Origin: Blastocatellia bacterium
GTDB taxonomy: Bacteria; Acidobacteriota; Blastocatellia; HR10
Direction: 5' to 3'
Assembly (NCBI GenBank): GCA_035573895.1
Contig: DATLZR010000015.1
Location: 7,387-71,386 of the forward strand
Length of the DNA stretch: 64,000 bases
The notes under the pieces are model-generated. The model was not told where the DNA came from. It ran no database searches and was given only the letters and a program-made list of their open reading frames with translations. Each line of letters begins with the position of its first letter. Positions within the stretch are counted from its first letter, which is position 1. Below are positions 1 through 64,000 of this stretch, in pieces. The translations under genes and the position numbers were made by a program.

Positions 1-1066
1 CCACCGCTCCTCCCCTGGCGAGAACCCGCTCGATAGCCCGGTCGAGAAGATTGGGAGTGGCTTCGAGCGCGCCCCCGCAGTAGAGGCATGCATGAGTGGC
101 CGCGTCCAGATAGAGGGCGCCACAGGCCGTACAGACGGAGCCCTGAAGCATCGAGTTCCTCGCATACAGGAGCCGCCAGACGCGCCCCTCCGAGACCGCC
201 TGAATCGTATCCGCGGCACCGACGGTCGCATTCCCTCCTTTATGGGCCGTCGTCACCAGTTTCTCAACAAGCTCCAGCTCTCTGTTTCGCTCAGTCGCCG
301 CCTCGATTTTCTGCACCTCGGCCAGAATGTCAGATACGGACGCGGTGATGGGAACCGAGATCGTCCCCACGACGCGCGACCGCAACGCCTTCGGCAGGAC
401 TCGCTGAAGCTCGCTCACGGCTTCAACCGTCCCGCCCAGCACTAACCGATCAAAGTGATACTGAGCCGCCAGCTCGGTCAGTTTTTCGGCGACGTTCTTG
501 ACATGACCGTGAACGTGTTGATCGTGGTGCCGCTGCAGGTTCTTCTGCGACCAGAGCCGATCGGTGCTCGTGGTCACAGTTCGTCGGGGCACCTCGTCGA
601 AGACCTGATGATGTTCCTCGACGTCGCCGAGGTAGACGGTGAACAATCGCGCCCGTTCCTTATCCACCAGCACGACGCCATAGCGCTCATACTCATCGAG
701 CGCCTCGACCAGCGGCTGATAGTACGGCGCAGGAGCGAACCGCGCCACCGAGGGAAGAATGATGGGAAGATCACGATCCCACCAGAATCCCCGACGGGAA
801 TCGCTGAAGATGACCAGACTCTTCTTCCGGGGGGTGTAGTCCCGGATAAAACGGAGAACCTTTTCCCGATTCGCTTCGAATTCCGAGCGAAGATGGTTGG
901 AGATGTCCCGTTCAACCTCTTTGAGGAGCTGAGTCGCCGTTCGCTCAAATCCTCGATTGAGATTACCCGGCTTGGACTGATCCACATCAAGATAGAGGCT
1001 GAGGACGTGACCCTCGCCCTCAGGTCCGTAACGCTGGAGCATTTCCAGATCCCTGTATGAAACCAT
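1..1066 (-). CDS. baeRF/eRF1-Pelota-like protein with C-terminal CxxC..CxxC zinc ribbon. The 3' end runs off the window start.
   Basis: I translated the minus strand myself from the ATG at 1066 (MVSYRDLEMLQRYGPEGEGHVLSLYLDV...). The ORF track omits it because it is open at the edge. The central segment YGVVLVDKERARLFTVYLG resembles the eRF1/Pelota domain-2 start. The C-terminus has CTACGALYLDAATHACLYCGG. The + strand ORF 455..1060 and the - strand ORF 574..1110 are its shadows. Confidence 0.5.
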   Translation of the reverse strand, partial: MVSYRDLEMLQRYGPEGEGHVLSLYLDVDQSKPGNLNRGFERTATQLLKEVERDISNHLRSEFEANREKVLRFIRDYTPRKKSLVIFSDSRRGFWWDRDLPIILPSVARFAPAPYYQPLVEALDEYERYGVVLVDKERARLFTVYLGDVEEHHQVFDEVPRRTVTTSTDRLWSQKNLQRHHDQHVHGHVKNVAEKLTELAAQYHFDRLVLGGTVEAVSELQRVLPKALRSRVVGTISVPITASVSDILAEVQKIEAATERNRELELVEKLVTTAHKGGNATVGAADTIQAVSEGRVWRLLYARNSMLQGSVCTACGALYLDAATHACLYCGGALEATPNLLDRAIERVLARGGAV

Positions 1067-1140
1067 TGTTCCCTCCTAACGTCGGTTGCTCTGGATTCCG
1101 GAGGAGACACCGATCGGCCCGCTGGGCCGACAGGTGGTCC

Positions 1141-2679
1141 TTACTCCGATTTTTCCTTCAGCCGCTCCACCGTGAACCGCCAGTACGTCACCGGGGTGCC
1201 CGGTGGGATGCCCGCTTTGCGCAACGCCAGCTCGATCTGCCTCTCCACCGTCGTAATTCCCGGCAGATCGGGCAGGAGCAATCCCCTCCGTCCGTCGGCG
1301 CTCTCCACAATCAATCCGTAACGCGAAGGATCGAGATCGTTCGGGCCCGCGACCCGCTCCGGCGGGGACAGCACATCAACCGAAAAGACCAACCGATCGA
1401 GTTCATCAGCAGTCACCGGAGGAAATCGAGGGTCAGCCGTTGCCGCCGACACGGCATTGTGAATGACTTCCTCGACAATGGTCTTGCGCGTCGGGTGAAT
1501 CGTTCCCACGCAGCCGCGCAATTCACCGTCGCGGGTCTTGATGCTGACGAAAACGCCCGACGGGCGCGCCCATCGTCCGCTGATGGGCTCCGGAGCCGGC
1601 ATGATCTTTCCCTGAGAGAGATAATAGGCGACCGATTGCCGGGCCATAGCAGGCAGATCAATCTCCGGTTGGGCTGCTGCCGCCGGTTCAGGAGCGGGAT
1701 CCAGGCCCGGCGACGCCGCCACGTCGCTTCGTTCCGTTCGATCGCCCTCGGCGGACGGCTCCTTTGATCCATTGTCCGAAGAAGAATAGTCGGCCAGTAC
1801 GGCCGCCATGTAGCCGACGCCGAACGGACCCTCGTAGGAAAAGACCTCCGTGCGATGGAGTTTCCGGCCGATGGCGCCATAGGCGATGAGCAGCGAACGA
1901 TAGATGTCCTCGCCGGCTTCCTCCCGCAGATCGGGATCAATGGCGAGAATCTTCTCGAAATCACCTTCTCGAAGAGCGGCGACGATGGCCTCGTCATAGA
2001 GATGGGCGCGTTCGCTGAACCCTGCGGGTGCATCCGGCTTCAGCCGATGACTCATGTCTCCACTGGCACAAATGGCCAGGCGGAGGTTCAATTGTGCAGC
2101 GGCATCAGCAATCGCCTCGCCAAAGCGGACATGCTCCCTCGCGGGCAAAAAGGAGAGTCCCACCACAGCTACCTTCGATGTCCACCCCGCTTTCACCAGA
2201 TAGTAGAGTGGAACCATCGTGCCGTGATCGAGTCGCCGACCGGCGGGAATAAGCCAGAGGGGAATGTTTCGCTCCTGGCACAGAGCGGCCAGCCGAGACA
2301 GCAAGACGAGGTCATTGCTGATGGTGAACTCCACCTCCGGGGCGCCGAAATCCCAGAAGTCGCCTCGCAATCGGGGTCCACTATAGGCGCTGAATGAACG
2401 AGGATCCAGCGGTGCATGAGGACTGATGATGACGACCGTATCCGGTCCAGAAGCTACCAGCCGCTGCATCATCCGCTCAACGCCGCGGACCGTCGCCATG
2501 CACTCGGCCAACCGGTCGCCTCCGATCTCCGGGACGATAATTGGCGGATGCGGCGAGACACCGGCAAATACGACAGCCGATCTCATAGGCCTGACCTCCT
2601 TGTTGAATCTCGGCGAGCGGCCTGCACTCGAACCCCTGCACCAGCGTCGTCGGCCCCCTCCGGCGACGACCGTCCTCAT
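1141..2679 (-). CDS. Fusion protein: N-terminal LigB/Memo-like class III extradiol dioxygenase fold plus C-terminal AMMECR1 domain
   Basis: 512 aa. The N-terminal half has LigB-family motifs (VVIISPHAPL, LDHGTMVPLYYL, ICASGDMSHRL). The C-terminal part has AMMECR1 hallmarks (SGVFVSIKTRDGELRGCVGTI, DPRFPPV). Its start overlaps the ftsH stop by 4 nt. Confidence 0.65.
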   Translation of the reverse strand: MRTVVAGGGRRRWCRGSSAGRSPRFNKEVRPMRSAVVFAGVSPHPPIIVPEIGGDRLAECMATVRGVERMMQRLVASGPDTVVIISPHAPLDPRSFSAYSGPRLRGDFWDFGAPEVEFTISNDLVLLSRLAALCQERNIPLWLIPAGRRLDHGTMVPLYYLVKAGWTSKVAVVGLSFLPAREHVRFGEAIADAAAQLNLRLAICASGDMSHRLKPDAPAGFSERAHLYDEAIVAALREGDFEKILAIDPDLREEAGEDIYRSLLIAYGAIGRKLHRTEVFSYEGPFGVGYMAAVLADYSSSDNGSKEPSAEGDRTERSDVAASPGLDPAPEPAAAAQPEIDLPAMARQSVAYYLSQGKIMPAPEPISGRWARPSGVFVSIKTRDGELRGCVGTIHPTRKTIVEEVIHNAVSAATADPRFPPVTADELDRLVFSVDVLSPPERVAGPNDLDPSRYGLIVESADGRRGLLLPDLPGITTVERQIELALRKAGIPPGTPVTYWRFTVERLKEKSE

Positions 2680-4553
2680 CCCGCCGGGGGTTGTACATCC
2701 CTTTCCGAGGCGGATCCGGTCGGTTCTTCCGCCTCCTGCAGCAGTCGCATGAGTTCCGCCCGATCCAGCGTCTCCCGAACCATCAATTCCTGAGCAATTC
2801 GCACCAACGCTTTTTCTCGCTGCACAAGCAGCGACCGCGCTCGATCATACGCCTGGGCGATGAGCCGGTTCACTTCGTCGTCAATGATCTGGGCCGTCTC
2901 CTCGCTGAAATCTCGCTCCTCGGCCGCCGGCAGAGGACCGCGCAGAAACTGGCCGTCGAGCGGGCGTCCGAACGTTCGCGGTCCCAAGCGCGTGCTCATG
3001 CCGAAACGCGTCACCATCTGCCGGGCGATTTCGGTTGCCTGCTCCAAATCGTTATGCACCCCGGTGGAGGACACCCCGAAGATCAGTTCCTCCGCCGCTC
3101 GCCCGCCCAGAAGCACGGCCAGGCGATCCTCGAGTTCCGACTTGGTGTAGAGATAGCGGTCGTCCGCCGGCAGTTGCAACGTAACGCCGAGCGCTCCAAT
3201 CGAGCGAGGGATGATCGTCACCTTGTGAACCGGATCGGCATGAGGCAGCGACAGCGCCACGAGCGCATGACCAACTTCATGATAAGCGACGCGTTCTTTG
3301 ATGGCCGGAGACATGGCACGATTCTTTTTCTCCAACCCGAGCATGACGCGGTCAATCGCCTCCTCAAAGTCGCGCATCTCGACCGCCTCCGAGCCTCGTC
3401 GGGCGGCCAGAAGCGCCGCCTCATTCACGATATTGGCCAGATCGGCACCCACCATCCCCGGCGTCCGCGCCGCCAGCACGCGGAAATCCACATCGGCCCC
3501 CACGCGAACCTTTCGGGCATGGACCTTGAGGATCTCCTCACGACCGGTTATATCCGGGCGATCTACGATGATGCGGCGATCAAATCGCCCGGCCCGGAGC
3601 AAGGCCGGATCCAGGATCTCCGGTCGGTTGGTCGCCGCCATGATGATGACGCCCTTGGAGGAATCGAATCCGTCCATTTCGACGAGGAGCTGATTGAGCG
3701 TCTGTTCCCGCTCATCATGCGCTCCGATGAAGGCTCCCCCGACGGCCCGCATCTTGCCGATCGCATCGAGTTCATCAATGAAGACGATGCAGGGGGCCTT
3801 TTTCTTGGCCTGCTCGAAGAGGTCGCGGACGCGCGCCGCCCCCACGCCGACGAACATCTCGACGAACTCCGATCCCGAAATCGAGAAAAACGGAACGCCC
3901 GCTTCCCCGGCCACCGCCCGCGCGAGCAGGGTCTTCCCCGTTCCCGGAGGTCCGACGAGCAGAACGCCTTTGGGGATGCGCCCGCCCAGGCGCTGGTACC
4001 GAGCGGGACTCTTCAAAAAATCCACGATCTCGACGAGTTCAGCCTTGGCCTCATCCACGCCGGCGACGTCGGCGAATGTGACGCGCTGGTCGCTGCTGGT
4101 GTCGTAAATTTTCGCCTTGCTGCGGCCAAAGGTCAGGACGCTACTGCCCCCCTGCGCCAGCCGCCTCATGCCATAGCCCCAAATCGCTCCCAAAATCAGC
4201 AGCGGCAGCACCCAGTAGAGGAAGAACTGCTCCAGCCAGGAAGTGCGCTCAATCACCCCGGAGAATTTCACCTGCCGTTCCTGCAGTTCCTTCAGCAATG
4301 ACGTCTCTTCTATGCCGGGAAGTCGAGTGGCGACCACCAGCCGATTCCCCTCCCGGAGGCGGGCGCGAATCTCACTCTCGCCGATCCAGACCTCCGCGAC
4401 TTTGCCGCTCCGAAGGTGATCGAGAAGTTCACTGTAGGGAATCGGGTGAGGACGAGGAAAGGGGCTGAACTGCTGGAGCGAGATCAGCAGTCCCACCGTG
4501 AGGATGAGATAAAAGATGTTGAAGACCCACTTTTGTCGCGTGGTCTTATCCAT
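2676..4553 (-). CDS. ftsH: ATP-dependent zinc metalloprotease FtsH
   Basis: 625 aa. N-terminal TM helices, AAA+ Walker [31 protein letters not shown] zinc motif. Confidence 0.95.
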
Positions 4554-4715
4554 CGTTCGATTCCGACACCGAGATCGCGCCCGACAAGCACTCCCCCGGA
4601 GTCAAGGACTGCACGCCGTCACTCGAGCTAATGCGTTGCCCGAAAGCCGGTCGGAAAAGCCGCCCCGCGAGGATTCCTTTCAGCGCCACTGCCGGCCTCT
4701 CACGCGGCGTTCACC

Positions 4716-5012
4716 TTAGGCCGCCTTGCGAAACTCCGGCTGACCGAACAGCTCTTCTTCGGTGATCTCGCGTCCGGTCTCTAAATCGGGATCGGCGCTA
4801 TCAACGAGGAAATAGCGTCGGTTGCCGGGAATGCGCCGTTCGATCCATTGGCGATTGAGAACGGCCGGGACGTAAACGATCAGATCGGGATTCGAATTTT
4901 TACTCCGTCGGACTCCCAGCTCGCTATCCCAGACGGCGATATAGGTGTGGCCTCCTCGCTCGAGGGTCAGGATGTCACCGTTGGCCCGTCGCAGGATGTA
5001 ATAGGTTGCCAT
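4716..5012 (-). CDS. Hypothetical small protein (99 aa) downstream of htrA
   Basis: Internal ATG at 5012 preceded by GGAGGGGG RBS (MATYYILRRANGDILTLERGGHTYIAVWD...). The longer track ORF 4716..5201 has a low-complexity N-extension overlapping htrA. No recognisable domain. Confidence 0.4.
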   Translation of the reverse strand: MATYYILRRANGDILTLERGGHTYIAVWDSELGVRRSKNSNPDLIVYVPAVLNRQWIERRIPGNRRYFLVDSADPDLETGREITEEELFGQPEFRKAA

Positions 5013-5175
5013 CGCTTGCCCCCTCCATCGCCTGAGATAATTATGGCCATCACCGAATCGAGACTTCGCGCGGTGACGACGATCACCCGCCCGCTGTCCA
5101 ACCTCAAATCCTCGTGAGAGAGGAACCCGAGGCGTCTCGGGCTCCTCCTCCCTGATACGCGAAGCGACATATCGC

Positions 5176-6792
5176 TCAACCGCGCGGGGCGATGTCCACA
5201 TAGCCAGTGCTGCCTGAGCGCGAGAAGTAGACGCGCAGCAGGGCCCGCCGTCGCCCGACCCGCGAGACAGCCTGACGAAACGCTTCCACCGATGTCACCG
5301 GCTGCCGATTCACTTCAATGATCACGTCGCCGGGTTGCAATCCGACTTCGGCCGCGGGGCTGTCCGGGTCAATATCGCTGATGATCACACCGGTGATGCT
5401 TCGAGGAATATCAAAGCGATTGCGCAGCGAGGGCGTCAGCTCATCCACGGCGATTCCACTGAGCGTATTCCCGCTGTCATTGGATTCCGGCATGCGGCTC
5501 ACCCGCTCCGCCGGTCGCTCACCAAGCTCCACCGTCACTTTTTGTTCGCGCCCGTTACGGATGAGCGTGAGCGTCACCCGCGTTCCCGGCGGCGTCAATC
5601 CCACCATGTTTTTCAGGTGATCGGCGTCGTTGACGCGCTGTCCGTTGAACTCAATGATGACATCGCCGTTGCGGATTCCCGCGCGATCGGCCGGTCCATC
5701 CGGCACGACATTTCCCACGAGTGCTCCCCGGCGATCCTTCAACTCGAATTGCTCGACCATCCCTTCGGTCAGGTTCTGGATCTCCACTCCGAGATACCCG
5801 CGAACGACCTTGCCATACTTGAGAATGCGGTCCATCACCTCGCGGGCCATATTGATGGGAATGGCGAACCCGACGCCGGCATTGGCCTGTATGCCGCGCG
5901 TGAAGATGGCCGTGTTAATGCCGATCAACTCGCCCCGCATGTTGACCAGAGCGCCACCGGAATTCCCCGGATTGATCGCCGCGTCCGTCTGAATGAAATC
6001 GCCATACTCGGCAATTCCCAGGTTTCCGCGACCGGTCGCGCTAATGATGCCAAAGGTGACCGTTTGCTGTAACTCCCGCCGAAACGGATTCCCGATGGCG
6101 ATGACGAAATCGCCCACCTGCACCCGCGACGAATCACCCAGGGTGATGGCCGGAAGCTTCTGGGCGTCAATCTTCAGCACAGCGACATCACTTTGAGGAT
6201 CCGTTCCGACGACGCGCGCTTTGAAAACACGCTGATCGGCCAGCCGCACGGTGACCTCTGTCGCTCCCTCGACCACGTGATTGTTGGTCAGAATGTAGCC
6301 ATCCGGACTCACGATCACGCCCGATCCGAGCCCTTCCTGCGTATATTCGCGGGGTTGACGGGGAGTGCCGAAAAATCGGCGGAAGAAGGGATCGTCGAAA
6401 AAGAAATCAATCCCTTGAGATCGCACCCTTGACTTGGTCTCGATGCTGACGACGGAGTCGCGCACAGCCCGGACGACCGGGCCGAGACCTTCGGTGAGCG
6501 ATACGTTGCCCATACTGGAGCCGGAGGCCACGGGCGCACCGCTGGCGAGATAAATGGGCACGCGGGAATCGTTGCGAGGAAATGGCGCCCAGGACGTCCA
6601 CGCCGTGAGGATCGAGCCCATCACCGCACCAATGAGAAGCAGGAGAGTGACTCCCGCCCCCAGGCGCACGCGCCGATCTCTCAGCCACCATCCGGGGGAC
6701 CACCCCCGGCGACTCGAGGCAACCGTGGACCGGTCGAACTCGGCCGCAGTCGGTTGTAGCGAAGCGTCGGGTTTGACATTCATCGTTTCCAT
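5176..6792 (-). CDS. htrA: HtrA/DegP-family periplasmic serine protease with two PDZ domains
   Basis: 538 aa. TM/signal region, trypsin-like motifs GYILTNNHVVEGA and GNSGGAL, two C-terminal PDZ-like segments. Confidence 0.9.
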   Translation of the reverse strand: METMNVKPDASLQPTAAEFDRSTVASSRRGWSPGWWLRDRRVRLGAGVTLLLLIGAVMGSILTAWTSWAPFPRNDSRVPIYLASGAPVASGSSMGNVSLTEGLGPVVRAVRDSVVSIETKSRVRSQGIDFFFDDPFFRRFFGTPRQPREYTQEGLGSGVIVSPDGYILTNNHVVEGATEVTVRLADQRVFKARVVGTDPQSDVAVLKIDAQKLPAITLGDSSRVQVGDFVIAIGNPFRRELQQTVTFGIISATGRGNLGIAEYGDFIQTDAAINPGNSGGALVNMRGELIGINTAIFTRGIQANAGVGFAIPINMAREVMDRILKYGKVVRGYLGVEIQNLTEGMVEQFELKDRRGALVGNVVPDGPADRAGIRNGDVIIEFNGQRVNDADHLKNMVGLTPPGTRVTLTLIRNGREQKVTVELGERPAERVSRMPESNDSGNTLSGIAVDELTPSLRNRFDIPRSITGVIISDIDPDSPAAEVGLQPGDVIIEVNRQPVTSVEAFRQAVSRVGRRRALLRVYFSRSGSTGYVDIAPRG

Positions 6793-6892
6793 GTTTCACT
6801 CCTTCCGTCATCGAAGAATTTCGGCCAGCTCCTCCGATGCGATTGGCTGCCGGCCCTTGATGTTATGACGTTCTCCCGCACACCCGATCGGG

Positions 6893-9541
6893 CTATTCGC
6901 TGGCGACCGGAGCGGCGGCCCGCTCAGTCGAAAAGACCAATCTTCCGCCGTCATAATCCACCGTGACACGGGAATTATCGCGCACCTCTCCCTGCAAGAC
7001 CAGCTTGGCCAGAGGATTCTCCAGCTCGCGTTGAATGACCCGCTTGAGCGGACGGGCCCCGAAGACCGGATCGTACCCGACGCGCGCCAGCCACTCCCGG
7101 GCGGCATCGGTCACGTGGAGCGCGATCTGCCGGTCACTCAGCCGCTGCTGCAACCGGCGAAGCTGAATCTCGACGATCTCTTTGAGATGGTCCTCGGTCA
7201 ACGCATGAAAGACGACGATCTCGTCCACCCGGTTGAGGAACTCGGGCCGGAAGGTTCGCCGAAGTTCCGCCAGAACCGTCTCCTTCATCCGCTCGTACCG
7301 ATCGCCGCTGGCGGCGCCACGATATTCGAGGATGAGATTGCTGCCGATGTTGGAGGTCATGATGATGATGGTGTTCTTGAAATCAACCGTGCGACCGTGA
7401 CTGTCGGTCAGCCGCCCATCGTCGAGAATTTGCAAGAGCAGATTGAAGACATCCCAGTGGGCCTTCTCGATCTCGTCAAAGAGGACGACCGAATAGGGAC
7501 GCCGTCGAACCGCTTCGGTCAATTGCCCGCCCTCCTCGTAGCCGACGTAGCCGGGCGGCGCTCCGATCAGGCGAGCGACCGAATGCTTCTCCATGTACTC
7601 GGACATGTCAATGCGAATGAGCGCCCGTTCATCATCGAAGAGCGACTCGGCCAGCGCGCGGGCCAGCTCCGTTTTCCCCACGCCGGTGGGACCGAGGAAA
7701 ATGAAACTGCCGATGGGCCGATTGGGATCTTTCAATCCGGCGCGCGCCCGACGCACGGCCTCGGCCACGGCGCTCACGGCTTCGTCCTGGCCGACGATCC
7801 GGCGATGCAGTTCCTCCTCCAGGCGGAGCAACTTTTGAATCTCCCCTTCGAGGAGCTTGCTCACCGGGATGCCCGTCCAGCGACTGACGACCTCGGCGAT
7901 GTCTTCCTCATCCACTTCTTCCTTGAGTAATCGCGTTCCCCCGCGCTGCTCGACCAGCTCGGTGAGGGCTTTCTCGCTCTCTCGAATCTTCCTCTCCAGC
8001 TCGACGAGTCGTCCGTACTTCAATTCGGCCGCCCGATTCAGATCATACGCCCGCTCCGCTTGTTCGATGAGGATCTTCGTCTCCTCGACCTGCTCACGGA
8101 GCTGGCGAAGATCGGCGATGATTTTCTTCTCCTGCTCCCATTGAGTTTTGAGCCCATCGGCCTGGACGCGCAATTCGGCCAGCTCTTCTTCGAGCTTGCG
8201 CAACCGTTCCCGCGAAGCGGCATCCGTCTCCCGCTTCAATCCCTCGCGCTCGATTTCCAGTTGCATGATGCGCCGGAGGATCTCGTCCAGCTCCGACGGC
8301 ATCGAGTCAATTTCCGTACGCAGCCGCGCGGCCGCTTCATCCACCAGATCAATGGCTTTATCCGGGAGAAAACGATCGGAGATATAGCGGTTGCTCAGGA
8401 CGGCGGCCGCGACCAGAGCGGAATCCTTGATCCGCACGCCATGATGCACCTCGTAGCGTTCCTTCAGGCCGCGAAGGATCGAGATCGTATCTTCAACGCT
8501 CGGCTCCCCCACGAGGATGGGTTGGAAGCGTCGCTCTAGCGCGGCATCCTTCTCGATGTACTTGCGGTACTCGTCCAGAGTGGTCGCGCCGATGCACCGC
8601 AGCTCGCCGCGCGCCAGCATGGGCTTGAGGAGATTTCCCGCATCCATCGTGGCTCCTTCCGCCCGACCGGCTCCGACGACCGTGTGCAACTCGTCAATGA
8701 ACAGGATGATCTCTCCCTGCGACTCCTGAACCTCGCGCAAAACCGCCTTGAGCCGTTCCTCAAATTCGCCGCGATACTTGGCCCCGGCGATCAATGCGCC
8801 CATGTCGAGCTGGACGACCCGCTTGTGTTTGAGCCCTTCGGGGACATCGCCTCGAATGATGCGCTGAGCCAGTCCTTCAACAATCGCCGTTTTCCCCACG
8901 CCGGGCTCACCGATGAGGACGGGATTGTTTTTCGTCCGGCGGGAGAGAACCTGCATCACCCGACGAATCTCCTCGTCCCGTCCGATGACAGGATCGAGCT
9001 TCCCCTGACCGGCTAACTGCGTGAGATCGCGCCCGTAGCGTTCGAGCGCCTGATAGGTCGCTTCGGGCGTGGGACTGGTGACGCGCTGCGTCCCGCGAAT
9101 TTGCAGCAGGGCTTTCATCAAACGATCGCGCGTCAGACCCGCCTCAGCGAGAATACGGCCCGCCGCTGTCGCTCGCCCCTCCTCCACCATGGCGAGGAGA
9201 ACATGCTCGACGCTGATGTACTCGTCGCGGAACTTCTTCGCCTCATCCTCGGCCGCCACAAACAACCGATTGAGTCGCCCCGTGAGATAAACCTGATCCG
9301 GTCCGGCGGCCGGTCCGCTCACTTTCGGCCAGCGGGCCAGTTCCTGCTCCAACCGGGTGATCACCTGAGCCGGATCAACGCCCGCCCGTTGCAGGATCGT
9401 GGGAGCCAGACCACCTTCCTGCTGCAGCAACGCGAGCAACAGATGCTCCACGTCAATGTGCTGATGGCTATAGCGAGCGGCGATCGCTTGAGCCGCACGA
9501 ATTCCATCCTGAAGCTTTTCCGTCATTCGGTTGATGTCCAT
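6893..9541 (-). CDS. clpB: Chaperone ClpB (Hsp100 disaggregase)
   Basis: 882 aa. Clp N-domain, two AAA+ modules ([15 protein letters not shown] and [15 protein letters not shown]), long coiled-coil M-domain. Confidence 0.95.
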
Positions 9542-9544
9542 AGG

Positions 9545-10483
9545 TTACTTCACCCCATTTGATCGCGGATTGAACTTCGATTCCCGAGCCAACTGCTCGA
9601 AGAGTTTCCGTTCGGCGGCCGTTGGACGCGGCGGGACGACGATCTTCACTTCGACGTATTGGTCCCCCCGGCCTCCCCGACGACGCGTCAGACCCTGACC
9701 GCGCAGCCGGAGCTTTTGCCCCGTTTGCGCTCCCGGAGGCAGACTTACCTCCGCCATTCCATCGAGCGTCGGCACGAGAATTTTCGCTCCCAGGACAGCC
9801 TCCCAGGGCGTCACCGGCACCTCCGTGTACAGATCATCGCCGGAGACTTTGAAGATGGGATGCGGCTGGAGTTTCACCCGGAGATAAAGATCGCCCGCCA
9901 TACCTCCGGCCTGTCCGCCCTGGCCGGCAAGCCGGATGACAGAACCATCGCGGACGCCCGCCGGAATCTTCACTTCCAGCGACTTTCCCGTCGGGAGCGT
10001 TAAGCGTCGCGTCGTTCCCCGATGAGCTTCTTCGAGCGAGAGTTCAATCTCCATCTCCACGTCAGCAGCGCGACTTCCCCAGCGCGTTGTTGTTGACGGC
10101 CCCGCGTGGCGTCCTGCCGGGCGACCTCGCAACCCACCAAAGAGCGTCTCAAAGAAATCGCTGAAGCCGCCGGGCATACCGGTGAAGAAATCGAAATCGC
10201 CAAAATCGAGGCGAATCCGCTCCCACCCCGGCGGAGGCGTGAACTCGCTGCCCGCTTTCCAGTTGGGGCCGAGGCGATCATAAAGCTCCCGCTTTTTCGG
10301 ATCGCCGAGGACCTCGTAGGCTTCGTTGATCTCCTTGAACTTCTCCTCCGCCGCCTTGTCACCGGGGTTAACGTCCGGATGGTACTTCCGCGCGAGCCGA
10401 CGGTAAGCCGCTTTGATCTCTTCCTGGCTGGCTGTCCGTGGCACGCCGAGGATTTGATAGTAGTCTTTGTAGGTGACGGCCAT
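9545..10483 (-). CDS. cbpA: J-domain co-chaperone, CbpA-type (DnaJ homolog lacking the Cys-rich zinc finger)
   Basis: 312 aa. N-terminal J domain (DYYQILGV...KYHPD), then Gly/Phe-like linker and two C-terminal beta domains. No CxxCxGxG repeats. Sits 4 nt upstream of clpB. Confidence 0.75.
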
Positions 10484-10571
10484 CGCCTTCGATCACCCAG
10501 CACACCGTGGTTGAGAAAGTCAACTTGTCAACAACGCCCCTCCACGCACAGGGAGAGGATCTGGCCCTTCA

Positions 10572-11054
10572 TTATCCTCGCCAGCTCAGCATCTGGATCA
10601 ACTCCGAACGAGCCAGATTCTCCTCCCGGCGAGCGGCACTCAGCTCCGCCACCGCCCGCTGGTACTGTTCCCGCAACTTCTCCGGGACACGAGGTCCGGC
10701 ATCCCGCGCCTGACAGTTCAAATCGCGGACCCGTTCGAGCGCCTCCCGGACCCGCTCGCGAGCCGCCAACAACCGCCGCATGAGACGGGCTAACACCTCC
10801 TGCCGCGTCTCGTAGCGGTAGGCAGCCTCTTCCTCCTCTTCCTCATACCCCTCTTCAGGAAGGTAGGCGGACTCCGCAGCCACTTCCTGAGCAACGGCCT
10901 GAGGCTCCTCCTCGACGTACTCCTCGACGGCTTCCTCGCCGTAGTAGTCGGCGTCGTCGTAGGGTTCGAGCGCTTCCGTGTAATCCTCGAGCGGCGCCGG
11001 TTCGACCGGTGCGACTTCCGGTTCCTCAACCTGATTTTTCTTTCGTCGTGGCAT
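10572..11054 (-). CDS. Acidic Glu/Tyr-rich protein with basic coiled-coil C-terminus (hypothetical), between dnaK and cbpA
   Basis: I chose the internal ATG at 11054 (MPRRKKNQVEEPEV...), preceded by a GGAGGG RBS. The longer track ORF would overlap the dnaK 3' end. No GrpE-like beta domain. Confidence 0.45.
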   Translation of the reverse strand: MPRRKKNQVEEPEVAPVEPAPLEDYTEALEPYDDADYYGEEAVEEYVEEEPQAVAQEVAAESAYLPEEGYEEEEEEAAYRYETRQEVLARLMRRLLAARERVREALERVRDLNCQARDAGPRVPEKLREQYQRAVAELSAARREENLARSELIQMLSWRG

Positions 11055-11085
11055 TCGTGATTTTCCCTCCTCTCTTGTTGAAATT

Positions 11086-12975
11086 TCAGTTGCTCGGCTT
11101 AAATTCGGCATCAATGACATCATCGGACGATGTGCTGGAACCGGACGATCCCGAAGCTCCCGCACCTGCCGATGTCGCTTGACTATAGGCAGCCGCTGCA
11201 ATCGCATGAGCGACCTGCTGGAGGTCGGACGTCAGTTGACGAATTCGCTCAATTCCCGCCTCCTCTTTGATGGCCTGACGAATCTGGCTGATGAGATCTT
11301 CGGCGCGAGCGCGTTCGTGAACCGGAACCTTGTCGCCCAGGTCGCGCAAAGTCCGCTCGACCTGATAGGCCAGACTGTCGGCTTGATTGCGCGCCTCGAC
11401 CAGCTCGCGCTTCCTCTTGTCCTCTTCGGCATACATCTGAGCGTCCCGGATCATGCGCTCGATCTCTTCCTTGGAGAGCTGGGTCGAGCCGGTGATGGTG
11501 ATCTTTTGCTCCCGACCCGTCGCTTTATCCCGCGCGGTCACATTGAGAATTCCGTTGGCATCAATGTCGAAAGTCACCTCGATCTGAGGGATGCCGCGAG
11601 GAGCCGGAGCGATTCCCTCCAGCCGGAACCGACCGAGCGTGCGATTGTCCCGAGCCATCTCGCGCTCTCCCTGAAGAACGTGGATGTCCACGGCCGTTTG
11701 ATTGTCCTCAGCAGTGGTGAAGATCTCCGTGCGACGGACGGGAATCGTCGTGTTCCGCTCGATGATGCGGGTCATCACACCACCGAGGGTCTCAACGCCG
11801 AGACTGAGCGGCGTCACGTCGAGCAGCAAGACTTCCTTCACCTCTCCGGCCAGGACGCCCGCCTGAATCGCTGCGCCAACAGCGACCACCTCATCGGGAT
11901 TGACCGATTGATTCGGCTCCTTGCCCAGCAGCCGACGGACGAGTTGCTGGACGGCGGGCATGCGGGTCGCTCCTCCGACGAGGATCACCTCGTCAATCTG
12001 ATTCTCGGACAATTTCGCATCGGCCAGGGCTTGCTTGACCGGTCCCACGCATCGCTCGACGAGATCGGCCGTGAGCTGTTCGAATTTCGAGCGCGTCAGC
12101 TTCATCTCCAGGTGCTTCGGTCCGTACGCATCGGCCGTGATGAAGGGAAGACTGATGGTCGTCTCCATCACCGACGACAGCTCGATCTTCGCTTTCTCCG
12201 CCGCTTCGGTCAGCCGCTGCAGCGCCTGGCGATCCTTGCGCAGATCAATGCCGTGCTCGCGCAAAAATTCTTCGGCCATCCAGTCAACGATCCGCTTGTC
12301 AAAATCGTCCCCGCCAAGATGCGTATCGCCGCTGGTGGCCTTCACCTCGAACACCCCATCTCCCACCTCCAGGATGGAGACATCGAAGGTTCCGCCTCCC
12401 AGATCGAAGACGAGGATCGTCTCGTTCTTCTTCTTGTCCAGTCCATAGGCCAATGCCGCGGCCGTCGGTTCGTTGATGATTCGCAGCACATTCAGACCAG
12501 CGATCTTGCCCGCATCGCGCGTGGCTGAGCGCTGGGCATCATTGAAATAGGCCGGCACGGTGATGACGGCATCGGTGACCTTCTCGCCGAGGTAGCGCGA
12601 CGCCTCATCGGCCAGTTTCCGCAAGACCATGGCGGAAATCTCCTCGGGGGCGTAGAGCTTGCCCATCACCTCAAACCGAACAGCATCGTTCGGCCCGGGA
12701 ACGACCTTGTAGGGGACGTTCCGAATCTCGCTGGTGACCTCGGTGTAGCGTCGCCCGATGAACCGTTTCACCGAATAGAGGGTGTTCTCCGGGTTCAAGA
12801 TCGCCTGACGCTTGGCGAGTTGCCCGACCAACCGCTCGCCCGTCTTGGTGAAGGCGACGACCGATGGCGTCGTCCGCCCCCCCTCGCTGTTGACGATCAC
12901 GGTCGGTTTTCCTCCCTCCATGATCGCCACCACGGAGTTTGTCGTTCCTAGATCAATGCCAATTGCCTTCGCCAT
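11086..12975 (-). CDS. dnaK: Molecular chaperone DnaK (Hsp70)
   Basis: 629 aa. [27 protein letters not shown], typical Hsp70 substrate-binding and lid regions. GAGGAGG RBS. Confidence 0.97.
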
Positions 12976-13024
12976 CGTGGTTCCTCCTCACTGAGGTTGA
13001 TCTCCAAGGCCCTGACCGGAAGCC

Positions 13025-13267
13025 TCACGTCGCCCCTCGCGTCGAACGCGACTTCCGGCTCACCGGCTTCTCACTCGCGGGCCTCTCATAGGGAATTCTG
13101 TCGTGAATGAGTTCCTTGAAGGCTTGATTTATCGCCCAGGAAACTCCCGGAGCATCCTGGTGCCGCACCAACTGCTTCGCTCGCTTGGAAACGAGCGTGC
13201 AGATTAAATAGCGGCTGTCCATTTTCGCAATAGCCTCCTCGACGAGCTGTTCTCTCGTGTCAGCCAT
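13025..13267 (-). CDS. rpoZ: DNA-directed RNA polymerase omega subunit-like protein
   Basis: 80 aa. KMDSRYLICTLVSKRAKQL matches the RpoZ core (xxNRFxLVxxAAKRARQL). Strong RBS AGGAGGAG. Confidence 0.55.
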   Translation of the reverse strand: MADTREQLVEEAIAKMDSRYLICTLVSKRAKQLVRHQDAPGVSWAINQAFKELIHDRIPYERPASEKPVSRKSRSTRGAT

Positions 13268-13336
13268 AACTCACTCCTCCTACTTTCGTCCTCCGACTCG
13301 GTTATATCCCCGCGCCTTGCAGGCCACCCTGAGCCA

Positions 13337-13343
13337 TTATACA
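13337..13343 (-). promoter_or_regulatory. Consensus TATAAT (TGTATAAT) at the hsp20 stop codon: possible internal promoter for rpoZ-dnaK
   Basis: The minus strand reads CATGTATAATGG, overlapping the hsp20 TAA stop. A perfect -10 hexamer in a 65% GC background. The -35 candidate is weak (TTCGGA). Confidence 0.25.
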
Positions 13344-13780
13344 TGATTCCCCTCCCCAGTCCGAACCGGAATACGACGGCGTCGCTTGGGCACCCGCAAA
13401 AGCAAAATGCCATCGTTCAGCTCCGCGCTGATCCGGGTGGGATCAACATCTTCGGGAAGCAGAAAGGTCCGAGAAAAATCCCCATACGGCCATTCAATGT
13501 GACGCAAGCGCGCCTTCTGCCATGGCCCCACCAGACGGCGGCCGTCAATGGTTAACTTCCTCCCTTCAACCTTAACCTGAAGGGATTCCCGGTCAACTCC
13601 GGGAAGGTCAACCATAACGGCCATCTCCTCGTCCCCAATGAAGATATTGGCAGGAGGGGAAAATCCTGCAGTATCCGACTGCACCCGGCGCTGTGACACG
13701 CCGGCGAACCACTGATCAGTCCTCACAAGCCGTACGCTTGCGAGATCCTCGACCGGATGAATGCTCTGAACTTTGACCAT
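13337..13780 (-). CDS. Hsp20/alpha-crystallin family small heat shock protein
   Basis: 147 aa. Alpha-crystallin domain pattern (MVDLPGVDRESLQVKVEGRKLTIDG...AELNDGILLLRVPK). Confidence 0.85.
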   Translation of the reverse strand: MVKVQSIHPVEDLASVRLVRTDQWFAGVSQRRVQSDTAGFSPPANIFIGDEEMAVMVDLPGVDRESLQVKVEGRKLTIDGRRLVGPWQKARLRHIEWPYGDFSRTFLLPEDVDPTRISAELNDGILLLRVPKRRRRIPVRTGEGNHV

Positions 13781-13832
13781 CGCTCGGCACCTCTACACGC
13801 TGATCTACTTAAGCCGATCTGTAGAATAAAAT

Positions 13833-13851
13833 ATGAGTCCCATTTTGTCAA
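13833..13851 (-). promoter_or_regulatory. HAIR-like operator overlapping the hsp20 promoter (-35 TTGACA)
   Basis: Minus-strand reading TTGACAAAATGGGACTCAT. The TTGACA doubles as a -35, with a TATTCT-like -10 17 nt downstream. Lies in the AT-rich 217-bp intergenic region. Confidence 0.5.
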
Positions 13852-13933
13852 TATGAGGACGAAAATTTTCATCCCTCGAAGCCCAAACCAATGGAAGCTC
13901 TCCGATAAATAATGAAGCATTGCTCCGACTAAA

Positions 13934-13954
13934 CTTGACAAAAAGAGACTCACA
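13934..13954 (+). promoter_or_regulatory. HAIR-like operator (CTTGACA-N7-ACTCACA) overlapping the hspR promoter
   Basis: Matches CTTGAGT-N7-ACTCAAG at 10/14 positions. Near-identical to the inverted copy at 13833..13851 (TTGACAAAA.G.GACTCA shared). The TTGACA serves as a -35, with a TAGCAT-like -10 downstream. Confidence 0.5.
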
Positions 13955-13997
13955 TATTAGCATAAGGACGGCCTTTCGAGATGGGAGGTGCCAAACA

Positions 13998-14483
13998 ATG
14001 CGGGGCGTGAGCAAAAAGCGAAAAGAAAAAGGATACACCATTAGCGCCGTGGCCGAAGCCTATGGGATTCACCCTCAAACTCTTCGGCTCTACGAACGCC
14101 ATGGCTTGCTCAAGCCGTCCCGCTCCAAAGGGAATACCCGCTACTATTCGGAAGCCGACCTTCGCTCCCTGGAGCTGATCCTGACGTTGACCCGAGATCT
14201 GGGCGTCAATCTCGCGGGTGTGGAAGTGATTCTCAACATGCGGCGGAAGATGGATGCCTTACAGAAGGAAGTGCAGCGATTCATCGAGTACTTACGGGCG
14301 GAGGTTGGAGAACGATTGGCCAATCAGGCAGCCGCCAAGTTTGCGCTTGTCCCCCTGGGACAGACGCCGATAGTCACGATCGAGGAGGACCGGTCGGCGA
14401 TCTTCGAGGGAGATGCGACCCTAGTAGAGGAAGACAATCATACATCGAAAGGAGGTGAGATCTTATTAGCAAAGAAGACATGA
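13998..14483 (+). CDS. hspR: MerR-family heat-shock repressor, HspR-like
   Basis: I chose the ATG at 13998 ([40 protein letters not shown]...), preceded by a GGGAGG RBS. MerR HTH plus coiled-coil. The longer track ORF starts at 13920. The stop overlaps infA. Confidence 0.7.
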
Positions 14484-14689
14484 TTCCTGTTGACGCGACC
14501 GTCATCGAGGCGCTCCCCAATGCGACATTCCGGGTGAAGCTCGATGGCAATGGTCACGAAGTTTTGGCCCATCTCTCGGGCAAAATGAGGAAGAACTACA
14601 TTCGAGTCCTGCCGGGAGACCGAGTTCAAGTAGAGCTGTCACCCTACGATTTAACACGCGGACGGATCACCTACCGGTACAGCAAGTGA
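14480..14689 (+). CDS. infA: Translation initiation factor IF-1
   Basis: 69 aa with an S1-like OB fold ([50 protein letters not shown]). ATGA overlap with the hspR stop. Confidence 0.95.
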
Positions 14690-14691
14690 CG

Positions 14692-15456
14692 TCATTCCCC
14701 TGTGATGAGGTCCCACTGGGCGGCGAGGGCTGTGCAAAATTCGCTAAGCTCGATGTGAAGGACCACGTCGGCGATGTCATCGTAAGGTGTGGGCTCGCGG
14801 TTGACGATGATAATTTTGGCACCTGCCTCTCGCGCCCGGCGGGGAAGTTCCGCTGCTGGATAGACAACCAACGACGAGCCCAGAACCATTAAAAGATCAC
14901 ATTGTGCGACGACCTCGAGAGCGCGAGCCAAGACCTCTCCTGGGAGCGGATCGCCAAACAGCACGAGGTCGGGTTTGAGGATGCCGCCACAGCCACACCG
15001 TGGCGGAAGATCTTTCGGGTTTCCCCGAGCCAGCACCTCAGCCAGACCGATGCTCTGCCCGCAACGCGTGCACCGGCACTGCCGATAGGTTCCATGAAGC
15101 TCAATGACGGAAGTGGAACCGGCCGCCTGGTGAAGCCCGTCAATGTTTTGCGTGATGATCCACCGGAGTTTCCCCGCCTGTTCCAGGCGAACGAGAAGCC
15201 GATGCGTCTCCGTCGGACGGGCCGCTAGCAATGAGGGAAGAAGCGTGAGGGCTGTTTCGTAGAACTTTTTGGGGAACAACCGAAATCCCCAGGCGCTCAG
15301 ACGCGCCATCGCCTGGGGATCACTCCATAATCCCGTCGGGCTCCGGAAGTCGGGAATACCGGCATCGGTACTCACGCCCGCTCCGGTCAGAGCTGCCGTC
15401 CGGGATGACTGCCGGATCAGTTCGATGGCACGAGTGATCGTCATCGGCTCATCCAA
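14692..15456 (-). CDS. cobB: NAD-dependent protein deacylase (Sir2 family)
   Basis: 254 aa. GAGVSTDAGIPDFR, and a Zn-binding CxxC...CxxC pair (CRCTRCG...CGCGG). Confidence 0.9.
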   Translation of the reverse strand: MDEPMTITRAIELIRQSSRTAALTGAGVSTDAGIPDFRSPTGLWSDPQAMARLSAWGFRLFPKKFYETALTLLPSLLAARPTETHRLLVRLEQAGKLRWIITQNIDGLHQAAGSTSVIELHGTYRQCRCTRCGQSIGLAEVLARGNPKDLPPRCGCGGILKPDLVLFGDPLPGEVLARALEVVAQCDLLMVLGSSLVVYPAAELPRRAREAGAKIIIVNREPTPYDDIADVVLHIELSEFCTALAAQWDLITGE

Positions 15457-15483
15457 TGAGTCTCGTCCGCATCGGCCGCAACA

Positions 15484-16737
15484 TTACCCCGCGAGGCGGT
15501 TGAGAACGAGCACTCCATCATTAATCACCACGAGAATATCTTGAAGAGCTGTAATATCAGCCAGCGGATCGGCATCAACGACGACGAGATCGGCTTCGAG
15601 TCCAGGTCGGATGGTTCCGGTGCGCTGGTCTATTCCCAGACAGGCGGCGGCAACCGATGTTGCCGCTCGTATGGCTTCAAGGGGCGGCATTCCGATAGCA
15701 ACGAGTTCAATCACCTCATGAGGCATCCGTCGAATGGAGGCAGGACCGTAGCCGGTGTCGGTCCCGGCGATGACTCTCACTCCCATTTTCCAGGCACGCG
15801 CCGTCGTCTCGCGCACGCGAGGCAGCATAGCCCGTCCGCGAATGGCCAGCAGGGGATTGTCATAATCGCCCCCGGGATCGGTCAGGTCAACGACCGTTGC
15901 GATTGTCGGAACGAGGCAGGTTCCTCGCTCCTTCATCAGAGCCAGCGTTTCTGTGCTGAGATAGGTTCCATGTTCGATTGTTCGCACGCCGGCGCGAACA
16001 GCCGCCCGCGCCCCCTCATCGCCATGAGCATGTGCCGCGACAGTCCGACCGAGTCGCCGCGCCTCTTCCACAGCAGCAACGAGTTCTTCTTCTGAATAGA
16101 CGCGCTTTCTCGGATCCGTCTCCGGCAATCCCGCTCGTTCTGTGGCCATGATCTTGATGGTGTCCGCTCCCCGCTCAATCAACGCGCGAACCATACGGCG
16201 CACGTTCACTGGTCCGGTGACGCCCGACATCAGGTCATTCAGAGTGGGGAGGTCAAGGAAGAACTCATCTGCCGGTCGGGGTCGAACATGGTATCCGGAA
16301 GCAATAATGTCGGGAAGATCTGCGACGCCGGCTCGATGAAGCTCACGCAATCCGACATCCACAAAATGGCTCACTCCAAGCGATCGCGCCGTCGTCACTC
16401 CCGACCGCAGAGCTGTTCGCGCTGCCGCCATCGTCCCGATATGCACATGAGCATCAATGAAACCGGGTAGCACCCATCGTCCCTTGAGATCAATGATTGT
16501 CGCCGAGGGAGGGATCTCGACGGTCCGGGTCGCGATTTGTTCGATTCGCCCCTGACGAATGATGATCGTCGCGTCACGAATTGGCTCGCGGGACTCCCCA
16601 TCAATGATGTTGGCGTGGGTGAGAACGAGGACCGGTTGCTGTTGCGCCTGCTGGTCCGGCAACCGAGAACTCGTCACCCCGAGGATGAGACAGGCTACGA
16701 GTCCAGTGATGCTTCTACATCGACTGGTATTTTTCAT
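15484..16737 (-). CDS. Secreted metal-dependent amidohydrolase (amidohydrolase superfamily, Xaa-Pro dipeptidase/imidazolonepropionase-like)
   Basis: I chose the ATG at 16737 after a GGAGGTG RBS, giving a signal peptide MKNTSRCRSITGLVACLILGVTSS. The longer track ORF runs to 16806. Motifs LPGFIDAHVHIG and the HxH...H..D pattern. Confidence 0.75.
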   Translation of the reverse strand: MKNTSRCRSITGLVACLILGVTSSRLPDQQAQQQPVLVLTHANIIDGESREPIRDATIIIRQGRIEQIATRTVEIPPSATIIDLKGRWVLPGFIDAHVHIGTMAAARTALRSGVTTARSLGVSHFVDVGLRELHRAGVADLPDIIASGYHVRPRPADEFFLDLPTLNDLMSGVTGPVNVRRMVRALIERGADTIKIMATERAGLPETDPRKRVYSEEELVAAVEEARRLGRTVAAHAHGDEGARAAVRAGVRTIEHGTYLSTETLALMKERGTCLVPTIATVVDLTDPGGDYDNPLLAIRGRAMLPRVRETTARAWKMGVRVIAGTDTGYGPASIRRMPHEVIELVAIGMPPLEAIRAATSVAAACLGIDQRTGTIRPGLEADLVVVDADPLADITALQDILVVINDGVLVLNRLAG

Positions 16738-17094
16738 ATCCCCCACCTCCTGAATCCCGATTGCTTTTACGTCCTCGGCCATAATCGCTTCTCTCCGAGC
16801 TTTCACTCGGATGGCCGCTCATGAAGCGACAGAGGGCGGCGAGTCGAATCTTTTTCTCCACGTCCACCTATGCGAGTTGAACGGCTCTACTCGACGGCGG
16901 CCAATTCTATTTCTCATGGACGGCGCGGGTCAAGACCATTGTGTTGGAGGAGAGCCCTTTCCATCTCTTGAATTTTGAACGCGGTTCCTGGTGACCTCGC
17001 CGATACGCTAAAATACAAATTCCGGCGTGCGATGTTCCGCCGGGCGTGTCGGTCGGAAACGACACCCCGGTGCCGACGAGGAGGGGAAAAGGTC

Positions 17095-17703
17095 ATGGCG
17101 ACAAAAGCGGCACTGGTCATTGTTGATGTACAGAACGATTTCTTACCGGGAGGATCCCTCGCGGTCCCGCAAGGGGATGAAGTGATTCCAGTCCTCAATC
17201 GCTACATCTCTCTTTTCCGGCAACGGCACCTCCCGATCTACTTCACGCGTGACTGGCATCCGCCAGAAACGCGCCATTTCCGGTCCGGAGGAGGGGTGTG
17301 GCCGCCGCATTGCGTTCAGGGAACGGTGGGCGCTGAGTTTCATCCGGAACTTCATATTCCATCAGATGCAGTGATCATCTCCAAGGGAATGGACCCTGAG
17401 GAAGACAGCTACTCTGCTTTTCAAGGCAAGACGGCCGAGGGGATGGATTTCCTCGATGAGTTGAAACGGCGTGGGATTGACCATCTTTATGTCGGAGGAT
17501 TAGCCACGGATTATTGTGTACGCTTTACGGTCCTCGATGCACGACGCGCCGGTTTCGGCGTCACCGTTTTGGAGGATGGCATCCGGGGCGTGGACCTTCA
17601 GTCGGGCGATTCGCAGCGGGCGTTGGAGGAAATGAAGGGAGCGGGAGCCCAGTCGGCTCGCTTTGAGGATGTGAGCCGGGAGCTTTCACGAGATGAGGTT
17701 TAA
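17095..17703 (+). CDS. pncA: Nicotinamidase/pyrazinamidase (isochorismatase family)
   Basis: I chose the ATG at 17095 after a GAGGAGGGGAAAAGG RBS (MATKAALVIVDVQNDFLPGGSLAV...). The longer track ORF starts at 16975. Catalytic D/K/C pattern (DVQNDF, ...K..., DYCVRFT). Confidence 0.85.
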   Translation: MATKAALVIVDVQNDFLPGGSLAVPQGDEVIPVLNRYISLFRQRHLPIYFTRDWHPPETRHFRSGGGVWPPHCVQGTVGAEFHPELHIPSDAVIISKGMDPEEDSYSAFQGKTAEGMDFLDELKRRGIDHLYVGGLATDYCVRFTVLDARRAGFGVTVLEDGIRGVDLQSGDSQRALEEMKGAGAQSARFEDVSRELSRDEV

Positions 17704-17835
17704 CGCCGAATCGAGCGAGGGGGCGAGGGCTTCCCTTCTCAGTTCGGAGGACGATCGAAAAAACTTCAGGGACGTGGGGACGGTTCCCCTCTTCGAGGCC
17801 TCATTGTGATAAAAGGTGAGCGGTTTCACCGTTGC

Positions 17836-17865
17836 TTGACAATCGAGAAACCGAGGTTGTACATT
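17836..17865 (+). promoter_or_regulatory. Putative sigma70-type promoter for rpsA (TTGACA-18-TACATT)
   Basis: TTGACA at 17836..17841, an 18-nt spacer, TACATT at 17860..17865, about 90 nt upstream of the rpsA start. Confidence 0.4.
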
Positions 17866-17954
17866 TGGCGCCTGCAATAAGGTGGGTTTGAGTGAGAAAA
17901 CCTGAGACAATCCACCTTAAACGCGAAAAATTGAACGAACGAGGGATTTCGGGA

Positions 17955-19700
17955 ATGGATGTCAATAATATGGAGCACGCCGCAGGAGATGCGCAGACGC
18001 TTGTTTCCTCTCCTGCTCCCACGGAATCTGACTCTCCCGCTTCAGCCGAGACCTTCGGGGCCCTTCTGGGAGCCTATGAAGAGCAGGTGACGCTGACTGT
18101 CGGTCAGCTTCTCACCGGCAAGGTGATCACCATCAACGAGGACATCGCGGTCATTGACATCGGGTACAAGACCGAAGGAACGGTCCCCGCTGAGGAGCTA
18201 AAGCAAGCCGTTCAGGAAATCGGCGTGGGCGATGAGATCCCCGTCCTGGTCAAACAGGTCGAAAGTCCCGATGGCTACGTCAAGCTCTCCTACGTGGAAG
18301 CTCTCCGCAAAGTCGCCTGGGAGATGGTAGAGGAAGCGGCGAAGACGGGGACTCCGGTCAAGGGTCGAATCACCGAACGCATCAAGGGCGGTCTGAGGGT
18401 CAACCTCGGTGGATTGGACGCCTTCTTGCCGGCCAGTCAGGTTGACCTTCGTCAGGTGCGCAACTTTGAATCCTGGCTTGGTAAGAATATTGAAGCCAAG
18501 GTCATCAAGATCAACAAGCGCCAGAGGAATGTGGTGCTGTCCCGCCGCGCGATTCTCGAGGAGGAACAGAATCGTCGCAAAGCGGAGATCCTCTCCGAAC
18601 TCGAAGAAGGTTACATCGTCGAAGGGAAGATCAAAAGCTTCGCCGATTATGGGGCGTTTGTGGATCTCGGCGGGGTGGACGGACTGCTCCACATCACCGA
18701 CATCTCCTGGAAGAAAATCAGCCACCCGAAGGACGTTTTCACGGTGGGAGAAGTCGTCCAGGTCAAGATCCTCAAGCTGGACCGGGAATCGGGGCGCATC
18801 AATTTAGGCTACAAACAGCTCATGCCGGATCCCTGGGATACGGTGGCCGAGCGATTCCCGCCCGGATCGCGAGTCGCGGGCAAGGTGACGCGCCTGACCA
18901 ACTACGGCGCCTTTGTGGAAATCGAGGATGGAATTGAGGGTCTCATCCACATCTCTGAGATGACCTGGGACAAACGCCCTAAGCACCCCTCCAAGTATGT
19001 CAAAGTCGGCCAGGAGGTGGTGGTCGAAGTGCTGCAGGTGGATACGCCCAACCGGCGACTCAGTTTGAGCCTGCGGCAACTGGAACCCGACCCCTGGAAG
19101 CTTTTTGCTGAAACCCATTCGGAAGGCGCCCGGGTTCGGGGCCGCGTCCGAGGATTGGTTGATTTCGGAGTTTTCGTCGAGGTCGAAAGAGGGATTCAGG
19201 GATTGGTTCACATCACGGACCTCTCCCGACGGCGCGTCAAGCACCCGTCGGAAATCGTGAAGAAGGGTCAAGAAGTTGAAGCAATCGTCAAAGAGATTGA
19301 TCTGAACGCCCGACGGCTCAGCCTCTCGATGAAGGAGCTGGAACCGGATCCGTGGCAGGAGTTTTTTGAACAGCATCGCACCGGTGACATCGTCAAAGGC
19401 CGGGTGGTGCGGTTCGCCACCTTTGGTGCCTTCATTGATCTGGGCAACGGTGTGGAAGGACTCTGTCACATCTCGGAGCTTGCCGACGAGCATATCGCCA
19501 AGCCCGAAGAGGCCGTCAATATCGGGGATGAGCTGGAGTTTCGCATCCTCAAACTCGATCCCGCGCAAAAGCGCATCGGCCTCTCGGCACGAGCGGCCCG
19601 CAAAGGAAGCGAGCCGACATTCGTCTTGGGTGAAGATACGGGTCGCATCGCCAGCCTCGGTGAGCTGACGCAACTGGGCAAAGAGAAAATCGAAGAGTGA
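17955..19700 (+). CDS. rpsA: 30S ribosomal protein S1
   Basis: Six tandem S1 domains (repeated GxV.GxVxxxxxFGAFVxl motifs). Start is uncertain: 17955 (MDVNNMEHA, GAGGGA RBS) or the upstream track ATG at 17892. Confidence 0.9.
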   Translation: MDVNNMEHAAGDAQTLVSSPAPTESDSPASAETFGALLGAYEEQVTLTVGQLLTGKVITINEDIAVIDIGYKTEGTVPAEELKQAVQEIGVGDEIPVLVKQVESPDGYVKLSYVEALRKVAWEMVEEAAKTGTPVKGRITERIKGGLRVNLGGLDAFLPASQVDLRQVRNFESWLGKNIEAKVIKINKRQRNVVLSRRAILEEEQNRRKAEILSELEEGYIVEGKIKSFADYGAFVDLGGVDGLLHITDISWKKISHPKDVFTVGEVVQVKILKLDRESGRINLGYKQLMPDPWDTVAERFPPGSRVAGKVTRLTNYGAFVEIEDGIEGLIHISEMTWDKRPKHPSKYVKVGQEVVVEVLQVDTPNRRLSLSLRQLEPDPWKLFAETHSEGARVRGRVRGLVDFGVFVEVERGIQGLVHITDLSRRRVKHPSEIVKKGQEVEAIVKEIDLNARRLSLSMKELEPDPWQEFFEQHRTGDIVKGRVVRFATFGAFIDLGNGVEGLCHISELADEHIAKPEEAVNIGDELEFRILKLDPAQKRIGLSARAARKGSEPTFVLGEDTGRIASLGELTQLGKEKIEE

Positions 19701-19949
19701 GCAGCTCTTGATCGAGGGCCTTCGCCTAGGACCAATCGCACCTGCGGTTGCGGACGAGCGGGATTCTTGGCATTCCATCTGGATTCTTCACGGAGCAGGG
19801 GCGGCGGAAAAAAGTTAGCGGGGCTTTCGACTCGGCGAAGCTGGCCCTACGCTTTTTGAAAAAATTTTTCCGCTCAGGCAACCAACCAACCGGGCAGGGA
19901 ATCCAAGCAGGCGACCACGTACCACCACGAATACCTCCTTAGTTTGGGT

Positions 19950-19993
19950 GGGGTGAGCCAAGCGACCTGAAAGCGGCTCACCCTTTTTTCTTT
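19950..19993. terminator. Rho-independent terminator between convergent rpsA and the aminotransferase gene
   Basis: GGGTGAGCC ... GGCTCACCC 9-bp stem followed by TTTTTTCTTTTT on the + strand. An A-run on the other strand could act bidirectionally. Confidence 0.6.
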
Positions 19994-20097
19994 TTCATCG
20001 GCGAGGATCCTCTTCATAAAATCGTAGGGGATCGAGAAAATTTTGCGTCAGACCGTCCACGTGCCGGCCTGATGCTTCGCTCAACTGCCCCGCCCGG

Positions 20098-21396
20098 TCA
20101 GCTTCCCTCAGCGACGATATGGAAGGCGGCGGTTAGAGCCGCAACCAGCTCATCAATGTGATCTCGCGTGGCCGTCAAAGGGGGGCCGATCCGAATGACG
20201 TTTCCATACAGACCGCCCCGGCCAATGAGGACGCCTCGTTTTTTCGTTTCCTCAAAAACACGGCGCAGGGCCTCGGGATTGGGCTCCTTTGTCTTAGGAT
20301 CTTTGACCAGCTCGATAGCCTGCATGAGTCCCATCCCGCGCACATCCCCGATGACCTGGGGGTAGGCCTCCCGCAAAGCCTCCAGTTGCTCGCGCAGGTA
20401 GTCGCCAACGATACGGGCATTACGGGGAAGATCCTCCCGCTCGATCACTTCAATGGTGGCCAATGCCGCCCGACACGAGACGGGATTTCCACCGAAGGTT
20501 GAAAAGGTGAGCGTGGGATAGGCATCTGCGATCTCCGGCGTGGCAATAGTGACTCCGATGGGAGCGCCGTTGGCCAGTCCTTTGGCGAAGGTCATGATGT
20601 CAGGCTGCACGTCCCAATGCTCGATGCCAAACATCTTATCGCCCGTTCGGCCCCATCCCGTCTGCACTTCATCGCAGATAAAAATCCCCCCATATCGGCG
20701 GATGATGTCCACGACGACCTTGAAGTATTCTTTCGGCGGGACGATGAATCCGCCAACTCCCATGATGGGCTCGGCGATCAGAGCAGCGATCTTTCCCGAG
20801 GTCGTCGTTTGAATCAACTCTTCGACATCTCGTGCGCAGGCGATGTCGCAGGAGGGATAGGTGAGTTTGAGGGGACATCGGTAGCAATAGGGAGCCAGCG
20901 CGTGCACGACACCGGCAATGTACGGTGTACCCACCCGCCAGGGCGATTGACCCGCGACGCTCATCGTCAGTGCCGACCGCCCGCTGTAGCCATGACGGAG
21001 GGCGATGATCTCCTGCCGTCCGGTGTAGAGGCGGGCGAGAACCAGGGCTGTCTCGTCGGCCTCGGTGCCGCTGTTGGTGAAGAAACTTTTTTGCAACCGT
21101 CCGGGAGTAAGCTGGGCGAGCTTTTCGGCGAGGTCCGCCTGGGGACGGTTGATGTACAATGTCGAGGTATGGGAGATTTTTGCCACCTGATCCTGGACGG
21201 CGGCGACGACGGTCGGGTGAGCATGTCCGACACTCACGGTCAACACGCCACCGAAGCAATCGAGGTAGCGATTCCCCTGATCATCCCACACGTACATCCC
21301 CTCGCCCCGTTCGAGGATCAGAGGCTCCTCGTAGTAGAGACTGACGCAGGGAAACAGGTAGTCCTTTTGTTTTCTCCGAAGCTCGTGATCGGTCAT
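20098..21396 (-). CDS. Class III (PLP-dependent) aminotransferase, AGXT2/beta-alanine-pyruvate transaminase-like
   Basis: 432 aa with class-III fold signatures (GMYVWDDQGNRYLDCFGG, FICDEVQTGWGRTG, TFAKGLANG). Confidence 0.8.
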   Translation of the reverse strand: MTDHELRRKQKDYLFPCVSLYYEEPLILERGEGMYVWDDQGNRYLDCFGGVLTVSVGHAHPTVVAAVQDQVAKISHTSTLYINRPQADLAEKLAQLTPGRLQKSFFTNSGTEADETALVLARLYTGRQEIIALRHGYSGRSALTMSVAGQSPWRVGTPYIAGVVHALAPYCYRCPLKLTYPSCDIACARDVEELIQTTTSGKIAALIAEPIMGVGGFIVPPKEYFKVVVDIIRRYGGIFICDEVQTGWGRTGDKMFGIEHWDVQPDIMTFAKGLANGAPIGVTIATPEIADAYPTLTFSTFGGNPVSCRAALATIEVIEREDLPRNARIVGDYLREQLEALREAYPQVIGDVRGMGLMQAIELVKDPKTKEPNPEALRRVFEETKKRGVLIGRGGLYGNVIRIGPPLTATRDHIDELVAALTAAFHIVAEGS

Positions 21397-21399
21397 CGT

Positions 21400-22236
21400 C
21401 TACCTCCGGGGGCGTTTCTGCCCGGCCATCATTCCGTAGACCAAGGTACCGTGGAGAAATGCCGATTGGATCGTGGCAAATGATTCAACGAACCGACGGA
21501 TGGAAGGGCTGGCCCACGGAAGAAGCCATCGAACCAGGGGATGTTCTGTCCGCCGCCGACAGATCTCCCAGGTTTTGACGATGCGGTCGGTTGCGTTTTC
21601 GGTGACGAGGATCTCGATTCCCGCTTCGCCAAGCCACTCGCCATACTCCGACATTGTGGCGAGTGAGGGGCAGAGGAACCCTCGACAAACCGGCTCGATG
21701 AAGTTTCGCTCATCCTCAGCCGTGAGATTTTCCCCTTTCATCCAAGCGCACAAGGCCAAAATTCCCCCAGGAGCCAACCAGCGGCTACAGCTCTGGAAGA
21801 ACCGGCGCTTGTCTTCCAGGTGTTCGCTGCACTCGATGATCCAGATGACATCGAAGGACGCGTCGGGCCATGTCTGCTTTTGCACATCGCCCCGGTGGAT
21901 AGTCACCTGGCGATGGAGGTTTTTCCGTCGTGCGCGATGACGAGCCCACCAGGCCTGAATCGGGCTGAGCGTGATGCCCGTGACCTGACAGTGATAATTT
22001 TCGGCGAGCCACAAGGCGGCTCCCCCAAAGCCGCAGCCGACATCGAGGACGCGGGCCCCATCAGGAATCCGGGCCAGCGCAGCGAGTCTCTCGATAAGTT
22101 TCACCTGAGCCTGCGATTCGGACTCCCCATCCTCCCAGTAGCCGTGATGAATATGTTCGCCCCAGAGAAGCCAGTAGAAGAGGGCGAGCTGGTCGTAGTG
22201 GGCCTGAATATCCCGTGCTGTCAGGCGGTCACTCAT
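21400..22236 (-). CDS. Class I SAM-dependent methyltransferase (gamma-tocopherol MT / sarcosine-dimethylglycine MT / RebM-like subfamily)
   Basis: 278 aa. YDQLALFYWLLWGEHIHHGYW motif, SAM-binding VLDVGCGFGG. Sits 4 nt upstream of the aminotransferase. Confidence 0.75.
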   Translation of the reverse strand: MSDRLTARDIQAHYDQLALFYWLLWGEHIHHGYWEDGESESQAQVKLIERLAALARIPDGARVLDVGCGFGGAALWLAENYHCQVTGITLSPIQAWWARHRARRKNLHRQVTIHRGDVQKQTWPDASFDVIWIIECSEHLEDKRRFFQSCSRWLAPGGILALCAWMKGENLTAEDERNFIEPVCRGFLCPSLATMSEYGEWLGEAGIEILVTENATDRIVKTWEICRRRTEHPLVRWLLPWASPSIRRFVESFATIQSAFLHGTLVYGMMAGQKRPRR

Positions 22237-22330
22237 GGTGACGCGCTATTGTATCTGAGATCAGGATAGACAACAACCGGAGCCGGTGTGCTAGAATATG
22301 CCCGCCTTTTATGGAGGGAAGGAACGGTCT

Positions 22331-22828
22331 ATGAACTGGGCTCCCTACCTCTGGTTCATCGCCGGGGCGCTTTTCATCGTGGCCGAGCTTTTCACGTCGG
22401 GATTTGTTCTCGTCTGGTTCGGCATTGGTTCCCTTGTCGCCGGTCTGATGGCGGTCCTTCATCTGGGGATTGGCGCGCAGATGATGGCCTTTTTGGTCGT
22501 TTCCTCGTCACTGACGATTGCCTCGCGGACCATCTTCGAGAGATTCTTCATGCGACGGGCTCCCGGCAAGAACCTTCGGACGGGGGTCGAAGCCCTTCCG
22601 GGGCAGATCGGAGTCGTCGTCGAGCCCAGTCGCGGCGCACTGAACGAAGCCGCGGTGAAAGTCTTCGGGGCGATCTGGACGGCTTATCCGGCGGCCGGGG
22701 AACTGCCCTTGGATGTCGGAGAGCAGGTGGAGGTGGAGCGGGTCGAGGGAGCCACGCTCTATGTGCGAAGGGTCTCCCGCGAGCTGCCCTGGCGGCAGGA
22801 AACATCGAACCGTCACCTCTCATCCTGA
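22331..22828 (+). CDS. NfeD-family membrane protein (short form, partner of SPFH protein)
   Basis: I chose the ATG at 22331 after a GGAGGGAAGGAACGG RBS (MNWAPYLWFIAGALFIVAELF...). The longer track ORF starts at 22298. Two TM helices then a C-terminal OB-like beta domain. Confidence 0.7.
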   Translation: MNWAPYLWFIAGALFIVAELFTSGFVLVWFGIGSLVAGLMAVLHLGIGAQMMAFLVVSSSLTIASRTIFERFFMRRAPGKNLRTGVEALPGQIGVVVEPSRGALNEAAVKVFGAIWTAYPAAGELPLDVGEQVEVERVEGATLYVRRVSRELPWRQETSNRHLSS

Positions 22829-22857
22829 CCATTTCTGGGGGAAAGGAGAAACAGCTT

Positions 22858-23868
22858 ATGGACATTCTTCCGGGACTTGACACGTTTGTGCTGGCGATCT
22901 TCATCTTCCTGGTTTTCATCATTGCTCTTCGAGCGATCCGGATCGTTCCTCAAGCGACGGTGATGGTGATCGAGCGGCTCGGAAAGTTTCATGGTCTGGC
23001 GACGAGTGGGTTGAACGTGATCGTCCCCCTCATTGACAAACCGCGAGGGGTTTACTGGACGAGGATGAAGCCGGGCCTGACGACGATTGATCTGCGCGAG
23101 CAGTTCATTGATCTCCCTCTCCAGCCGGTGATCACCCGTGATAACGTGACGGTCAATGTTGACTCCATCGTCTATTTTCAGATCACCGATCCAATCAAGG
23201 CCGTCTATGAAGTGGCGGATCTCACCGGCAGCATCATCCAGCTCACAATCACGGCGATGCGCAATGTCATGGGAGAGATGGATCTCGACCATACCCTCAG
23301 CTCACGGGAGATCATCAATTCGAAGCTGCGCGTGATCCTGGACGAAGCCACGACCAAGTGGGGAGTGAAAATCACGCGCATTGAGGTGAAGAACATCAAC
23401 CCGCCCGAAGACATCCGTGTTACCATGGAGAAGCAGATGACGGCGGAACGAAACCGGCGGGCGCTTGTGCTTCAGGCGGAGGGAGAGAAACAAGCGGCCA
23501 TCGCTCGCGCCGAGGGCGAAAAGATGGCAGCCATCACCAAGGCGGAAGGAGAAAAGGAGGCGGCGATCCTGCGTGCTGAAGGCGCGGCCCAGGCCCGATT
23601 GCGAGCCGCAGAAGCGGAGGCGGAAGCGATCCGGCGGATCACCGAAGCGCTCGGTCATCTCGGCGATCCGGCCCACTACCTCATCACGCTGCGGTACGTG
23701 GACTCGCTGAAAGAAATGGCCGCCAGCCCGAACAGTAAGGTCATCTTCATGCCGGTGGAGACTTCCAGCGTCATGGCCAGCGTCGGCGCCCTCAAGGAAA
23801 TTCTCAGCGAAAAAGCCGAGAAAGAGCCGCTTCCTTCGTCCCCCGCGCCCCTTCGGTCGCCAGCATGA
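22858..23868 (+). CDS. SPFH/Band-7 (stomatin/flotillin-like) membrane protein
   Basis: Start at ATG 22858 after an AAAGGAGA RBS (MDILPGLDTFVLAIFIFLVFII...). The 526-aa track ORF 22288.. is an upstream in-frame extension with no coding character. Band-7 core plus a C-terminal A/E-rich repeat region. Confidence 0.85.
   Translation: MDILPGLDTFVLAIFIFLVFIIALRAIRIVPQATVMVIERLGKFHGLATSGLNVIVPLIDKPRGVYWTRMKPGLTTIDLREQFIDLPLQPVITRDNVTVNVDSIVYFQITDPIKAVYEVADLTGSIIQLTITAMRNVMGEMDLDHTLSSREIINSKLRVILDEATTKWGVKITRIEVKNINPPEDIRVTMEKQMTAERNRRALVLQAEGEKQAAIARAEGEKMAAITKAEGEKEAAILRAEGAAQARLRAAEAEAEAIRRITEALGHLGDPAHYLITLRYVDSLKEMAASPNSKVIFMPVETSSVMASVGALKEILSEKAEKEPLPSSPAPLRSPA
23475..23583 (+). repeat. Three imperfect 33-nt tandem units inside the SPFH gene encoding AEGEKxAAIxRA
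   Basis: EGEKQAAIARA / EGEKMAAITKA / EGEKEAAILRA: flotillin-like EA-repeat coiled-coil. Confidence 0.5.
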
Positions 23869-24191
23869 TAACGACCGGAGACTGCCACGGGAGGCTACTT
23901 TAGGAGGAGTTCGATACATCGTGTGTCACCTTTGCGGAGGCAGGGTCGAAGCCGGGACTTGCGCGCAGGAGGAGAAATTTCACCGCGCCGCTCGACTGGC
24001 ATCGAGAACTTTACGGAATGTCCTCGCGTGACGTACATTCCAGGAGTTCCGGCGACTTTCTCCATGCGCAGGGGGTCGTTATCCTCCCGGAAGGATCCGC
24101 GCACGTGTTTGACGACCCTTCACTCTATATGGTAGCCTGCTTTTGAACATGGACAGACCGGATGCAGAAGGACCATCCGACACGAGGTAAC

Positions 24192-24575
24192 ATGTCGGCG
24201 CGAATCACAGTGATTCTCTATATCCTCGTCTACTTCGAACTTGGAGCTGTGCTGATCATCTCTCCCTGGACGCCCTACTGGAACGACAATCTCTTTCTCG
24301 CCTATCTCGTTCAGCGAACGGGATCGCCGCAGCTTCTGGTGACAATGAACAGCGTCTGGCTGCGGGCCTGTGTGAGTGCTCTCGGCGTGCTCAACATCAT
24401 TCTCGGACTGATCGAGGCGTTTCGCTATCGAGACCTTGTCCGCTTGATCGAGCAAGGAAAAACCAAGCCCTCCCGATCCGCCGAACGGCCTTCGGCATCC
24501 TCCCGAGCCGTCACCGATGACCAAGCGACCGACAGTCCCCTGGATTTACCTGATCACCGACCGGAAGGCGTGTAA
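24192..24575 (+). CDS. Small integral membrane protein (hypothetical)
   Basis: I chose the ATG at 24192 after a GAGGT RBS. The longer track ORF starts at 24162. Two to three hydrophobic helices. The 3' end overlaps thiE by 59 nt. Confidence 0.4.
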   Translation: MSARITVILYILVYFELGAVLIISPWTPYWNDNLFLAYLVQRTGSPQLLVTMNSVWLRACVSALGVLNIILGLIEAFRYRDLVRLIEQGKTKPSRSAERPSASSRAVTDDQATDSPLDLPDHRPEGV

Positions 24576-25152
24576 GAATCAGGACCTGCTCGCACTCCTC
24601 GAGCAGGCGGGCGAAGCGGGCGTTGATCTCATTCAGATTCGAGAGAAAGACCTGTCAGCCCGCGCCCTCGCTGACCTTGTTCAGGCGGTGCGCCAGCGGT
24701 TGGCGTCGTCCCCGACGCGCGTGCTGGTGAATGATCGCGTGGACGTTGCGCTCGCCTGCGGAGCCGATGGCGTGCACCTGACGACGCGATCCCTGCCCAC
24801 AGCCGTTGTGCGGAGGCTCGTCGGTCGGGATTTTCTCATCGGCGTCTCCACTCACTCGCTGGAAGAGGCAGAGCGAGCCGAGAACGAAGGAGCCGACTTC
24901 ATCGTCCTCGGACCGGTTTTCTCCACGCCGTCAAAGCAGGATTTCGGTCCCCCGCTTGGACTCGCGGCATTTGAAGAGATTGCCCGCCGAATCACCATTC
25001 CCGTCCTGGCCATTGGAGGGATCACGCTCGACAGGGCGCCCGAGGTCATAGCCCGTGGGGCATCCGGAATCGCCGCCATTCGCCTCTTCGCTCAGGCGGA
25101 CTCGGTCGCCGGAGTCGTCGCCGCACTCAAATCATCCCGGCCCTCACTCTGA
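24517..25152 (+). CDS. thiE: Thiamine-phosphate synthase
   Basis: 211 aa. WIYLITDR, HLTTRS, GADFIVLGPVFSTPSK, AIGGIT motifs of ThiE. Confidence 0.9.
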   Translation: MTKRPTVPWIYLITDRKACKNQDLLALLEQAGEAGVDLIQIREKDLSARALADLVQAVRQRLASSPTRVLVNDRVDVALACGADGVHLTTRSLPTAVVRRLVGRDFLIGVSTHSLEEAERAENEGADFIVLGPVFSTPSKQDFGPPLGLAAFEEIARRITIPVLAIGGITLDRAPEVIARGASGIAAIRLFAQADSVAGVVAALKSSRPSL

Positions 25153-25281
25153 GGGCAATACCAATCGCCTTTTGAAAAGCCCTCAGGCGGATACCCGGTC
25201 ACGGGATCAGTCCCCAATCCGCTCCTGCCCGGTCCGCAAGGGGTAGAAGAACCGATACGGGAATTGCCCGGTGTCACTGAG

Positions 25282-26445
25282 TTATCTTTGAGATCGGCCC
25301 ATTTCGCTCGGCGTGGGCGTTGGTTGACGAAGTTCCGGGCTGGTGAGGGATTTCAAAAACTCGATGAGGTCGCGTTGTTCGTTCTCGGTGAGGCTGATCG
25401 GATGAAGATCCCAATCACGGTAAGGATTATCCCGCCCACCTTGCATGTAGAACCGAATCACCTCCTCGAGAGTGGCGGCGCTGCCGTCATGAAAGTAGGG
25501 AGCCGTCAGTTCGACGTTTCGTAAGGAAGGAGTTTTGAACGCCCCGATGTCCAGCGGATGACCGGTGACGAGGAATCGCCCGAGCGACGATCCGCCGGGT
25601 TCTCCCTCCAGACTCTTCAGGTCAGCGGGGGAGAGGGGTTTCCCCAGCATCCGACGCACTCGCTCCACCAGAGGAAGAAAGGCGGGATCATTCACTGCCA
25701 CTCCGGTGTTGTGATAAAGCTGGTCGGTGAAAAAAGGAAAGGCTGTATTCACGAGATGACAGGTTGCGCAGCGTGCCTTGCCTCGAAAGAGAGCCAATCC
25801 ACGACGGGCCGCCTCGCTCAGAGCGTCGGTCTCTCCCGCCATGAATCGGTCAAATGCCGAATTCCCCGCGATCAGCGTTCGCTCATAAGCAGCGATGGCG
25901 CGAGCAATTCCCTCGCTCGTCACTGTCGAGCCGAACGCCTCGCGAAATTGTCGGACATACTCGGGCACGGCTCGCAGTCGAGCGACGACATCGTCCACAG
26001 ACGCATTCCCCATCTCATCGGGATGAACGAGCGGAAGCAGCGCCTGCGCTTCGAGCGAAGGAGCCCGTCCATCCCACAACTGACCGGCGTGAAACATCGC
26101 GTTGATGAGCGAGGGCGTATGACGCTTTCCCGTCCGCCCGCCGATCCCCACAGCTCGGGGTCTTCCATCGGTGAACGCGCGGGCCGGATCGTGGCACGTT
26201 GCGCAACTGATCGTTCCGTCGGCAGACAATCGAGGATCGAAGAAGAGCTGCCGACCCAGCTCCACTTTCTCCGGCGTCACCGGATTATCCCGCGGGATGA
26301 AATAGGCCCACACCTCCAACGGGATACCCAGGGGAGCCTTCTCAGCACGTAACGGTCGAGCCAGCAAATGAGGGATCAGAACCAGGAGACAGAGGGCACC
26401 CATGGCGATCCCCGGACGACCGACGCTTCGTTCGTTCCCCTTCAT
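25282..26445 (-). CDS. Di-heme cytochrome c peroxidase (CcpA/MauG family)
   Basis: 387 aa. Two CxxCH heme sites (CATCHDP, CATCHLVN), signal peptide. The start may alternatively be the internal ATG at 26403. Its ATG overlaps the stop of the upstream ORF. Confidence 0.85.
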   Translation of the reverse strand: MKGNERSVGRPGIAMGALCLLVLIPHLLARPLRAEKAPLGIPLEVWAYFIPRDNPVTPEKVELGRQLFFDPRLSADGTISCATCHDPARAFTDGRPRAVGIGGRTGKRHTPSLINAMFHAGQLWDGRAPSLEAQALLPLVHPDEMGNASVDDVVARLRAVPEYVRQFREAFGSTVTSEGIARAIAAYERTLIAGNSAFDRFMAGETDALSEAARRGLALFRGKARCATCHLVNTAFPFFTDQLYHNTGVAVNDPAFLPLVERVRRMLGKPLSPADLKSLEGEPGGSSLGRFLVTGHPLDIGAFKTPSLRNVELTAPYFHDGSAATLEEVIRFYMQGGRDNPYRDWDLHPISLTENEQRDLIEFLKSLTSPELRQPTPTPSEMGRSQR

Positions 26446-27164
26446 TGCTCAGCGATCCCCTTGACGATCAAGGCAACGAGACGATCCGCTCCAGAGGTCG
26501 TTTTCAACCTGACGGCAACAATCACACGATCCGCTTCGCCAACGGTCACCGAGGGAAACTCCTTCTGTCCCTCCGCCGAAGTGAGGCTGAGGGAGGCGGG
26601 ATGGTTCGTCCCGGCAGCACGGGCGCTCATCTTCACCAATTGCTCGAAGGGAATTTTGGCTGAGGCATCCCGGTCATCGGCTACCGGGACGAGCAGAAGA
26701 AAATCACGGTAAGGGGAGATCCCCATGTGATTTCCGTCGGCCGGATGAAGCGCGTAGCGCAGCGTGTAGATGCCCGACTTGATGGCCTGTCCGCGAAAAT
26801 CGTTCGTCGCCTGAGCAAAGGAAATAACGCCGATCAAGGTTGATTCAGCCCATTCCGTGTACAAGGTTCCGGGAATGTCGGCCTTCGCTTGTACGGGCAC
26901 CTCCCGGCGAAACCAGATATCGCAATAGACGCTCCCGTCGGCGAGTCGAATGCGGTACCCGCGCTCGTCAAGCACAGCGCGAACGGATTCCGACACGCTC
27001 GGATCGGTGAGAGGACCGAGAGGTTCCAGCTTGACGGTCTGTGCCGGAAAGCCGGGGGCGAGAAGCACCAGCAGGAGAATGCACGTTCCGGGCCATCTCT
27101 TCCACAGAGCTGACAGGAAGGAAGGCCCGGGCAAGCTGCGGGAAGCCGATCTTTTTTGTTTCAT
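26442..27164 (-). CDS. Secreted hypothetical protein co-transcribed with the cytochrome c peroxidase
   Basis: 240 aa. Signal peptide (WPGTCILLLVLLAPGFPAQT). No recognised domain. 4-nt overlap with the CCP start. Confidence 0.55.
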   Translation of the reverse strand: MKQKRSASRSLPGPSFLSALWKRWPGTCILLLVLLAPGFPAQTVKLEPLGPLTDPSVSESVRAVLDERGYRIRLADGSVYCDIWFRREVPVQAKADIPGTLYTEWAESTLIGVISFAQATNDFRGQAIKSGIYTLRYALHPADGNHMGISPYRDFLLLVPVADDRDASAKIPFEQLVKMSARAAGTNHPASLSLTSAEGQKEFPSVTVGEADRVIVAVRLKTTSGADRLVALIVKGIAEQ

Positions 27165-27336
27165 CCCTCGTTCAATCCCAGGTTCGCGTGCCGCCTCATC
27201 TGCAATCCACCCGCGCCGCAGCGGCAGTGGTCAGACGCACCCACACGATTTTTCCAGAAGGGACCCGGCTGCCCCTGTTATCTGAGTCCCTTCATCTTTC
27301 CCCAGAGAAGAGAGCCCGCATCGAGCCCGGCCCCGA

Positions 27337-28012
27337 TTATCGGGCAAAACTTCCGACAAAAGCGCTTCGCTTCTCGTGGCGTAACCAGACGACGCCCAAA
27401 TCTGGTCCCTGATAGCGATCCACTGTTGCGACGGCGGGCATCGCGTGAGACATTGGAGCGAGCGGAGGATAGTAGATCACTTCGTTTCCGCAGAGATGAT
27501 CCTTGTCGCTGAGCGCGCGCGTTTCCACCACAGCTCGCGATCCTGCCCGAAGGACGACTTTGCCGTAGTGACCTCCTTCGTGATCAACGAAGAAGGTGAT
27601 GGGTGCCGTCTCGACCCGAAGGATGTCGCCGAGCAAGGGGCCGGCCATCGCCTGAGCGAAGCGAACGAGGGCCGTCTGTTGCTGCGGACGCGCGCGTTCG
27701 TCCACGATGACGACGGCCTTGGCGGGATAGGGGGTCGTCGTCGGATCACCGAGCGTGGCGCTCGCTTTGACGACGCCCACAACGGTGAGTCCGTCCAACG
27801 GAATGCCCTCCCACTGTCCGCGCTCGACGTGCCAGGCTAAAATGGCGTGATCGCCCGAGAGTCCCATTTCCGCATTGGCATAGCAGGGACCGGTCCACAC
27901 GTCGGCGCTGCGCGTCTCGACATAATCGCCGCGAATCTGCTGGCCATAGACAGCAGTTCCGCCCAGAAAGAGGAGAAGGGTGACGATGCTTCCCCTGAGA
28001 CCTCGCCGCATG
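27337..28012 (-). CDS. Secreted hypothetical protein at the distal end of the Mo-hydroxylase operon
   Basis: I chose the ATG at 28012 after an AAGGAGGG RBS. The longer track ORF runs to 28110. Signal peptide MRRGLRGSIVTLLLFLGGTAVYGQQ. No recognised domain. Confidence 0.5.
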
Positions 28013-28082
28013 GATTTCCCTCCTTTCCAGCCTCCGTGAAGGTCGGGAGCCCGTAGAAACAGGCCCCGCCGGATGCCGGAGG

Positions 28083-28313
28083 CTAGCTGATTTTGCCTGT
28101 TCCAAAGCATGGCCTTTCCCGTGACGAGCAGCTTACCGGATCAACCGCTTGCCCGTCAGGACCTATCACCGTCTGGGTAAAGATACACCAGTAGAGACCA
28201 TCCCGGCTAGGGAACGTCACTTCGCCGGGAGCCGGTTGGACGAAGCGGTCCTTCCAGCAGAGATGAGGACACAGGTCCTCCAGCGTGACCGTTGCGAAGA
28301 GTGGATCACTCAT
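28083..28313 (-). CDS. Small Cys-containing hypothetical protein (76 aa)
   Basis: ATGA overlap with the stop of the FAD-subunit gene. Cys pattern CPHLCW...C...C...C. No homology assignable. Confidence 0.35.
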   Translation of the reverse strand: MSDPLFATVTLEDLCPHLCWKDRFVQPAPGEVTFPSRDGLYWCIFTQTVIGPDGQAVDPVSCSSRERPCFGTGKIS

Positions 28314-29299
28314 CGTGCACCTCCTCGGGCCGCCTGCACGAGGGCCCGTTTGACGGCAACGCGGGCGAGTTGAATCTTGTAGGCATTTTGGCTCAGAGGC
28401 TTAGCCGGAGCGACCGCTGCCCGCGCGGCTTCATCGGCCAGCGCATCGCTCATCGTCTTGCCCACGAGAACACGCTCGGCCTCAGCCGATCGCCAGGGAA
28501 CCGGCGCGACGTGCCCCAGAACGACGCGCGCCGACTCAATGCGCTGACCGCTCATTCGGAGAGCAACCGAGGCCGTTGCCAGCGGCCAGTCGAGAGCCTC
28601 CCGTTGACGCACCTCATAGGTGGCACTCACCAGATTGGTCGGCGGCGGGATGAGGACCTCGGTGACCAACTCGTTGGATCGAAGATCGTATTCGCGTTCG
28701 GTCTCGGATCGCGGCGCACGATAAAACGCCTCCAGGGGAACTTCTCGCGCCCCGCGCGGGCCGAAGATACGAACCCGCGCGCCGTAGGCGATGAGCGCCG
28801 GGGCTAAGCTGGAGGGATTGACGAAGTAGGCAGGGCCGTCGGTGCCCAGGATGGCGTGATAGCGATTATCTCCCTCGAGCACCAGCGAACGGCCGGATTC
28901 ATCGCGCGCCAAAAGTCCGAAGCCAGCGCGAAAATACCAGCAGCGGGGCCGTTGACAGAGGTCTCCGCCGACGGTGCCCCTGTTTCGGATCTGTGGACTC
29001 CGTACGCCCTCGGCTGCCGCTACCAAGGCGGGATACCGGCGGGCTTCAGGGTGATCAAGCAATTCCTGGAGCGTGACCAGTGCGCCGATGCGCAGTCCCC
29101 GGCTGGCGCTGTAACTGATCCCTTGCAGCTCCTTGATCCCCTTGATGTCAACCACTCTCTTCGGCCGCACGATATCATCCTTCATGAGCGCGAGCAGATC
29201 GGTTCCACCGGCGAGAATTTCCGTATCGCCCCAGGCGCTCGCCAGCAGGGCGACGGCTTGTTCCTTCGTTGTCGGATGGGCATACTCGAATGGACGCAT
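28310..29299 (-). CDS. Molybdenum hydroxylase FAD-binding subunit (CoxM/XdhB-like)
   Basis: 329 aa. ILAGGTDLL, GTVGGDLCQRPRCWYFR FAD-binding signatures. Confidence 0.85.
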   Translation of the reverse strand: MRPFEYAHPTTKEQAVALLASAWGDTEILAGGTDLLALMKDDIVRPKRVVDIKGIKELQGISYSASRGLRIGALVTLQELLDHPEARRYPALVAAAEGVRSPQIRNRGTVGGDLCQRPRCWYFRAGFGLLARDESGRSLVLEGDNRYHAILGTDGPAYFVNPSSLAPALIAYGARVRIFGPRGAREVPLEAFYRAPRSETEREYDLRSNELVTEVLIPPPTNLVSATYEVRQREALDWPLATASVALRMSGQRIESARVVLGHVAPVPWRSAEAERVLVGKTMSDALADEAARAAVAPAKPLSQNAYKIQLARVAVKRALVQAARGGAR

Positions 29300-29301
29300 G
29301 G

Positions 29302-31440
29302 TTAACCTCCCTTCTTCTCCAGCGCCTGGAGAACGCGATCCGGCGTCATGGGCAGGTAGGGGACGCGCACGCCGATGGCATTGGCCACAGCGTTGGACAG
29401 GGCCGCTCCCGGCGAAATCACCGGCGGCTCTCCCAAACCGATGACGCCACGTTCGTCGTACCCTTTGCCCGTCATCATGTGAACGACCAGTTCACCGATG
29501 TCGCCAATGCCGGCCAGCTTGTAAAACTCCATGTTGGGATTGAGCATCCGTCCGGTGATGCGATCCATGATCTTCTCCTCGTAAAGCGAGTAGCAGATGC
29601 CCTGGATCATCGCGCCGTAGCACTGGCTTTCGGCAGCTTTCATATTGATGATGAGGCCACAATCCTGGACGCAGACCATCTTGTTGACCTTGATGATGCC
29701 GGTCTCGATATCCACCGACACATCGGCCATCATCACGCCGCCCACACCGCCTGAGGTCAGCGTCCCCGGTCCTGGATTCCGACCGCGCACCGACAAGGGC
29801 ATGCCTCCGAGTCGGGCGCAGGCCTGCTGCCAGGGGAGCGAACGGGAGGGATTATTCTTCACGCGAATCGTTCCTCCCACCGCTTCGAGATCTGCCGGTG
29901 CAGCCCCCAGCACCGGAGCCACTTTCTCGAAGATTTGGTCGAGTGCATCGAGGGCGGCCCGTCGGGCAGCCGAGCACACACCGCCGACGGTCGTACTTCC
30001 TCCGGATGGGCCGGATGCCGGGAAGCGATTATCGCCGATCTCGACGGTGACGGCCGACAGGGGCAGTCCCAGCGTATCCGCGATGACAACGCCGATTGCC
30101 GTGCGGGTTCCCGTCCCCAGATCCTGCGAGCCAAGTTGCACCCGAACCGATCCATCCGGCTGGATCGTCAGATCGCATTCGCTGGCATGACCGAGACCTC
30201 CCCACGTGTGGATCGAGAGACCCAGGCCGCGCTTGATCGGTCCGGAGGTTTTATCTCCGCGTGGGTGCCAGTTCTTCTTCCAGCCGATCAAATCGGCAGC
30301 GATGCGCAACTCCTCACGATAAATCTCGGCCCGCTGGCCGGTCAACGCGATATTTTTGAGAAACAGATCCAGCGGATCCATCTGAAGCGCCGCCGCCAGA
30401 TCATCCAGGGCTGCCATGGTAAGAAGACATGCCTGCGGGTGATTCGGTGCACGCCAGGCGCGCGCCGGGCCAATATGGTTGAGAATGAGGGTGTGCTTTT
30501 TGCGGAAGTTGGGAATGGCGAAGATGTAGGGGATCTGCTGCAGCGGTGACGCGCCGGCGGTAGGCCCCGCCGTTCCCCAGGATTCGGATTCCCAGGCCAG
30601 AATTGTGCCATCGCGCTTGGCGCCCACTTTGACGCGACCGTAAACCGACGGACGCGCGCCCGCGACCATTAACTCGGCGTCTCGTTCGAGCATAATCTTG
30701 ACCGGCTTGCCCCCGGCTAATTTCGACAGACGGGCACCCTCGATGCCCCAGCGATCGGGGCCGAACTTGCTTCCGAATCCTCCACCGATATGATCCTGGC
30801 GCACGCGGATGTTTCCCGCCGGTATCTCCAGAGGCGCCGCCATCTGAGCGGCAATCCCCGATACGTTTTGCGTCGAGATGTGGACGAGCAGATTATTTTC
30901 CCCCTCCCACTCAGCAATGGAGCCGTGAGGTTCCAGGCAGCAATGGGTGATGACGGCCATCCCGTAGGTGCCCTCGGTCACAACATCGGCCTCGGCGAAG
31001 GCCGCATCAGGGTTACCTCTGGTTTCTTCCCCGGCGGGCCGAACTTGATCACCGGCCGCCTTCAGGTCGTGATCAACAACGAAATGTGGCAGCTTTTCAT
31101 AGACGACTTTGATGGCCCGGATAGCATCTTCGGCGGTGGGTTCGTCCACAGCCGCCACGGCGACGACTTCGTCTCCCGCCCAGAGAATCTCCTTGCCGGG
31201 TTCCTGAATGATCTTCACGGCCTTGACGCCCGGCATCTTCTCGGCGGCGCTGGTATCAATGCTGACGATTCGGGCATGCGCATAGGGACACCGGAGGATC
31301 TTCCCGTAGAGCATCCCCGGACGATTCACATCGTAGGTGTATTTCGCTCGGCCCGTGACTTTGTCCGGCCCGTCGAGGCGGTTGTGGCGTTTGCCGATGA
31401 GACTGCGTTTTTCCGGTTCAGGCCATTTATACTCCGCCAT
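29302..31440 (-). CDS. Molybdenum hydroxylase large (molybdopterin-binding) subunit, xanthine dehydrogenase/aldehyde oxidase family
   Basis: 712 aa. N-terminal GKRHNRLDGPDKVTGRAKYTYD, Ald_Xan_dh_C2-type core. Confidence 0.85.
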   Translation of the reverse strand: MAEYKWPEPEKRSLIGKRHNRLDGPDKVTGRAKYTYDVNRPGMLYGKILRCPYAHARIVSIDTSAAEKMPGVKAVKIIQEPGKEILWAGDEVVAVAAVDEPTAEDAIRAIKVVYEKLPHFVVDHDLKAAGDQVRPAGEETRGNPDAAFAEADVVTEGTYGMAVITHCCLEPHGSIAEWEGENNLLVHISTQNVSGIAAQMAAPLEIPAGNIRVRQDHIGGGFGSKFGPDRWGIEGARLSKLAGGKPVKIMLERDAELMVAGARPSVYGRVKVGAKRDGTILAWESESWGTAGPTAGASPLQQIPYIFAIPNFRKKHTLILNHIGPARAWRAPNHPQACLLTMAALDDLAAALQMDPLDLFLKNIALTGQRAEIYREELRIAADLIGWKKNWHPRGDKTSGPIKRGLGLSIHTWGGLGHASECDLTIQPDGSVRVQLGSQDLGTGTRTAIGVVIADTLGLPLSAVTVEIGDNRFPASGPSGGSTTVGGVCSAARRAALDALDQIFEKVAPVLGAAPADLEAVGGTIRVKNNPSRSLPWQQACARLGGMPLSVRGRNPGPGTLTSGGVGGVMMADVSVDIETGIIKVNKMVCVQDCGLIINMKAAESQCYGAMIQGICYSLYEEKIMDRITGRMLNPNMEFYKLAGIGDIGELVVHMMTGKGYDERGVIGLGEPPVISPGAALSNAVANAIGVRVPYLPMTPDRVLQALEKKGG

Positions 31441-31443
31441 GGC

Positions 31444-32067
31444 TCATCCTCCTTTCTGCATCCGCGCCGCCTGCATCACCGCGGCTTGAATGCCCACGTA
31501 TGTACCGCAGCGACAGAGATTGCCGCCGAGTCCCTTCCGAATCTCCTCCGGCGTCGGATTGGGGTGCCGGTCGAGAAATGCTTTGCAGGCGACGACAAAC
31601 CCCGGCGTGCAGAAGCCACATTGCAGGGCGTCATTATCCACGAAGGCCTGCTGAATCGGATGCAAGCTGCCGGCTGCTGCCAATCCCTCGACGGTGGTGA
31701 TGGCGTGGCTCTGAGCTTCGATGGCCAGGATGGAACACGCATAAACCGCCTTGCCGTCGAGCAGCACCGTGCAGGCTCCGCAGGTCCCCCGATCGCATAC
31801 CCGTTTGGCCCCGGTCAGATCGAACTCCTGACGCAAGGCATCGAGCAAGGTCACCCGTGGTTCCAACTCCGCCGTGAATTTTTTACCGTTAATGGTGAAC
31901 GTCATCGGGACCTTCCCCGGTCCCTGAAGGGCAACGGGAGCGCCCGCGACGCGGATAATGCGGGTCCCCATCACCAGAGGAACCGAGAAGGAAATTCCCG
32001 ACACCTTCAAGAAATCGCGTCGAGAGATCCCGACGCTCTCCTTGCGAATCCGATCATCGTCGCGCAT
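31444..32067 (-). CDS. Molybdenum hydroxylase (2Fe-2S)-binding small subunit with Tat signal peptide
   Basis: 207 aa. SRRDFLK twin-arginine motif. Plant-type ferredoxin Cys (CDRGTCGACTV) and second cluster (CGFCTPG, CRCGTY). Confidence 0.85.
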   Translation of the reverse strand: MRDDDRIRKESVGISRRDFLKVSGISFSVPLVMGTRIIRVAGAPVALQGPGKVPMTFTINGKKFTAELEPRVTLLDALRQEFDLTGAKRVCDRGTCGACTVLLDGKAVYACSILAIEAQSHAITTVEGLAAAGSLHPIQQAFVDNDALQCGFCTPGFVVACKAFLDRHPNPTPEEIRKGLGGNLCRCGTYVGIQAAVMQAARMQKGG

Positions 32068-32103
32068 CGTCCACTCCTTTCCGCCAAGTGGCCCGCGAAA
32101 CCT

Positions 32104-32532
32104 TTAGCGGTCCGGCACCGCCACTTCGCGCAACTCAAGTGGAGCCCCGCAGCAGGGACAGCGTCCGGGAACCGGTTCCGTGATGCTGCAGGTCTCACAC
32201 ACGTAGGACAACTCAAACTTCCGTCCGTCGCGCAGCCAAAAAACGCGAATGAGTTCCAACTCTCCCGCGGGATGCTGGACTGCCAAAATCTCCAGCTCTC
32301 GCCGACGTATCCTCTCATCGCGGAAGAGGGCGACCGCACGATCCCCCGAACGAAACCCATAGACGCGCCCCTCGGTCGTCCTGAAAATAAACTGATGAGG
32401 GGCAGACGCACCGGGCTTTTCCTCCACATGCCCTCGAACGATGATGCGTCCGCTCGAGGGAGAGGTCATCTGAGTCATGAAACCGGGAGTCGAAAAGACA
32501 CTCAGGATGAGGAGTACGATCCCCCAGGACAT
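32104..32532 (-). CDS. Membrane-anchored hypothetical protein with C-terminal CxxC...CxxC zinc ribbon
   Basis: I chose the ATG at 32532 (MSWGIVLLILSVF... TM helix). The longer track ORF runs to 32634. The C-terminus has CETCSITEPVPGRCPCCG. Confidence 0.4.
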   Translation of the reverse strand: MSWGIVLLILSVFSTPGFMTQMTSPSSGRIIVRGHVEEKPGASAPHQFIFRTTEGRVYGFRSGDRAVALFRDERIRRRELEILAVQHPAGELELIRVFWLRDGRKFELSYVCETCSITEPVPGRCPCCGAPLELREVAVPDR

Positions 32533-32659
32533 TAGCCAGCGGAAGGGCCATACCGATCCGGCCGTCCCGTTGGTCCTTTCGCTCGCTAAACGCACGATAT
32601 CCTCTCCCCGGTGCGTGTCAGAGTGCGGGGCCAATACTATCAGAGGCCCGAAAGATATG

Positions 32660-33781
32660 TCAACGCATCACCTTTCGGATGTCGCCGAGCGTGAGATAGC
32701 CGATGATGAATCCCTGATCATCGAGAACGGCCGCTGACCCGATGCCGTTCTCGCTGAGAGTGAGATGGGCTGTCACCAGTGACGTGTGAGGGAAAAGGAA
32801 GAGTCGCGGATTGACCGGCTGCATCACATCCCAGACTTTCAGCGTCGGCCAGCGATCGCGGGAAATGCTTTCGAGTCTCTTCAGCGCCAGGATGCCATGA
32901 AGCCGACCGTCCGGGGACACGGGAAAGGTCAGGCTGCGACAGTGGGGGAGAATATGATCCACCACCTCCTGAACTGTTAAATCCGGTCGGAGCCGGGTCG
33001 GCGGTTCAGTCATCACATCGGCCACAGTCAGTTGCTGAAGCGATTGCATGGCGCGCAGATGGCTCAGGCTCTGGGCGGCGGCGTCCTTGAGAAAGATCCC
33101 GATGAGAATGGCCCACGATCCGGCGAAAATATCGGCGCCGGTCTCGGCCCGCAAGCACCAGTAGATTCCTAATACCAGCAGCGTGTAGGCAATGGCCTGC
33201 CCCGACCGAACCGCCCAACGACTGGCCTCCCAGGGGTCACCGCGAAGATGCCACATCAGCGCGCGGAACACGCGCCCTCCATCCAGCGGAAATCCCGGAA
33301 GCAAATTAAAGAGGGCCAGGATGAGATTGGACAACGCCAGATAGTTGGTAATAAGCGCCCCCGGACGCGAGTCGAAGACGTAGATGCTCATCTGATTGAG
33401 AACGAAGAAGAGAACGGCGTAGAGGAAACTCGTTCCCGGTCCCGCGATGGCAATGCGCAATTCGGCTCCCGGCGACGTGACATCCCGCTCGAATCGCGCC
33501 AGGCCCCCAAACAGATGCAACGTGATGTCACGAATCCGAATCCCTTCGGCTCGCGCCACCAGCGCATGACCGATTTCATGTCCGAGAACGGACAGAAACA
33601 GGAGAATCGTGGCTGCCGAACCGAGAATCCAGTATTCGACCGGACGAAGATGATGAAGATGGCGCGGCAGATAAAGCGCCGACATCGCAAACAAATGGAG
33701 GATGAAGATCGGGAACCAGCCGTAGCTCAGCCGGATGGGAATATCGAAGAGTCGCGCCACTGTGATCGGTTTGAGCCGCAC
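32660..33781 (-). CDS. Site-2 protease family (M50) zinc metalloprotease with C-terminal CBS domain pair
   Basis: 373 aa. HEIGHAL HExxH motif, PLDGGRV, multiple TM helices, C-terminal tandem CBS. Confidence 0.85.
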   Translation of the reverse strand: MRLKPITVARLFDIPIRLSYGWFPIFILHLFAMSALYLPRHLHHLRPVEYWILGSAATILLFLSVLGHEIGHALVARAEGIRIRDITLHLFGGLARFERDVTSPGAELRIAIAGPGTSFLYAVLFFVLNQMSIYVFDSRPGALITNYLALSNLILALFNLLPGFPLDGGRVFRALMWHLRGDPWEASRWAVRSGQAIAYTLLVLGIYWCLRAETGADIFAGSWAILIGIFLKDAAAQSLSHLRAMQSLQQLTVADVMTEPPTRLRPDLTVQEVVDHILPHCRSLTFPVSPDGRLHGILALKRLESISRDRWPTLKVWDVMQPVNPRLFLFPHTSLVTAHLTLSENGIGSAAVLDDQGFIIGYLTLGDIRKVMR

Positions 33782-33864
33782 GGTTGACGTTCGATCTTAC
33801 ACCGAGCCGCTTGCCGGAGGGGAAGTCCTCCGCCGTTATGTTCCGGCGGCGGTCGCGACCACCA

Positions 33865-34353
33865 TCACGGAGTCCGCACGCGGCCGTTGCCCGGCGGTCG
33901 CGCGGGGATCGCTTCTCCGGAGTCAGCGGCCGAAGCCGATCCGTTTGGTCCCGGCTTGAGCCCCAGCCGGCGGAGCGCGAGAGCCGTGGGATAGCCCGTG
34001 ATATCGAGATTCTCCGCCTGTTGAAAGCGTTTCATCGCGTTCACCGTTTCGGCGTCATAAACTCCTGAGGGCGGGCCTTCGAGGTAGCCTCGCGCAATTA
34101 GCGCATTCTGAATCTCCAGCACCCTCTCGCGGGGAATTCGCGCTCCCGGCACAATCGCCACCCGACGCGCGCGACGACTACGCGCGGACCGAGGCGATGA
34201 TCGGGACGATTTTCCCTTCGGCGTCGCCACACGACGCAGGGTTGACTTCTTGGCCTTTTGTGACGACGGAAGGGGTCGAGACTCCATAACCGGTACCAGA
34301 AGAGCGAGCACAAGCATCACACCTATCACCCTGGCGAGCGTTCTTCTTCTCAT
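33865..34353 (-). CDS. Secreted protein with peptidoglycan-binding (PG_binding_1-like) domain
   Basis: I chose the ATG at 34353 after a GGGAGGTG RBS. The longer track ORF runs to 34368. Signal peptide, basic S/R-rich linker. LEIQNALIARGYLEGPPSGVYDAETVNAMKRFQQAENLDITG matches the PG-binding fold. Confidence 0.65.
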   Translation of the reverse strand: MRRRTLARVIGVMLVLALLVPVMESRPLPSSQKAKKSTLRRVATPKGKSSRSSPRSARSRRARRVAIVPGARIPRERVLEIQNALIARGYLEGPPSGVYDAETVNAMKRFQQAENLDITGYPTALALRRLGLKPGPNGSASAADSGEAIPARPPGNGRVRTP

Positions 34354-34421
34354 CGCACCACCTCCCACCGACCAATGCGTTTCCTCCCGCCGCGGCGCAA
34401 TCAGGACGACGAACGAATCGG

Positions 34422-35993
34422 TTAGGGCACCGTGCCGGAGAGAATATCCCGGGATGGTCCCCGGGACCGACTCGGACGAGCGATGACGATCACCACATCA
34501 TCGCCCGATTTCAACCCGTCAAATGCACGCTTGAACTCATCGGGTCCGGTGATCTCCCGACGATTCATCGTGAGAATGACATCACCGGGAAGCAGGCCGA
34601 TTTCTTCGGCGAAACTTCCCTCCTCGACTTCGGAGACGAGCGCCCCTTTCGCTTCCTGAAGGTTGAGAGATCGAGCGACGTGCGGAGTGACCGATTCCAG
34701 TCGCGCCCCGAAGCTGGGCTTGACCCTGGGTTCATCCTTTCCTCGTCCCCCTTCCTCTCCGGGCGCTGGGGGAGTCGTGCCGGATTCCCCTCGTTGAGCG
34801 ATGGAGGGGCGCATCCCCAGCTTCACGCTGGTGACGTATTCCTTGCCGTCTCGAATGTAGGTGAGCCGAACGGTGCGCCCGGCCTCCGTGCCGGCGACCC
34901 GTCGGGTGAGATCCCGACTATCCTGAACGGGTTGGCCTTCAAAGGCGATGATGATGTCGCCGGTGCGCAGGCCCGCTTGCCCCGCCGGACTGTCATCGCC
35001 GATGACATTCTGAACGAGAGCGCCTCGAGGCTCCTTCATCCCGTTGAGTCGCGCCACCTGCGGCGTCACCGGCTTGAGCCACACACCGAGATAGCCGCGT
35101 GTGACCCGCCCGGTGCTGACCAATTGATTGTAAATCTCTACGGCCAGAGTTGACGGAAGAGCGAAGCCCACGCCGTTAAACGTTCCCGTGTTGGTGGGGA
35201 TTTGCGTGTTAATTCCCACGACCTCGCCAAAGAGATTGATCAGCGGTCCGCCGGAATTTCCCGGATTAATCGCCGCGTCCGTCTGCAAGAATTTCTGGAA
35301 CTGACTCAGCGGCCCATCGGTCACCCGATCTTTTGCGCTGATGATTCCCGCCGTCACCGTCTGTTCTAATCCGAAGGGGCTGCCAATGGCCAGGACCCAA
35401 TCGCCCACTCGCAATCGGTCGGAATCGCCAAGCTTAGCGGCGGGCAACGGCTCGCTGGCAGAGATCTTGATGACGGCCAGATCCGTTTCGGGATCCGTCC
35501 CCACGACCTCGGGGATGAAAGTTCGACCGTCTCGCAGCTTGACGCGAATGGTCGTGGCTCCTTCAATGACGTGGTTATTGGTGAGAATATAGCCCGATGG
35601 ATCAACGATGACGCCCGAACCGGTCCCGCGCCGTATCCCATGAGGAGGCCGACCGAAGAAATCGAACACGTCACGACGACCTGAGCGACCGGATTCCGTC
35701 TCGATGTGAACGACCGCCGGTTCGACCATTCGAGCGACCTGGGCGAAAGCTTCTGACAGGGCCATGGCCGTGGCAATCGGTCCCGTGGCGACAGCTTCCG
35801 AACTGCTCACCTTGATGAGATGACCGCTCTGGCCGGCTGATGCTCCACCCGATACAACGACTCCGATGCCGATGCCCACGAGCAAAGTGACGACCAGAGC
35901 CACCGGCATCACCCAGGATCGCAAGCGCACTGCCGACGGCGTCTCCATCGGCACAACGACCGAACGCTCAGACATTCCCTCTTGTTCGTCCAT
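34422..35993 (-). CDS. Second HtrA/DegP-family serine protease (two PDZ domains)
   Basis: 523 aa. TM anchor, GYILTNNHVIEGA, GNSGGPL, two PDZ segments. Confidence 0.9.
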   Translation of the reverse strand: MDEQEGMSERSVVVPMETPSAVRLRSWVMPVALVVTLLVGIGIGVVVSGGASAGQSGHLIKVSSSEAVATGPIATAMALSEAFAQVARMVEPAVVHIETESGRSGRRDVFDFFGRPPHGIRRGTGSGVIVDPSGYILTNNHVIEGATTIRVKLRDGRTFIPEVVGTDPETDLAVIKISASEPLPAAKLGDSDRLRVGDWVLAIGSPFGLEQTVTAGIISAKDRVTDGPLSQFQKFLQTDAAINPGNSGGPLINLFGEVVGINTQIPTNTGTFNGVGFALPSTLAVEIYNQLVSTGRVTRGYLGVWLKPVTPQVARLNGMKEPRGALVQNVIGDDSPAGQAGLRTGDIIIAFEGQPVQDSRDLTRRVAGTEAGRTVRLTYIRDGKEYVTSVKLGMRPSIAQRGESGTTPPAPGEEGGRGKDEPRVKPSFGARLESVTPHVARSLNLQEAKGALVSEVEEGSFAEEIGLLPGDVILTMNRREITGPDEFKRAFDGLKSGDDVVIVIARPSRSRGPSRDILSGTVP

Positions 35994-36578
35994 GTCACCC
36001 TCCTACTCAGTGCTCCAGACGGCCATCATTATAACAGAACCCGCGCACGACCGGCACGCAATCCCTACGGACAATAAGGCGCCATCAGCAGCGCTCACCT
36101 CGCAAGAGAGGTCAAGGGTCGGAGCGAAGAAATTTCTCCCGCAATGCTTCCCCTCCCCCGCTTGCCCACCCGATCCTCACGGGCCTTTTTATGGATTAGC
36201 GAGTGATGGCAGGCGCGGCAGTAAAAATGAGAAATTGGCCGATTATCTGGGTGATCCGTAAGAAGGCATTATTCGCCCGGACTACCTCCCAACCGCTGCT
36301 TTTGAGAGCGAGGCGAAGGCTCGCCCGGCCACGAGTCGGTTCGGCTCGCGCTCCGTCGCTTCGATAGCTTGCCCCAGCCCCGCGAGTCCGGGAAAAACAG
36401 TTCGTTTGACGCTATCGCACATTTTCATCCACAATCACGCGGTGATGACAGGGGAATCGCCCATGAACGGGATATTCGCCACAAACGAGAAAAATCTGGC
36501 AGCGCCCGCCTGTCGCCAGCTCAAGCGGGCACGCTGGAAGCGTGCGCTCCCAGGGTATTTTCAGGGGAGGTCACGGTC

Positions 36579-37355
36579 ATGAAAATCTCGGTCACGGTGA
36601 TCACATTCAACGAGGAGGATCGCATCGCCGATGCTCTCGAATCGGTCAGTTGGGCCGATGAGATCGTCGTGGTGGATGCCGGTAGCACCGATCGCACGAG
36701 GGAGATCGCGCGCCGGTATACGGATCGCGTTCTCATTCACCCCTGGTCGGGATATGCGGCCCAGAAACAGTACGCCGATTCTCAAGCGTCGCATGAGTGG
36801 ATCTTCTCCCTCGATGCCGATGAGCGCGTGTCACCGGCGCTGCGCCGTTCGATCGAGGCGGTGAAGCGCGAGGGCCCCCAGCATGATGGTTATCGGGTGG
36901 CTCGCCGCGCCTGGTATCTGGGGCGCTGGATCGCACATGGCGGCTGGTATCCCGACTATCAACTGCGGCTTTATCGGCGAGATCGCGCCCGGTGGGTCGG
37001 AGACTTCGTCCACGAATCGGTGCGCGTCGAGGGCCGCGTCGGACGGCTCGACGGTGATCTCTGGCACCTCACCCGCCGCAGCCTCAGCGAACATCACGAA
37101 GTCCTCGGACGTTACACCACGCTCGCGGCAGAGCAGGACGCACAACGTGGCGTTCGCGTCGGCCTCGCACGACTGCTTTTTCAACCGGCGCTGACCTTCA
37201 TCCGCAGCTATCTTCTCCGGCAGGGCTTTCGTGATGGTGTTCCCGGATTGATCATCGCCGGGTTTGCCGCCTACTACGTCTTTCTCAAATATGCCAAGCT
37301 CTGGGAGAAGCAAAATCTTCCTCAAGGATGGGGAACGCCTCCACCGCCTGAGTAA
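36579..37355 (+). CDS. Family 2 glycosyltransferase (LPS-core/KdtX-WaaE-like)
   Basis: I chose the ATG at 36579 after a GGGGAGG RBS (MKISVTVITFNEEDRIADALESV...DEIVVVDAGSTDRT...). The longer track ORF starts at 36369. GT-A DxD motif (SLDADE). Confidence 0.8.
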   Translation: MKISVTVITFNEEDRIADALESVSWADEIVVVDAGSTDRTREIARRYTDRVLIHPWSGYAAQKQYADSQASHEWIFSLDADERVSPALRRSIEAVKREGPQHDGYRVARRAWYLGRWIAHGGWYPDYQLRLYRRDRARWVGDFVHESVRVEGRVGRLDGDLWHLTRRSLSEHHEVLGRYTTLAAEQDAQRGVRVGLARLLFQPALTFIRSYLLRQGFRDGVPGLIIAGFAAYYVFLKYAKLWEKQNLPQGWGTPPPPE

Positions 37356-37413
37356 CTTCCGAGCGCCGCCGCCCGCCCGGGCCCGCGCGAAGACGGATCG
37401 GTCCGGTCCGATC

Positions 37414-38229
37414 TCACATCGGGTGCTGCCGAGAGACGTCGGAGATAAAATCGGCCACTGCTCGATTGAACGCCTCAGCTCGTTCGATGAAAAAGGCGTG
37501 GCCGCCCCGCTCGAAGATCGTCAGGCGGGCTCCGGGAATACGCGCGGCCAGACGTCGTGAATTCTCCGGGGGGATCAAAACATCTTCGGCGGCCGTGATG
37601 ACGAGCGTGGGAGCTGTAATACGCGCCACGCGATCCTCCGCATTGAAGCTCATCACGGCCTGAACCTGACGCCGGAATGTTTCTTCCGACACGGGATGGG
37701 TGAGCCGCAACTGAATGACCATCTCAACGACATCGGGATGGGCAGCGATGAACTCGCGGGTGAAAGCGATCTCCTGCCCCTGGCGGATGCGCTCTTCACT
37801 GTTGATGTCGGCCGGGGAGAGGAAAAACTTCAACACCTCTGGCGACGCGGGAACATGATTGGGGCCGCCAAAACTCGTACAGGCCAGCACCAGCGATCGC
37901 ACGCACGCCGGATGTCGCAAGGCGAGTTCCTGAGCGATGAACCCACCCATGGAAGCCCCGACGATGTGAGCCGACCCATAACCGAGGCCTTCAATCAAGG
38001 CAGCCGCATCGTCAGCGAGCATCTCGATGGTATAAGGAGCCTGACTGTCACCGGACGAACCGATCCCCCGGTTGTCGAAGACAATTGTCCGAAACTGCTG
38101 GGACAACGACGGAACCTGACGGAACCACACCCAGTGTCCCACGCCAAAACCGGCAATAAACAAAAGCGGTTCGCCCTTTCCCTGAACGTCATAGTAGATT
38201 TCCACATCGTTGACGGATATTCTCGGCAT
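37414..38229 (-). CDS. Alpha/beta-fold hydrolase
   Basis: 271 aa. GASMGG nucleophile elbow, HGxP-like N-terminal region. Confidence 0.8.
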   Translation of the reverse strand: MPRISVNDVEIYYDVQGKGEPLLFIAGFGVGHWVWFRQVPSLSQQFRTIVFDNRGIGSSGDSQAPYTIEMLADDAAALIEGLGYGSAHIVGASMGGFIAQELALRHPACVRSLVLACTSFGGPNHVPASPEVLKFFLSPADINSEERIRQGQEIAFTREFIAAHPDVVEMVIQLRLTHPVSEETFRRQVQAVMSFNAEDRVARITAPTLVITAAEDVLIPPENSRRLAARIPGARLTIFERGGHAFFIERAEAFNRAVADFISDVSRQHPM

Positions 38230-38421
38230 CAGTTTTTCCTCCGGGTCATCAGCATGGACTCATGGGCTCCTTTATCGGAGTCGGTCGGGGAGCGAGGACG
38301 GCTCCCGAGAGATGCTGGAGAAGGGAGCGCAAACCCTCCCCCCGTCGTCCGACGGCTGAAAGGTCCGCGCCACATTTTTTTCAAAGATCCCGGACCACAC
38401 GGTGAGAGCAACTCGGTCCGA

Positions 38422-40590
38422 TCAGTTGGAGGGTGGCGGTGTCGGTGGCTGTGGCGTCAGCTTGCGAATTCGATGATTGAAGGTATCGGCCAGGATGAGG
38501 TTCCCCTGAGGATCGAGCGCGAGCGCCGTGGGGAAATTGATCGTCGCGAGAGCCGCTCCCAACCCATCGCCACCGAATCCTGGCGTCCCCGAGCCGACGA
38601 ACGTCGAGATATTGCCCGTCGCGTCCACCCGGCGAACGCGATGATTGGCCGAATCGGCGATGAAGACGTTCCCCTTTGCATCAGCGATGAGACCGAACGG
38701 GGTGTTGAGTTCCGCCGCTCCTGCCGCCCCGCCATCTCCGCTGAAAGCCGGAGTTCCCTTCCCCGCGAAGGTCGAGATCTTCATCGTGGAGAAATCAATC
38801 TTCCGAATTTTGTGATTGCCCGTGTCGGCGATGAGGAGATTTCCATCCTTATCGAAGGCCAGCGCCGCCGGCGTATGCAGTTGTGCTTTGTCCGCCGTAT
38901 CGTCATCGCCGCCGGACCCCCGCTCGCCCGTTCCGGCCACAGTCGTGATGATTCCCGATGCATCAACCCGACGGACTCGATTGTTTCCCGCATCGGCAAT
39001 ATAGAGGGTGCCCATCGCGTCCACCGCCACGGCCAGGGGAAACCGGAGTTGCGCCCGCACCGCCGGTTGACCATCGCCGGAAAATCCCGGCGTGCCGTTG
39101 CCAGCGACCGTCGTGATTCGACCCCAGGGATCAATGCGCCGAATGCGATGATTATTGGTATCGGCGATGTAAAGGTTTCCCTGCGGGTCAAGCGCCAGTC
39201 CCCGAGGAAAATTCAATCGAGCTTCAATCGCAGGTCCTCCATCTCCACTGAAACCGGATTGCCCCGTCCCCGCAATGGTCGTGATCGTGAGAGTCGTTCC
39301 ATCGGAGCCCTGCGACGCGACCACCTTCCGAATCCGATGATTGTTGGTATCGGCGATGTAGAGCGTTCCGGCGGAATCGCTGACGAGGCCGTAGGGGAGA
39401 TTGAGAAGCGCTGCCGTGGCCGGCCCACCGTCGCCGAGCCCGCCGCCGGCTTCGGTGCGCACGATGGCGCTGGCATCGAGCGAGCGAATTCTCTGATTGC
39501 CTAAATCGGCGATCAGGAGCTTTCCGTCAGGCGCAAGGGCGAGCGCCGCCGGAGCGTTGAACTGTGCGGCGAGGGCCGGTTGGCCGTCTCCCCCCATGCC
39601 GCGAATACCGCTGCCGGCAACCGTTGTGATGATCCCCGAAGCATCAATCCGGCGAATGCGATTATTGCCCGTATCGGCGATGAGCAGGTTACCCAGGGTA
39701 TCGAACAAAAGACCCAGCGGCGCATTCAACCCGGCAGCCGTCGCCGGTCCACCGTCTCCGGAGAAGATGGGGAAGCCCGTCCCGGCGACCGTCGTGATTT
39801 TTCCCGCCGAGACCCGGCGAATGCGATTGTTGCCCGTATCGGCGATGTAGAGATCACCGGTGCTCGACACGGCGACGGCAATGGGTGTGTTGAGCCGCGC
39901 TTTGGTCGCATCTTCGCCATCGCCGGCAAATCCTTTGATTCCGTCACCGGCGATCGTCGTAATTCTCAGCGTCCCATCAATCTGACGAATGCGGTGATTG
40001 CCCGTATCGGCGATGTAGATGTTGCCCGAGGCATCAACGGCGATTCCGCGCGGACCGTTCAACTGCGCATCTTTGGCCGGCCCTCCATCCCCGGCAAAAC
40101 CGGACGGCCCTGATCCGGCGAGAGTGTTGATGACGACTTTGTCTTCCATCTTCTCCAGCCGGCGAATGCGATTGTTGCCCGTATCGGCGATGAGGAGATT
40201 GCCGTCCTTATCAAAGGCCAGCCCGCGCGGAAAGCGGAGCTGCGCCAGCTCGGGCGGGCCGCCATCACCGGAGAATCCCTCAACGCCCGTTCCCACCACC
40301 GTGGTGATGGTGCCGTTCGGATCAATCTTTCGCACGCGATGATTTTCGGTATCGGCGATGAAGATATTTCCCATCGCATCAACGGCGAGGGCCGACGGTC
40401 CGGCCAGACTCGCCACCCGCGCCGGAAGGCCATCCCCGATGCCTCCCCCCACGATCGTCGTGATGTTGAAGGTGGTCGGTTGCTCTTCCTGAGCCGAAAT
40501 CGGACGCCGTCCCGACGCGAACACGATGAGACAAAAAATCACCGTCGTCGTCAGACTCGTTCTCACGAGTGATGCTCGATCACTCCTCAT
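38422..40590 (-). CDS. Secreted NHL-repeat beta-propeller protein (about 14 repeats)
   Basis: 722 aa. Signal peptide. Many tandem units of the form GxxGFSGDGGPA..A.LxxPxGLAxDxxGNLYIADTGNHRIRKI. Confidence 0.85.
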   Translation of the reverse strand: MRSDRASLVRTSLTTTVIFCLIVFASGRRPISAQEEQPTTFNITTIVGGGIGDGLPARVASLAGPSALAVDAMGNIFIADTENHRVRKIDPNGTITTVVGTGVEGFSGDGGPPELAQLRFPRGLAFDKDGNLLIADTGNNRIRRLEKMEDKVVINTLAGSGPSGFAGDGGPAKDAQLNGPRGIAVDASGNIYIADTGNHRIRQIDGTLRITTIAGDGIKGFAGDGEDATKARLNTPIAVAVSSTGDLYIADTGNNRIRRVSAGKITTVAGTGFPIFSGDGGPATAAGLNAPLGLLFDTLGNLLIADTGNNRIRRIDASGIITTVAGSGIRGMGGDGQPALAAQFNAPAALALAPDGKLLIADLGNQRIRSLDASAIVRTEAGGGLGDGGPATAALLNLPYGLVSDSAGTLYIADTNNHRIRKVVASQGSDGTTLTITTIAGTGQSGFSGDGGPAIEARLNFPRGLALDPQGNLYIADTNNHRIRRIDPWGRITTVAGNGTPGFSGDGQPAVRAQLRFPLAVAVDAMGTLYIADAGNNRVRRVDASGIITTVAGTGERGSGGDDDTADKAQLHTPAALAFDKDGNLLIADTGNHKIRKIDFSTMKISTFAGKGTPAFSGDGGAAGAAELNTPFGLIADAKGNVFIADSANHRVRRVDATGNISTFVGSGTPGFGGDGLGAALATINFPTALALDPQGNLILADTFNHRIRKLTPQPPTPPPSN

Positions 40591-40607
40591 TGCTCACCCC
40601 TCCCCGT

Positions 40608-42293
40608 TCAGAGGCGAAATCCGAAGAGCACAAACACCGCTCCGTTATTGAATTTCGTGGCGGCGCTGGCATTGGGCGCACTGAGCAATAAATCCACACG
40701 GCCATCGGCATCCACGTCCCCGAAGGCGACGAAGGCCCCCAATTGATCGCTGGCGGCAGCGCCCAGGATAAAAGCATCCGGTTGAACCATCGCCTCACCG
40801 CCGACGTCGAGCGTCGTGCCGCTTGTGCGAAGACGCCCATCGAGGAAGATGTAGACCTCACCGGATTCAGCGCGTTCGTTCTTGTCACCATCAGCGGTGG
40901 GAGCACCGATGAGCAAATCCGGGAGCTGATTTCCGTTGACATCACCGACGGCGAGCGCCGTTCCCATTTCGTCTCCCGCTTCGGCGCCGAAGATGCGGAC
41001 ATCGGCCGCCGGACCCGCCTGACCGAGGACATCGCGGACCGCACCGGTCTTCATCTCCGCGCCGCCGAAAAAGATATAGACCTCGCCGGCGCTCGCCCGC
41101 TTGGCTTCCGGACCGTCGGCTTGAACGGCACCGACGATGACATCATCCGCGCCATCGCCGGTGACATCGGCCACCAGAAGGGTGAAGCCGAAGAGATCTT
41201 CCTTGACTCCTCCATAGAGGATGACATCCGCGCCCTGGGGTGTCGCCGATGCGAGGTCGCGCACGCCGCCGCGCCGAAGATCAGGACTGCCGAGAACGAT
41301 GTAGACTTCGCCCGCATTCGTGCGTTCGGTGTTGGGCCCGTCACCCAGAGGGGCGCTGACGACGATGTCGGGGAGCCGATCTCCATTGACATCTCCGACG
41401 GCAACCTGAAATCCGAAGAATCCGAGAACGCTCGGCCCCAGGATCACCAGATCGGCGCCTTGAGGGGGACTTGCCGCCAGATCACGAAACTGGCCGCTGG
41501 TCATCGTGCGCCCGCCAAAGAGCGCATAGATGGTGCCTGCCAGAAAGCGCGTCCCCTGGGGGGAAGCATTGGCCGAGGCCGCCACGATATCCTGAATGCC
41601 GTCGCCGGTGAGATCGGTCAGAGCCAGCGAGGAACCGAGATGATCTTCGGTTTCTGCGCCGAAGATGATGAGGTCGGCGCCGGGAGCCACGATACCGGCC
41701 ATATCGCGGCGCGTTCCCGGCACGAGATGCGGCCCGCCATAAATGACGTAGATGCGCCCGGCGTGCGTCCGCGCATCCGGCAACCCCGCTGCTCGTGGGG
41801 CCCCGATAATGATGTCGGCAATTCCATCCCCCGTGACATCACCCGTCGCCAGAGATACGCCAAACCGATCATCGCTCTCCGCACCCACAATCACCACGTC
41901 GGCTCGCGCTGCCAGATCAACCGTACGACTGGTCGCCAGATCAATTCCTCCGAAGACGACGTAGACCGCCCCCACATCGAACCGGACGTTCACCGCATCG
42001 TTGGCCAGAGGCGCGGCAGCCACCACATCGGGCAACCCATCGCCGTTGACATCGGCGATGGAGACCCGAGCGAGTTGATCGCTGCTTATGGCCCCGGCAA
42101 TCGTCAGGCTGACGGTGCCCGCCGTGGACAGGTCAATCTTTTTGGGCTGCGGCGCTTCCTGAGCCCGAACCGACAAAAACCGTGGTCCAGGCGAAAGGAG
42201 AACCAATAAAAACATCACCGGCAGCGTCCGAGCGACTCTCGCTCGACGCAGCTCCCGCAGGGGGAAGAGAGGGGTTACGTCTTGTCGTGGCAT
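40608..42293 (-). CDS. Secreted FG-GAP/integrin-alpha-like repeat protein
   Basis: 561 aa. Signal peptide. Repeated VGDVNGDGxxDxxVGAP...GxVYVxFG units. Confidence 0.8.
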
Positions 42294-42760
42294 CTGACAA
42301 AATCTCCCGATCGTCCACCGGTCTTCTTCTCCAGTTGAAGATCGGTGATGGTCATGGTCTTATCAATCGCCTTACACATATCGTAGACGGTCAAGGCCGC
42401 GACGGCAGCGGCCATGAGGGCTTCCATCTCCACGCCGGTTGGCCCGGTCGTCGTCACCGACGAGAGGATGGCCACGCCATCATCCCGGAGCTGAAGCTCC
42501 ACATCAACGTGCGTGAGCAGGAGCGGATGGCACAGAGGTATCAATTCGGCCGTCCGCTTGGCCGCCATGATTCCCGCCAGCCGGGCCGTTTCCAGGGGAT
42601 CGCCTTTTGGTGTTCGGCCAGTGCGAATAGCCTGCACGGCCTCCGAAGACATGTGCACGAAGCCGCTGGCCTGCGCCGTGCGCACGGTGGGCGGTTTGGT
42701 CGTCACATCCACCATGCGGGCGCGACCTTCGGCATCAACGTGTGTCAGCTCACGGCGCAT
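42275..42760 (-). CDS. moaC: Cyclic pyranopterin monophosphate synthase MoaC
   Basis: 161 aa. [39 protein letters not shown]. Confidence 0.92.
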
Positions 42761-43974
42761 GATGTCCCCGGCAAAAGAAGCGTCCGGCAGATCGTCCCCT
42801 GTGAGAGCATCATGACCTCCTCCGGCACAACGATCAATGCATTGGCCGAGACGAAGGCGACGAAATCCGAGCTACCGCCCCAGCGCAGCGGGTGCACGCG
42901 GACCTCACCGGATTCAATCGTGAGCCGCCCCGGCAGATAACTCCGCCGATCAGGGGCGCGTCGCACATCGCCGAGGAGCCGGGCCTGGACAACGGGCAGA
43001 AATCGCTCACGCGCTCCCATCATCTGCCGCAGCGCCGGATAAACGAAGAGCAAAAACGTCACCGCCACCGACACCGGGTTCCCCGGCAACGCGAAAACGG
43101 GTTTGCCTTCCAGAAGGGCAAACACCGTCGGCTTCCCCGGATGCACGCACACTTTCTCGAAGAAAATCGTCGCCCCCAGCCGACCCAGTGCCGCTTTCAC
43201 CAGGTCATAATTGCCCATCGAAACGCCGCCGGTGAGGACGAGAACATCTACTTCTCGGAGAGCACGGGCGATGATTTCCGCCGTAATTCTCTCATCGTCA
43301 ACGACCATGCCGAAGCATCGCGGGCACGCTCCGGCGAGTTGAACATACGCGGCGACGGAGAAACTGTTACTGTCACGAATCTGGGAGGGGGAGGGCACGA
43401 CATCAACGGGAACAAGTTCGGATCCCGTCGAGATGATGCCCACCACCGGGCGACGAGCCACCGTGACGCGAGCGCAGCCGAAGGAAGCGAGCACGGCCAT
43501 CTCGGGCGGGCCGATCACCGTTCCCGATCGGAGAACGACATCACCCCGCCGCGCTTCGCTGCCCCGCGAGGTCACATTCTCACCGACGCGCACGGGCTGC
43601 CGAATCGTCACCCAGGATTCATTGGCGTCGCACGCTTCGATCTTTTGCACGGCATCGGCTCCAGCAGGCAGAGGAGCACCCGTCATGATCCGCACGGCCT
43701 CGCCGGAATTGACCGTCCCGGTGAAGGATGAACCCGCCGCCACTTCGCCGATGATGCGCAATCGAGCGGGAACCGTGGTCGCGTCAGCAGCCCGAAGGGC
43801 AAAACCATCCATCCGCGCGCGATCAAACGGCGGCATGTCAATATCTGCGACGACATCCTGAGCGAGCACCCGGCCCGAGGCCTCGCCAAGCGGAATTTCC
43901 TCGAGCGAGTGCGTCATGATCTTCTCCGAGATGATCGCCTGCGCCGCCTCAACGGAGATCATGGCCGAAACCAT
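42745..43974 (-). CDS. moeA: Molybdopterin molybdotransferase MoeA
   Basis: 409 aa. MoeA N, MoCF-binding (GGVSMG) and C-terminal domains. Confidence 0.9.
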
Positions 43975-44071
43975 AGCAAATCAAGCGGGTCACAGCAAGT
44001 CAGACGGCCGTGCCCGCTTCCCCTGCCGTTGCGCCGATCGCGCTCATCGTGTCTCCGTTTCAGCACTCGCG

Positions 44072-45451
44072 TCATCCGAAGCCCGCCCGGGATAAGAGCT
44101 GACGGGCTTTCTTTCGATGGGCCTGGACGATCAGGGGGAGATCAATTGTCAGAAGTTGCCCTTCGGAAACGACGCGACGTCCGTTGATGATGAGCGTCTC
44201 CACCGGAGTGGGATGACACAGGACCAATGCCGCCACCGGATCGGCCGCTCCCGAATACTCCAGGCGATTGAGGGAGAAAACCGCCACATCCGCGACGTTG
44301 CCCGGCACGAGCCGCCCGATGTCGTCACGGCCGAGGCAGCGCGCGCCACCCACCGTGGCCAGCCAGAGGGCCTCGTGGATGGTCATGGCTTTGGCTCCAT
44401 AACCCAGACGGGCGAGCAACACGGCCTGCCGGACTTCGGCCAGCATGTTCGAGGAATCATTCGAGGCGCTGCCGTCCACACCGAGCCCGACGGGACATCC
44501 CGCGTGACGAAGCTCCTTCACACGGCAGAGCCCGGAGCCAAGACGCATGTTCGACGTCGGACAGTGGGCAATGCCCACGCCCGCCCGGCCTAATCGGAGA
44601 ACCTCTTCATCGGTGAAGTGAATCCCATGCGCCAGCCACACGTCCTCGCCCATCCACTCCAGCTTTTCCAGATAGTCGAGTGGTCGGCAGCCGAATCGTT
44701 TTTGGCAGTAGGTCTCTTCATCTTTGGTCTCGGCCAGGTGAGTGTGAAGACGAACCCCCAGGGCGCGGGCCAGTCGGGCGGTCTCGCGCATCAGCTGCGG
44801 GCTCACGTTAAACGGAGCACACGGAGCCAGAGCGACGCGCGTCATCGCCCCCGGGCGCGGATCGTGATAGGTCTCAACCACCCGCTGACAGTCCGCCAGA
44901 ATGGTATCGTCATCTTCGACCACGGAATCGGGAGGAAGCCCGCCATCCTTCTGACCGAGACTCATCGAACCGCGCGTGGCGTGAAAGCGCATGCCGATCT
45001 CCCGCGCTGCTTCGATCTCCACATCAATGAGGCGCGTCCGCCCGCGCGGAAAGAGATAATGATGATCCGATGTCGTCGTGCATCCCGAGAGCAAGAGTTC
45101 GGCCATCGCCACAAGGGCGCTCAGACGAACGGCCTCCTCATCAATGTGAGCCCAGACGGGATACTGGCTCACCAGCCACTCGAATAAGCCCGCATTGAGC
45201 GCCGGAGGAAAGGCTCGCGTCAGCGTTTGGAAGAAATGGTGATGGACATTGATCAATCCTGGCGTAACGACCCTGTCCCGGGCGTCAATCACCTCGTCAT
45301 CCTCGGTCAGGGCGACGTCTCCCTGGCCAACCGCGCGAATCCACCCCTCCTCGATGACCAGGTAGCCATCGTGAATCACCTCGCGCCCCGGTTCCATTGT
45401 CACCAGAGCCTGCGCGTGGCGAATCACAAGCCTGCGATGTCCGCCGGGCAT
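44072..45451 (-). CDS. Amidohydrolase, ATZ/TRZ-SsnA/guanine-8-oxoguanine deaminase-like
   Basis: 459 aa. PGLINVHHHFFQTL metal-binding HxH, conserved distal His/Asp. Confidence 0.75.
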   Translation of the reverse strand: MPGGHRRLVIRHAQALVTMEPGREVIHDGYLVIEEGWIRAVGQGDVALTEDDEVIDARDRVVTPGLINVHHHFFQTLTRAFPPALNAGLFEWLVSQYPVWAHIDEEAVRLSALVAMAELLLSGCTTTSDHHYLFPRGRTRLIDVEIEAAREIGMRFHATRGSMSLGQKDGGLPPDSVVEDDDTILADCQRVVETYHDPRPGAMTRVALAPCAPFNVSPQLMRETARLARALGVRLHTHLAETKDEETYCQKRFGCRPLDYLEKLEWMGEDVWLAHGIHFTDEEVLRLGRAGVGIAHCPTSNMRLGSGLCRVKELRHAGCPVGLGVDGSASNDSSNMLAEVRQAVLLARLGYGAKAMTIHEALWLATVGGARCLGRDDIGRLVPGNVADVAVFSLNRLEYSGAADPVAALVLCHPTPVETLIINGRRVVSEGQLLTIDLPLIVQAHRKKARQLLSRAGFG

Positions 45452-45773
45452 CGTGTCACCTCAGGAAATACTCAAGAGCCACCATACCAAGAAAAACCCT
45501 GACGCGCCACCAGCGGAGCCGGAATTTCCCGCCGCGCTGGTATCAGCGCCCTCCCATCGCGGCAGATCCCCCCACCAGCAATGGAGCCCGTGCTGCGAAA
45601 AACGAGGGCAAAGGCGCAGCGCATAACCCCGGCGATGGCACGGCCTTTCTTCGCCTCTTTCGAGGCACGAAGATGGGCTGGGGCCGACTCTCTTCGGCCC
45701 GCCGTTTCGGGTGTCTGAGAGCAACATCGAGATTCTGGAAGATCAACATCGGAGCGAGCGATGGAGCGGGTGG

Positions 45774-47165
45774 CTATTGCTTGAGCGCCGCTCCCACAGC
45801 AATCAGGATCGGATCCCAGACGGGAGCGAAGGGAGGAGCGTAACTCAGATCGAGATAGGCCATCTGTTCCAGCGTCAAGCGCGCGTGAAGGGCGGTGGCG
45901 AAAACATCAATGCGCTTGGCCGCTCCCTCCCGACCGACGATCTGCGCCCCCAAAACCCGATGGCTCTCTTCATCAAAGACAAGCGCGATCGTCAGCGGCG
46001 CGGCTCCGGGATAATATCCGGCGCGCGAGGACGCCGTCACCGTGACGGACCTCGCCTTGAAGCCGCTTTTTTGTGCCTCGGCCAGAGACAATCCCGTTCG
46101 CGCCACTTCCAGATCGAAGACCTTCACCACGGCCGTTCCCACGACGCCGGGAAACGTCGCTCGCCGACCGGCGACATTGTCCCCCGCGACCTTCCCCTGC
46201 TTATTTGCCGCCGGACCGAGAGGTATCCAGGTGGGCCGTCCCGTCACCAGATGTTTTGTCTCCGAGCAATCGCCGACGGCGTAGACGCCGATGACGTTTG
46301 TCTCCTGGCGGTCATCAACGGCGATGGCTCCCGTCGGCCCCAGCGCGATTCCCGCCTCGCGGGCGAGATCCACATTGGGACGAATTCCGACACCAATCAC
46401 CACAAGATCGGTTTCGATGCGCTCTCCCTGTGAGGTGATAACCTGTCGCACACGTTGCGCGGCATCGCCGTCGAAAGCGAGCGCTTTCGTCGCTAACAGT
46501 AACCGCACCCCTTTGGCCGCCAGCTCCTCCTCGATGAGTCGGCTCACGTCCGGTTCCGTCAACCCGCCGAGCACGCGGTCGAGCGCCTCGATGAGCGTCA
46601 CCCGAAGACCTCGCGCCACCAGCGCCTCGGCCATTTCCAGGCCGATATATCCCGCTCCCAGAATCACCGCTCGCCGGGGCTGCTCCCGAACGAGCATCTC
46701 CTGAAGGCGCAGGCCATCGGTCAGACTGCGGAGCACGAAAATATTTTGCAGCTCGATGCCGGGCAGCGGCGGACGGAGGGGAACGGCCCCCGTCGCAATG
46801 ACGAGGCGATCATAGCCAATTTTGCTCGTCTCACCCGTCTCCCGGTCACGCGCGATCACCACACGTTCGCCCGGGCGAATCTCGACGGCTTCCGTGCGGG
46901 TGCGCACGTCAATGCCACGCTGCTGGCGAAAATAGTCCGGCGTGTAGACGATGAGTTGTTGATAATCGGGAACCACGCCGGCGATCCAGTACGGCAGGCC
47001 GCAGGCTCCGTAGGAAACGAAGCGATCCCGTTCCAGCACGATGACGTCGAGATCGGGATTCACTCGCTTCGCTCGCGTCGCCGCCGACATGCCTCCGGCG
47101 ACGCCGCCGATGACCAGAATCCGCCCATCTGATCGGGATCTCGTCATAGGGAGAGATGTCCTCAC
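45774..47165 (-). CDS. FAD-dependent pyridine nucleotide-disulfide oxidoreductase, CoA-disulfide reductase/NADH oxidase-peroxidase class
   Basis: 463 aa. ILVIGGVAGG FAD motif, single redox Cys in SYGACGLPY, second Rossmann fold. The start could be the internal ATG at 47147. Confidence 0.75.
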   Translation of the reverse strand: MRTSLPMTRSRSDGRILVIGGVAGGMSAATRAKRVNPDLDVIVLERDRFVSYGACGLPYWIAGVVPDYQQLIVYTPDYFRQQRGIDVRTRTEAVEIRPGERVVIARDRETGETSKIGYDRLVIATGAVPLRPPLPGIELQNIFVLRSLTDGLRLQEMLVREQPRRAVILGAGYIGLEMAEALVARGLRVTLIEALDRVLGGLTEPDVSRLIEEELAAKGVRLLLATKALAFDGDAAQRVRQVITSQGERIETDLVVIGVGIRPNVDLAREAGIALGPTGAIAVDDRQETNVIGVYAVGDCSETKHLVTGRPTWIPLGPAANKQGKVAGDNVAGRRATFPGVVGTAVVKVFDLEVARTGLSLAEAQKSGFKARSVTVTASSRAGYYPGAAPLTIALVFDEESHRVLGAQIVGREGAAKRIDVFATALHARLTLEQMAYLDLSYAPPFAPVWDPILIAVGAALKQ

Positions 47166-47569
47166 TCGCGACCGGGTTCTCCCAGCAGGTGGCGATCGAA
47201 GGGTGCGGGCAGGAGGTCACGGAGGAGGTGCGTCTGCCGCTCGCCTCGCAAATTGGCGACGATCACCACCAGATCGGGGGAGAATTCCCACAGCACCTGG
47301 CGACAGGCTCCGCAGGGAAACGTCAGCTCACCGGTGTCGGTGACGACGGCGAGTTTGCGAAAGTCGCGGATCCCTTCCGAGAGGGCCTTGAAGAGAGCGA
47401 CGCGCTCGGCGCAGATAGTCAGGCCGTAACTGGCATTCTCGACGTTGCAGCCGGTGATGACACGCCCCGACGCCGCCAGCACCGCTGCTCCCACGGCAAA
47501 CCCGGAGTAGGGCGCATAGGCTCTCTGCCGGGCGTGCATGGCCTGTTCGATCAGTTCGTCATCAGTCAT
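47162..47569 (-). CDS. cdd: Cytidine deaminase
   Basis: I chose the ATG at 47569. The longer track ORF runs to 47635. Zinc motifs CAERVALF and PCGACRQVL. Confidence 0.85.
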   Translation of the reverse strand: MTDDELIEQAMHARQRAYAPYSGFAVGAAVLAASGRVITGCNVENASYGLTICAERVALFKALSEGIRDFRKLAVVTDTGELTFPCGACRQVLWEFSPDLVVIVANLRGERQTHLLRDLLPAPFDRHLLGEPGRE

Positions 47570-47631
47570 CGGTTTGCCTTCGCACTCCCTCGCCACCGAA
47601 TGCTTCGGCCGTCGCCTCCCCATGGTTTTTC

Positions 47632-48276
47632 TCATCGCCGCGCGTCCTCGACCAGATGCCCCGCGCTCACCGCTGCCAGGTGAGACTTGATTTTCTCGAT
47701 GATGAGATCAATGCCCACCTCGTTGTAACCGCCTTCGGGGATGATGATGTCAGCATAGCGTTTGCTCGGCTCGACGAATTCCAAGTGCATGGGGCGCACG
47801 GTGCTGAGATATTGCTCGATGACTGACTCCACTGTGCGACCGCGCTCTTGAATATCGCGCACGAGCCGCCGAATGAACCGGATGTCGTCGGCTGTATCCA
47901 CGTAAATCTTCAGGTCCATGAGCGAGCGCAACCGGGGATTTTCAAAAACGAGAATGCCTTCAACGAGGATGATCGGCCTGGGTTCGATGCGTCGGCGCTC
48001 GGGCGTGCGCGTATGGACGGTGAAGTCATAGACGGGTTGTTCGATGGGTCGTCCGGCCCGCAACTCCTCAATATGCGCGATGAGCAAATCGTTATCCAAC
48101 GCATCGGGGTGATCGAAATTCATCCGATGGCGCTCAGCCAGCGGCAGATGGCTCAAATCCTTGTAATAGGAGTCCTGCTGGAGATAGACGACCTTATCCC
48201 GACCGACGGCATCGAGAATGCGCAGGGCGACGGTCGTTTTCCCCGAACCGGTACCACCACAGATTCCGATGATCAT
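47632..48276 (-). CDS. udk: Uridine kinase
   Basis: 214 aa. P-loop [12 protein letters not shown]. Matches Udk throughout. Confidence 0.9.
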
Positions 48277-49130
48277 GCGAGTCTCACGACGATGCGCCGG
48301 AGCAATTCCGTCAGCATCGGCCCCACGCGTTCGGCGGCTTCCAGAACCTCCTCGTGATGGAGCGGGCGGTCCAGCACACCCGCTGCTGGATTTGTAATCA
48401 CCGAGAGGCCGAGCACCTCAAGCCCCATCTGGCGGGCGACAATGACTTCGGGAACCGTTGACATTCCGACGGCGTCCGCGCCCAGCGTGCGGAGCATCCG
48501 AATCTCGGCAGGCGTTTCGTAGCTCGGTCCGCTCACTGCCACATAGACGCCTTCCTCCAGAGCGATTCCCGCCTCCTGCGCCGCTTCCCGCGCGATCTCA
48601 CCGAGCGCCGCCGAATACGCAGAGGTCATATCGGGGAAGCGCGGCCCGAACCGCTCGTCGTTCGGTCCCCGGAGCGGATTGACTCCCATCAAATTGATAT
48701 GGTCGCGGATCAACATGAGCGAGCCGGGCCGAAACTGCCGATTGATCCCCCCAGCCGCATTCGTCACGATCAATCGGCGCACCCCCAGCAGTCCCAGAAC
48801 GCGCACGGGAAAGGTGACCTCGTTCAGATCGTACCCCTCGTAATAATGAAACCGGCCCTGCATCACTACCACCGGAACCCGGTCGAGAACGCCGAGGGCC
48901 AGTTGCCCGGCATGACCGATGACGGTCGCGCGCGGGAAATGAGGGATCTCACGGTAGGGGATGATCACGCGCTCGGCCAGACTATCGGCGAATGCGCCCA
49001 AGCCCGATCCCAGGATCACCGCCACCTTCACCTCCCGGTGACCCGATCGCTCCTTAATGACCCTGGCGGCTTCGCTCGCGCGCTCGTAAAGAGGAGCCGA
49101 TGTGATGCTCTCGTGCGACATCTCCGGCAT
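48273..49130 (-). CDS. Purine nucleoside phosphorylase (PNP/MTAP trimeric family)
   Basis: 285 aa. [38 protein letters not shown]. Confidence 0.85.
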
Positions 49131-49315
49131 GCAGTCTTCTCAGCGATTGAACGGCAAAAGATACCTTATCGCAGCCGCCGGAGCCGGTCAATGAGGACTC
49201 CCCTGCCCGACTCACGTCCACGCGGCGTGATCGCGGTCACCTCCGGCTCGTACCAGCGGCAGGAACGTCGTCTCGCCCTCGGATGACGTTGGCCGCGCAA
49301 GAGGACGGCGCGTGA

Positions 49316-49786
49316 TCAGCCCTGAAGCTGCGATAAATCCCTTAACACTTCCTCCGCGTGTTGATCCGGCTTGACCGAATCATAGACCCTGGCGATTGTT
49401 CCATCAGGGGCGATGAGGAAGGAGATCCGGTGCGTTCCCTGATATTGCCGCCCCATGAATTTCTTCGTTCCCCACGCGCCGTAGGCTTTCACGACCTCTT
49501 TCTTCTCATCGGCCAGAAGGGGGAATGGAAGTTTGTACTTGGTGGCGAATTTCTCATGGCTTTTGACGGAATCCACGCTCACGCCGAGGACCTCGGCGTT
49601 GCGAGCGCGGATCTCGGAGTAGACATCGCGGAAGGCGCAAGCTTCTTTGGTGCAGCCCGGCGTATCGTCTTTGGGATAGAAGTAGAGCAGCAGCCATCGC
49701 CCGCGATAGTCCGTCAGAGAGTGGATTTTTCCCGTTTGATCGGGCAGTGCGAAATTGGGTGCGGGGTCTCCGGGTTTCGGTTTCAT
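49316..49786 (-). CDS. bcp: Thiol peroxidase Bcp (AhpC/TSA peroxiredoxin family)
   Basis: I chose the ATG at 49786 after a GGGAGGGAGG RBS. The longer track ORF runs to 49840. YFYPKDDTPGCTKEACAF peroxidatic/resolving Cys. Confidence 0.88.
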   Translation of the reverse strand: MKPKPGDPAPNFALPDQTGKIHSLTDYRGRWLLLYFYPKDDTPGCTKEACAFRDVYSEIRARNAEVLGVSVDSVKSHEKFATKYKLPFPLLADEKKEVVKAYGAWGTKKFMGRQYQGTHRISFLIAPDGTIARVYDSVKPDQHAEEVLRDLSQLQG

Positions 49787-50053
49787 CCTCCCTCCCTTGA
49801 AAGATGATCTCTCAACGGATGAAGGGCTCCAACGGATCACTCATCCGTTGGCACCTTTCATCCGCTGGCAAACGTATTTTCGTCGTGGCATGGGTGAGCA
49901 CATGGACGATTCCTCGGAAAATGACCACGCATGGGCAGGGATCGTCTTATCCCTCCGCGCCCATCCGTGTTCATCCGTGGTGGGATTTGGAGTGCAGGCT
50001 CGTGCTCCCGCTGCGCCCTCGCAGGGGAGACATCTCTTCGACCGTCATGATGT

Positions 50054-52951
50054 TCATCGAACCAGAGCATCATAGCTAGCCCGAATTTCGCGTCGGTGCC
50101 GATCGTGGGTCTGTTCCAGTTCCAACGGCGAGGCGTATCCGAGGAACGTCGCCAGATCGGTCAGTGCCGAGCGGTTTGCCGGAAGCGTTTCCGTCGGGCG
50201 GTCGAACAACAGCCGCAGGGCATGATCGAGGCGGCGCAAAAACAAGTAGCCCGCGTAGAGCGCGCCATGATGGGCCTCCGAGAGGACCCCACGCGCCCGA
50301 AGATGATCCAGAAGGGGGAGCGTGCCGCGCTCGTCGGGTTCGCGGATTTGGTGGCGCAATTGCAGGTAGCGCGTGGCGAAGTAGACATCCATCATCCCGC
50401 CGGGACCGAACTTAAAATTCCGGATGGGCTGGGGTCCCCCTTTTTCCCGCTGGAGGCGGTCGCGCATCTCCCGAACATCGGCGACAAGTGACGTCGCGTC
50501 CGTCGGGCGCGGACGCAGGATGAGATCCTGCATTTCTTCATGCACCTGGCGGCCAAAGGCGGCATCTCCCGCCACGGGGAAGGCTTTGACGTAGGCGAGT
50601 CGTTCCCAGGTGGCCGCCCGCGCCTCCAGGTACTGGCGAAACGATGAGAGGGGATGAGCCAGAGGACTGCTCGTGCCGCCCGGCCGCAACCGAAGATCCA
50701 CGCGATAGAGATACCCATCCTGCGTGATCGTCGAGAGAATGTGAATCACCAGAGCTACCAGCCGCGCGTAGGCTTCCTGTGGCTGGAGATCAGGAAATGG
50801 GCTGGCGCAGCTATCATCGTAGACGACGATCACATCCAGGTCCGACCCGTAATCAACTCCATGATGTCCGAGTCGTCCGAGACCGAGCACGGTGAAGACC
50901 GGCGCGTGTCCGCTTCGACCATAGCGCCGCCAGAGGTCCTCCCGGGCGATCTCGAAAGCGATCTCCAGAGCCGCCGACGCCAGAGCCGATTGCTCCCGAT
51001 TCACCTGCCGCAGCGTGGCCTGACCGGTGATGTCACGATAACCGATCGCCAGGATCTCCCGATACCATCGGCGACGGAGCACGCGCATGCACGCGGCCAG
51101 ATCCGTCGGTCCCCCGGTCAGATCGTCCCGGAACCGACCAAGATAATAATCCCGGTCCCCCGGCGTGCTCTCGCTTTGCGTCGGCAAATGCTCGATGAGC
51201 ATCGGGTTGGCGATGAGAATCTGCGAGAAGAAGTGACTGACGCCGAAAACCTGGAGCAAAGCGGGAAGCAGCGTCGGGATCTCCTCGGCCAGTCGCCGCC
51301 TGGTGTCGGGCAGAACCGTTGCGGCCAACGACTCTGCATAAGCGCTGAGGGTATTCACCGCCCGTTGAGGATTGAGTGCTCGCTCCAATCCCGTCGCAAT
51401 GGCAGTGCGCCAGCGGTCGTGCTGCTTGTGGTGCCGCGGGAAGACAACGGCCAGGGCGTCCAGTGCCCGACGGATCAGCGCCTCTTCTGGTTTCTCCTCC
51501 TCCGTCGGCCCGGGTGGGAGATCATGCGGTTGAAACGAGGTCGGAATTCCTGCCCGTGCATCGCGCGCCGACAGGACTTTCTCCTGAAAGACGGCATCGA
51601 AGATCGCCGCCACGTTCTGCCGATGCCGTTGAAGATCATCGAGAAATCGAGTCGCTTCATCCCCACCATTGTATCCCATGCGACGGGCCAGCAGCCGAAC
51701 CTTCTCCGCTTCGGAAGGAACGGTATGGGTTCTCACCCCGTGCTCCATCTGAAGACGGTGCTCGACCGTGCGCAAGAAGGTATAGGCTTCGGACAGCAGC
51801 ACGCGATCAGTATCGCTGAGAATCCCTTTATCGGCCAGCCGTTGAAGACCGATGAGGATCTGCGGATGACGGACCCAGGGATCGGCCGCTCCATAGAAGA
51901 GCTGAAGGGCCTGGACGATGAATTCAATCTCACGAATGCCGCCGCGACCGAGCTTGACGTCAATGCCCTTGCCCGAGGCTTCGACCTCGTGATCAATTTT
52001 CTCCTTGGACCAACGGATGGCATCGAGGATCTGGTCGAGGGGTTCGGCGCGATAGATCGCATGGCGCACCGCTTCGAGGAAGCGCGCGACGAGCGCGTGG
52101 CTGCCCGCCGCCGCCCGCGCGCGAATGAGCGCCTGTCGCTCCCAGAGATGGGCCTGTCGGTGATAGTACGCGACGGCTTCGTCGAGCGAGACTACGAGAT
52201 CGCCTTCTCGCCCGCGTGGCCGCAGGCGCAGATCAATCCGATAGACAGCGCCGTCGTCGCCCACACCGCTCACGGTTCGCGTGATGCGTTCGGCCAGCTT
52301 GGTGAAGAACTCCTTGTTGGTGATCTCCCCACCGGATGTGACCCCGTTGTGAGAATAGAGGTAGAGCAGATCAATATCGGAGGCATAGTTCAGCTCCTGA
52401 CTCCCCAGTTTCCCCAGGGCGACAATGGCGAAATCGGCCTCGTTGATCCGCCCGCGAGAATCACGAACCTGAGGTCGGCCATAACGGTTCAGCAAATCGC
52501 GCACGCTGTACCAGAGCGCGTGCTGTAGGATCACATCGGCCAGATTGGACAGCTCCAGCGTCGTCTCCGTCAGCGTAGCCAGCCGCAAACAATCGCGCAA
52601 ATAAATGCGCAGCCACTCGCGCCGTTTGAATCCGGCCAGCACGCTCTGCTCGTTCATTTCCGAGTGAACGGCTGCGAACCGGGCAAGCTCTTCAAACAGC
52701 TCTTCCTTCGACTTGATGCGTTCGATGTCCTTCTCGCGCTCGAGCCAGGCGATGTAGTCCCGGCGGGTCAGTATGGTCTCCCCGAGAAAAGGGCTGTGCG
52801 TCGCCAGCACGAGAAGATGCGCCAGGAGCGAGGGATTTTTTCGATATCGGGCGACATCCTCCGGGTGCGCTGCCCTCAGGCGCTCCAGAAAAGCGCGAGC
52901 GCCTTCCGGCGAGGGCAGCCCGGCGATGAAATTCTCCGACAGACGAGGCAT
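50054..52951 (-). CDS. glnE: Bifunctional glutamine synthetase adenylyltransferase/adenylyl-removing enzyme
   Basis: 965 aa. Two nucleotidyltransferase modules (GSQELNYASDIDLLYL... and LGRLGHHGVDYGSDLDVIVVY). Confidence 0.9.
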   Translation of the reverse strand: MPRLSENFIAGLPSPEGARAFLERLRAAHPEDVARYRKNPSLLAHLLVLATHSPFLGETILTRRDYIAWLEREKDIERIKSKEELFEELARFAAVHSEMNEQSVLAGFKRREWLRIYLRDCLRLATLTETTLELSNLADVILQHALWYSVRDLLNRYGRPQVRDSRGRINEADFAIVALGKLGSQELNYASDIDLLYLYSHNGVTSGGEITNKEFFTKLAERITRTVSGVGDDGAVYRIDLRLRPRGREGDLVVSLDEAVAYYHRQAHLWERQALIRARAAAGSHALVARFLEAVRHAIYRAEPLDQILDAIRWSKEKIDHEVEASGKGIDVKLGRGGIREIEFIVQALQLFYGAADPWVRHPQILIGLQRLADKGILSDTDRVLLSEAYTFLRTVEHRLQMEHGVRTHTVPSEAEKVRLLARRMGYNGGDEATRFLDDLQRHRQNVAAIFDAVFQEKVLSARDARAGIPTSFQPHDLPPGPTEEEKPEEALIRRALDALAVVFPRHHKQHDRWRTAIATGLERALNPQRAVNTLSAYAESLAATVLPDTRRRLAEEIPTLLPALLQVFGVSHFFSQILIANPMLIEHLPTQSESTPGDRDYYLGRFRDDLTGGPTDLAACMRVLRRRWYREILAIGYRDITGQATLRQVNREQSALASAALEIAFEIAREDLWRRYGRSGHAPVFTVLGLGRLGHHGVDYGSDLDVIVVYDDSCASPFPDLQPQEAYARLVALVIHILSTITQDGYLYRVDLRLRPGGTSSPLAHPLSSFRQYLEARAATWERLAYVKAFPVAGDAAFGRQVHEEMQDLILRPRPTDATSLVADVREMRDRLQREKGGPQPIRNFKFGPGGMMDVYFATRYLQLRHQIREPDERGTLPLLDHLRARGVLSEAHHGALYAGYLFLRRLDHALRLLFDRPTETLPANRSALTDLATFLGYASPLELEQTHDRHRREIRASYDALVR

Positions 52952-53113
52952 CGCTGTCTCTCAGGGGAACCAAACTATCACACTTTTGGCGGCCCTTTCA
53001 AATCGCCGCTGCTCCAGCCATTGTCGGTCTCCGGAACGAGGGTCCGGGCGCTCCCCTGCTACCGATATCGGTCGCTTCCCAAATGACAACAATCGGTGTA
53101 GTCTGTTGCTGTC

Positions 53114-54115
53114 ATGACCGAAGATGTTCGGGTGATCACCGTCAATGCCACGGAGGTCGGCGAGCGGCTCGATCAGTATCTCGCGCGAAAAGTCCTCACG
53201 CTCAGCCGCACGCGCCTGAAAAACCTCATCGCTGACCAGAGCGTGCTGGTGAACGATCAGCCGGTGAAACCGAGCTATCGCGTTCGTTCGGGAGACATCA
53301 TTGAAATCGAGCTTCCGCCGCCTCCCGTCCTGGAGTTGATTCCGGAGCCGCTACCTCTGGACATCGTTTACGAAGACGATGACCTGATCGTCATCAACAA
53401 GCCAGCGGGCATGGTTGTTCATCCGGGCGCGGGTGTGAACCGGGGGACGCTGGCCAATGCTCTCGCTTACTACTTCCAACAGCTTCCCCGGGCCGGCGGG
53501 GGAATCCGTCCGGGAATCGTTCACCGGCTCGATAAAGAGACATCGGGGTTGATGGTCGTCGCGAAAAGCGATCTCGCTCACGAGCGATTAGCCGAACAGT
53601 TGCAGCACCGTCAGGTTCAGAAGCTCTATCAGGCTCTGGTCATCGGCCAGGTGGGACCCGTCGGGCATCGGGGGCGGGTGGATCAACCCATTGGCCGTCA
53701 TCCCAGACACCGCACGATGATGGCCGTGCGACCCCGGGGAAAAGGTCGTGAGGCTCTCACCCTTTATCGGGTGGTGGAGCTGATCGGCGAGTTCTCCCTG
53801 CTGGAGATCGAGATCAAGACCGGGCGCACCCATCAGATTCGCGTGCATATGGCCTGGTTGGGATTCCCCGTCGTCGGCGATGCCGTCTATGGACGAGATC
53901 GGCTGACCCGAATCAAGTCGCCGGAGGTGCGACGAGCCGTTGACGCTCTTGGCCGCCATTTTCTTCACGCGACCCGACTGCACTTCGCTCATCCCCGCAC
54001 TGGCGCTCCCCTCGAATTCGCATCTCCTTTGCCGAGAGAGCTGGAAACCTTTCTCGCTTATCTTCGAGAACACGCCTGCTCACGGCCTCAGGTCGTACCG
54101 GGCATGAGGACCTGA
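53114..54115 (+). CDS. rluD: 23S rRNA pseudouridine synthase, RluA family with N-terminal S4 domain (RluD-like)
   Basis: 333 aa. S4 RNA-binding N-terminus, catalytic HRLDKETSGLMVVAKS. Confidence 0.8.
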   Translation: MTEDVRVITVNATEVGERLDQYLARKVLTLSRTRLKNLIADQSVLVNDQPVKPSYRVRSGDIIEIELPPPPVLELIPEPLPLDIVYEDDDLIVINKPAGMVVHPGAGVNRGTLANALAYYFQQLPRAGGGIRPGIVHRLDKETSGLMVVAKSDLAHERLAEQLQHRQVQKLYQALVIGQVGPVGHRGRVDQPIGRHPRHRTMMAVRPRGKGREALTLYRVVELIGEFSLLEIEIKTGRTHQIRVHMAWLGFPVVGDAVYGRDRLTRIKSPEVRRAVDALGRHFLHATRLHFAHPRTGAPLEFASPLPRELETFLAYLREHACSRPQVVPGMRT

Positions 54116-54151
54116 TCCGACCAGAGGAGCACCTCGCTCGATCTGCACTCC

Positions 54152-55762
54152 TTAATATCGCACGCTCCCCAGCACGAGGAAAACATAGAGGTAGAAAAAG
54201 ACGACGATGAAAATCCAGGTAACAAGATCAAGAGCGATCCCCGCCTTCAACATATCGCGCAGACTCACCCGGTGAGTGGCGTACACCAGGGCATTCGGCG
54301 GAGTGGCCACCGGGAGCATGAAGGCCATTGAAGCCGCAAAGGTAGCGGGAATCGCCAGCGATGCGGCATCAACGCCCAGGCCCGACGAGATGGAGATCAA
54401 AATCGGCACCATCATTGTGGTGACGGCTGTATTGGAGGTCACTTCGGTCAACAACTCCATGAAGATCACGACGATGATGACGAGCACCAGAGGTGAAGGC
54501 CATCCGAAGAGATTGATGAATCCGGACGCGAGAACCTGCGCCAGCCCGGTCTTAAACATCGCATCCGAAAGCGCAAGTCCTCCGCCAAAAAGAAGGAGCG
54601 TTCCCCAATCAACGTATCGGGCGTCGCTCCAATCGAGGACGAACTGTCGCTTCGACCAGTCCACCGGACTGAGAAAGAGAATCAAAGCCGCGAACAACGC
54701 AATGATGTATTCGTCGAACCAGGCCAGCCGCTGCCCCAGGCCAGGAACGTAGGGCCATAGGGGATTCGTCGTCCAGAGAATGACGGCCACGAGGAATCCC
54801 GCGAGCGTCAACTTCTCCCCTCGGGACAACGGTCCCAGCTCTCGCTTCTCTCGTTCCAGAAGAGACCGAACATCCGGCCCGAGCGTGATATCGAAGGGGA
54901 AAACGAGACGCAGTACCAACCAGGCCAGCGGGAGGCAGAGAAAAACGAAAGGCGCACCAAAAGCCATCCAGCGAAGAAAGCTGATGTCGGCAAGTCCTGC
55001 GGCCCGTAAAATCGAAACGGCGATTCCGTTGGGCGGCGTTCCGATGATCGTTCCCACCCCTCCAATGGATGCGGCGTAGGCGATGCCGAGCAGTAACGCC
55101 CGAGCAAACGACGATCGGTGATGACCGACATTGAGCCGCGCGAGAATCCCCAATCCGATGGGGAGCATCATCGCCGTGGTGGCCGTGTTGGAGACCCACA
55201 TCGAGACGAGGGCCGAGGCCAGCATCATCCCCGCGAGAATGCGACCCGGACTTTCGGCCACCCCGGGCCGGGTCAAGACCCAGAGGGCGATGCGCCTGTC
55301 CAGCCCCCATTTCTGCATCCCACCGGCAATCAAAAACCCGGCGAAGAAAAGGAAGATCACCGGATTGGCATAGTGGGCCAGCACATTCCTCCCGTTCAGC
55401 TCAACGAAACGCCCGTCCTGAAATCCATAGGTGTGGAAAAGCGGCAGGAGAATTCCGGGCAGAAGCGACGTCACCGGAATGGGAACAGCTTCGCTGATCC
55501 ACCAGATGATCATCAACAACATCAGCGCCAGCGTCACCTTGAGACTGAACACAAGCTGCATGACCTCCGGCGTCACCTGCGACACACCGAGCTGTGCCTG
55601 AGCGAATTGCACAAAAGCTCCCGGTGGGGGAAGCACAATCACGAGAAGAAAAACCAACGGTCCGAGAAAGAATCCCAGACCCGACCGTATGCGCTCAAAC
55701 CGCATTTCGCTCGCTGATTTCTCCGGCTCCAGGACCGGTGTCGGATTCTCCTTTGGCAACAT
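54152..55762 (-). CDS. DASS/SLC13-family anion (di/tricarboxylate or sulfate):Na+ symporter
   Basis: 536 aa, polytopic. Duplicated hairpin-loop SNT/ATTAMM-type motifs typical of the CitT/NadC/ArsB superfamily. Confidence 0.7.
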   Translation of the reverse strand: MLPKENPTPVLEPEKSASEMRFERIRSGLGFFLGPLVFLLVIVLPPPGAFVQFAQAQLGVSQVTPEVMQLVFSLKVTLALMLLMIIWWISEAVPIPVTSLLPGILLPLFHTYGFQDGRFVELNGRNVLAHYANPVIFLFFAGFLIAGGMQKWGLDRRIALWVLTRPGVAESPGRILAGMMLASALVSMWVSNTATTAMMLPIGLGILARLNVGHHRSSFARALLLGIAYAASIGGVGTIIGTPPNGIAVSILRAAGLADISFLRWMAFGAPFVFLCLPLAWLVLRLVFPFDITLGPDVRSLLEREKRELGPLSRGEKLTLAGFLVAVILWTTNPLWPYVPGLGQRLAWFDEYIIALFAALILFLSPVDWSKRQFVLDWSDARYVDWGTLLLFGGGLALSDAMFKTGLAQVLASGFINLFGWPSPLVLVIIVVIFMELLTEVTSNTAVTTMMVPILISISSGLGVDAASLAIPATFAASMAFMLPVATPPNALVYATHRVSLRDMLKAGIALDLVTWIFIVVFFYLYVFLVLGSVRY

Positions 55763-55996
55763 GGCGGCAAATTGTATGAATCCCTTCCGGTCAAGTCAAA
55801 ACAATGACGGCCGTTCACCCTAAGGGAGATGCGCTATAGCCCCGGTCAAGGAGAGGGCAGCGATGAAAAACGGCAGAATGAATCAGACCGGCAAAACGAG
55901 TCCAGGCAATGAATCCGTAGCGCCGGAGGAGGTCGTCTGAGGTCCTCCGCCATCCCGGTGTGCGTCTTTGGCCGTACTCGCCCCACAGGAACCGCA

Positions 55997-58705
55997 TCAT
56001 CGAGAGTTCGCCTGATCCAGAGCGCGTAGTGCAAAAGGCAACCCGTATGCATGAGTCCAGCCGAACACGCGGAGCCCATTGGTCAAACTCCAGAGGGGAC
56101 GGCTGCCGTCCGGATTCCGGGGGAGATGACTGACTCTCTCCAGGGCCTGAAACAGCTCCCGTTGAGTCCACGAACCGGTGATGGGTCGAGGCAGCTCATC
56201 GGTCTTCATCACTTCGATTCGCCTCTTGATCTCGTCGAGAAAGCTCGCGTCGCCGGTCAGATCGTAGCCGATAACAAGACTGTGAAGCGAAGCGAGATAT
56301 GATTCCAGGCGGTGGCCGAGCACCGGAACATCGCGCACCCGGCGGGCGTGACGAATGAGCGCCGCCCGAACTCTCCTGTCGCCCGTCAGTTCCAGATATT
56401 TAGCCAGTCCGAGACTGACGTAGACCTGGGCATAGCCGTAGCGATCCATGACAAGGCTATCGCCCTGCTCCCGTTGTTGCAGCCGCAGCATCCGATCAAT
56501 TCGATCGTCGAGTTCTCGCCGGTAGCGATCGTCCTTAGTGGCATCCCAGACTTCGACCAGATTCCACACCGACAGATAGAGTCGGCGTCCGGTCAGATCG
56601 TGTTCCCCCCAGATGCGCTTGAGATAGGTTTCCGCCGTTTGAATGGCGACCTCTAAGCCCCGGTGATCCGCCGTCAGGTAATAGTCGGCCAGCCAGCCGG
56701 CCACCCAGACATGAGCGCTCAGCGCCCGCGACCAATGCTGCATGCCATGACGCCGACCGATGCCCAGATAGGGTGTGCCGCGCGGCAGGGTGAGCGTTTT
56801 CCAGTAGTCAATGGCCAGATTGGTATCACCATAGTATTTCGGATCCGTGGGCCAGTGAGTGTTGTCCACATCCATCGAATGGTGGCTCATCGCTTCCGCC
56901 GCCAGGGCGTAGCGACGATCCCCCGTGCGCAGGAACTGAAGCCAGACCATGAAATCAACAGCCGGTTCGTTGCACACCCAGAGGTCCCACTTCTCGCCGT
57001 CGAAGTTATATTTCCCATCGCCGAAATCGAACATGCCATACCAGGGCACCCAGCGCTGATTGAACAACCACCACTCGTACTTATAATCGAGCGCCCGTTC
57101 CCATGGCAGGAATTTCTCCGAGCGGGGGGCGAAACGGCCATAGACCAGACTCTCCGCATACCAGGAGGGATCGGCATGAACCACGGGAGGATCGAGGACG
57201 TAGCTCATGATGCCGGCGATCTCCTGGGGCGAGACGGTGGCCCGATGGAAGGAGAAAATCAACTCGCTCGTCTTCGCCGTTCCCTGCGCCCAATTTTCCA
57301 CCGTGCCTTCAGCCCCGTCCTCGTACTCCAGATCGCTCGACCAGCGAGCAAAACTCATCGGCTCGACGCGAGGCGACCACAAGAACGCCGTGACGCGATG
57401 GGACGGGGGCTCCAGGCGAATTTCCTTGGGATACTCTTCCAGGAAATGACGGATGCCGACGGCCATGCCCCAACGGTCATCAGAGACGGTGAACCAGCCC
57501 TCCGCCCGCTCCGCGGTTACGAGAGGGTGATCATCGGCCAGAAGATGGGCGAAGAATCCTTCGAGCCGTTGGTCGGGAGAGGATTGGGGCACCGGGGGCA
57601 GGCGCGTCGGTTTCGGCCCCGATTGCACGAGGGAGATGCTTCGCTCATCGGCCACGTCACGCGTCACAGGACGAGATCGCCCTTCTTCCCACCAGCGACC
57701 TTCGCGATACGCGGTGAGGACGCGCCGTCGCCCCATCAGTCTCAGATCGAGCGCCAGTCCTGCCGCAGCAATACGGTCGTTCGGCTGCATCCAGCCGGGG
57801 TCACCCGCTTCCTCGGCGGCGATCTTCTCGGCCTGTGTCGCGATGTGTGCGTGCTCGCCCTCACGCCGCCGATGCTTGTCCGGAACGCCGGTGTAAATGA
57901 ATGTGTGACGCACGCGAAGGTAGGATTTCCCGGCAAAAGCATCAATCCGCGTCACAAACGGAGCCGGATTGTTATCGGCGCGACCGTAGCGATACTCGCC
58001 CTCAATGCGGAGGATGGCATGCAGGGGTCCCGATCCCTTCTCCACTACCGTGCGCGTCACCACCGCCCGCGAGGGATCGAGTCCGGCGTCATCGAGCAGA
58101 TCGAGGAACGATCCTCGCCCCGTCGGACTCTCCGCCACCACATCCGAGGCCTCGAATCCGTCACCCTCAAGGTCCAGTTCCACACGATTCAGGAATCCGC
58201 CCTCCCCCTTCCTGATGACGAAATGCAGCGGCCCCGTCGTCACATCAACGAAACCACGTTCACCCTGGTTATTGATGACGGTCAGCCGTTGAGCAGGAGC
58301 GACCGACCGACGAACCCCTGCACCGTATTCCACCGTGTAGCGAGTGGATGATCCGGCGAAAAAGAAAATCCACAACCACTTGATGCTCGGATCGGCAGGC
58401 TCCCAGGTCGTGACTTCAGTCGTTTGACAGGGAATCTCCTGACCCTCCGGTGTCAGCAGGCGAACCTGATCGGGCGAGTGAAGCACTCCTCGGGGAAACG
58501 GAATTCCAAAAACAAGAGGCGCCCCCTCGCGCGAATGCTCGACATGGATGGTCAGACGGTGCACCTCTTGAGGGCGTGCACCGACAAGCGACAGCGACAG
58601 CTCTACAGCGAGGACTCCCGCACACCACACCTTGATGCTTGACAGCTTTGAAAACATGGAAAGATTATGCACAGGCTGACACGGGGCGTCAAAAATTCGC
58701 CCCAT
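55997..58705 (-). CDS. Large secreted hypothetical protein (902 aa), possibly a carbohydrate-active alpha/alpha-toroid enzyme
   Basis: Long uninterrupted ORF with a signal-like N-terminus (MFSKLSSIKVWCAGVLAVELSLSLVGA, from the ATG at 58657). Trp/Tyr-rich acidic patches (WYGMFDFGDGKYNFDGEKWDLWVCNEP). I do not recognise the family. Confidence 0.5.
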   Translation of the reverse strand: MGRIFDAPCQPVHNLSMFSKLSSIKVWCAGVLAVELSLSLVGARPQEVHRLTIHVEHSREGAPLVFGIPFPRGVLHSPDQVRLLTPEGQEIPCQTTEVTTWEPADPSIKWLWIFFFAGSSTRYTVEYGAGVRRSVAPAQRLTVINNQGERGFVDVTTGPLHFVIRKGEGGFLNRVELDLEGDGFEASDVVAESPTGRGSFLDLLDDAGLDPSRAVVTRTVVEKGSGPLHAILRIEGEYRYGRADNNPAPFVTRIDAFAGKSYLRVRHTFIYTGVPDKHRRREGEHAHIATQAEKIAAEEAGDPGWMQPNDRIAAAGLALDLRLMGRRRVLTAYREGRWWEEGRSRPVTRDVADERSISLVQSGPKPTRLPPVPQSSPDQRLEGFFAHLLADDHPLVTAERAEGWFTVSDDRWGMAVGIRHFLEEYPKEIRLEPPSHRVTAFLWSPRVEPMSFARWSSDLEYEDGAEGTVENWAQGTAKTSELIFSFHRATVSPQEIAGIMSYVLDPPVVHADPSWYAESLVYGRFAPRSEKFLPWERALDYKYEWWLFNQRWVPWYGMFDFGDGKYNFDGEKWDLWVCNEPAVDFMVWLQFLRTGDRRYALAAEAMSHHSMDVDNTHWPTDPKYYGDTNLAIDYWKTLTLPRGTPYLGIGRRHGMQHWSRALSAHVWVAGWLADYYLTADHRGLEVAIQTAETYLKRIWGEHDLTGRRLYLSVWNLVEVWDATKDDRYRRELDDRIDRMLRLQQREQGDSLVMDRYGYAQVYVSLGLAKYLELTGDRRVRAALIRHARRVRDVPVLGHRLESYLASLHSLVIGYDLTGDASFLDEIKRRIEVMKTDELPRPITGSWTQRELFQALERVSHLPRNPDGSRPLWSLTNGLRVFGWTHAYGLPFALRALDQANSR

Positions 58706-59092
58706 CAGAATCCACGCTTTGCGAAAGAATAACTCGCCGCAGGGCTTTTCGGCCCGCCGCCGATGGAGGACCTCCTGGACGGGACTCGTGCAGAGAGTGG
58801 CTTAAGTCCCTTCCTTTGATCCACTACATCGCTGCGTGTATCATAAGCCCTTGTGGCGCAGGGAATCACATCACGGCAGCGGGTGGCTCTGCTTTGACCT
58901 CTCACTTGTGATCGTGCTCAGAGTCGTTTGTTCTCCAGATGGAGATCTTCAAAAGCCCCCGATGATGGGAGTCGGACGGAGTATCCCGCAGCCCTACAAA
59001 GCGATATACCGGTCGGCCGGATGGGCTACACGGGTCTTTAACTGATCGGCAGAAAAAAGGAAGCGATCCGAAACACGCCTTCCAGGGACTCC

Positions 59093-59797
59093 GTGAGAGC
59101 GGCATTGAGCGCCTTCACCGAACGATTGGTGTCCAGCCCGCTCGGCAAGCAGGTCATGAAGATCGTTCTTTTTGGGAGCCACGCTAAGGGAACAGCCCGG
59201 CAATACAGCGATCTCGATGTCTTGATCGTCGCCAATAACGGGCAAGAGCTGTCAGATTTGATTGCCGACCTCGCCTTTGAGATTCAGATGGAGTATCAGG
59301 TCGGTCTCGAACCTATAACCATCTCTCTTGACGATCTGTTCCCTGTGCGATCGTACTTTGTCTTTAATGCCCTACGCCATGGACGGGAGGTGTACGCAGT
59401 GGCTCATGAAGAGCCGAAGAAAGAGGAGCGGAAGAACCTCATTGCTCTGACCGAGGAATATCTGACTGCCGCCGAACACGCGGCAGCCAGTGGGTATTGG
59501 AGACTGGCCGTAGATGCTGCTTATAATGCAGCGGAACTTGCCCTTAAGCCTCTCATCTTAAAACGGGGTGACGACTTTCCCGGTCCTCACGGGGGGCTTG
59601 TCAGCAGGTTTGGTGAGCTATACGTCAAACCGGGAATCTCTGAGAAAACGCTCGGGCCCAAGTTAAATCAAGCCCCGGAGAAACGAAACCAGGCGAGGTA
59701 TAAATACCAGGCCATCATCAACCAGGATGATGCTCGCACCGTAATCGAGCTGGCCTGGAAATTGAAAGAGCTGGCGGAAAAAGAGCTTTCCGATTGA
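59093..59797 (+). CDS. Fused minimal nucleotidyltransferase (MNT)-HEPN domain protein
   Basis: 234 aa. LFGSHAKGTARQYSDLDVLIV is the GSx9-13Dx[DE] NTase signature. The C-terminal helical region resembles HEPN. The gene sits in a lower-GC (about 50%) segment. Confidence 0.7.
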   Translation: MRAALSAFTERLVSSPLGKQVMKIVLFGSHAKGTARQYSDLDVLIVANNGQELSDLIADLAFEIQMEYQVGLEPITISLDDLFPVRSYFVFNALRHGREVYAVAHEEPKKEERKNLIALTEEYLTAAEHAAASGYWRLAVDAAYNAAELALKPLILKRGDDFPGPHGGLVSRFGELYVKPGISEKTLGPKLNQAPEKRNQARYKYQAIINQDDARTVIELAWKLKELAEKELSD

Positions 59798-60073
59798 GAG
59801 CAGAGCAAGCCCTCCAAAGTCAGCACCCCGTTGCAAGCAGGGTCCCGGTTAGTAATCCCGTGTGACTACCGTTGCCCGGCTTTATCCCTAGAATCCATCT
59901 CAAATGGTGGGCCGTTCTCTCCAGAGGGGCTCCGAAAAGCGCGCAAGCAGCGCCCGATGGTAGCCGCACGATTTCAGCCTCGACTATGGGGAGAGAATAC
60001 GGCCCAGTTTTAAAACGATCGCGGATTCTTTCCCCTTTGACCGGTTCAGGAGACATTTCTAAAATCACACATC

Positions 60074-60844
60074 GTGGCCGGACGAACTTGGGAACCAAGC
60101 GAGATCGAGCGCCCTCGATTCACCGTAATTGCGGGCAGCGGTTTTCGCCCGGAATTTTTCGATTTTGATCGAGGGATCCGGGTGGGAAATCTCGAACCCC
60201 ATGAGCGCATCACCCAGATTCTCAAACGGGCCCTCGAATCGGCTTTCGGCCAAACCTTCACCACCGTGCGTTGGGGACGGGGCGTCTACTGGCAATGGAT
60301 CGGATTCTTTCCTCAGGCCAATCGCTTGGCCAAACCTCTGTCACACCACGTCAGCTTTGGCTGCGCTAAATACTTCATCTCCCTGGAACGAGACGACAAC
60401 TGTGTCAAAGCCGGAATGCAGGTTGAACGGGGATACCTTCGGGCCCCGCGCCAATACCCGGAATGCAGACTCCGTGAGGATTGGGATTGGCACCGGCTCC
60501 TCGCTCAGTTGAGATCGGGAAGCGAATTAGATCATCTCCTCCGTCAGCTCGTCACCGTGGATGGATTCCACATTTACGCCGGGGGCTGGCCCGACGGTGA
60601 GGAACTGACGGCTGCCCGATTCACCGGAGCGACGCAGGTGCGCCGATTACTTCTGTCAGCCCCTTCCACCCAATGGGGTGGATTTCAACTCTACTATCCA
60701 ATGACCCAGAATGACGTTCGTTCGATGACCGGATACGAGATCGTCGAGTCCATCCTGGCTATCTTTGGTGAAGTCACTCCGGTTTTGAATCGCTGCATGC
60801 AAATTCGCCTCCAGCCGTGCTCCCGGCACGGAGGAGGCGACTGA
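60074..60844 (+). CDS. Hypothetical protein (256 aa), no recognisable domain
   Basis: Clean ORF downstream of the MNT-HEPN gene, about 55% GC. Confidence 0.45.
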   Translation: MAGRTWEPSEIERPRFTVIAGSGFRPEFFDFDRGIRVGNLEPHERITQILKRALESAFGQTFTTVRWGRGVYWQWIGFFPQANRLAKPLSHHVSFGCAKYFISLERDDNCVKAGMQVERGYLRAPRQYPECRLREDWDWHRLLAQLRSGSELDHLLRQLVTVDGFHIYAGGWPDGEELTAARFTGATQVRRLLLSAPSTQWGGFQLYYPMTQNDVRSMTGYEIVESILAIFGEVTPVLNRCMQIRLQPCSRHGGGD

Positions 60845-60890
60845 ACGCCATCCCAGGTTTCCAACCGTGTTGAGGACAGACGAAAGGATC

Positions 60891-60924
60891 CCCTTCCTCG
60901 CGCCTGGTTTGAGGCGAGGAAGGG
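60891..60924. terminator. Strong GC-rich hairpin between convergent genes (likely bidirectional terminator, no clear U-tract)
   Basis: CCCTTCCTCGCGCC ... GGCGAGGAAGGG 11-12-bp stem. A second weaker GGGAGAAGAG/CTCTCTCCC hairpin follows. Confidence 0.35.
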
Positions 60925-60973
60925 AGAAGAGATAGCCCTCTCTCCCTCCTCGGGGAAACTTCGTCAAACCTCG

Positions 60974-61534
60974 CTATTCGACATCCGCCACAACCGTCTT
61001 GGCAGCTTGCACAACCGGAGCGAAGGCGTCCGGACTTACATTGGTGGCCGCGTAGACTGCCTTTTTCTTCCGGTAGACAATGACGGTGTTGGCGGCATTG
61101 AGGTCAACCTTGTATTTCTGGAGAGCGGGATCCTCGAGGCCTTTGGGGAGAACTGTGAGCGGAATGGTGATGTTTCGCTGAGCGGCCAGGGCTTCTAACC
61201 TCTCTTTCTTCTCCGGCCCGGCCACGAACACGACAAATCCACGAAGCCCACGATCCTGATGCTCCTTGACGAGACGATCAATTTGTTCGACCAACCTGGT
61301 CGAGGCCTCACTGTCGTCCTTGATGAAGGCCATGACGACAGGAGCCATGGCGTACCGTCAGACATAGCACAATTGTTTCCCCTTATTGGGGCCAGTGACG
61401 TCGAGAACATCGAAGGCCGGGGTCGAGTCCCCAACCTGGAAGGATGTCTTCGAATCCTGAGCGTGGCTGCGATAAGCAACATACCCCGCTCCAAGCAGCC
61501 CCACGCCCAGAGCAAAAGCGACAACCCTCTTCAT
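60974..61534 (-). CDS. Secreted thioredoxin-fold protein interrupted by one in-frame TGA at 61358..61360 in a C-Y-V-[TGA] context: candidate selenoprotein (CxxU) or pseudogene
   Basis: ATG at 61534 with a GGGAGGAG RBS. Signal peptide MKRVVAFALGVGLLGAGYVAYRSHAQ. The track splits it into ORFs 61358..61624 and 60974..61348, which are in the same frame. The downstream part has a Trx/Prx-like beta-alpha-beta topology. Confidence 0.5.
61304..61357 (-). other. Stable hairpin(s) immediately 3' of the in-frame UGA: candidate bacterial SECIS element
   Basis: mRNA: UGA CGGUACG CCAUGGC-UCCUGUC-GUCAUGG (7-bp stem, GU in loop, loop G about +20 from UGA). Alternative longer stem GGCUCCUGUCGUC...GACGACAGUGAGGCC. 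Confidence 0.35.
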
Positions 61535-61861
61535 AATTTTCTCTCCTCCCTGTCGAAAGTACTCACCGCCAGACGACGGTGGCGTTCCCACATAGAACCT
61601 CGCCCTTAATAGACGCAGGGACAATGATAGCGGTTACAGTCACATCTGTGAAGGCGCATTAAAGCCGTTGAGAGTTGCTCCGCTCAGGCTCTCTCGCAGA
61701 ACCATCCGGGGAGCCATCCATTCAGGGGTGCCAGCATCCAGAGGGCAGGGGTAAAGCGATAAGGGAAATACGGCTCAATCTACCCTTTCGCTTCGGGCTA
61801 CTCGCTATGGTCCATAGGATCTGTGGTTCTCCTAGAACCACTGCTTTACTCCAACCTGTGC

Positions 61862-63682
61862 ATGATAAAATGGCCAAGGATGATCGGACGACAACAATGG
61901 GGCGCACTTATCCTCGCGGTCTTTCTTGCGCCGTATTTCCTGCACCTGGGGACTTCGGCGCTGTGGGATGCTAACGAAGCCTTTTACGTCGAGGGTCCCC
62001 GCGAAATGCTGGAATCAGGGGATTTACTCTCGCCCCGATTCAATTTCAGCCTCAAGCTCAACAAGCCGATTCTTCCCTATTGGGTGGTCCTGCCCACCTT
62101 TGCACTGTTCGGCGTCAGCGAATGGTCGGAAAGAGTTGTCATTGCAACCTGCATGGTCGTAACTATTCTGCTAACCTACGCCCTTGGCCGTCGTTTGTAC
62201 GGTCACGGGGTGGGGCTGCTTGGAGCCATTGTGCTGGCATCAAGCGTCAAATTCCTGATTGTCGGTCGCCGCTCACTCATTGATGCTCTGCTGACGACAC
62301 TACTTGTGGCGGCGCTCTATCTCCTCGTTCGTGGAGCGACGGAGCGGAAATTTTCCGCCGGAGCCTATATCATGATGGGGCTTGCTGTCCTCACCAAGGG
62401 GTTGGTGGGAATCGTGATCCCCCTTGGAGTTGTCCTGACTTTTCTCCTCTGGCAGGGGATGCGACAAGCCTATCCTCGGTCATCGAGGGGTTCGGTACTG
62501 TCGTTCATCCTCCATCAGAGTCTGCGCGGGTTGAATGTCCTTCGGTTTCCTCTCGGTCTCTTCATCATCCTGGCGGTGGCGACGCCCTGGTATGCCGCCA
62601 TGATCCATCGTCATGGATGGGGGTTTCTCAGCGCTTTCATCATCGGCGACCACGTTAAGCGATTCCTTTACGGAACCTCTGGAATGTCACGTCCCTGGTG
62701 GTACTATGGGCCCGTGCTGATGAGCGAGTTCTTCCCCTGGTCCCTTTTTCTGCCCGCTGCCATAGCGGCGACAGTCCTGCGTCTTCGGTCATCCGGCGAA
62801 GCCTCCTGGGCAACAGGTACGCCGACCGACACGTTCGCGTCGTCCGCCATCTGCCGTTCACTTCCGGCAAACAGTGCCACAGGTCCCGCTTCTGGGCATC
62901 AGGGGTCAGCTCCATCGGAATGGGCTGATTGTTTTCTGCTCGCCTGGATGGGCTTCATCCTGATTTTTTTCAGCCTCTCGGTAGCCAAGCAAAACGAGTA
63001 CCTGCTACCGCTTTATCCGGCTGCCGCGCTCGTTGTCGGTCGGTTTTTCTCCGAGGCTCGGCCCTTTTCCTCCCGACTCATCAAAGGTCTGTTCGCGTTG
63101 TCTATCGCCTTGCTTGCCGGAGGGTTCATTGGCGGGGCCTGGGTTGCCGCGAGTCGGGCCCCGATGCTCTTTGACTCCCATCGGCTGCTGACGACGACCT
63201 CGGTGACTCTGCTCACAGCCGCTTTACTTCTTGCAGGCGCTTATCTGCTTGGGACCCTCCGTCAGGTCTTCGCTCTGACAGCCCTGACGATGCTCGTTCT
63301 CACCGGAGTCCTGCTCTCCCTTCTGCCGAAGCTTGAAGCCTACCGCCCGGTTCGGCACCTGGCTGAGCGCATCACCCGGGAGGCAGCCCCTGATGATCTC
63401 GTGGGATATTATCGGTTCACCGCTCCCAGCCTCTGCTACTATACCCGGAGAAAAATCTTCGAGGTCTTCACCCCCGATGAGATCAAAGAGATTCTTCGCT
63501 CCACCCGCCGCGCCTTCTGCCTCATGTATGAACGCGACATCATCGCCCTCGGCGCGGATTCCGGATGGCCTTTGCGAGTTATAGAATGTCGCCCATCGCT
63601 CTTTCCGATGACAATGAAACGATTCCTCCGCCTGCGAGGTCCCGACGATCTCGAACGTATCTGTCTGGTCACCAATCACTAG
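61862..63682 (+). CDS. GT39/ArnT-like membrane glycosyltransferase (dolichyl-phosphate-mannose protein mannosyltransferase / 4-amino-4-deoxy-L-arabinose transferase family)
   Basis: About 600 aa, polytopic. N-terminal LWDANEAFYVEGPREMLESGDLLSP (DE-containing first periplasmic loop motif). Start at 61862 or 61880; the track ORF starts at 61823. Confidence 0.75.
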   Translation: MIKWPRMIGRQQWGALILAVFLAPYFLHLGTSALWDANEAFYVEGPREMLESGDLLSPRFNFSLKLNKPILPYWVVLPTFALFGVSEWSERVVIATCMVVTILLTYALGRRLYGHGVGLLGAIVLASSVKFLIVGRRSLIDALLTTLLVAALYLLVRGATERKFSAGAYIMMGLAVLTKGLVGIVIPLGVVLTFLLWQGMRQAYPRSSRGSVLSFILHQSLRGLNVLRFPLGLFIILAVATPWYAAMIHRHGWGFLSAFIIGDHVKRFLYGTSGMSRPWWYYGPVLMSEFFPWSLFLPAAIAATVLRLRSSGEASWATGTPTDTFASSAICRSLPANSATGPASGHQGSAPSEWADCFLLAWMGFILIFFSLSVAKQNEYLLPLYPAAALVVGRFFSEARPFSSRLIKGLFALSIALLAGGFIGGAWVAASRAPMLFDSHRLLTTTSVTLLTAALLLAGAYLLGTLRQVFALTALTMLVLTGVLLSLLPKLEAYRPVRHLAERITREAAPDDLVGYYRFTAPSLCYYTRRKIFEVFTPDEIKEILRSTRRAFCLMYERDIIALGADSGWPLRVIECRPSLFPMTMKRFLRLRGPDDLERICLVTNH

Positions 63683-63960
63683 AGGCGGAAATCCCCTTCT
63701 GAAGCTCTGCGTTCCTGCGGGCGCGTCTTCAACGCGCTGTTCGTCTGGTAGTGACTCCCGGCTCCTCCGACCCCACAGCAGGACGTTCACTCCCACGGGA
63801 TAGAAGATTGTCCGCTGGGTGAGCGACACGAGTCGCTCCACATCAGGCCATCTGTCATCGCCCAATAATAAGAGACTCGCGGGCATGGCCAACGGCACGG
63901 AATCTTGACAATGAGAGGTGGGGAGAATCAGGCTTGTGAGGAGAAAAGGAGAAGAACGGT

Positions 63961-64000
63961 ATGCGTATTGCTGGCGCTTTCCTTTTAATCTCCGGGCTGA
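63961..64000 (+). CDS. 5' end of a gene running off the window (MRIAGAFLLISGL...)
   Basis: ATG preceded by an AAAGGAGAAG RBS. Only 13 codons visible. Confidence 0.3.
   Translation, partial: MRIAGAFLLISGL

Follow-up and report, generated by a model that had tools for sequence, protein, structure and literature searches.

The window (the whole 64,000-nucleotide stretch of a Blastocatellia contig that was analysed) carries eight genes that form a genuine conserved cluster, widespread among soil Acidobacteria. As judged from sequence comparisons, the cluster probably encodes a periplasmic molybdo-iron-sulfur-flavoprotein of the xanthine-oxidase family, related to the aldehyde oxidoreductase PaoABC yet distinct from it, together with a four-cysteine mini-protein (s76) as its predicted partner. 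The genes are as follows:

32104..32634, minus strand: zinc-ribbon protein (ZnR), 176 aa as the longest ORF (ORF list)
31444..32067, minus strand: FeS subunit, 207 aa, 2x[2Fe-2S], Tat signal (Pfam)
29302..31440, minus strand: Mo subunit, 712 aa, xanthine-oxidase family (Pfam)
28310..29299, minus strand: FAD (medium) subunit, 329 aa (Pfam)
28083..28313, minus strand: s76, 76 aa, four cysteines, unsignalled (ORF list, alignment)
27337..28011, minus strand: secreted DUF1326 protein, 224 aa from the ATG at 28011 (Pfam DUF1326, Shine-Dalgarno)
26442..27164, minus strand: p240, secreted, 240 aa (ORF list)
25282..26445, minus strand: di-haem CCP_MauG protein (CCP), 387 aa, signal peptide (Pfam CCP_MauG)

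The gene order is thus ZnR, FeS (with the Tat signal), Mo, FAD, s76, DUF1326, p240 and di-haem CCP. The first-pass annotation had described a Tat-exported molybdenum hydroxylase operon ending at 27337, and all the ORFs it listed were recovered at their coordinates on the minus strand; the full domain set and a consensus Tat signal bear out the description (with export predicted from sequence), but the conserved cluster runs on through p240 and the di-haem CCP_MauG gene (25282-27164). The three catalytic subunits hold the full xanthine-oxidase-family domain set, every domain being matched at E 1e-20 to 1e-52 (Pfam): Fer2_2 (E 3e-30) and Fer2 in the FeS subunit, Ald_Xan_dh_C, MoCoBD_1 and MoCoBD_2 in the Mo subunit, and FAD_binding_5 and CO_deh_flav_C in the FAD subunit.

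The FeS subunit begins with MRDDDRIRKESVGISRRDFLKVSG..., where the consensus twin-arginine motif SRRDFLK is followed by a hydrophobic stretch, and its relatives keep the motif as SRR[DNG]FL[KT]. In the PaoABC system the unsignalled PaoB and PaoC are co-exported with the Tat-signal-bearing PaoA by hitch-hiking (PMC4273604). A similar route is envisaged here, in which cofactor insertion and assembly of the holoenzyme would take place in the cytoplasm and the folded enzyme would then leave via Tat, the Mo and FAD subunits hitch-hiking on the signal of the FeS subunit.

More than 7,900 homologues of the Mo subunit were found, of which the best 120 (71-97% identity) come from Blastocatellia and other Acidobacteriota; none of these 120 is characterised, and they are either unnamed or labelled 'YagR' or 'xanthine dehydrogenase family'. 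Its closest PDB entries are PaoC (5g5g, E 6e-69), then HcrA (1rm6), and also 5y6q_C. Grouping with a characterised enzyme, which would have told against the first-pass annotation, was not seen: identity to E. coli PaoC is 28.7%, and the PaoC model yields 315 bits against a cut-off of 1180. The Mo subunit reaches none of the curated NCBIfam cut-offs, and the substrate was rightly left unassigned.

An inspection of the active site, proposed at the outset, found the catalytic Glu and Gln in place and both the xanthine-specific Glu/Arg pair and the CO-dehydrogenase loop (AYRCSFR in CoxL) absent from the Mo subunit. Q191, R330, P332 and E671 are invariant across 121 family members; the catalytic E671 aligns with PaoC E692, and we take it to correspond to E1261 of bovine xanthine oxidase (XO), and Q191 to Q767. 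The substrate-determining positions are occupied by Phe226, Ser298, Pro332 and Trp413. We take F226 to fall in the column of bovine XO Glu802 and S298 in that of Arg880, the two residues that bind xanthine, the bovine columns having been placed via the conserved GGGFGxK and IPN...FRGFG motifs. Trp413, also invariant in the 121 members, occupies the column of PaoC Arg440 (PaoC numbering), a residue that touches the catalytic Glu there; a Trp at this position is found in the outgroups too, so it is not diagnostic. At Mo the enzyme would hydroxylate a hydrophobic or aromatic compound, either at an aldehyde or at some comparably activated carbon, and electrons would then pass from Mo through the two [2Fe-2S] clusters to FAD.

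The FAD subunit departs from its known relatives in a specific way. Its best PDB match, over the full length, is 5y6q_B (E 8e-51), and it retains the insertion of about 40 residues typical of PaoB/HcrB, in which only the first of the four [4Fe-4S] cysteines is left (in RPRCWYF). Leu, Leu/Ser and Ala take the remaining three ligand positions in each of the 63 distinct FAD subunits of the clade (63/63), whereas all four cysteines are retained in E. coli PaoB, in 5y6q_B and HcrB and in three plasmid outgroups whose genes follow the Pao order, and no s76-like ORF was found in E. coli Pao, 5y6q, Hcr or these three outgroups. Published work treats the four-Cys motif as a hallmark of PaoABC (PMC13404670). 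In one distant member (L094), s76 is encoded and yet the FAD subunit has kept three of the four cluster cysteines, so that a 'replacement' of the cluster by s76 would not be a clean one-for-one swap.

The closest solved relative of the FAD subunit, the aldehyde oxidase of Methylobacillus sp. (5y6q), is a heterotrimeric S/M/L enzyme (small, medium and large subunits) with the same insertion; it differs in that 5y6q_B has all four cluster cysteines and in that its large subunit is a distant match (E 4e-56, in pieces). We know of no s76-type partner for this enzyme.

The start codon of s76 overlaps the TGA stop of the FAD-subunit gene (ATGA) and is preceded by GGAGG 6 nt upstream, an arrangement by which s76 appears to be translationally coupled to the FAD subunit; across loci the two genes overlap by 4 nt or are spaced by 0 nt or 3 nt. 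The conservation of the small ORFs, a point raised by the first-pass annotation, was most evident for s76: it lies directly 3' of the FAD gene in 91 of the 91 loci with upstream sequence, in the order FeS-Mo-FAD-s76, and these loci include distant members (E 1e-8 to 1e-10) as well as 5/5 loci reached from the Mo protein. From this we infer that the FAD subunit has s76 as an obligate partner. With 1600 relatives (559 clusters at 50% identity), no model in Pfam or NCBIfam, no fold match in the PDB and no similarity to XdhC, NapD or TorD, s76 represents, by these searches, an undescribed family. The view that the accessory ORFs were uncharacterised stands for s76, which belongs to no Pfam/NCBIfam family, and needs qualifying for the secreted protein given earlier as 225 aa, which is a DUF1326 member.

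In the unfiltered 121-sequence alignment of s76 the invariant residues are the four cysteines (C15, C43, C62 and C69) and, besides them, L18, W20, K21, W42, G51-P52-D53 and R67. The cysteine spacing (C-x27-C-x18-C-x6-C) matches no canonical Fe-S or zinc-knuckle spacing, and structural zinc sites or disulfides are equally conceivable for these cysteines. The protein is confidently predicted to fold alone (pLDDT 85.5, pTM 0.72), and no signal peptide was detected on it. We tentatively propose that s76 is a fourth subunit, whose Cys4 metal or Fe-S centre would replace the lost [4Fe-4S] subdomain structurally or electronically; this role is the leading candidate, though it falls somewhat short of probable, and otherwise s76 would be a dedicated assembly or export factor.

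In the latter case s76 would act in the cytoplasm, in Tat proofreading or escort or in Moco or Fe-S insertion, and would be released before export after the manner of PaoD, a possibility that we regard as doubtful and that nevertheless draws on several observations. The lack of a signal peptide on s76 would suit it; so would the lack of an XdhC/CoxF-type chaperone, already remarked in the first-pass annotation, since neither the cluster genes nor the 44 window ORFs scanned contained such a domain, and an XdhC-family gene is likewise absent from the clusters of six related loci (L007, L009, L011, L097, L103 and L104). PaoABC is served by the operon-encoded, XdhC-family PaoD, whose gene is the last of paoABCD (PMC3909100), and redox enzymes exported by Tat typically have small chaperones of their own (PMC2997495, PMC10609526). 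A chaperone specific to this system would account for the strict co-occurrence and the translational coupling just as well as a subunit would. Yet a Cys4 core within 76 aa, with no similarity to XdhC, NapD, TorD or any Pfam/PDB family, does not favour a chaperone; the outgroup operons are likewise without an adjacent XdhC gene, so its absence calls for no substitute; unsignalled subunits routinely hitch-hike in export (PMC4273604), so the missing signal fits a subunit too; and a chaperone would leave the tracking of s76 with the loss of the FAD cluster ligands unexplained.

The three other explanations that we weighed concern the enzyme as a whole, and each would assimilate it to a known type. 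PaoABC (YagTSR; 5g5g/5g5h) shares with the cluster the 2x[2Fe-2S] small, FAD medium and Moco large subunits, a Tat signal confined to the FeS subunit, the FAD-subunit insertion of about 40 residues, and the conserved catalytic Glu (E692/E671), Gln, Arg and Pro, with the xanthine-specific residues absent from both. Together with the rank of PaoC as best PDB match and the database name 'xanthine dehydrogenase YagR', these likenesses might suggest an ordinary PaoABC orthologue, that is, an aromatic-aldehyde detoxifier beside which the small ORFs would be incidental or mis-called. Against this, the Mo subunits are only about 29% identical, the three subunits score far below the Pao equivalog cut-offs (for the FeS subunit, 178 bits against 322 with the NCBIfam PaoA model), the order is S-L-M and not the S-M-L of E. 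coli paoABCD (a difference that the first-pass annotation had pointed out), three of the four PaoB cysteines are gone, Trp stands for PaoC R440 and there is no paoD/XdhC gene. Moreover, the small ORFs are strongly conserved, and the cluster adds an apparently obligatory 76-aa Cys4 protein and extra periplasmic proteins (ZnR, DUF1326, p240, and a di-haem peroxidase or cytochrome c). Orthology with PaoABC was hence rejected on identity, cut-offs, order and missing cysteines, and we consider it very improbable; aldehyde oxidation as a shared function is possible, as part of the reading that we prefer (a distinct periplasmic enzyme with s76 as partner).

A reverse-running reductase like 4-hydroxybenzoyl-CoA reductase (HcrCAB of Thauera aromatica; 1rm6) has the same subunit types and a homologous FAD-subunit insertion, HcrA ranks second among the PDB relatives of the Mo subunit, and TIGR03195 (HcrB) tops the NCBIfam list for the FAD subunit. 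The genes of Thauera hcrCAB, in the order gamma-alpha-beta, are likewise arranged S-L-M, and this order is not unprecedented. However, the Hcr equivalog models fall far under their cut-offs (alpha, 303 against 995 bits; beta, i.e. TIGR03195, 180 against 405; NCBIfam), and HcrCAB works in the cytoplasm as a ferredoxin-dependent reductase with a [4Fe-4S] cluster bound in its insertion, whereas its Tat signal would take the present enzyme away from the CoA thioesters and ferredoxin of the cytoplasm. Going by the title of Unciuleac et al. 2004 (via PMC3958847), the inverted electron flow in Hcr needs an extra ferredoxin-fed [4Fe-4S] cluster, the ligands of which are missing in the clade, and we give such a reductase very little credence. 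As little can be given to a xanthine/purine dehydrogenase or a CO dehydrogenase, the types implied by the generic annotation: XdhA models do give the top NCBIfam E-values for the Mo subunit, and its relatives carry the 'xanthine dehydrogenase family' name, but the scores stay under half of the cut-offs, Phe and Ser fill the bovine Glu802 and Arg880 columns, the CODH models reach 148-191 bits against cut-offs of 950-991 with the AYRCSFR loop missing, and the predicted location is periplasmic.

The genes flanking the catalytic core vary among lineages: ZnR and DUF1326 with p240 are lineage-variable, and in other lineages a cytochrome c gene is found in their place. Within the window's own subclade the ZnR and DUF1326 genes are kept, which extends the conservation of the accessory ORFs beyond s76. 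ZnR has an N-terminal hydrophobic segment (an anchor or a signal) and a C-terminal YVCETC-x10-CPCCG motif; its true start is uncertain, because a sigma-70-like site (32663-32634) overlaps the TTG start. Homologues with cleavable Sec-type signals lie directly 5' of the FeS gene in L007-L012, L023, L035, L089, L103 and L104, with C146, C149, C159, C161, C162, P156 and G157 conserved, and a zinc-ribbon gene was present in 8 of 42 loci. No Pfam or NCBIfam match was obtained for ZnR, and its PDB similarities (the rubredoxin-like domain of rubrerythrin and the metal-binding domain of a Cu-ATPase, E 0.4-0.6) are sub-threshold.

The DUF1326 ORF spans 27337-28110, and the ATG at 28011, with an AGGAGG Shine-Dalgarno sequence, is the supported start. 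The protein has a signal peptide and matches Pfam PF07040 (E 7e-15, 56.1 bits against a threshold of 25); its conserved residues include C76, C207, H222 and M224, and no PDB relative was found for it. DUF1326 and p240 occurred in 21 of the 70 loci with at least 1.6 kb of downstream sequence, p240 accompanying the DUF1326 gene in 21/21. With C81, H146 and H188 conserved, p240 has no Pfam or NCBIfam match, and a comparison of the two proteins ruled out that it is a paralogue of the DUF1326 protein.

A cytochrome c gene, not found in the window, lies upstream on the same strand in 13 of 42 related loci, and it is mutually exclusive with DUF1326/p240 (0/12 versus 15/25), an exclusivity that may merely follow lineage, since the loci were collected by way of s76 and are not phylogenetically independent. 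The presence of this gene parallels the acetic acid bacteria aldehyde dehydrogenases (8gy3), periplasm-facing members of the xanthine-oxidase family that hand electrons to c-type haem; in 8gy3 a multi-haem cytochrome subunit takes the place of the FAD subunit, whereas here FAD is kept and the cytochrome is a separate small monohaem protein. Electrons would exit to a periplasmic acceptor, namely the monohaem cytochrome c where it is encoded upstream and, in the window's lineage, the ZnR/DUF1326/p240 proteins and/or O2. A more far-reaching joint reading, which we think unlikely as a whole, would make s76 a new class of miniature metalloprotein subunit with an unseen fold, its Cys4 centre doing in trans what the [4Fe-4S] subdomain of PaoB/HcrB does in cis (electron exit or structure), and would make DUF1326/p240 a new periplasmic redox partner interchangeable with cytochrome c. 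If both parts were true, the cluster would stand for a xanthine-oxidase-family enzyme type with four subunits, abundant in soil Acidobacteriota.

The CCP gene is ATGA-coupled to p240, and its product matches CCP_MauG (E 3e-63, 213 bits against 25.6) with CxxCH motifs at residues 81 and 226; it stays below the equivalog cut-offs of MauG (266 versus 444) and MbnH (251 versus 363), which places it at superfamily level only. A CCP gene sits at the same position in L011, L023, L103 and L104 and nearby in L097/L098, and it was adjacent in 4 of the 47 loci sampled through s76 versus 3 of the 5 close relatives sampled through the Mo protein. The co-encoded di-haem peroxidase would remove or use H2O2. 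Genes for Moco biosynthesis (moaC and moeA) are also located within the window.

Eight genes, all co-directional, run from 32634 to 25282 on the minus strand, and two genes for Moco biosynthesis are found about 10 kb from the molybdenum enzyme.

Genes of the cluster and the nearby Moco genes (window positions)
32104-32634, minus strand: zinc-ribbon protein (ZnR), 176 aa, hydrophobic segment N-terminal, motif YVCETC-x10-CPCCG C-terminal
31444-32067, minus strand: 2x[2Fe-2S] subunit (FeS), 207 aa, N-terminus MRDDDRIRKESVGISRRDFLK
29302-31440, minus strand: molybdopterin subunit (Mo), 712 aa
28310-29299, minus strand: FAD subunit (FAD), 329 aa
28083-28313, minus strand: four-Cys protein (s76), 76 aa
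27337-28011, minus strand: secreted DUF1326 protein, 224 aa
26442-27164, minus strand: secreted protein (p240), 240 aa
25282-26445, minus strand: di-haem peroxidase family protein (CCP), 387 aa
42275-42760, minus strand: moaC, Moco biosynthesis
42745-43974, minus strand: moeA, Moco biosynthesis

Pfam searches recovered every domain expected of a three-subunit xanthine-oxidase-family enzyme and placed the 224-aa protein in DUF1326 and the product of the final cluster gene in CCP_MauG; ZnR, s76 and p240 had zero matches in Pfam or NCBIfam. The gene spacing is operon-like, with 2-3 nt separating FeS from Mo and Mo from FAD, and ATGA overlaps joining FAD to s76 and p240 to CCP. A GGAGG is located 6 nt 5' of the s76 ATG, and since an AGGAGG precedes the ATG at 28011 we set the start of the DUF1326 gene there. 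A weak candidate sigma-70-like site (32663-32634) lies right at the ZnR start, and because the ZnR TTG overlaps it the actual start probably lies 3' of that TTG. The first-pass annotation had delimited a Tat-exported operon at 27337-32634: the genes it named are present and their order (FeS-Mo-FAD-s76) is, as it held, unlike that of Pao, but its left edge omits p240 and CCP, and the 225-aa ORF it took for an uncharacterised secreted protein, although secreted, belongs to a known family (DUF1326).

The 76-aa ORF is a genuine gene that defines a family of its own. In the set of related loci (assembled by s76-seeded genome and metagenome scans and then tblastn queries with every protein of the cluster) an s76 homologue and the FAD gene were both visible at 91, and at every one of them s76 was situated directly 3' of FAD in the order FeS-Mo-FAD-s76, which bears out the conservation that was to be checked. 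When Mo-subunit homologues were looked up independently, a 76-77-aa gene followed FAD in 5/5 cases. The sole s76-scan match lacking Mo-enzyme genes (L006, Corynebacterium) was rejected as a chance GPDGQAVDP match within a long spurious ORF. A profile search with an alignment as query gave 1600 relatives (a single-sequence word search with a 5-mer prefilter gave one), and exhaustive HMMER searching of 1.84 billion representatives yielded 559 clusters at E<=1e-3, nearly all of 65-100 aa, the few long entries being frameshift fusions with the adjoining FAD or DUF1326 genes. The database proteins P0351 and P0367 are frameshifted read-throughs (into DUF1326 or out of FAD) and not natural domain fusions; they still confirm the adjacency of s76 in additional genomes. 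Of the distant members, two (E 3e-8 and 1e-10) could be mapped to contigs, where they too come after FAD, either overlapping it by 1 nt or abutting it (0 nt).

Across 121 s76 relatives, aligned without filtering, the four Cys (C15, C43, C62 and C69) never vary, and neither do L18, W20, K21, W42, G51-P52-D53 and R67. No relatives were retrieved from Pfam, NCBIfam or PDB sequences, and the profile gave chance-level matches only against PDB and Pfam. AlphaFold2 modelling from a diverse MSA predicted a compact, mostly irregular fold (pLDDT 85.5, pTM 0.72), a result dependent on the MSA, as a shallow one of similar sequences gave a pLDDT of 55.

None of the three enzyme subunits passes the NCBIfam equivalog cut-offs (bits/cut-off for the Mo-type models: PaoC 315/1180, XdhA 344/780, HcrA 303/995; for the others: PaoA 178/322, HcrB 180/405). 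Among solved structures, the Mo subunit comes nearest to E. coli PaoC (E 6e-69, 28.7% identity), Thauera HcrA and the Methylobacillus aldehyde oxidase, and the FAD subunit to 5y6q_B (the FAD subunit of that oxidase). More than 7,900 Mo homologues were found at E<=1e-30 among 5.8 billion proteins; the best 120 are 71-97% identical and, where named, are a 'xanthine dehydrogenase family protein' or 'YagR' of Blastocatellia or Acidobacteriota MAGs, and between Acidobacteriota classes the enzyme retains 55-77% identity. The window enzyme thus belongs to a large, tightly conserved acidobacterial clade that is uncharacterised throughout; its large subunit stands apart from the characterised enzymes, in line with the first reading, which assigned it no substrate.

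By alignment to PaoC (numbering confirmed by R440 and E692 falling in the expected columns), the catalytic Glu E671, Gln191, Arg330 and Pro332 were found to be invariant. What we take to be the columns of bovine XO Glu802, which binds xanthine, and Arg880 hold Phe226 and Ser298, respectively. Trp413 replaces PaoC Arg440 (outgroups have a Trp too), and the Mo subunit has no CO-dehydrogenase AYRCSFR loop. As read from the alignment, the residue pattern fits a hydroxylase of aldehydes or aromatics and speaks against an enzyme for purines or CO.

PaoB, HcrB and 5y6q_B carry an insertion of ~40 residues in which four Cys bind an extra [4Fe-4S] cluster; the four-Cys motif is cited as a PaoABC hallmark (PMC13404670), and PMC3958847 cites the Hcr structure paper. 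The window and all 63 distinct clade FAD subunits keep the insertion, highly conserved (...CQRPRCWYFRxGxGLL...NRYHAILG...), and of the ligand Cys only the first (one member is devoid of even that). All four Cys are kept in 5y6q_B and HcrB, and the four comparators with Pao gene order (E. coli paoABCD and plasmid loci of the acidobacterium Granulicella, Streptomyces and Microvirga) have the complete set and no s76-like ORF (4/4). Hence, s76 is present where the ligand set is incomplete (64/64) and absent where it is complete (four operons, a small comparator sample, with kinship uncorrected). A possible intermediate between the PaoB type and the window type of flavoprotein subunit is encoded at L094 (141-1381), where a FAD subunit with three of the four [4Fe-4S] Cys is followed by P0377, a distant s76 homologue.

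For the window cluster and its relatives the sequences directly show the domain composition, the Tat motif of the FeS subunit, the conserved catalytic residues, the lost cluster ligands, the obligatory linkage of s76 and the varying periplasmic partners; the mechanism is deduced from PaoABC. PaoB and PaoC are exported by hitch-hiking on Tat with PaoA (PMC4273604), and PaoABC, whose terminal acceptor had not been identified, does not use NAD+ and reacts slowly with O2 (PMC3958847). On these grounds the window enzyme would be assembled in the cytoplasm and exported as a folded complex, its substrate would be hydroxylated at Mo, and electrons would pass from Mo through the 2x[2Fe-2S] centres to FAD. 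We infer that it works like PaoABC, though five of six Pao membership features are wanting (equivalog scores, four-Cys motif, R440, paoD and gene order), and the central functional claims for the cluster are of the same inferred kind. The gene order of hcrCAB is the same as that of the window enzyme, which nevertheless fell outside Hcr in the membership tests.

We tentatively favour, at somewhat below even odds, a model in which s76 docks on the FAD subunit, on or close to the cluster-less insertion, and the s76 Cys4 site serves as a replacement metal or redox centre. That s76 is instead a dedicated maturation or export factor seems somewhat less likely. The absence of an XdhC/CoxF-type chaperone, already remarked upon in the annotation, holds for the cluster and for the 44 window ORFs scanned (those of at least 150 aa outside the cluster); as an adjacent XdhC is also missing in related loci and outgroup operons, this absence is not unusual and alone gives no sign that s76 substitutes for it. 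Electrons might exit via a cytochrome c where one is encoded and, in the window type, via the ZnR, DUF1326 and p240 proteins, or to O2 with the peroxidase handling H2O2.

Accessory genes were counted at loci with enough flanking DNA. DUF1326 and p240 occurred together at 21/70 loci, ZnR immediately upstream at 8/42, and a cytochrome c gene upstream at 13/42, coding on the same strand for a small monohaem protein with a signal peptide and CxxCH; a ~105-aa cytochrome c lies directly 5' of FeS in L015, L017, L019, L036, L044, L054, L056, L062, L063, L072, L076, L088 and L090. Cytochrome c and DUF1326/p240 were never found together (0/12 vs 15/25), as would be expected if the two serve as alternative electron-acceptor modules or if lineages have simply sorted. 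ZnR accompanies DUF1326 in 6/7 cases, and CCP follows p240 in the window, L011, L023, L103 and L104 (two genes off in the distant L097). From these co-occurrences two cluster types are recognised: cytochrome c-FeS-Mo-FAD-s76 (Terriglobia-like) and ZnR-FeS-Mo-FAD-s76-DUF1326-p240-(CCP). The latter is that of the window and the rule among its close relatives; the conservation of DUF1326 and ZnR thus holds at close range, but is lineage-variable overall.

As most ZnR homologues have cleavable Sec-type signals, the Cys-rich domain is probably periplasmic; its C-terminus resembles rubredoxin-like and Cu-ATPase HMBD domains at sub-significant level (E 0.4-0.6). The window ZnR has a long, non-conserved extension N-terminal of the hydrophobic segment and lacks two N-terminal-domain Cys (VC...C) common to most homologues (compared with L011, L023, L103 and L104). 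Conserved Cys, His and Met in the DUF1326 protein, and one Cys and two His in p240, hint at metal sites. Nothing significant was retrieved for DUF1326, p240 or ZnR from PDB sequences, and comparison rejected DUF1326 and p240 as paralogues. The ATGA-coupled p240/CCP (25282-27164, minus strand) recalls, by analogy only, the MbnP-MbnH pair, whose di-haem member modifies the periplasmic one: an MbnP/MbnH assignment (gene order, MbnH-family score) is unsupported, p240 matching no NCBIfam model, MbnP included.

The combination of four-gene core, Cys4 mini-protein and cluster-less insertion has no description in family libraries or the searched literature, and no clade-specific literature was found on DUF1326, Acidobacteria YagR/YagT, fourth subunits or hcrCAB. 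The core, with its mini-protein of unmatched predicted fold, probably represents a new architecture variant in a known enzyme family. Acidobacteriota, a dominant phylum in soil, count among its most abundant bacteria, and this enzyme ranks with the better-conserved redox proteins that they export. The strict co-inheritance of s76, exactly where the flavoprotein lost its extra Fe-S ligands, provides a testable handle in an abundant, experimentally tractable system of a well-studied family. Should s76 be a subunit, it would give a textbook enzyme family a new architecture and bear on electron disposal by periplasmic Pao-type molybdo-flavoenzymes (PMC3958847). The label 'xanthine dehydrogenase YagR' is a misnomer for thousands of Acidobacteriota database entries, and s76, p240 and ZnR merit family models.

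Upstream of the cluster (32660-35993, minus strand) are an M50+CBS site-2-type protease, a PG_binding_1 protein and an HtrA/DegP protease. The trio also flanks the cluster in L007 (the M50 gene at least in L035 and L089) and is not at the L009, L011, L103 and L104 clusters, a patchiness that argues for lineage synteny and not for a system component. Elsewhere in the window, a heat-shock block (6893-14483) comprises ClpB, DnaJ, an unassigned 211-aa ORF in the place of GrpE, DnaK and a divergent MerR/HspR-like regulator; FtsH is encoded at 2676-4553 and a second HtrA paralogue at 5176-6792. A single 512-aa ORF (1141-2679, minus strand) joins a LigB-type extradiol dioxygenase domain to an AMMECR1 domain. 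A toxin-antitoxin-like nucleotidyltransferase+HEPN fusion (59093-59797, plus strand) lies within a stretch (~54-64 kb) whose GC is lower (0.56) and whose AT skew is unusual.

Follow-up and report, generated by a model that had tools for sequence, protein, structure and literature searches.

The window analysed here, by which we mean the whole 64-kb stretch of DNA, holds two open reading frames on the minus strand (61358..61624 and 60974..61348) that follow each other and are split by a TGA. The question raised by this locus is whether that TGA ends one gene ahead of another, marks a gene that has been broken, or is read as selenocysteine (Sec). A sequence-only reading had proposed an exported thioredoxin-fold selenoprotein with the UGA at a C-x-x-U position, and had named a very recent nonsense pseudogene as the alternative.

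Results

One reading frame across the TGA

When the window is translated, the two open reading frames join, as had been claimed, into a single frame of 186 codons including UGA59, which runs on the minus strand from the ATG at 61534 to the stop TAG at 60974-60976. We regard 60974..61534 (minus) as the complete candidate selenoprotein gene. Its sole internal stop is codon 59, a TGA at 61358-61360 that follows Cys56-Tyr57-Val58 (...GKQLCYV-TGA-RYAMAP...); the C-x-x-U position is thereby confirmed, and the putative redox motif Cys56-Tyr57-Val58-Sec59 (TGC TAT GTC TGA) spans 61358..61369. The conceptual product reads MKRVVAFALGVGLLGAGYVAYRSHAQDSKTSFQVGDSTPAFDVLDVTGPNKGKQLCYV up to the TGA and RYAMAPVVMAFIKDD... 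beyond it.

The gene also has the ribosome-binding site and the signal peptide that the sequence-only reading had ascribed to it. On reading the sequence, we found a Shine-Dalgarno element, GGGAGGAG, at 61543..61550 (minus), 8 nt 5' of the ATG at 61534, with its GGAGG core 10 nt 5' of that codon. At 61624..61652 (minus) there is a sigma-70-like promoter match, TTCACA-17-TATCAT, at the level of the consensus. The N-terminus consists of MKR, a hydrophobic stretch and SHA/QD, and has the look of a signal peptide for the Sec translocon. This predicted signal peptide covers residues 1-25 (61460..61534, minus), and we infer cleavage at the slash. The same n/h/c layout with A-x-A/Q can be read in all orthologues.

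In GenBank, the locus is represented by its last 124 codons only, as 'hypothetical protein VNM72_01980' (HXF04168.1) of a Blastocatellia MAG, so the candidate selenoprotein is indeed unannotated, as had been stated. Every Sec form that we found is likewise deposited as a truncated hypothetical protein of 110-125 aa. These entries correspond to a different reading of the locus, in which translation stops at UGA59 to give an exported peptide of 58 residues, and the C-terminal 124-127 residues either arise by re-initiation or are never made. In favour of it, the 124-aa frame alone is what gene callers and GenBank have annotated, and in the window an ATG does follow, 9 nt past the UGA. However, this Met at 61348 is Leu (CTC or TTG) in other orthologues and has no Shine-Dalgarno sequence before it, and therefore the downstream part is not an independent gene. 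Moreover, protein-level conservation in the orthologues extends to the codons that lie between the UGA and the next Met, the Cys homologues described below are single polypeptides, and the C-terminal part on its own would have neither the signal peptide nor the fold's first beta-hairpin. We consider two separate products very unlikely. The window holds 189 frame pairs split by a TGA, which arise by chance in this 60% GC DNA, and none other than the present one has a noteworthy Cys context.

Conservation of the TGA and selection on both sides of it

A search of 5.8 billion protein clusters returned eight homologue clusters with 67-92% identity, all of them called as C-terminal fragments of 119-124 aa. 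When the DNA of these orthologues was inspected, the loci of all eight clusters extended the frame in the 5' direction through CYV-TGA into a conserved signal peptide and FQVGDSTPAFDV.DVTGPNKGKQLCYV. Between orthologue pairs, dS was about 0.8 to >2 and in most could not be computed owing to saturation, and dN was 0.05-0.27 both upstream and downstream of the TGA. Both flanks of the TGA are under purifying selection.

The identical in-frame TGA recurs in dozens of independent assemblies (JGI, ENA, NCBI and Logan). A nonsense pseudogene, or a TGA produced by sequencing or assembly error, has nothing to recommend it beyond the in-frame stop itself, and the TGA kept across saturated divergence in independent assemblies, together with low dN on both constrained flanks, excludes a recent nonsense mutation or a sequencing error. 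We assign a negligible probability to this explanation, and the pseudogene alternative offered in the sequence-only reading is set aside.

The close orthologues come from the acidobacterial class Blastocatellia. With respect to gene neighbourhood, no recurrent family was present among 72 flanking open reading frames from the contigs of Sec forms. A divergent PMT_2 glycosyltransferase is shared by the close Blastocatellia-type orthologues only.

Cysteine in the column of the UGA

Among 1.84 billion representatives, a profile built from the C-terminal part found 193 relatives. About half of them are proteins of 170-200 aa with C-Y-[V/I/R]-C exactly at the position of C-Y-V-TGA in the window, and C56, Y57 and C59 are invariant in the alignment (A4). 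The other half are fragments of 110-125 aa that start just past the CYxC/U point. The DNA of three such fragments was examined: two, L081 (CYI-TGA) and L082 (CYV-TGA), are further Sec forms and distant relatives, and the third is a Cys form with a mis-called start.

In metagenomes, a scan with the degenerate pattern GP.KG...CY[VI]-TGA reported 102 matching stretches, and 84 matches in 80 loci were examined. According to an HMM of the sequence after the TGA, 62 of these 84 are true family members, and they are highly diverse downstream of Sec. At E<=1e-5, a profile search of a clustered database gave at least 426 members of the family, which are named 'hypothetical protein' with the exception of rhodanese fusions named 'rhodanese-related sulfurtransferase'. 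The scan of contigs from reference genomes used a pattern with a Cys codon and accordingly yielded Cys forms only, which served as the source of the Cys-form controls used below. These are mostly from Acidobacteriota (Ca. Acidiferrales), with some from Planctomycetota, Verrucomicrobiia, Dormibacterota and Gammaproteobacteria. Cys forms are also present in Gemmatimonadota. The Sec forms come from many different metagenomes and are known as metagenomic contigs.

The sequence-only reading had proposed to compare homologues at the TGA column. Hundreds of full-length homologues carry Cys there, and the Cys three residues upstream is kept. Sec and Cys paired in the same alignment column is the standard signature of Sec.

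RNA structure after the UGA

In the orthologues, the codons from +5 to +26 after the UGA are constrained beyond their amino acids: 8 of 15 degenerate codons for invariant amino acids use a single codon in this stretch, compared with 5 of 63 elsewhere (Fisher p=2e-4). RNAalifold and the folding of single sequences both gave two abutting hairpins in the RNA after the UGA.

Hairpin 1 (61304..61346, minus) has a long stem with an invariant core in orthologues, CUCCUGUCGUC / GACGACAG-Y-GAG (61307-61344), and begins 11-13 nt after the UGA. It is present in 52 of 52 distinct Sec forms with 10-22 bp, and its apex, which lies 25-33 nt past the UGA, coincides with the invariant Phe+11 codon; its loops (CUUC, UUCG, CCUUCA and others) often have no G. 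Since the register of the stem shifts between subfamilies, a column alignment of the whole family misses this hairpin, and we analysed it per sequence and per subfamily. Within one subfamily it was recovered with some compensatory pairs.

Hairpin 2 (61287..61303, minus; UCGACCA-GGU-UGGUCGA) abuts hairpin 1 and has a fixed register throughout the family. Its stem of 8 bp is paired in 95% of cells, and seven of the eight pairs are changed on both sides. Doubly changed cells numbered 76, against 20 expected, and none of 500 shuffles reached the observed values; when the 3' partner was slid as a control, pairing dropped to 22-42%. The loop follows the consensus R-G-K-Y-U (AGUUU, AGUCU, GGUCU, AGGUU and others), with a nearly invariant G at nt +65.

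The Sec forms were compared with 61 Cys forms whose genomes have a similar GC content. Mean minimum free energy was -36.3 kcal/mol in Sec forms and -26.9 kcal/mol in Cys forms, the mean z-score was -2.33 and -0.74, respectively, and on average 7.6 of the 8 pairs of hairpin 2 were formed in the former versus 5.8 in the latter. The p values of these differences are about 1e-10 to 1e-14, on a contrast that is not phylogenetically independent, because the Cys controls are mostly from one order of Acidobacteriota. Conserved RNA structure after the UGA is enriched in Sec forms.

The hairpin of 7 bp (CCAUGGC/GUCAUGG) that the sequence-only reading had put forward as a SECIS can be formed in the window (61344-61350 with 61330-61336), but it is not conserved: its 5' arm is CCCUCGC or CGCUCGC in the orthologues L001, L008 and L014, which breaks two of the seven pairs. 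What is conserved instead is the longer stem of hairpin 1, together with hairpin 2.

Genetic code and decoding of UGA59

TGA is the stop codon of 18 of the 29 Pfam-supported genes in the window and their commonest genuine stop. Accordingly, the code is standard, and an in-frame UGA59 needs local recoding. A global reassignment of UGA was considered and rejected on the same count.

Acidobacteria have been reported to contain selenoproteins (PMC1794560). As for the Sec machinery, the 64-kb window contains no tRNA, and no sel genes were found among its 29 Pfam-scanned open reading frames. No tRNA-Sec was present among the 11 tRNAs in 1.25 Mb of related loci, and tblastn of these loci for selA, selB and selD with E. 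coli SelA, SelB and SelD (the last as an approximate query sequence) gave only a LepA.

These negative results leave room for a reading in which UGA59 is decoded by a tRNA other than tRNA-Sec. Acidobacteria carry allo-tRNAs for which a role in missense or nonsense suppression has been proposed, and tRNACys opal suppressors that resemble tRNASec occur in some bacteria (PMC5389517). In this case, residue 59 would be Ser, Cys or Trp, inserted by an allo-tRNA suppressor, by a SelB-dependent tRNACys of the selC* type, or by a near-cognate Trp or Cys tRNA. However, hundreds of homologues have Cys in the UGA column, within a CxxC motif, and the RNA structure directly after the UGA is conserved and enriched in the UGA-containing forms. 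These forms also come from metagenomes of many different samples, and a general suppressor would be costly where UGA is the commonest genuine stop. We consider a non-Sec residue at position 59 unlikely, and Sec is the reading that we carry forward.

Which hairpin could act as the SECIS

Bacterial SECIS elements are described as having a stem of 6-8 bp and a loop whose conserved G follows the UGA at about 20 nt (PMC4605307), and the minimal element of E. coli is GGUUGCAGGUCUGCACC (PMC3834832). We looked, right after the UGA, for a stem-loop whose small apical loop has a conserved G at a distance of about 16-37 nt from that codon. Hairpin 1 stands at the usual distance but has no conserved G in its loop. 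Hairpin 2 has a fitting stem and loop, but its conserved G is about 62 nt after the UGA when counted linearly. Neither the gathering threshold nor E<=10 gave a match to a SECIS family of Rfam.

Compared with the fdhF-type SECIS of E. coli, hairpin 2 is similar in that its stem is within 6-8 bp, it lies in coding sequence 3' of the UGA, and its loop has a near-invariant G followed by U or G-U (A-GGU-U, A-GUC-U and G-GUC-U, against A-GGUC-U). It differs in that its loop G is at about 62 nt instead of about 20 nt, and in that a hairpin of about 40 nt (13-17 bp is typical) lies between it and the UGA. Between the UGA and the foot of hairpin 1, a median of 12 nt (IQR 8-14) is single-stranded. As the two hairpins abut with a median gap of 1 nt, the path across the junction leads from the UGA to the start of hairpin 2 in a median of 13 nt.

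In our working model, hairpin 2 would be the SelB site and hairpin 1 an insertion that is closed by folding; we put this forward tentatively. Su, Li and Gladyshev (2005) reportedly found that an engineered distant SECIS works in E. coli when folding puts it near the UGA. If the model is true, the split SECIS of this family would be a natural counterpart of that engineered element.

Fold and position of the redox site

The window protein has a sub-threshold match to AhpC-TSA in Pfam (E 0.12; 12.8 bits against a cut-off of 26) and no match at E<=1 in NCBIfam release 20. No family model was matched above its curated cut-off by any of ten Cys homologues or nine further diverse members, and the best model match among them, ResA NF002854 with 18.5 bits against 170, occurs in one member only.

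An AlphaFold model of the Cys homologue P0181, made from an alignment of 83 sequences, has a pLDDT of 90.3. In Foldseek, the PDB entries that it matches best are thiol-disulfide oxidoreductases of the TlpA/ResA type and peroxiredoxins (E 1e-8 to 1e-7; TM, normalised to the target, up to 0.80), with 3fkf, 4nmu, ResA, DsbE and Prx among the top matches. The thioredoxin fold of the earlier proposal is therefore seen in the model, as a predicted TlpA/ResA/peroxiredoxin-like fold with an N-terminal beta-hairpin.

The placement of the redox motif at the beta1/alpha1 junction, where thioredoxins carry theirs, does not hold in this model. According to DSSP, the order of elements is a beta-hairpin (42-44, 53-54), CYVC at 55-58 in a short helical turn (56-59), a strand at 64-70, which is beta1, and a helix at 75-90. 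In a profile alignment, the WCPPC of StoA (3erw) falls on the Cys-free segment 'rdtgdet' after strand beta1, with a weak E of 0.45 that is consistent with the model. Taken together, the order of elements and the StoA alignment indicate that the classical active site has been lost and that CxxC/CxxU stands about 12 residues earlier.

On the one hand, the family resembles TlpA, ResA, StoA, DsbE and the peroxiredoxins (AhpC-TSA/Redoxin superfamily) in its thioredoxin-like fold, N-terminal beta-hairpin extension and export signal, and a conserved (I/F)-P-(L/V) may be the equivalent of the cis-Pro loop. On the other hand, its sequence similarity to these proteins is under every family threshold, the WCxxC is replaced by a Cys-free acidic segment (IKDDSEAS), and the redox pair is shifted by about 12 residues upstream. 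Just upstream of CYxC/U, D-V-T-G-P-x-K-G is nearly invariant.

Many Cys-form members carry an N-terminal fusion to a periplasmic rhodanese with YCPC. The best NCBIfam match of this rhodanese is the rhodanese-related (seleno)protein NF041203 of the LYCAU type, with YCPC where the model has YCAU, at a sub-threshold score of 58 bits against 115. The window protein has no rhodanese, and NF041203 would be a domain partner and not the same family. One family member adjoins DsbD_TM, Thioredoxin_7 and a UGSC protein. The fusions hint at the chemistry of sulfur or selenium anions, and, together with the near-invariant D-V-T-G-P-x-K-G and these neighbours, they hint at extracytoplasmic redox chemistry of sulfur or selenium, although gene neighbourhood is not conserved in the family.

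Comparison with known selenoproteins

A review of May 2026 lists 119 prokaryotic selenoprotein families or subfamilies and gives their motifs as well as identifiers from Pfam, NCBIfam or CDD (PMC13188914). We compared all 119, and no entry of its Table 1 pairs a TlpA/Prx-like fold with C-Y-[VI]-U. The Pfam and NCBIfam families were set apart by their models, and those with CDD identifiers only by the motifs described for them (UxxC, UxxS, UGC). In the Prx, TlpA and redoxin entries, the motif at the canonical site that follows beta1 is UxxC, UxxS, TxxU or UGC (PMC13188914). The lists behind this table are also those from which BSepDB (111 families) was compiled. A literature search for the CYVU/CYIU motif found nothing relevant.

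The listed thioredoxin-fold selenoproteins with CxxU or UxxC (Prx-like PF00578, redoxin PF08534, TlpA cd02966 and SelW-like PF10262; PMC13188914) show the same features in several respects. They have an in-frame UGA paired with Cys in homologues, a Cys three residues from Sec, a thioredoxin-type fold, a hairpin directly after the UGA in the coding region and a probable redox function, and some of these families are also exported. In contrast, the window family matches none of their Pfam or NCBIfam models, and it has C-Y-[VI]-U before beta1, with a Cys-free canonical site. As no entry of Table 1 fits and no model matches, we take it to be a family of a well-known kind that has not been described before.

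Discussion

We consider it highly probable that the gene with UGA59 is an unannotated selenoprotein gene of a new and widespread family, where the insertion of Sec itself is what we infer from conserved sequence. With respect to the core of the sequence-only proposal, an exported thioredoxin-fold selenoprotein with CxxU, the evidence has been strengthened by the conserved UGA, the Sec/Cys column and the RNA structure specific to Sec forms, whereas its 7-bp SECIS hairpin and its placement of the motif at beta1/alpha1 have been given up.

In the proposed mechanism, the minus-strand region 60974-61534 would be one gene for a pre-protein of 186 residues in which UGA59 is decoded as selenocysteine. 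Translation would begin at the ATG at 61534, and at UGA59 the two abutting downstream hairpins would recruit SelB and Sec-tRNASec. In its 8-bp stem and small loop with a conserved G-U, hairpin 2 resembles the mini-hairpin bound by SelB and would be the candidate for this role. The full-length chain would then be exported through the Sec translocon by means of its N-terminal signal peptide, which may be removed by cleavage near Ala25 to leave about 161 residues. With its predicted TlpA/ResA/peroxiredoxin-like thioredoxin fold, this mature protein would be an extracytoplasmic thiol/selenol oxidoreductase that works by a selenenylsulfide couple of Cys56 and Sec59, positioned non-canonically ahead of strand beta1.

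When the RNA and the protein are read jointly, a possible though doubtful picture is that of a split SECIS, in which hairpin 1 folds shut and hairpin 2 comes to an effective distance of about 11-13 nt, serving Sec insertion in a newly evolved redox site at the end of the central strand that lies opposite the classical thioredoxin site. About 13% of the bacterial selenoprotein entries in BSepDB have no canonical SECIS (PMC13326102), and therefore two-hairpin cases backed by covariation, such as this one, are needed to widen the models of bacterial SECIS elements. The two-hairpin RNA described here, being well backed by covariation, may serve as a test case for such models.

In summary, if confirmed, this gene would add a widespread selenoprotein family that current catalogues and annotation pipelines have missed. 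Additionally, the family would represent a predicted exported thioredoxin-fold scaffold that has given up the classical CxxC position in favour of a CxxC/CxxU pair at another place.

Gene neighborhood of the probable selenoprotein gene and its orthologues

In the window, the probable selenoprotein gene (60974-61534, minus strand) is adjoined by a divergent PMT/PMT_2 glycosyltransferase gene (61823-63682, plus strand). This divergent neighbor was found in every close orthologue locus with sufficient upstream flank (upstream genes of L001-L016), and the glycosyltransferase does not adjoin the distant family members. On the other side lies a convergent ORF of 256 aa (60074-60844, plus strand), which has no Pfam match. 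ORFs resembling it in size (249 and 256 aa), also without a Pfam match, occupy the same position and orientation in the orthologue loci L010 and L011 and may be its counterparts there. A gene for a toxin-antitoxin-like fusion protein of nucleotidyltransferase and HEPN domains (59093-59797, plus strand) is located just downstream. Between the selenoprotein gene and the convergent ORF, a strong 11-bp hairpin (CCCUUCCUCGC/GCGAGGAAGGG; 60891-60924, minus strand) is present without a U-tract, and it may serve as a bidirectional terminator.

In the hot-spring contigs L001, L003, and L005-L007, type III CRISPR-Cas genes (Cas6, RAMP, Cmr2/Cas10) are found near the orthologue, at offsets of approximately +5.5 to +10 kb; in the window, no such genes are near the selenoprotein gene. 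When E. coli SelB was searched against all loci using tblastn, a single match was obtained (L152:2-1660, minus strand), which we rejected as SelB: the gene encodes LepA (EF4) and adjoins a Sec-form member.

Tandem copies

Four metagenomic contigs (L114, L128, L150, and L155) each showed two CY[VI]-TGA pattern matches with a spacing of 600-700 nt. The second copy was accepted by the family HMM in L114 and L128, and the second match failed it in L150 and L155. On some metagenomic contigs, predicted family copies are present as tandem pairs.

Cys forms of the family

In many of the Cys forms, a periplasmic rhodanese domain precedes the family domain as an N-terminal fusion (proteins P0165, P0173-P0175, P0179, P0184, P0188, P0189, P0192, and P0196; locus L083:2352-3363). 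This domain carries the motif YCPC, and its top NCBIfam match, which is sub-threshold, is the rhodanese_LYCAU (seleno)protein model. Immediately upstream of the Cys-form member in L083, a UGSC-family protein, DsbD_TM (CcdA-like), Thioredoxin_7, and a rhodanese ORF are encoded together (L083:1-3363), and this gene set looks like an extracytoplasmic reductant pathway.

The Planctomycetota Cys form nearest to the window protein, with 50% identity, is that of L018. On folding, its mRNA (L018:3087-3176) still formed both of the hairpins that follow the UGA in the selenoprotein gene. The retention of both hairpins in a Cys form suggests a recent change from Sec to Cys in this Planctomycetota member.
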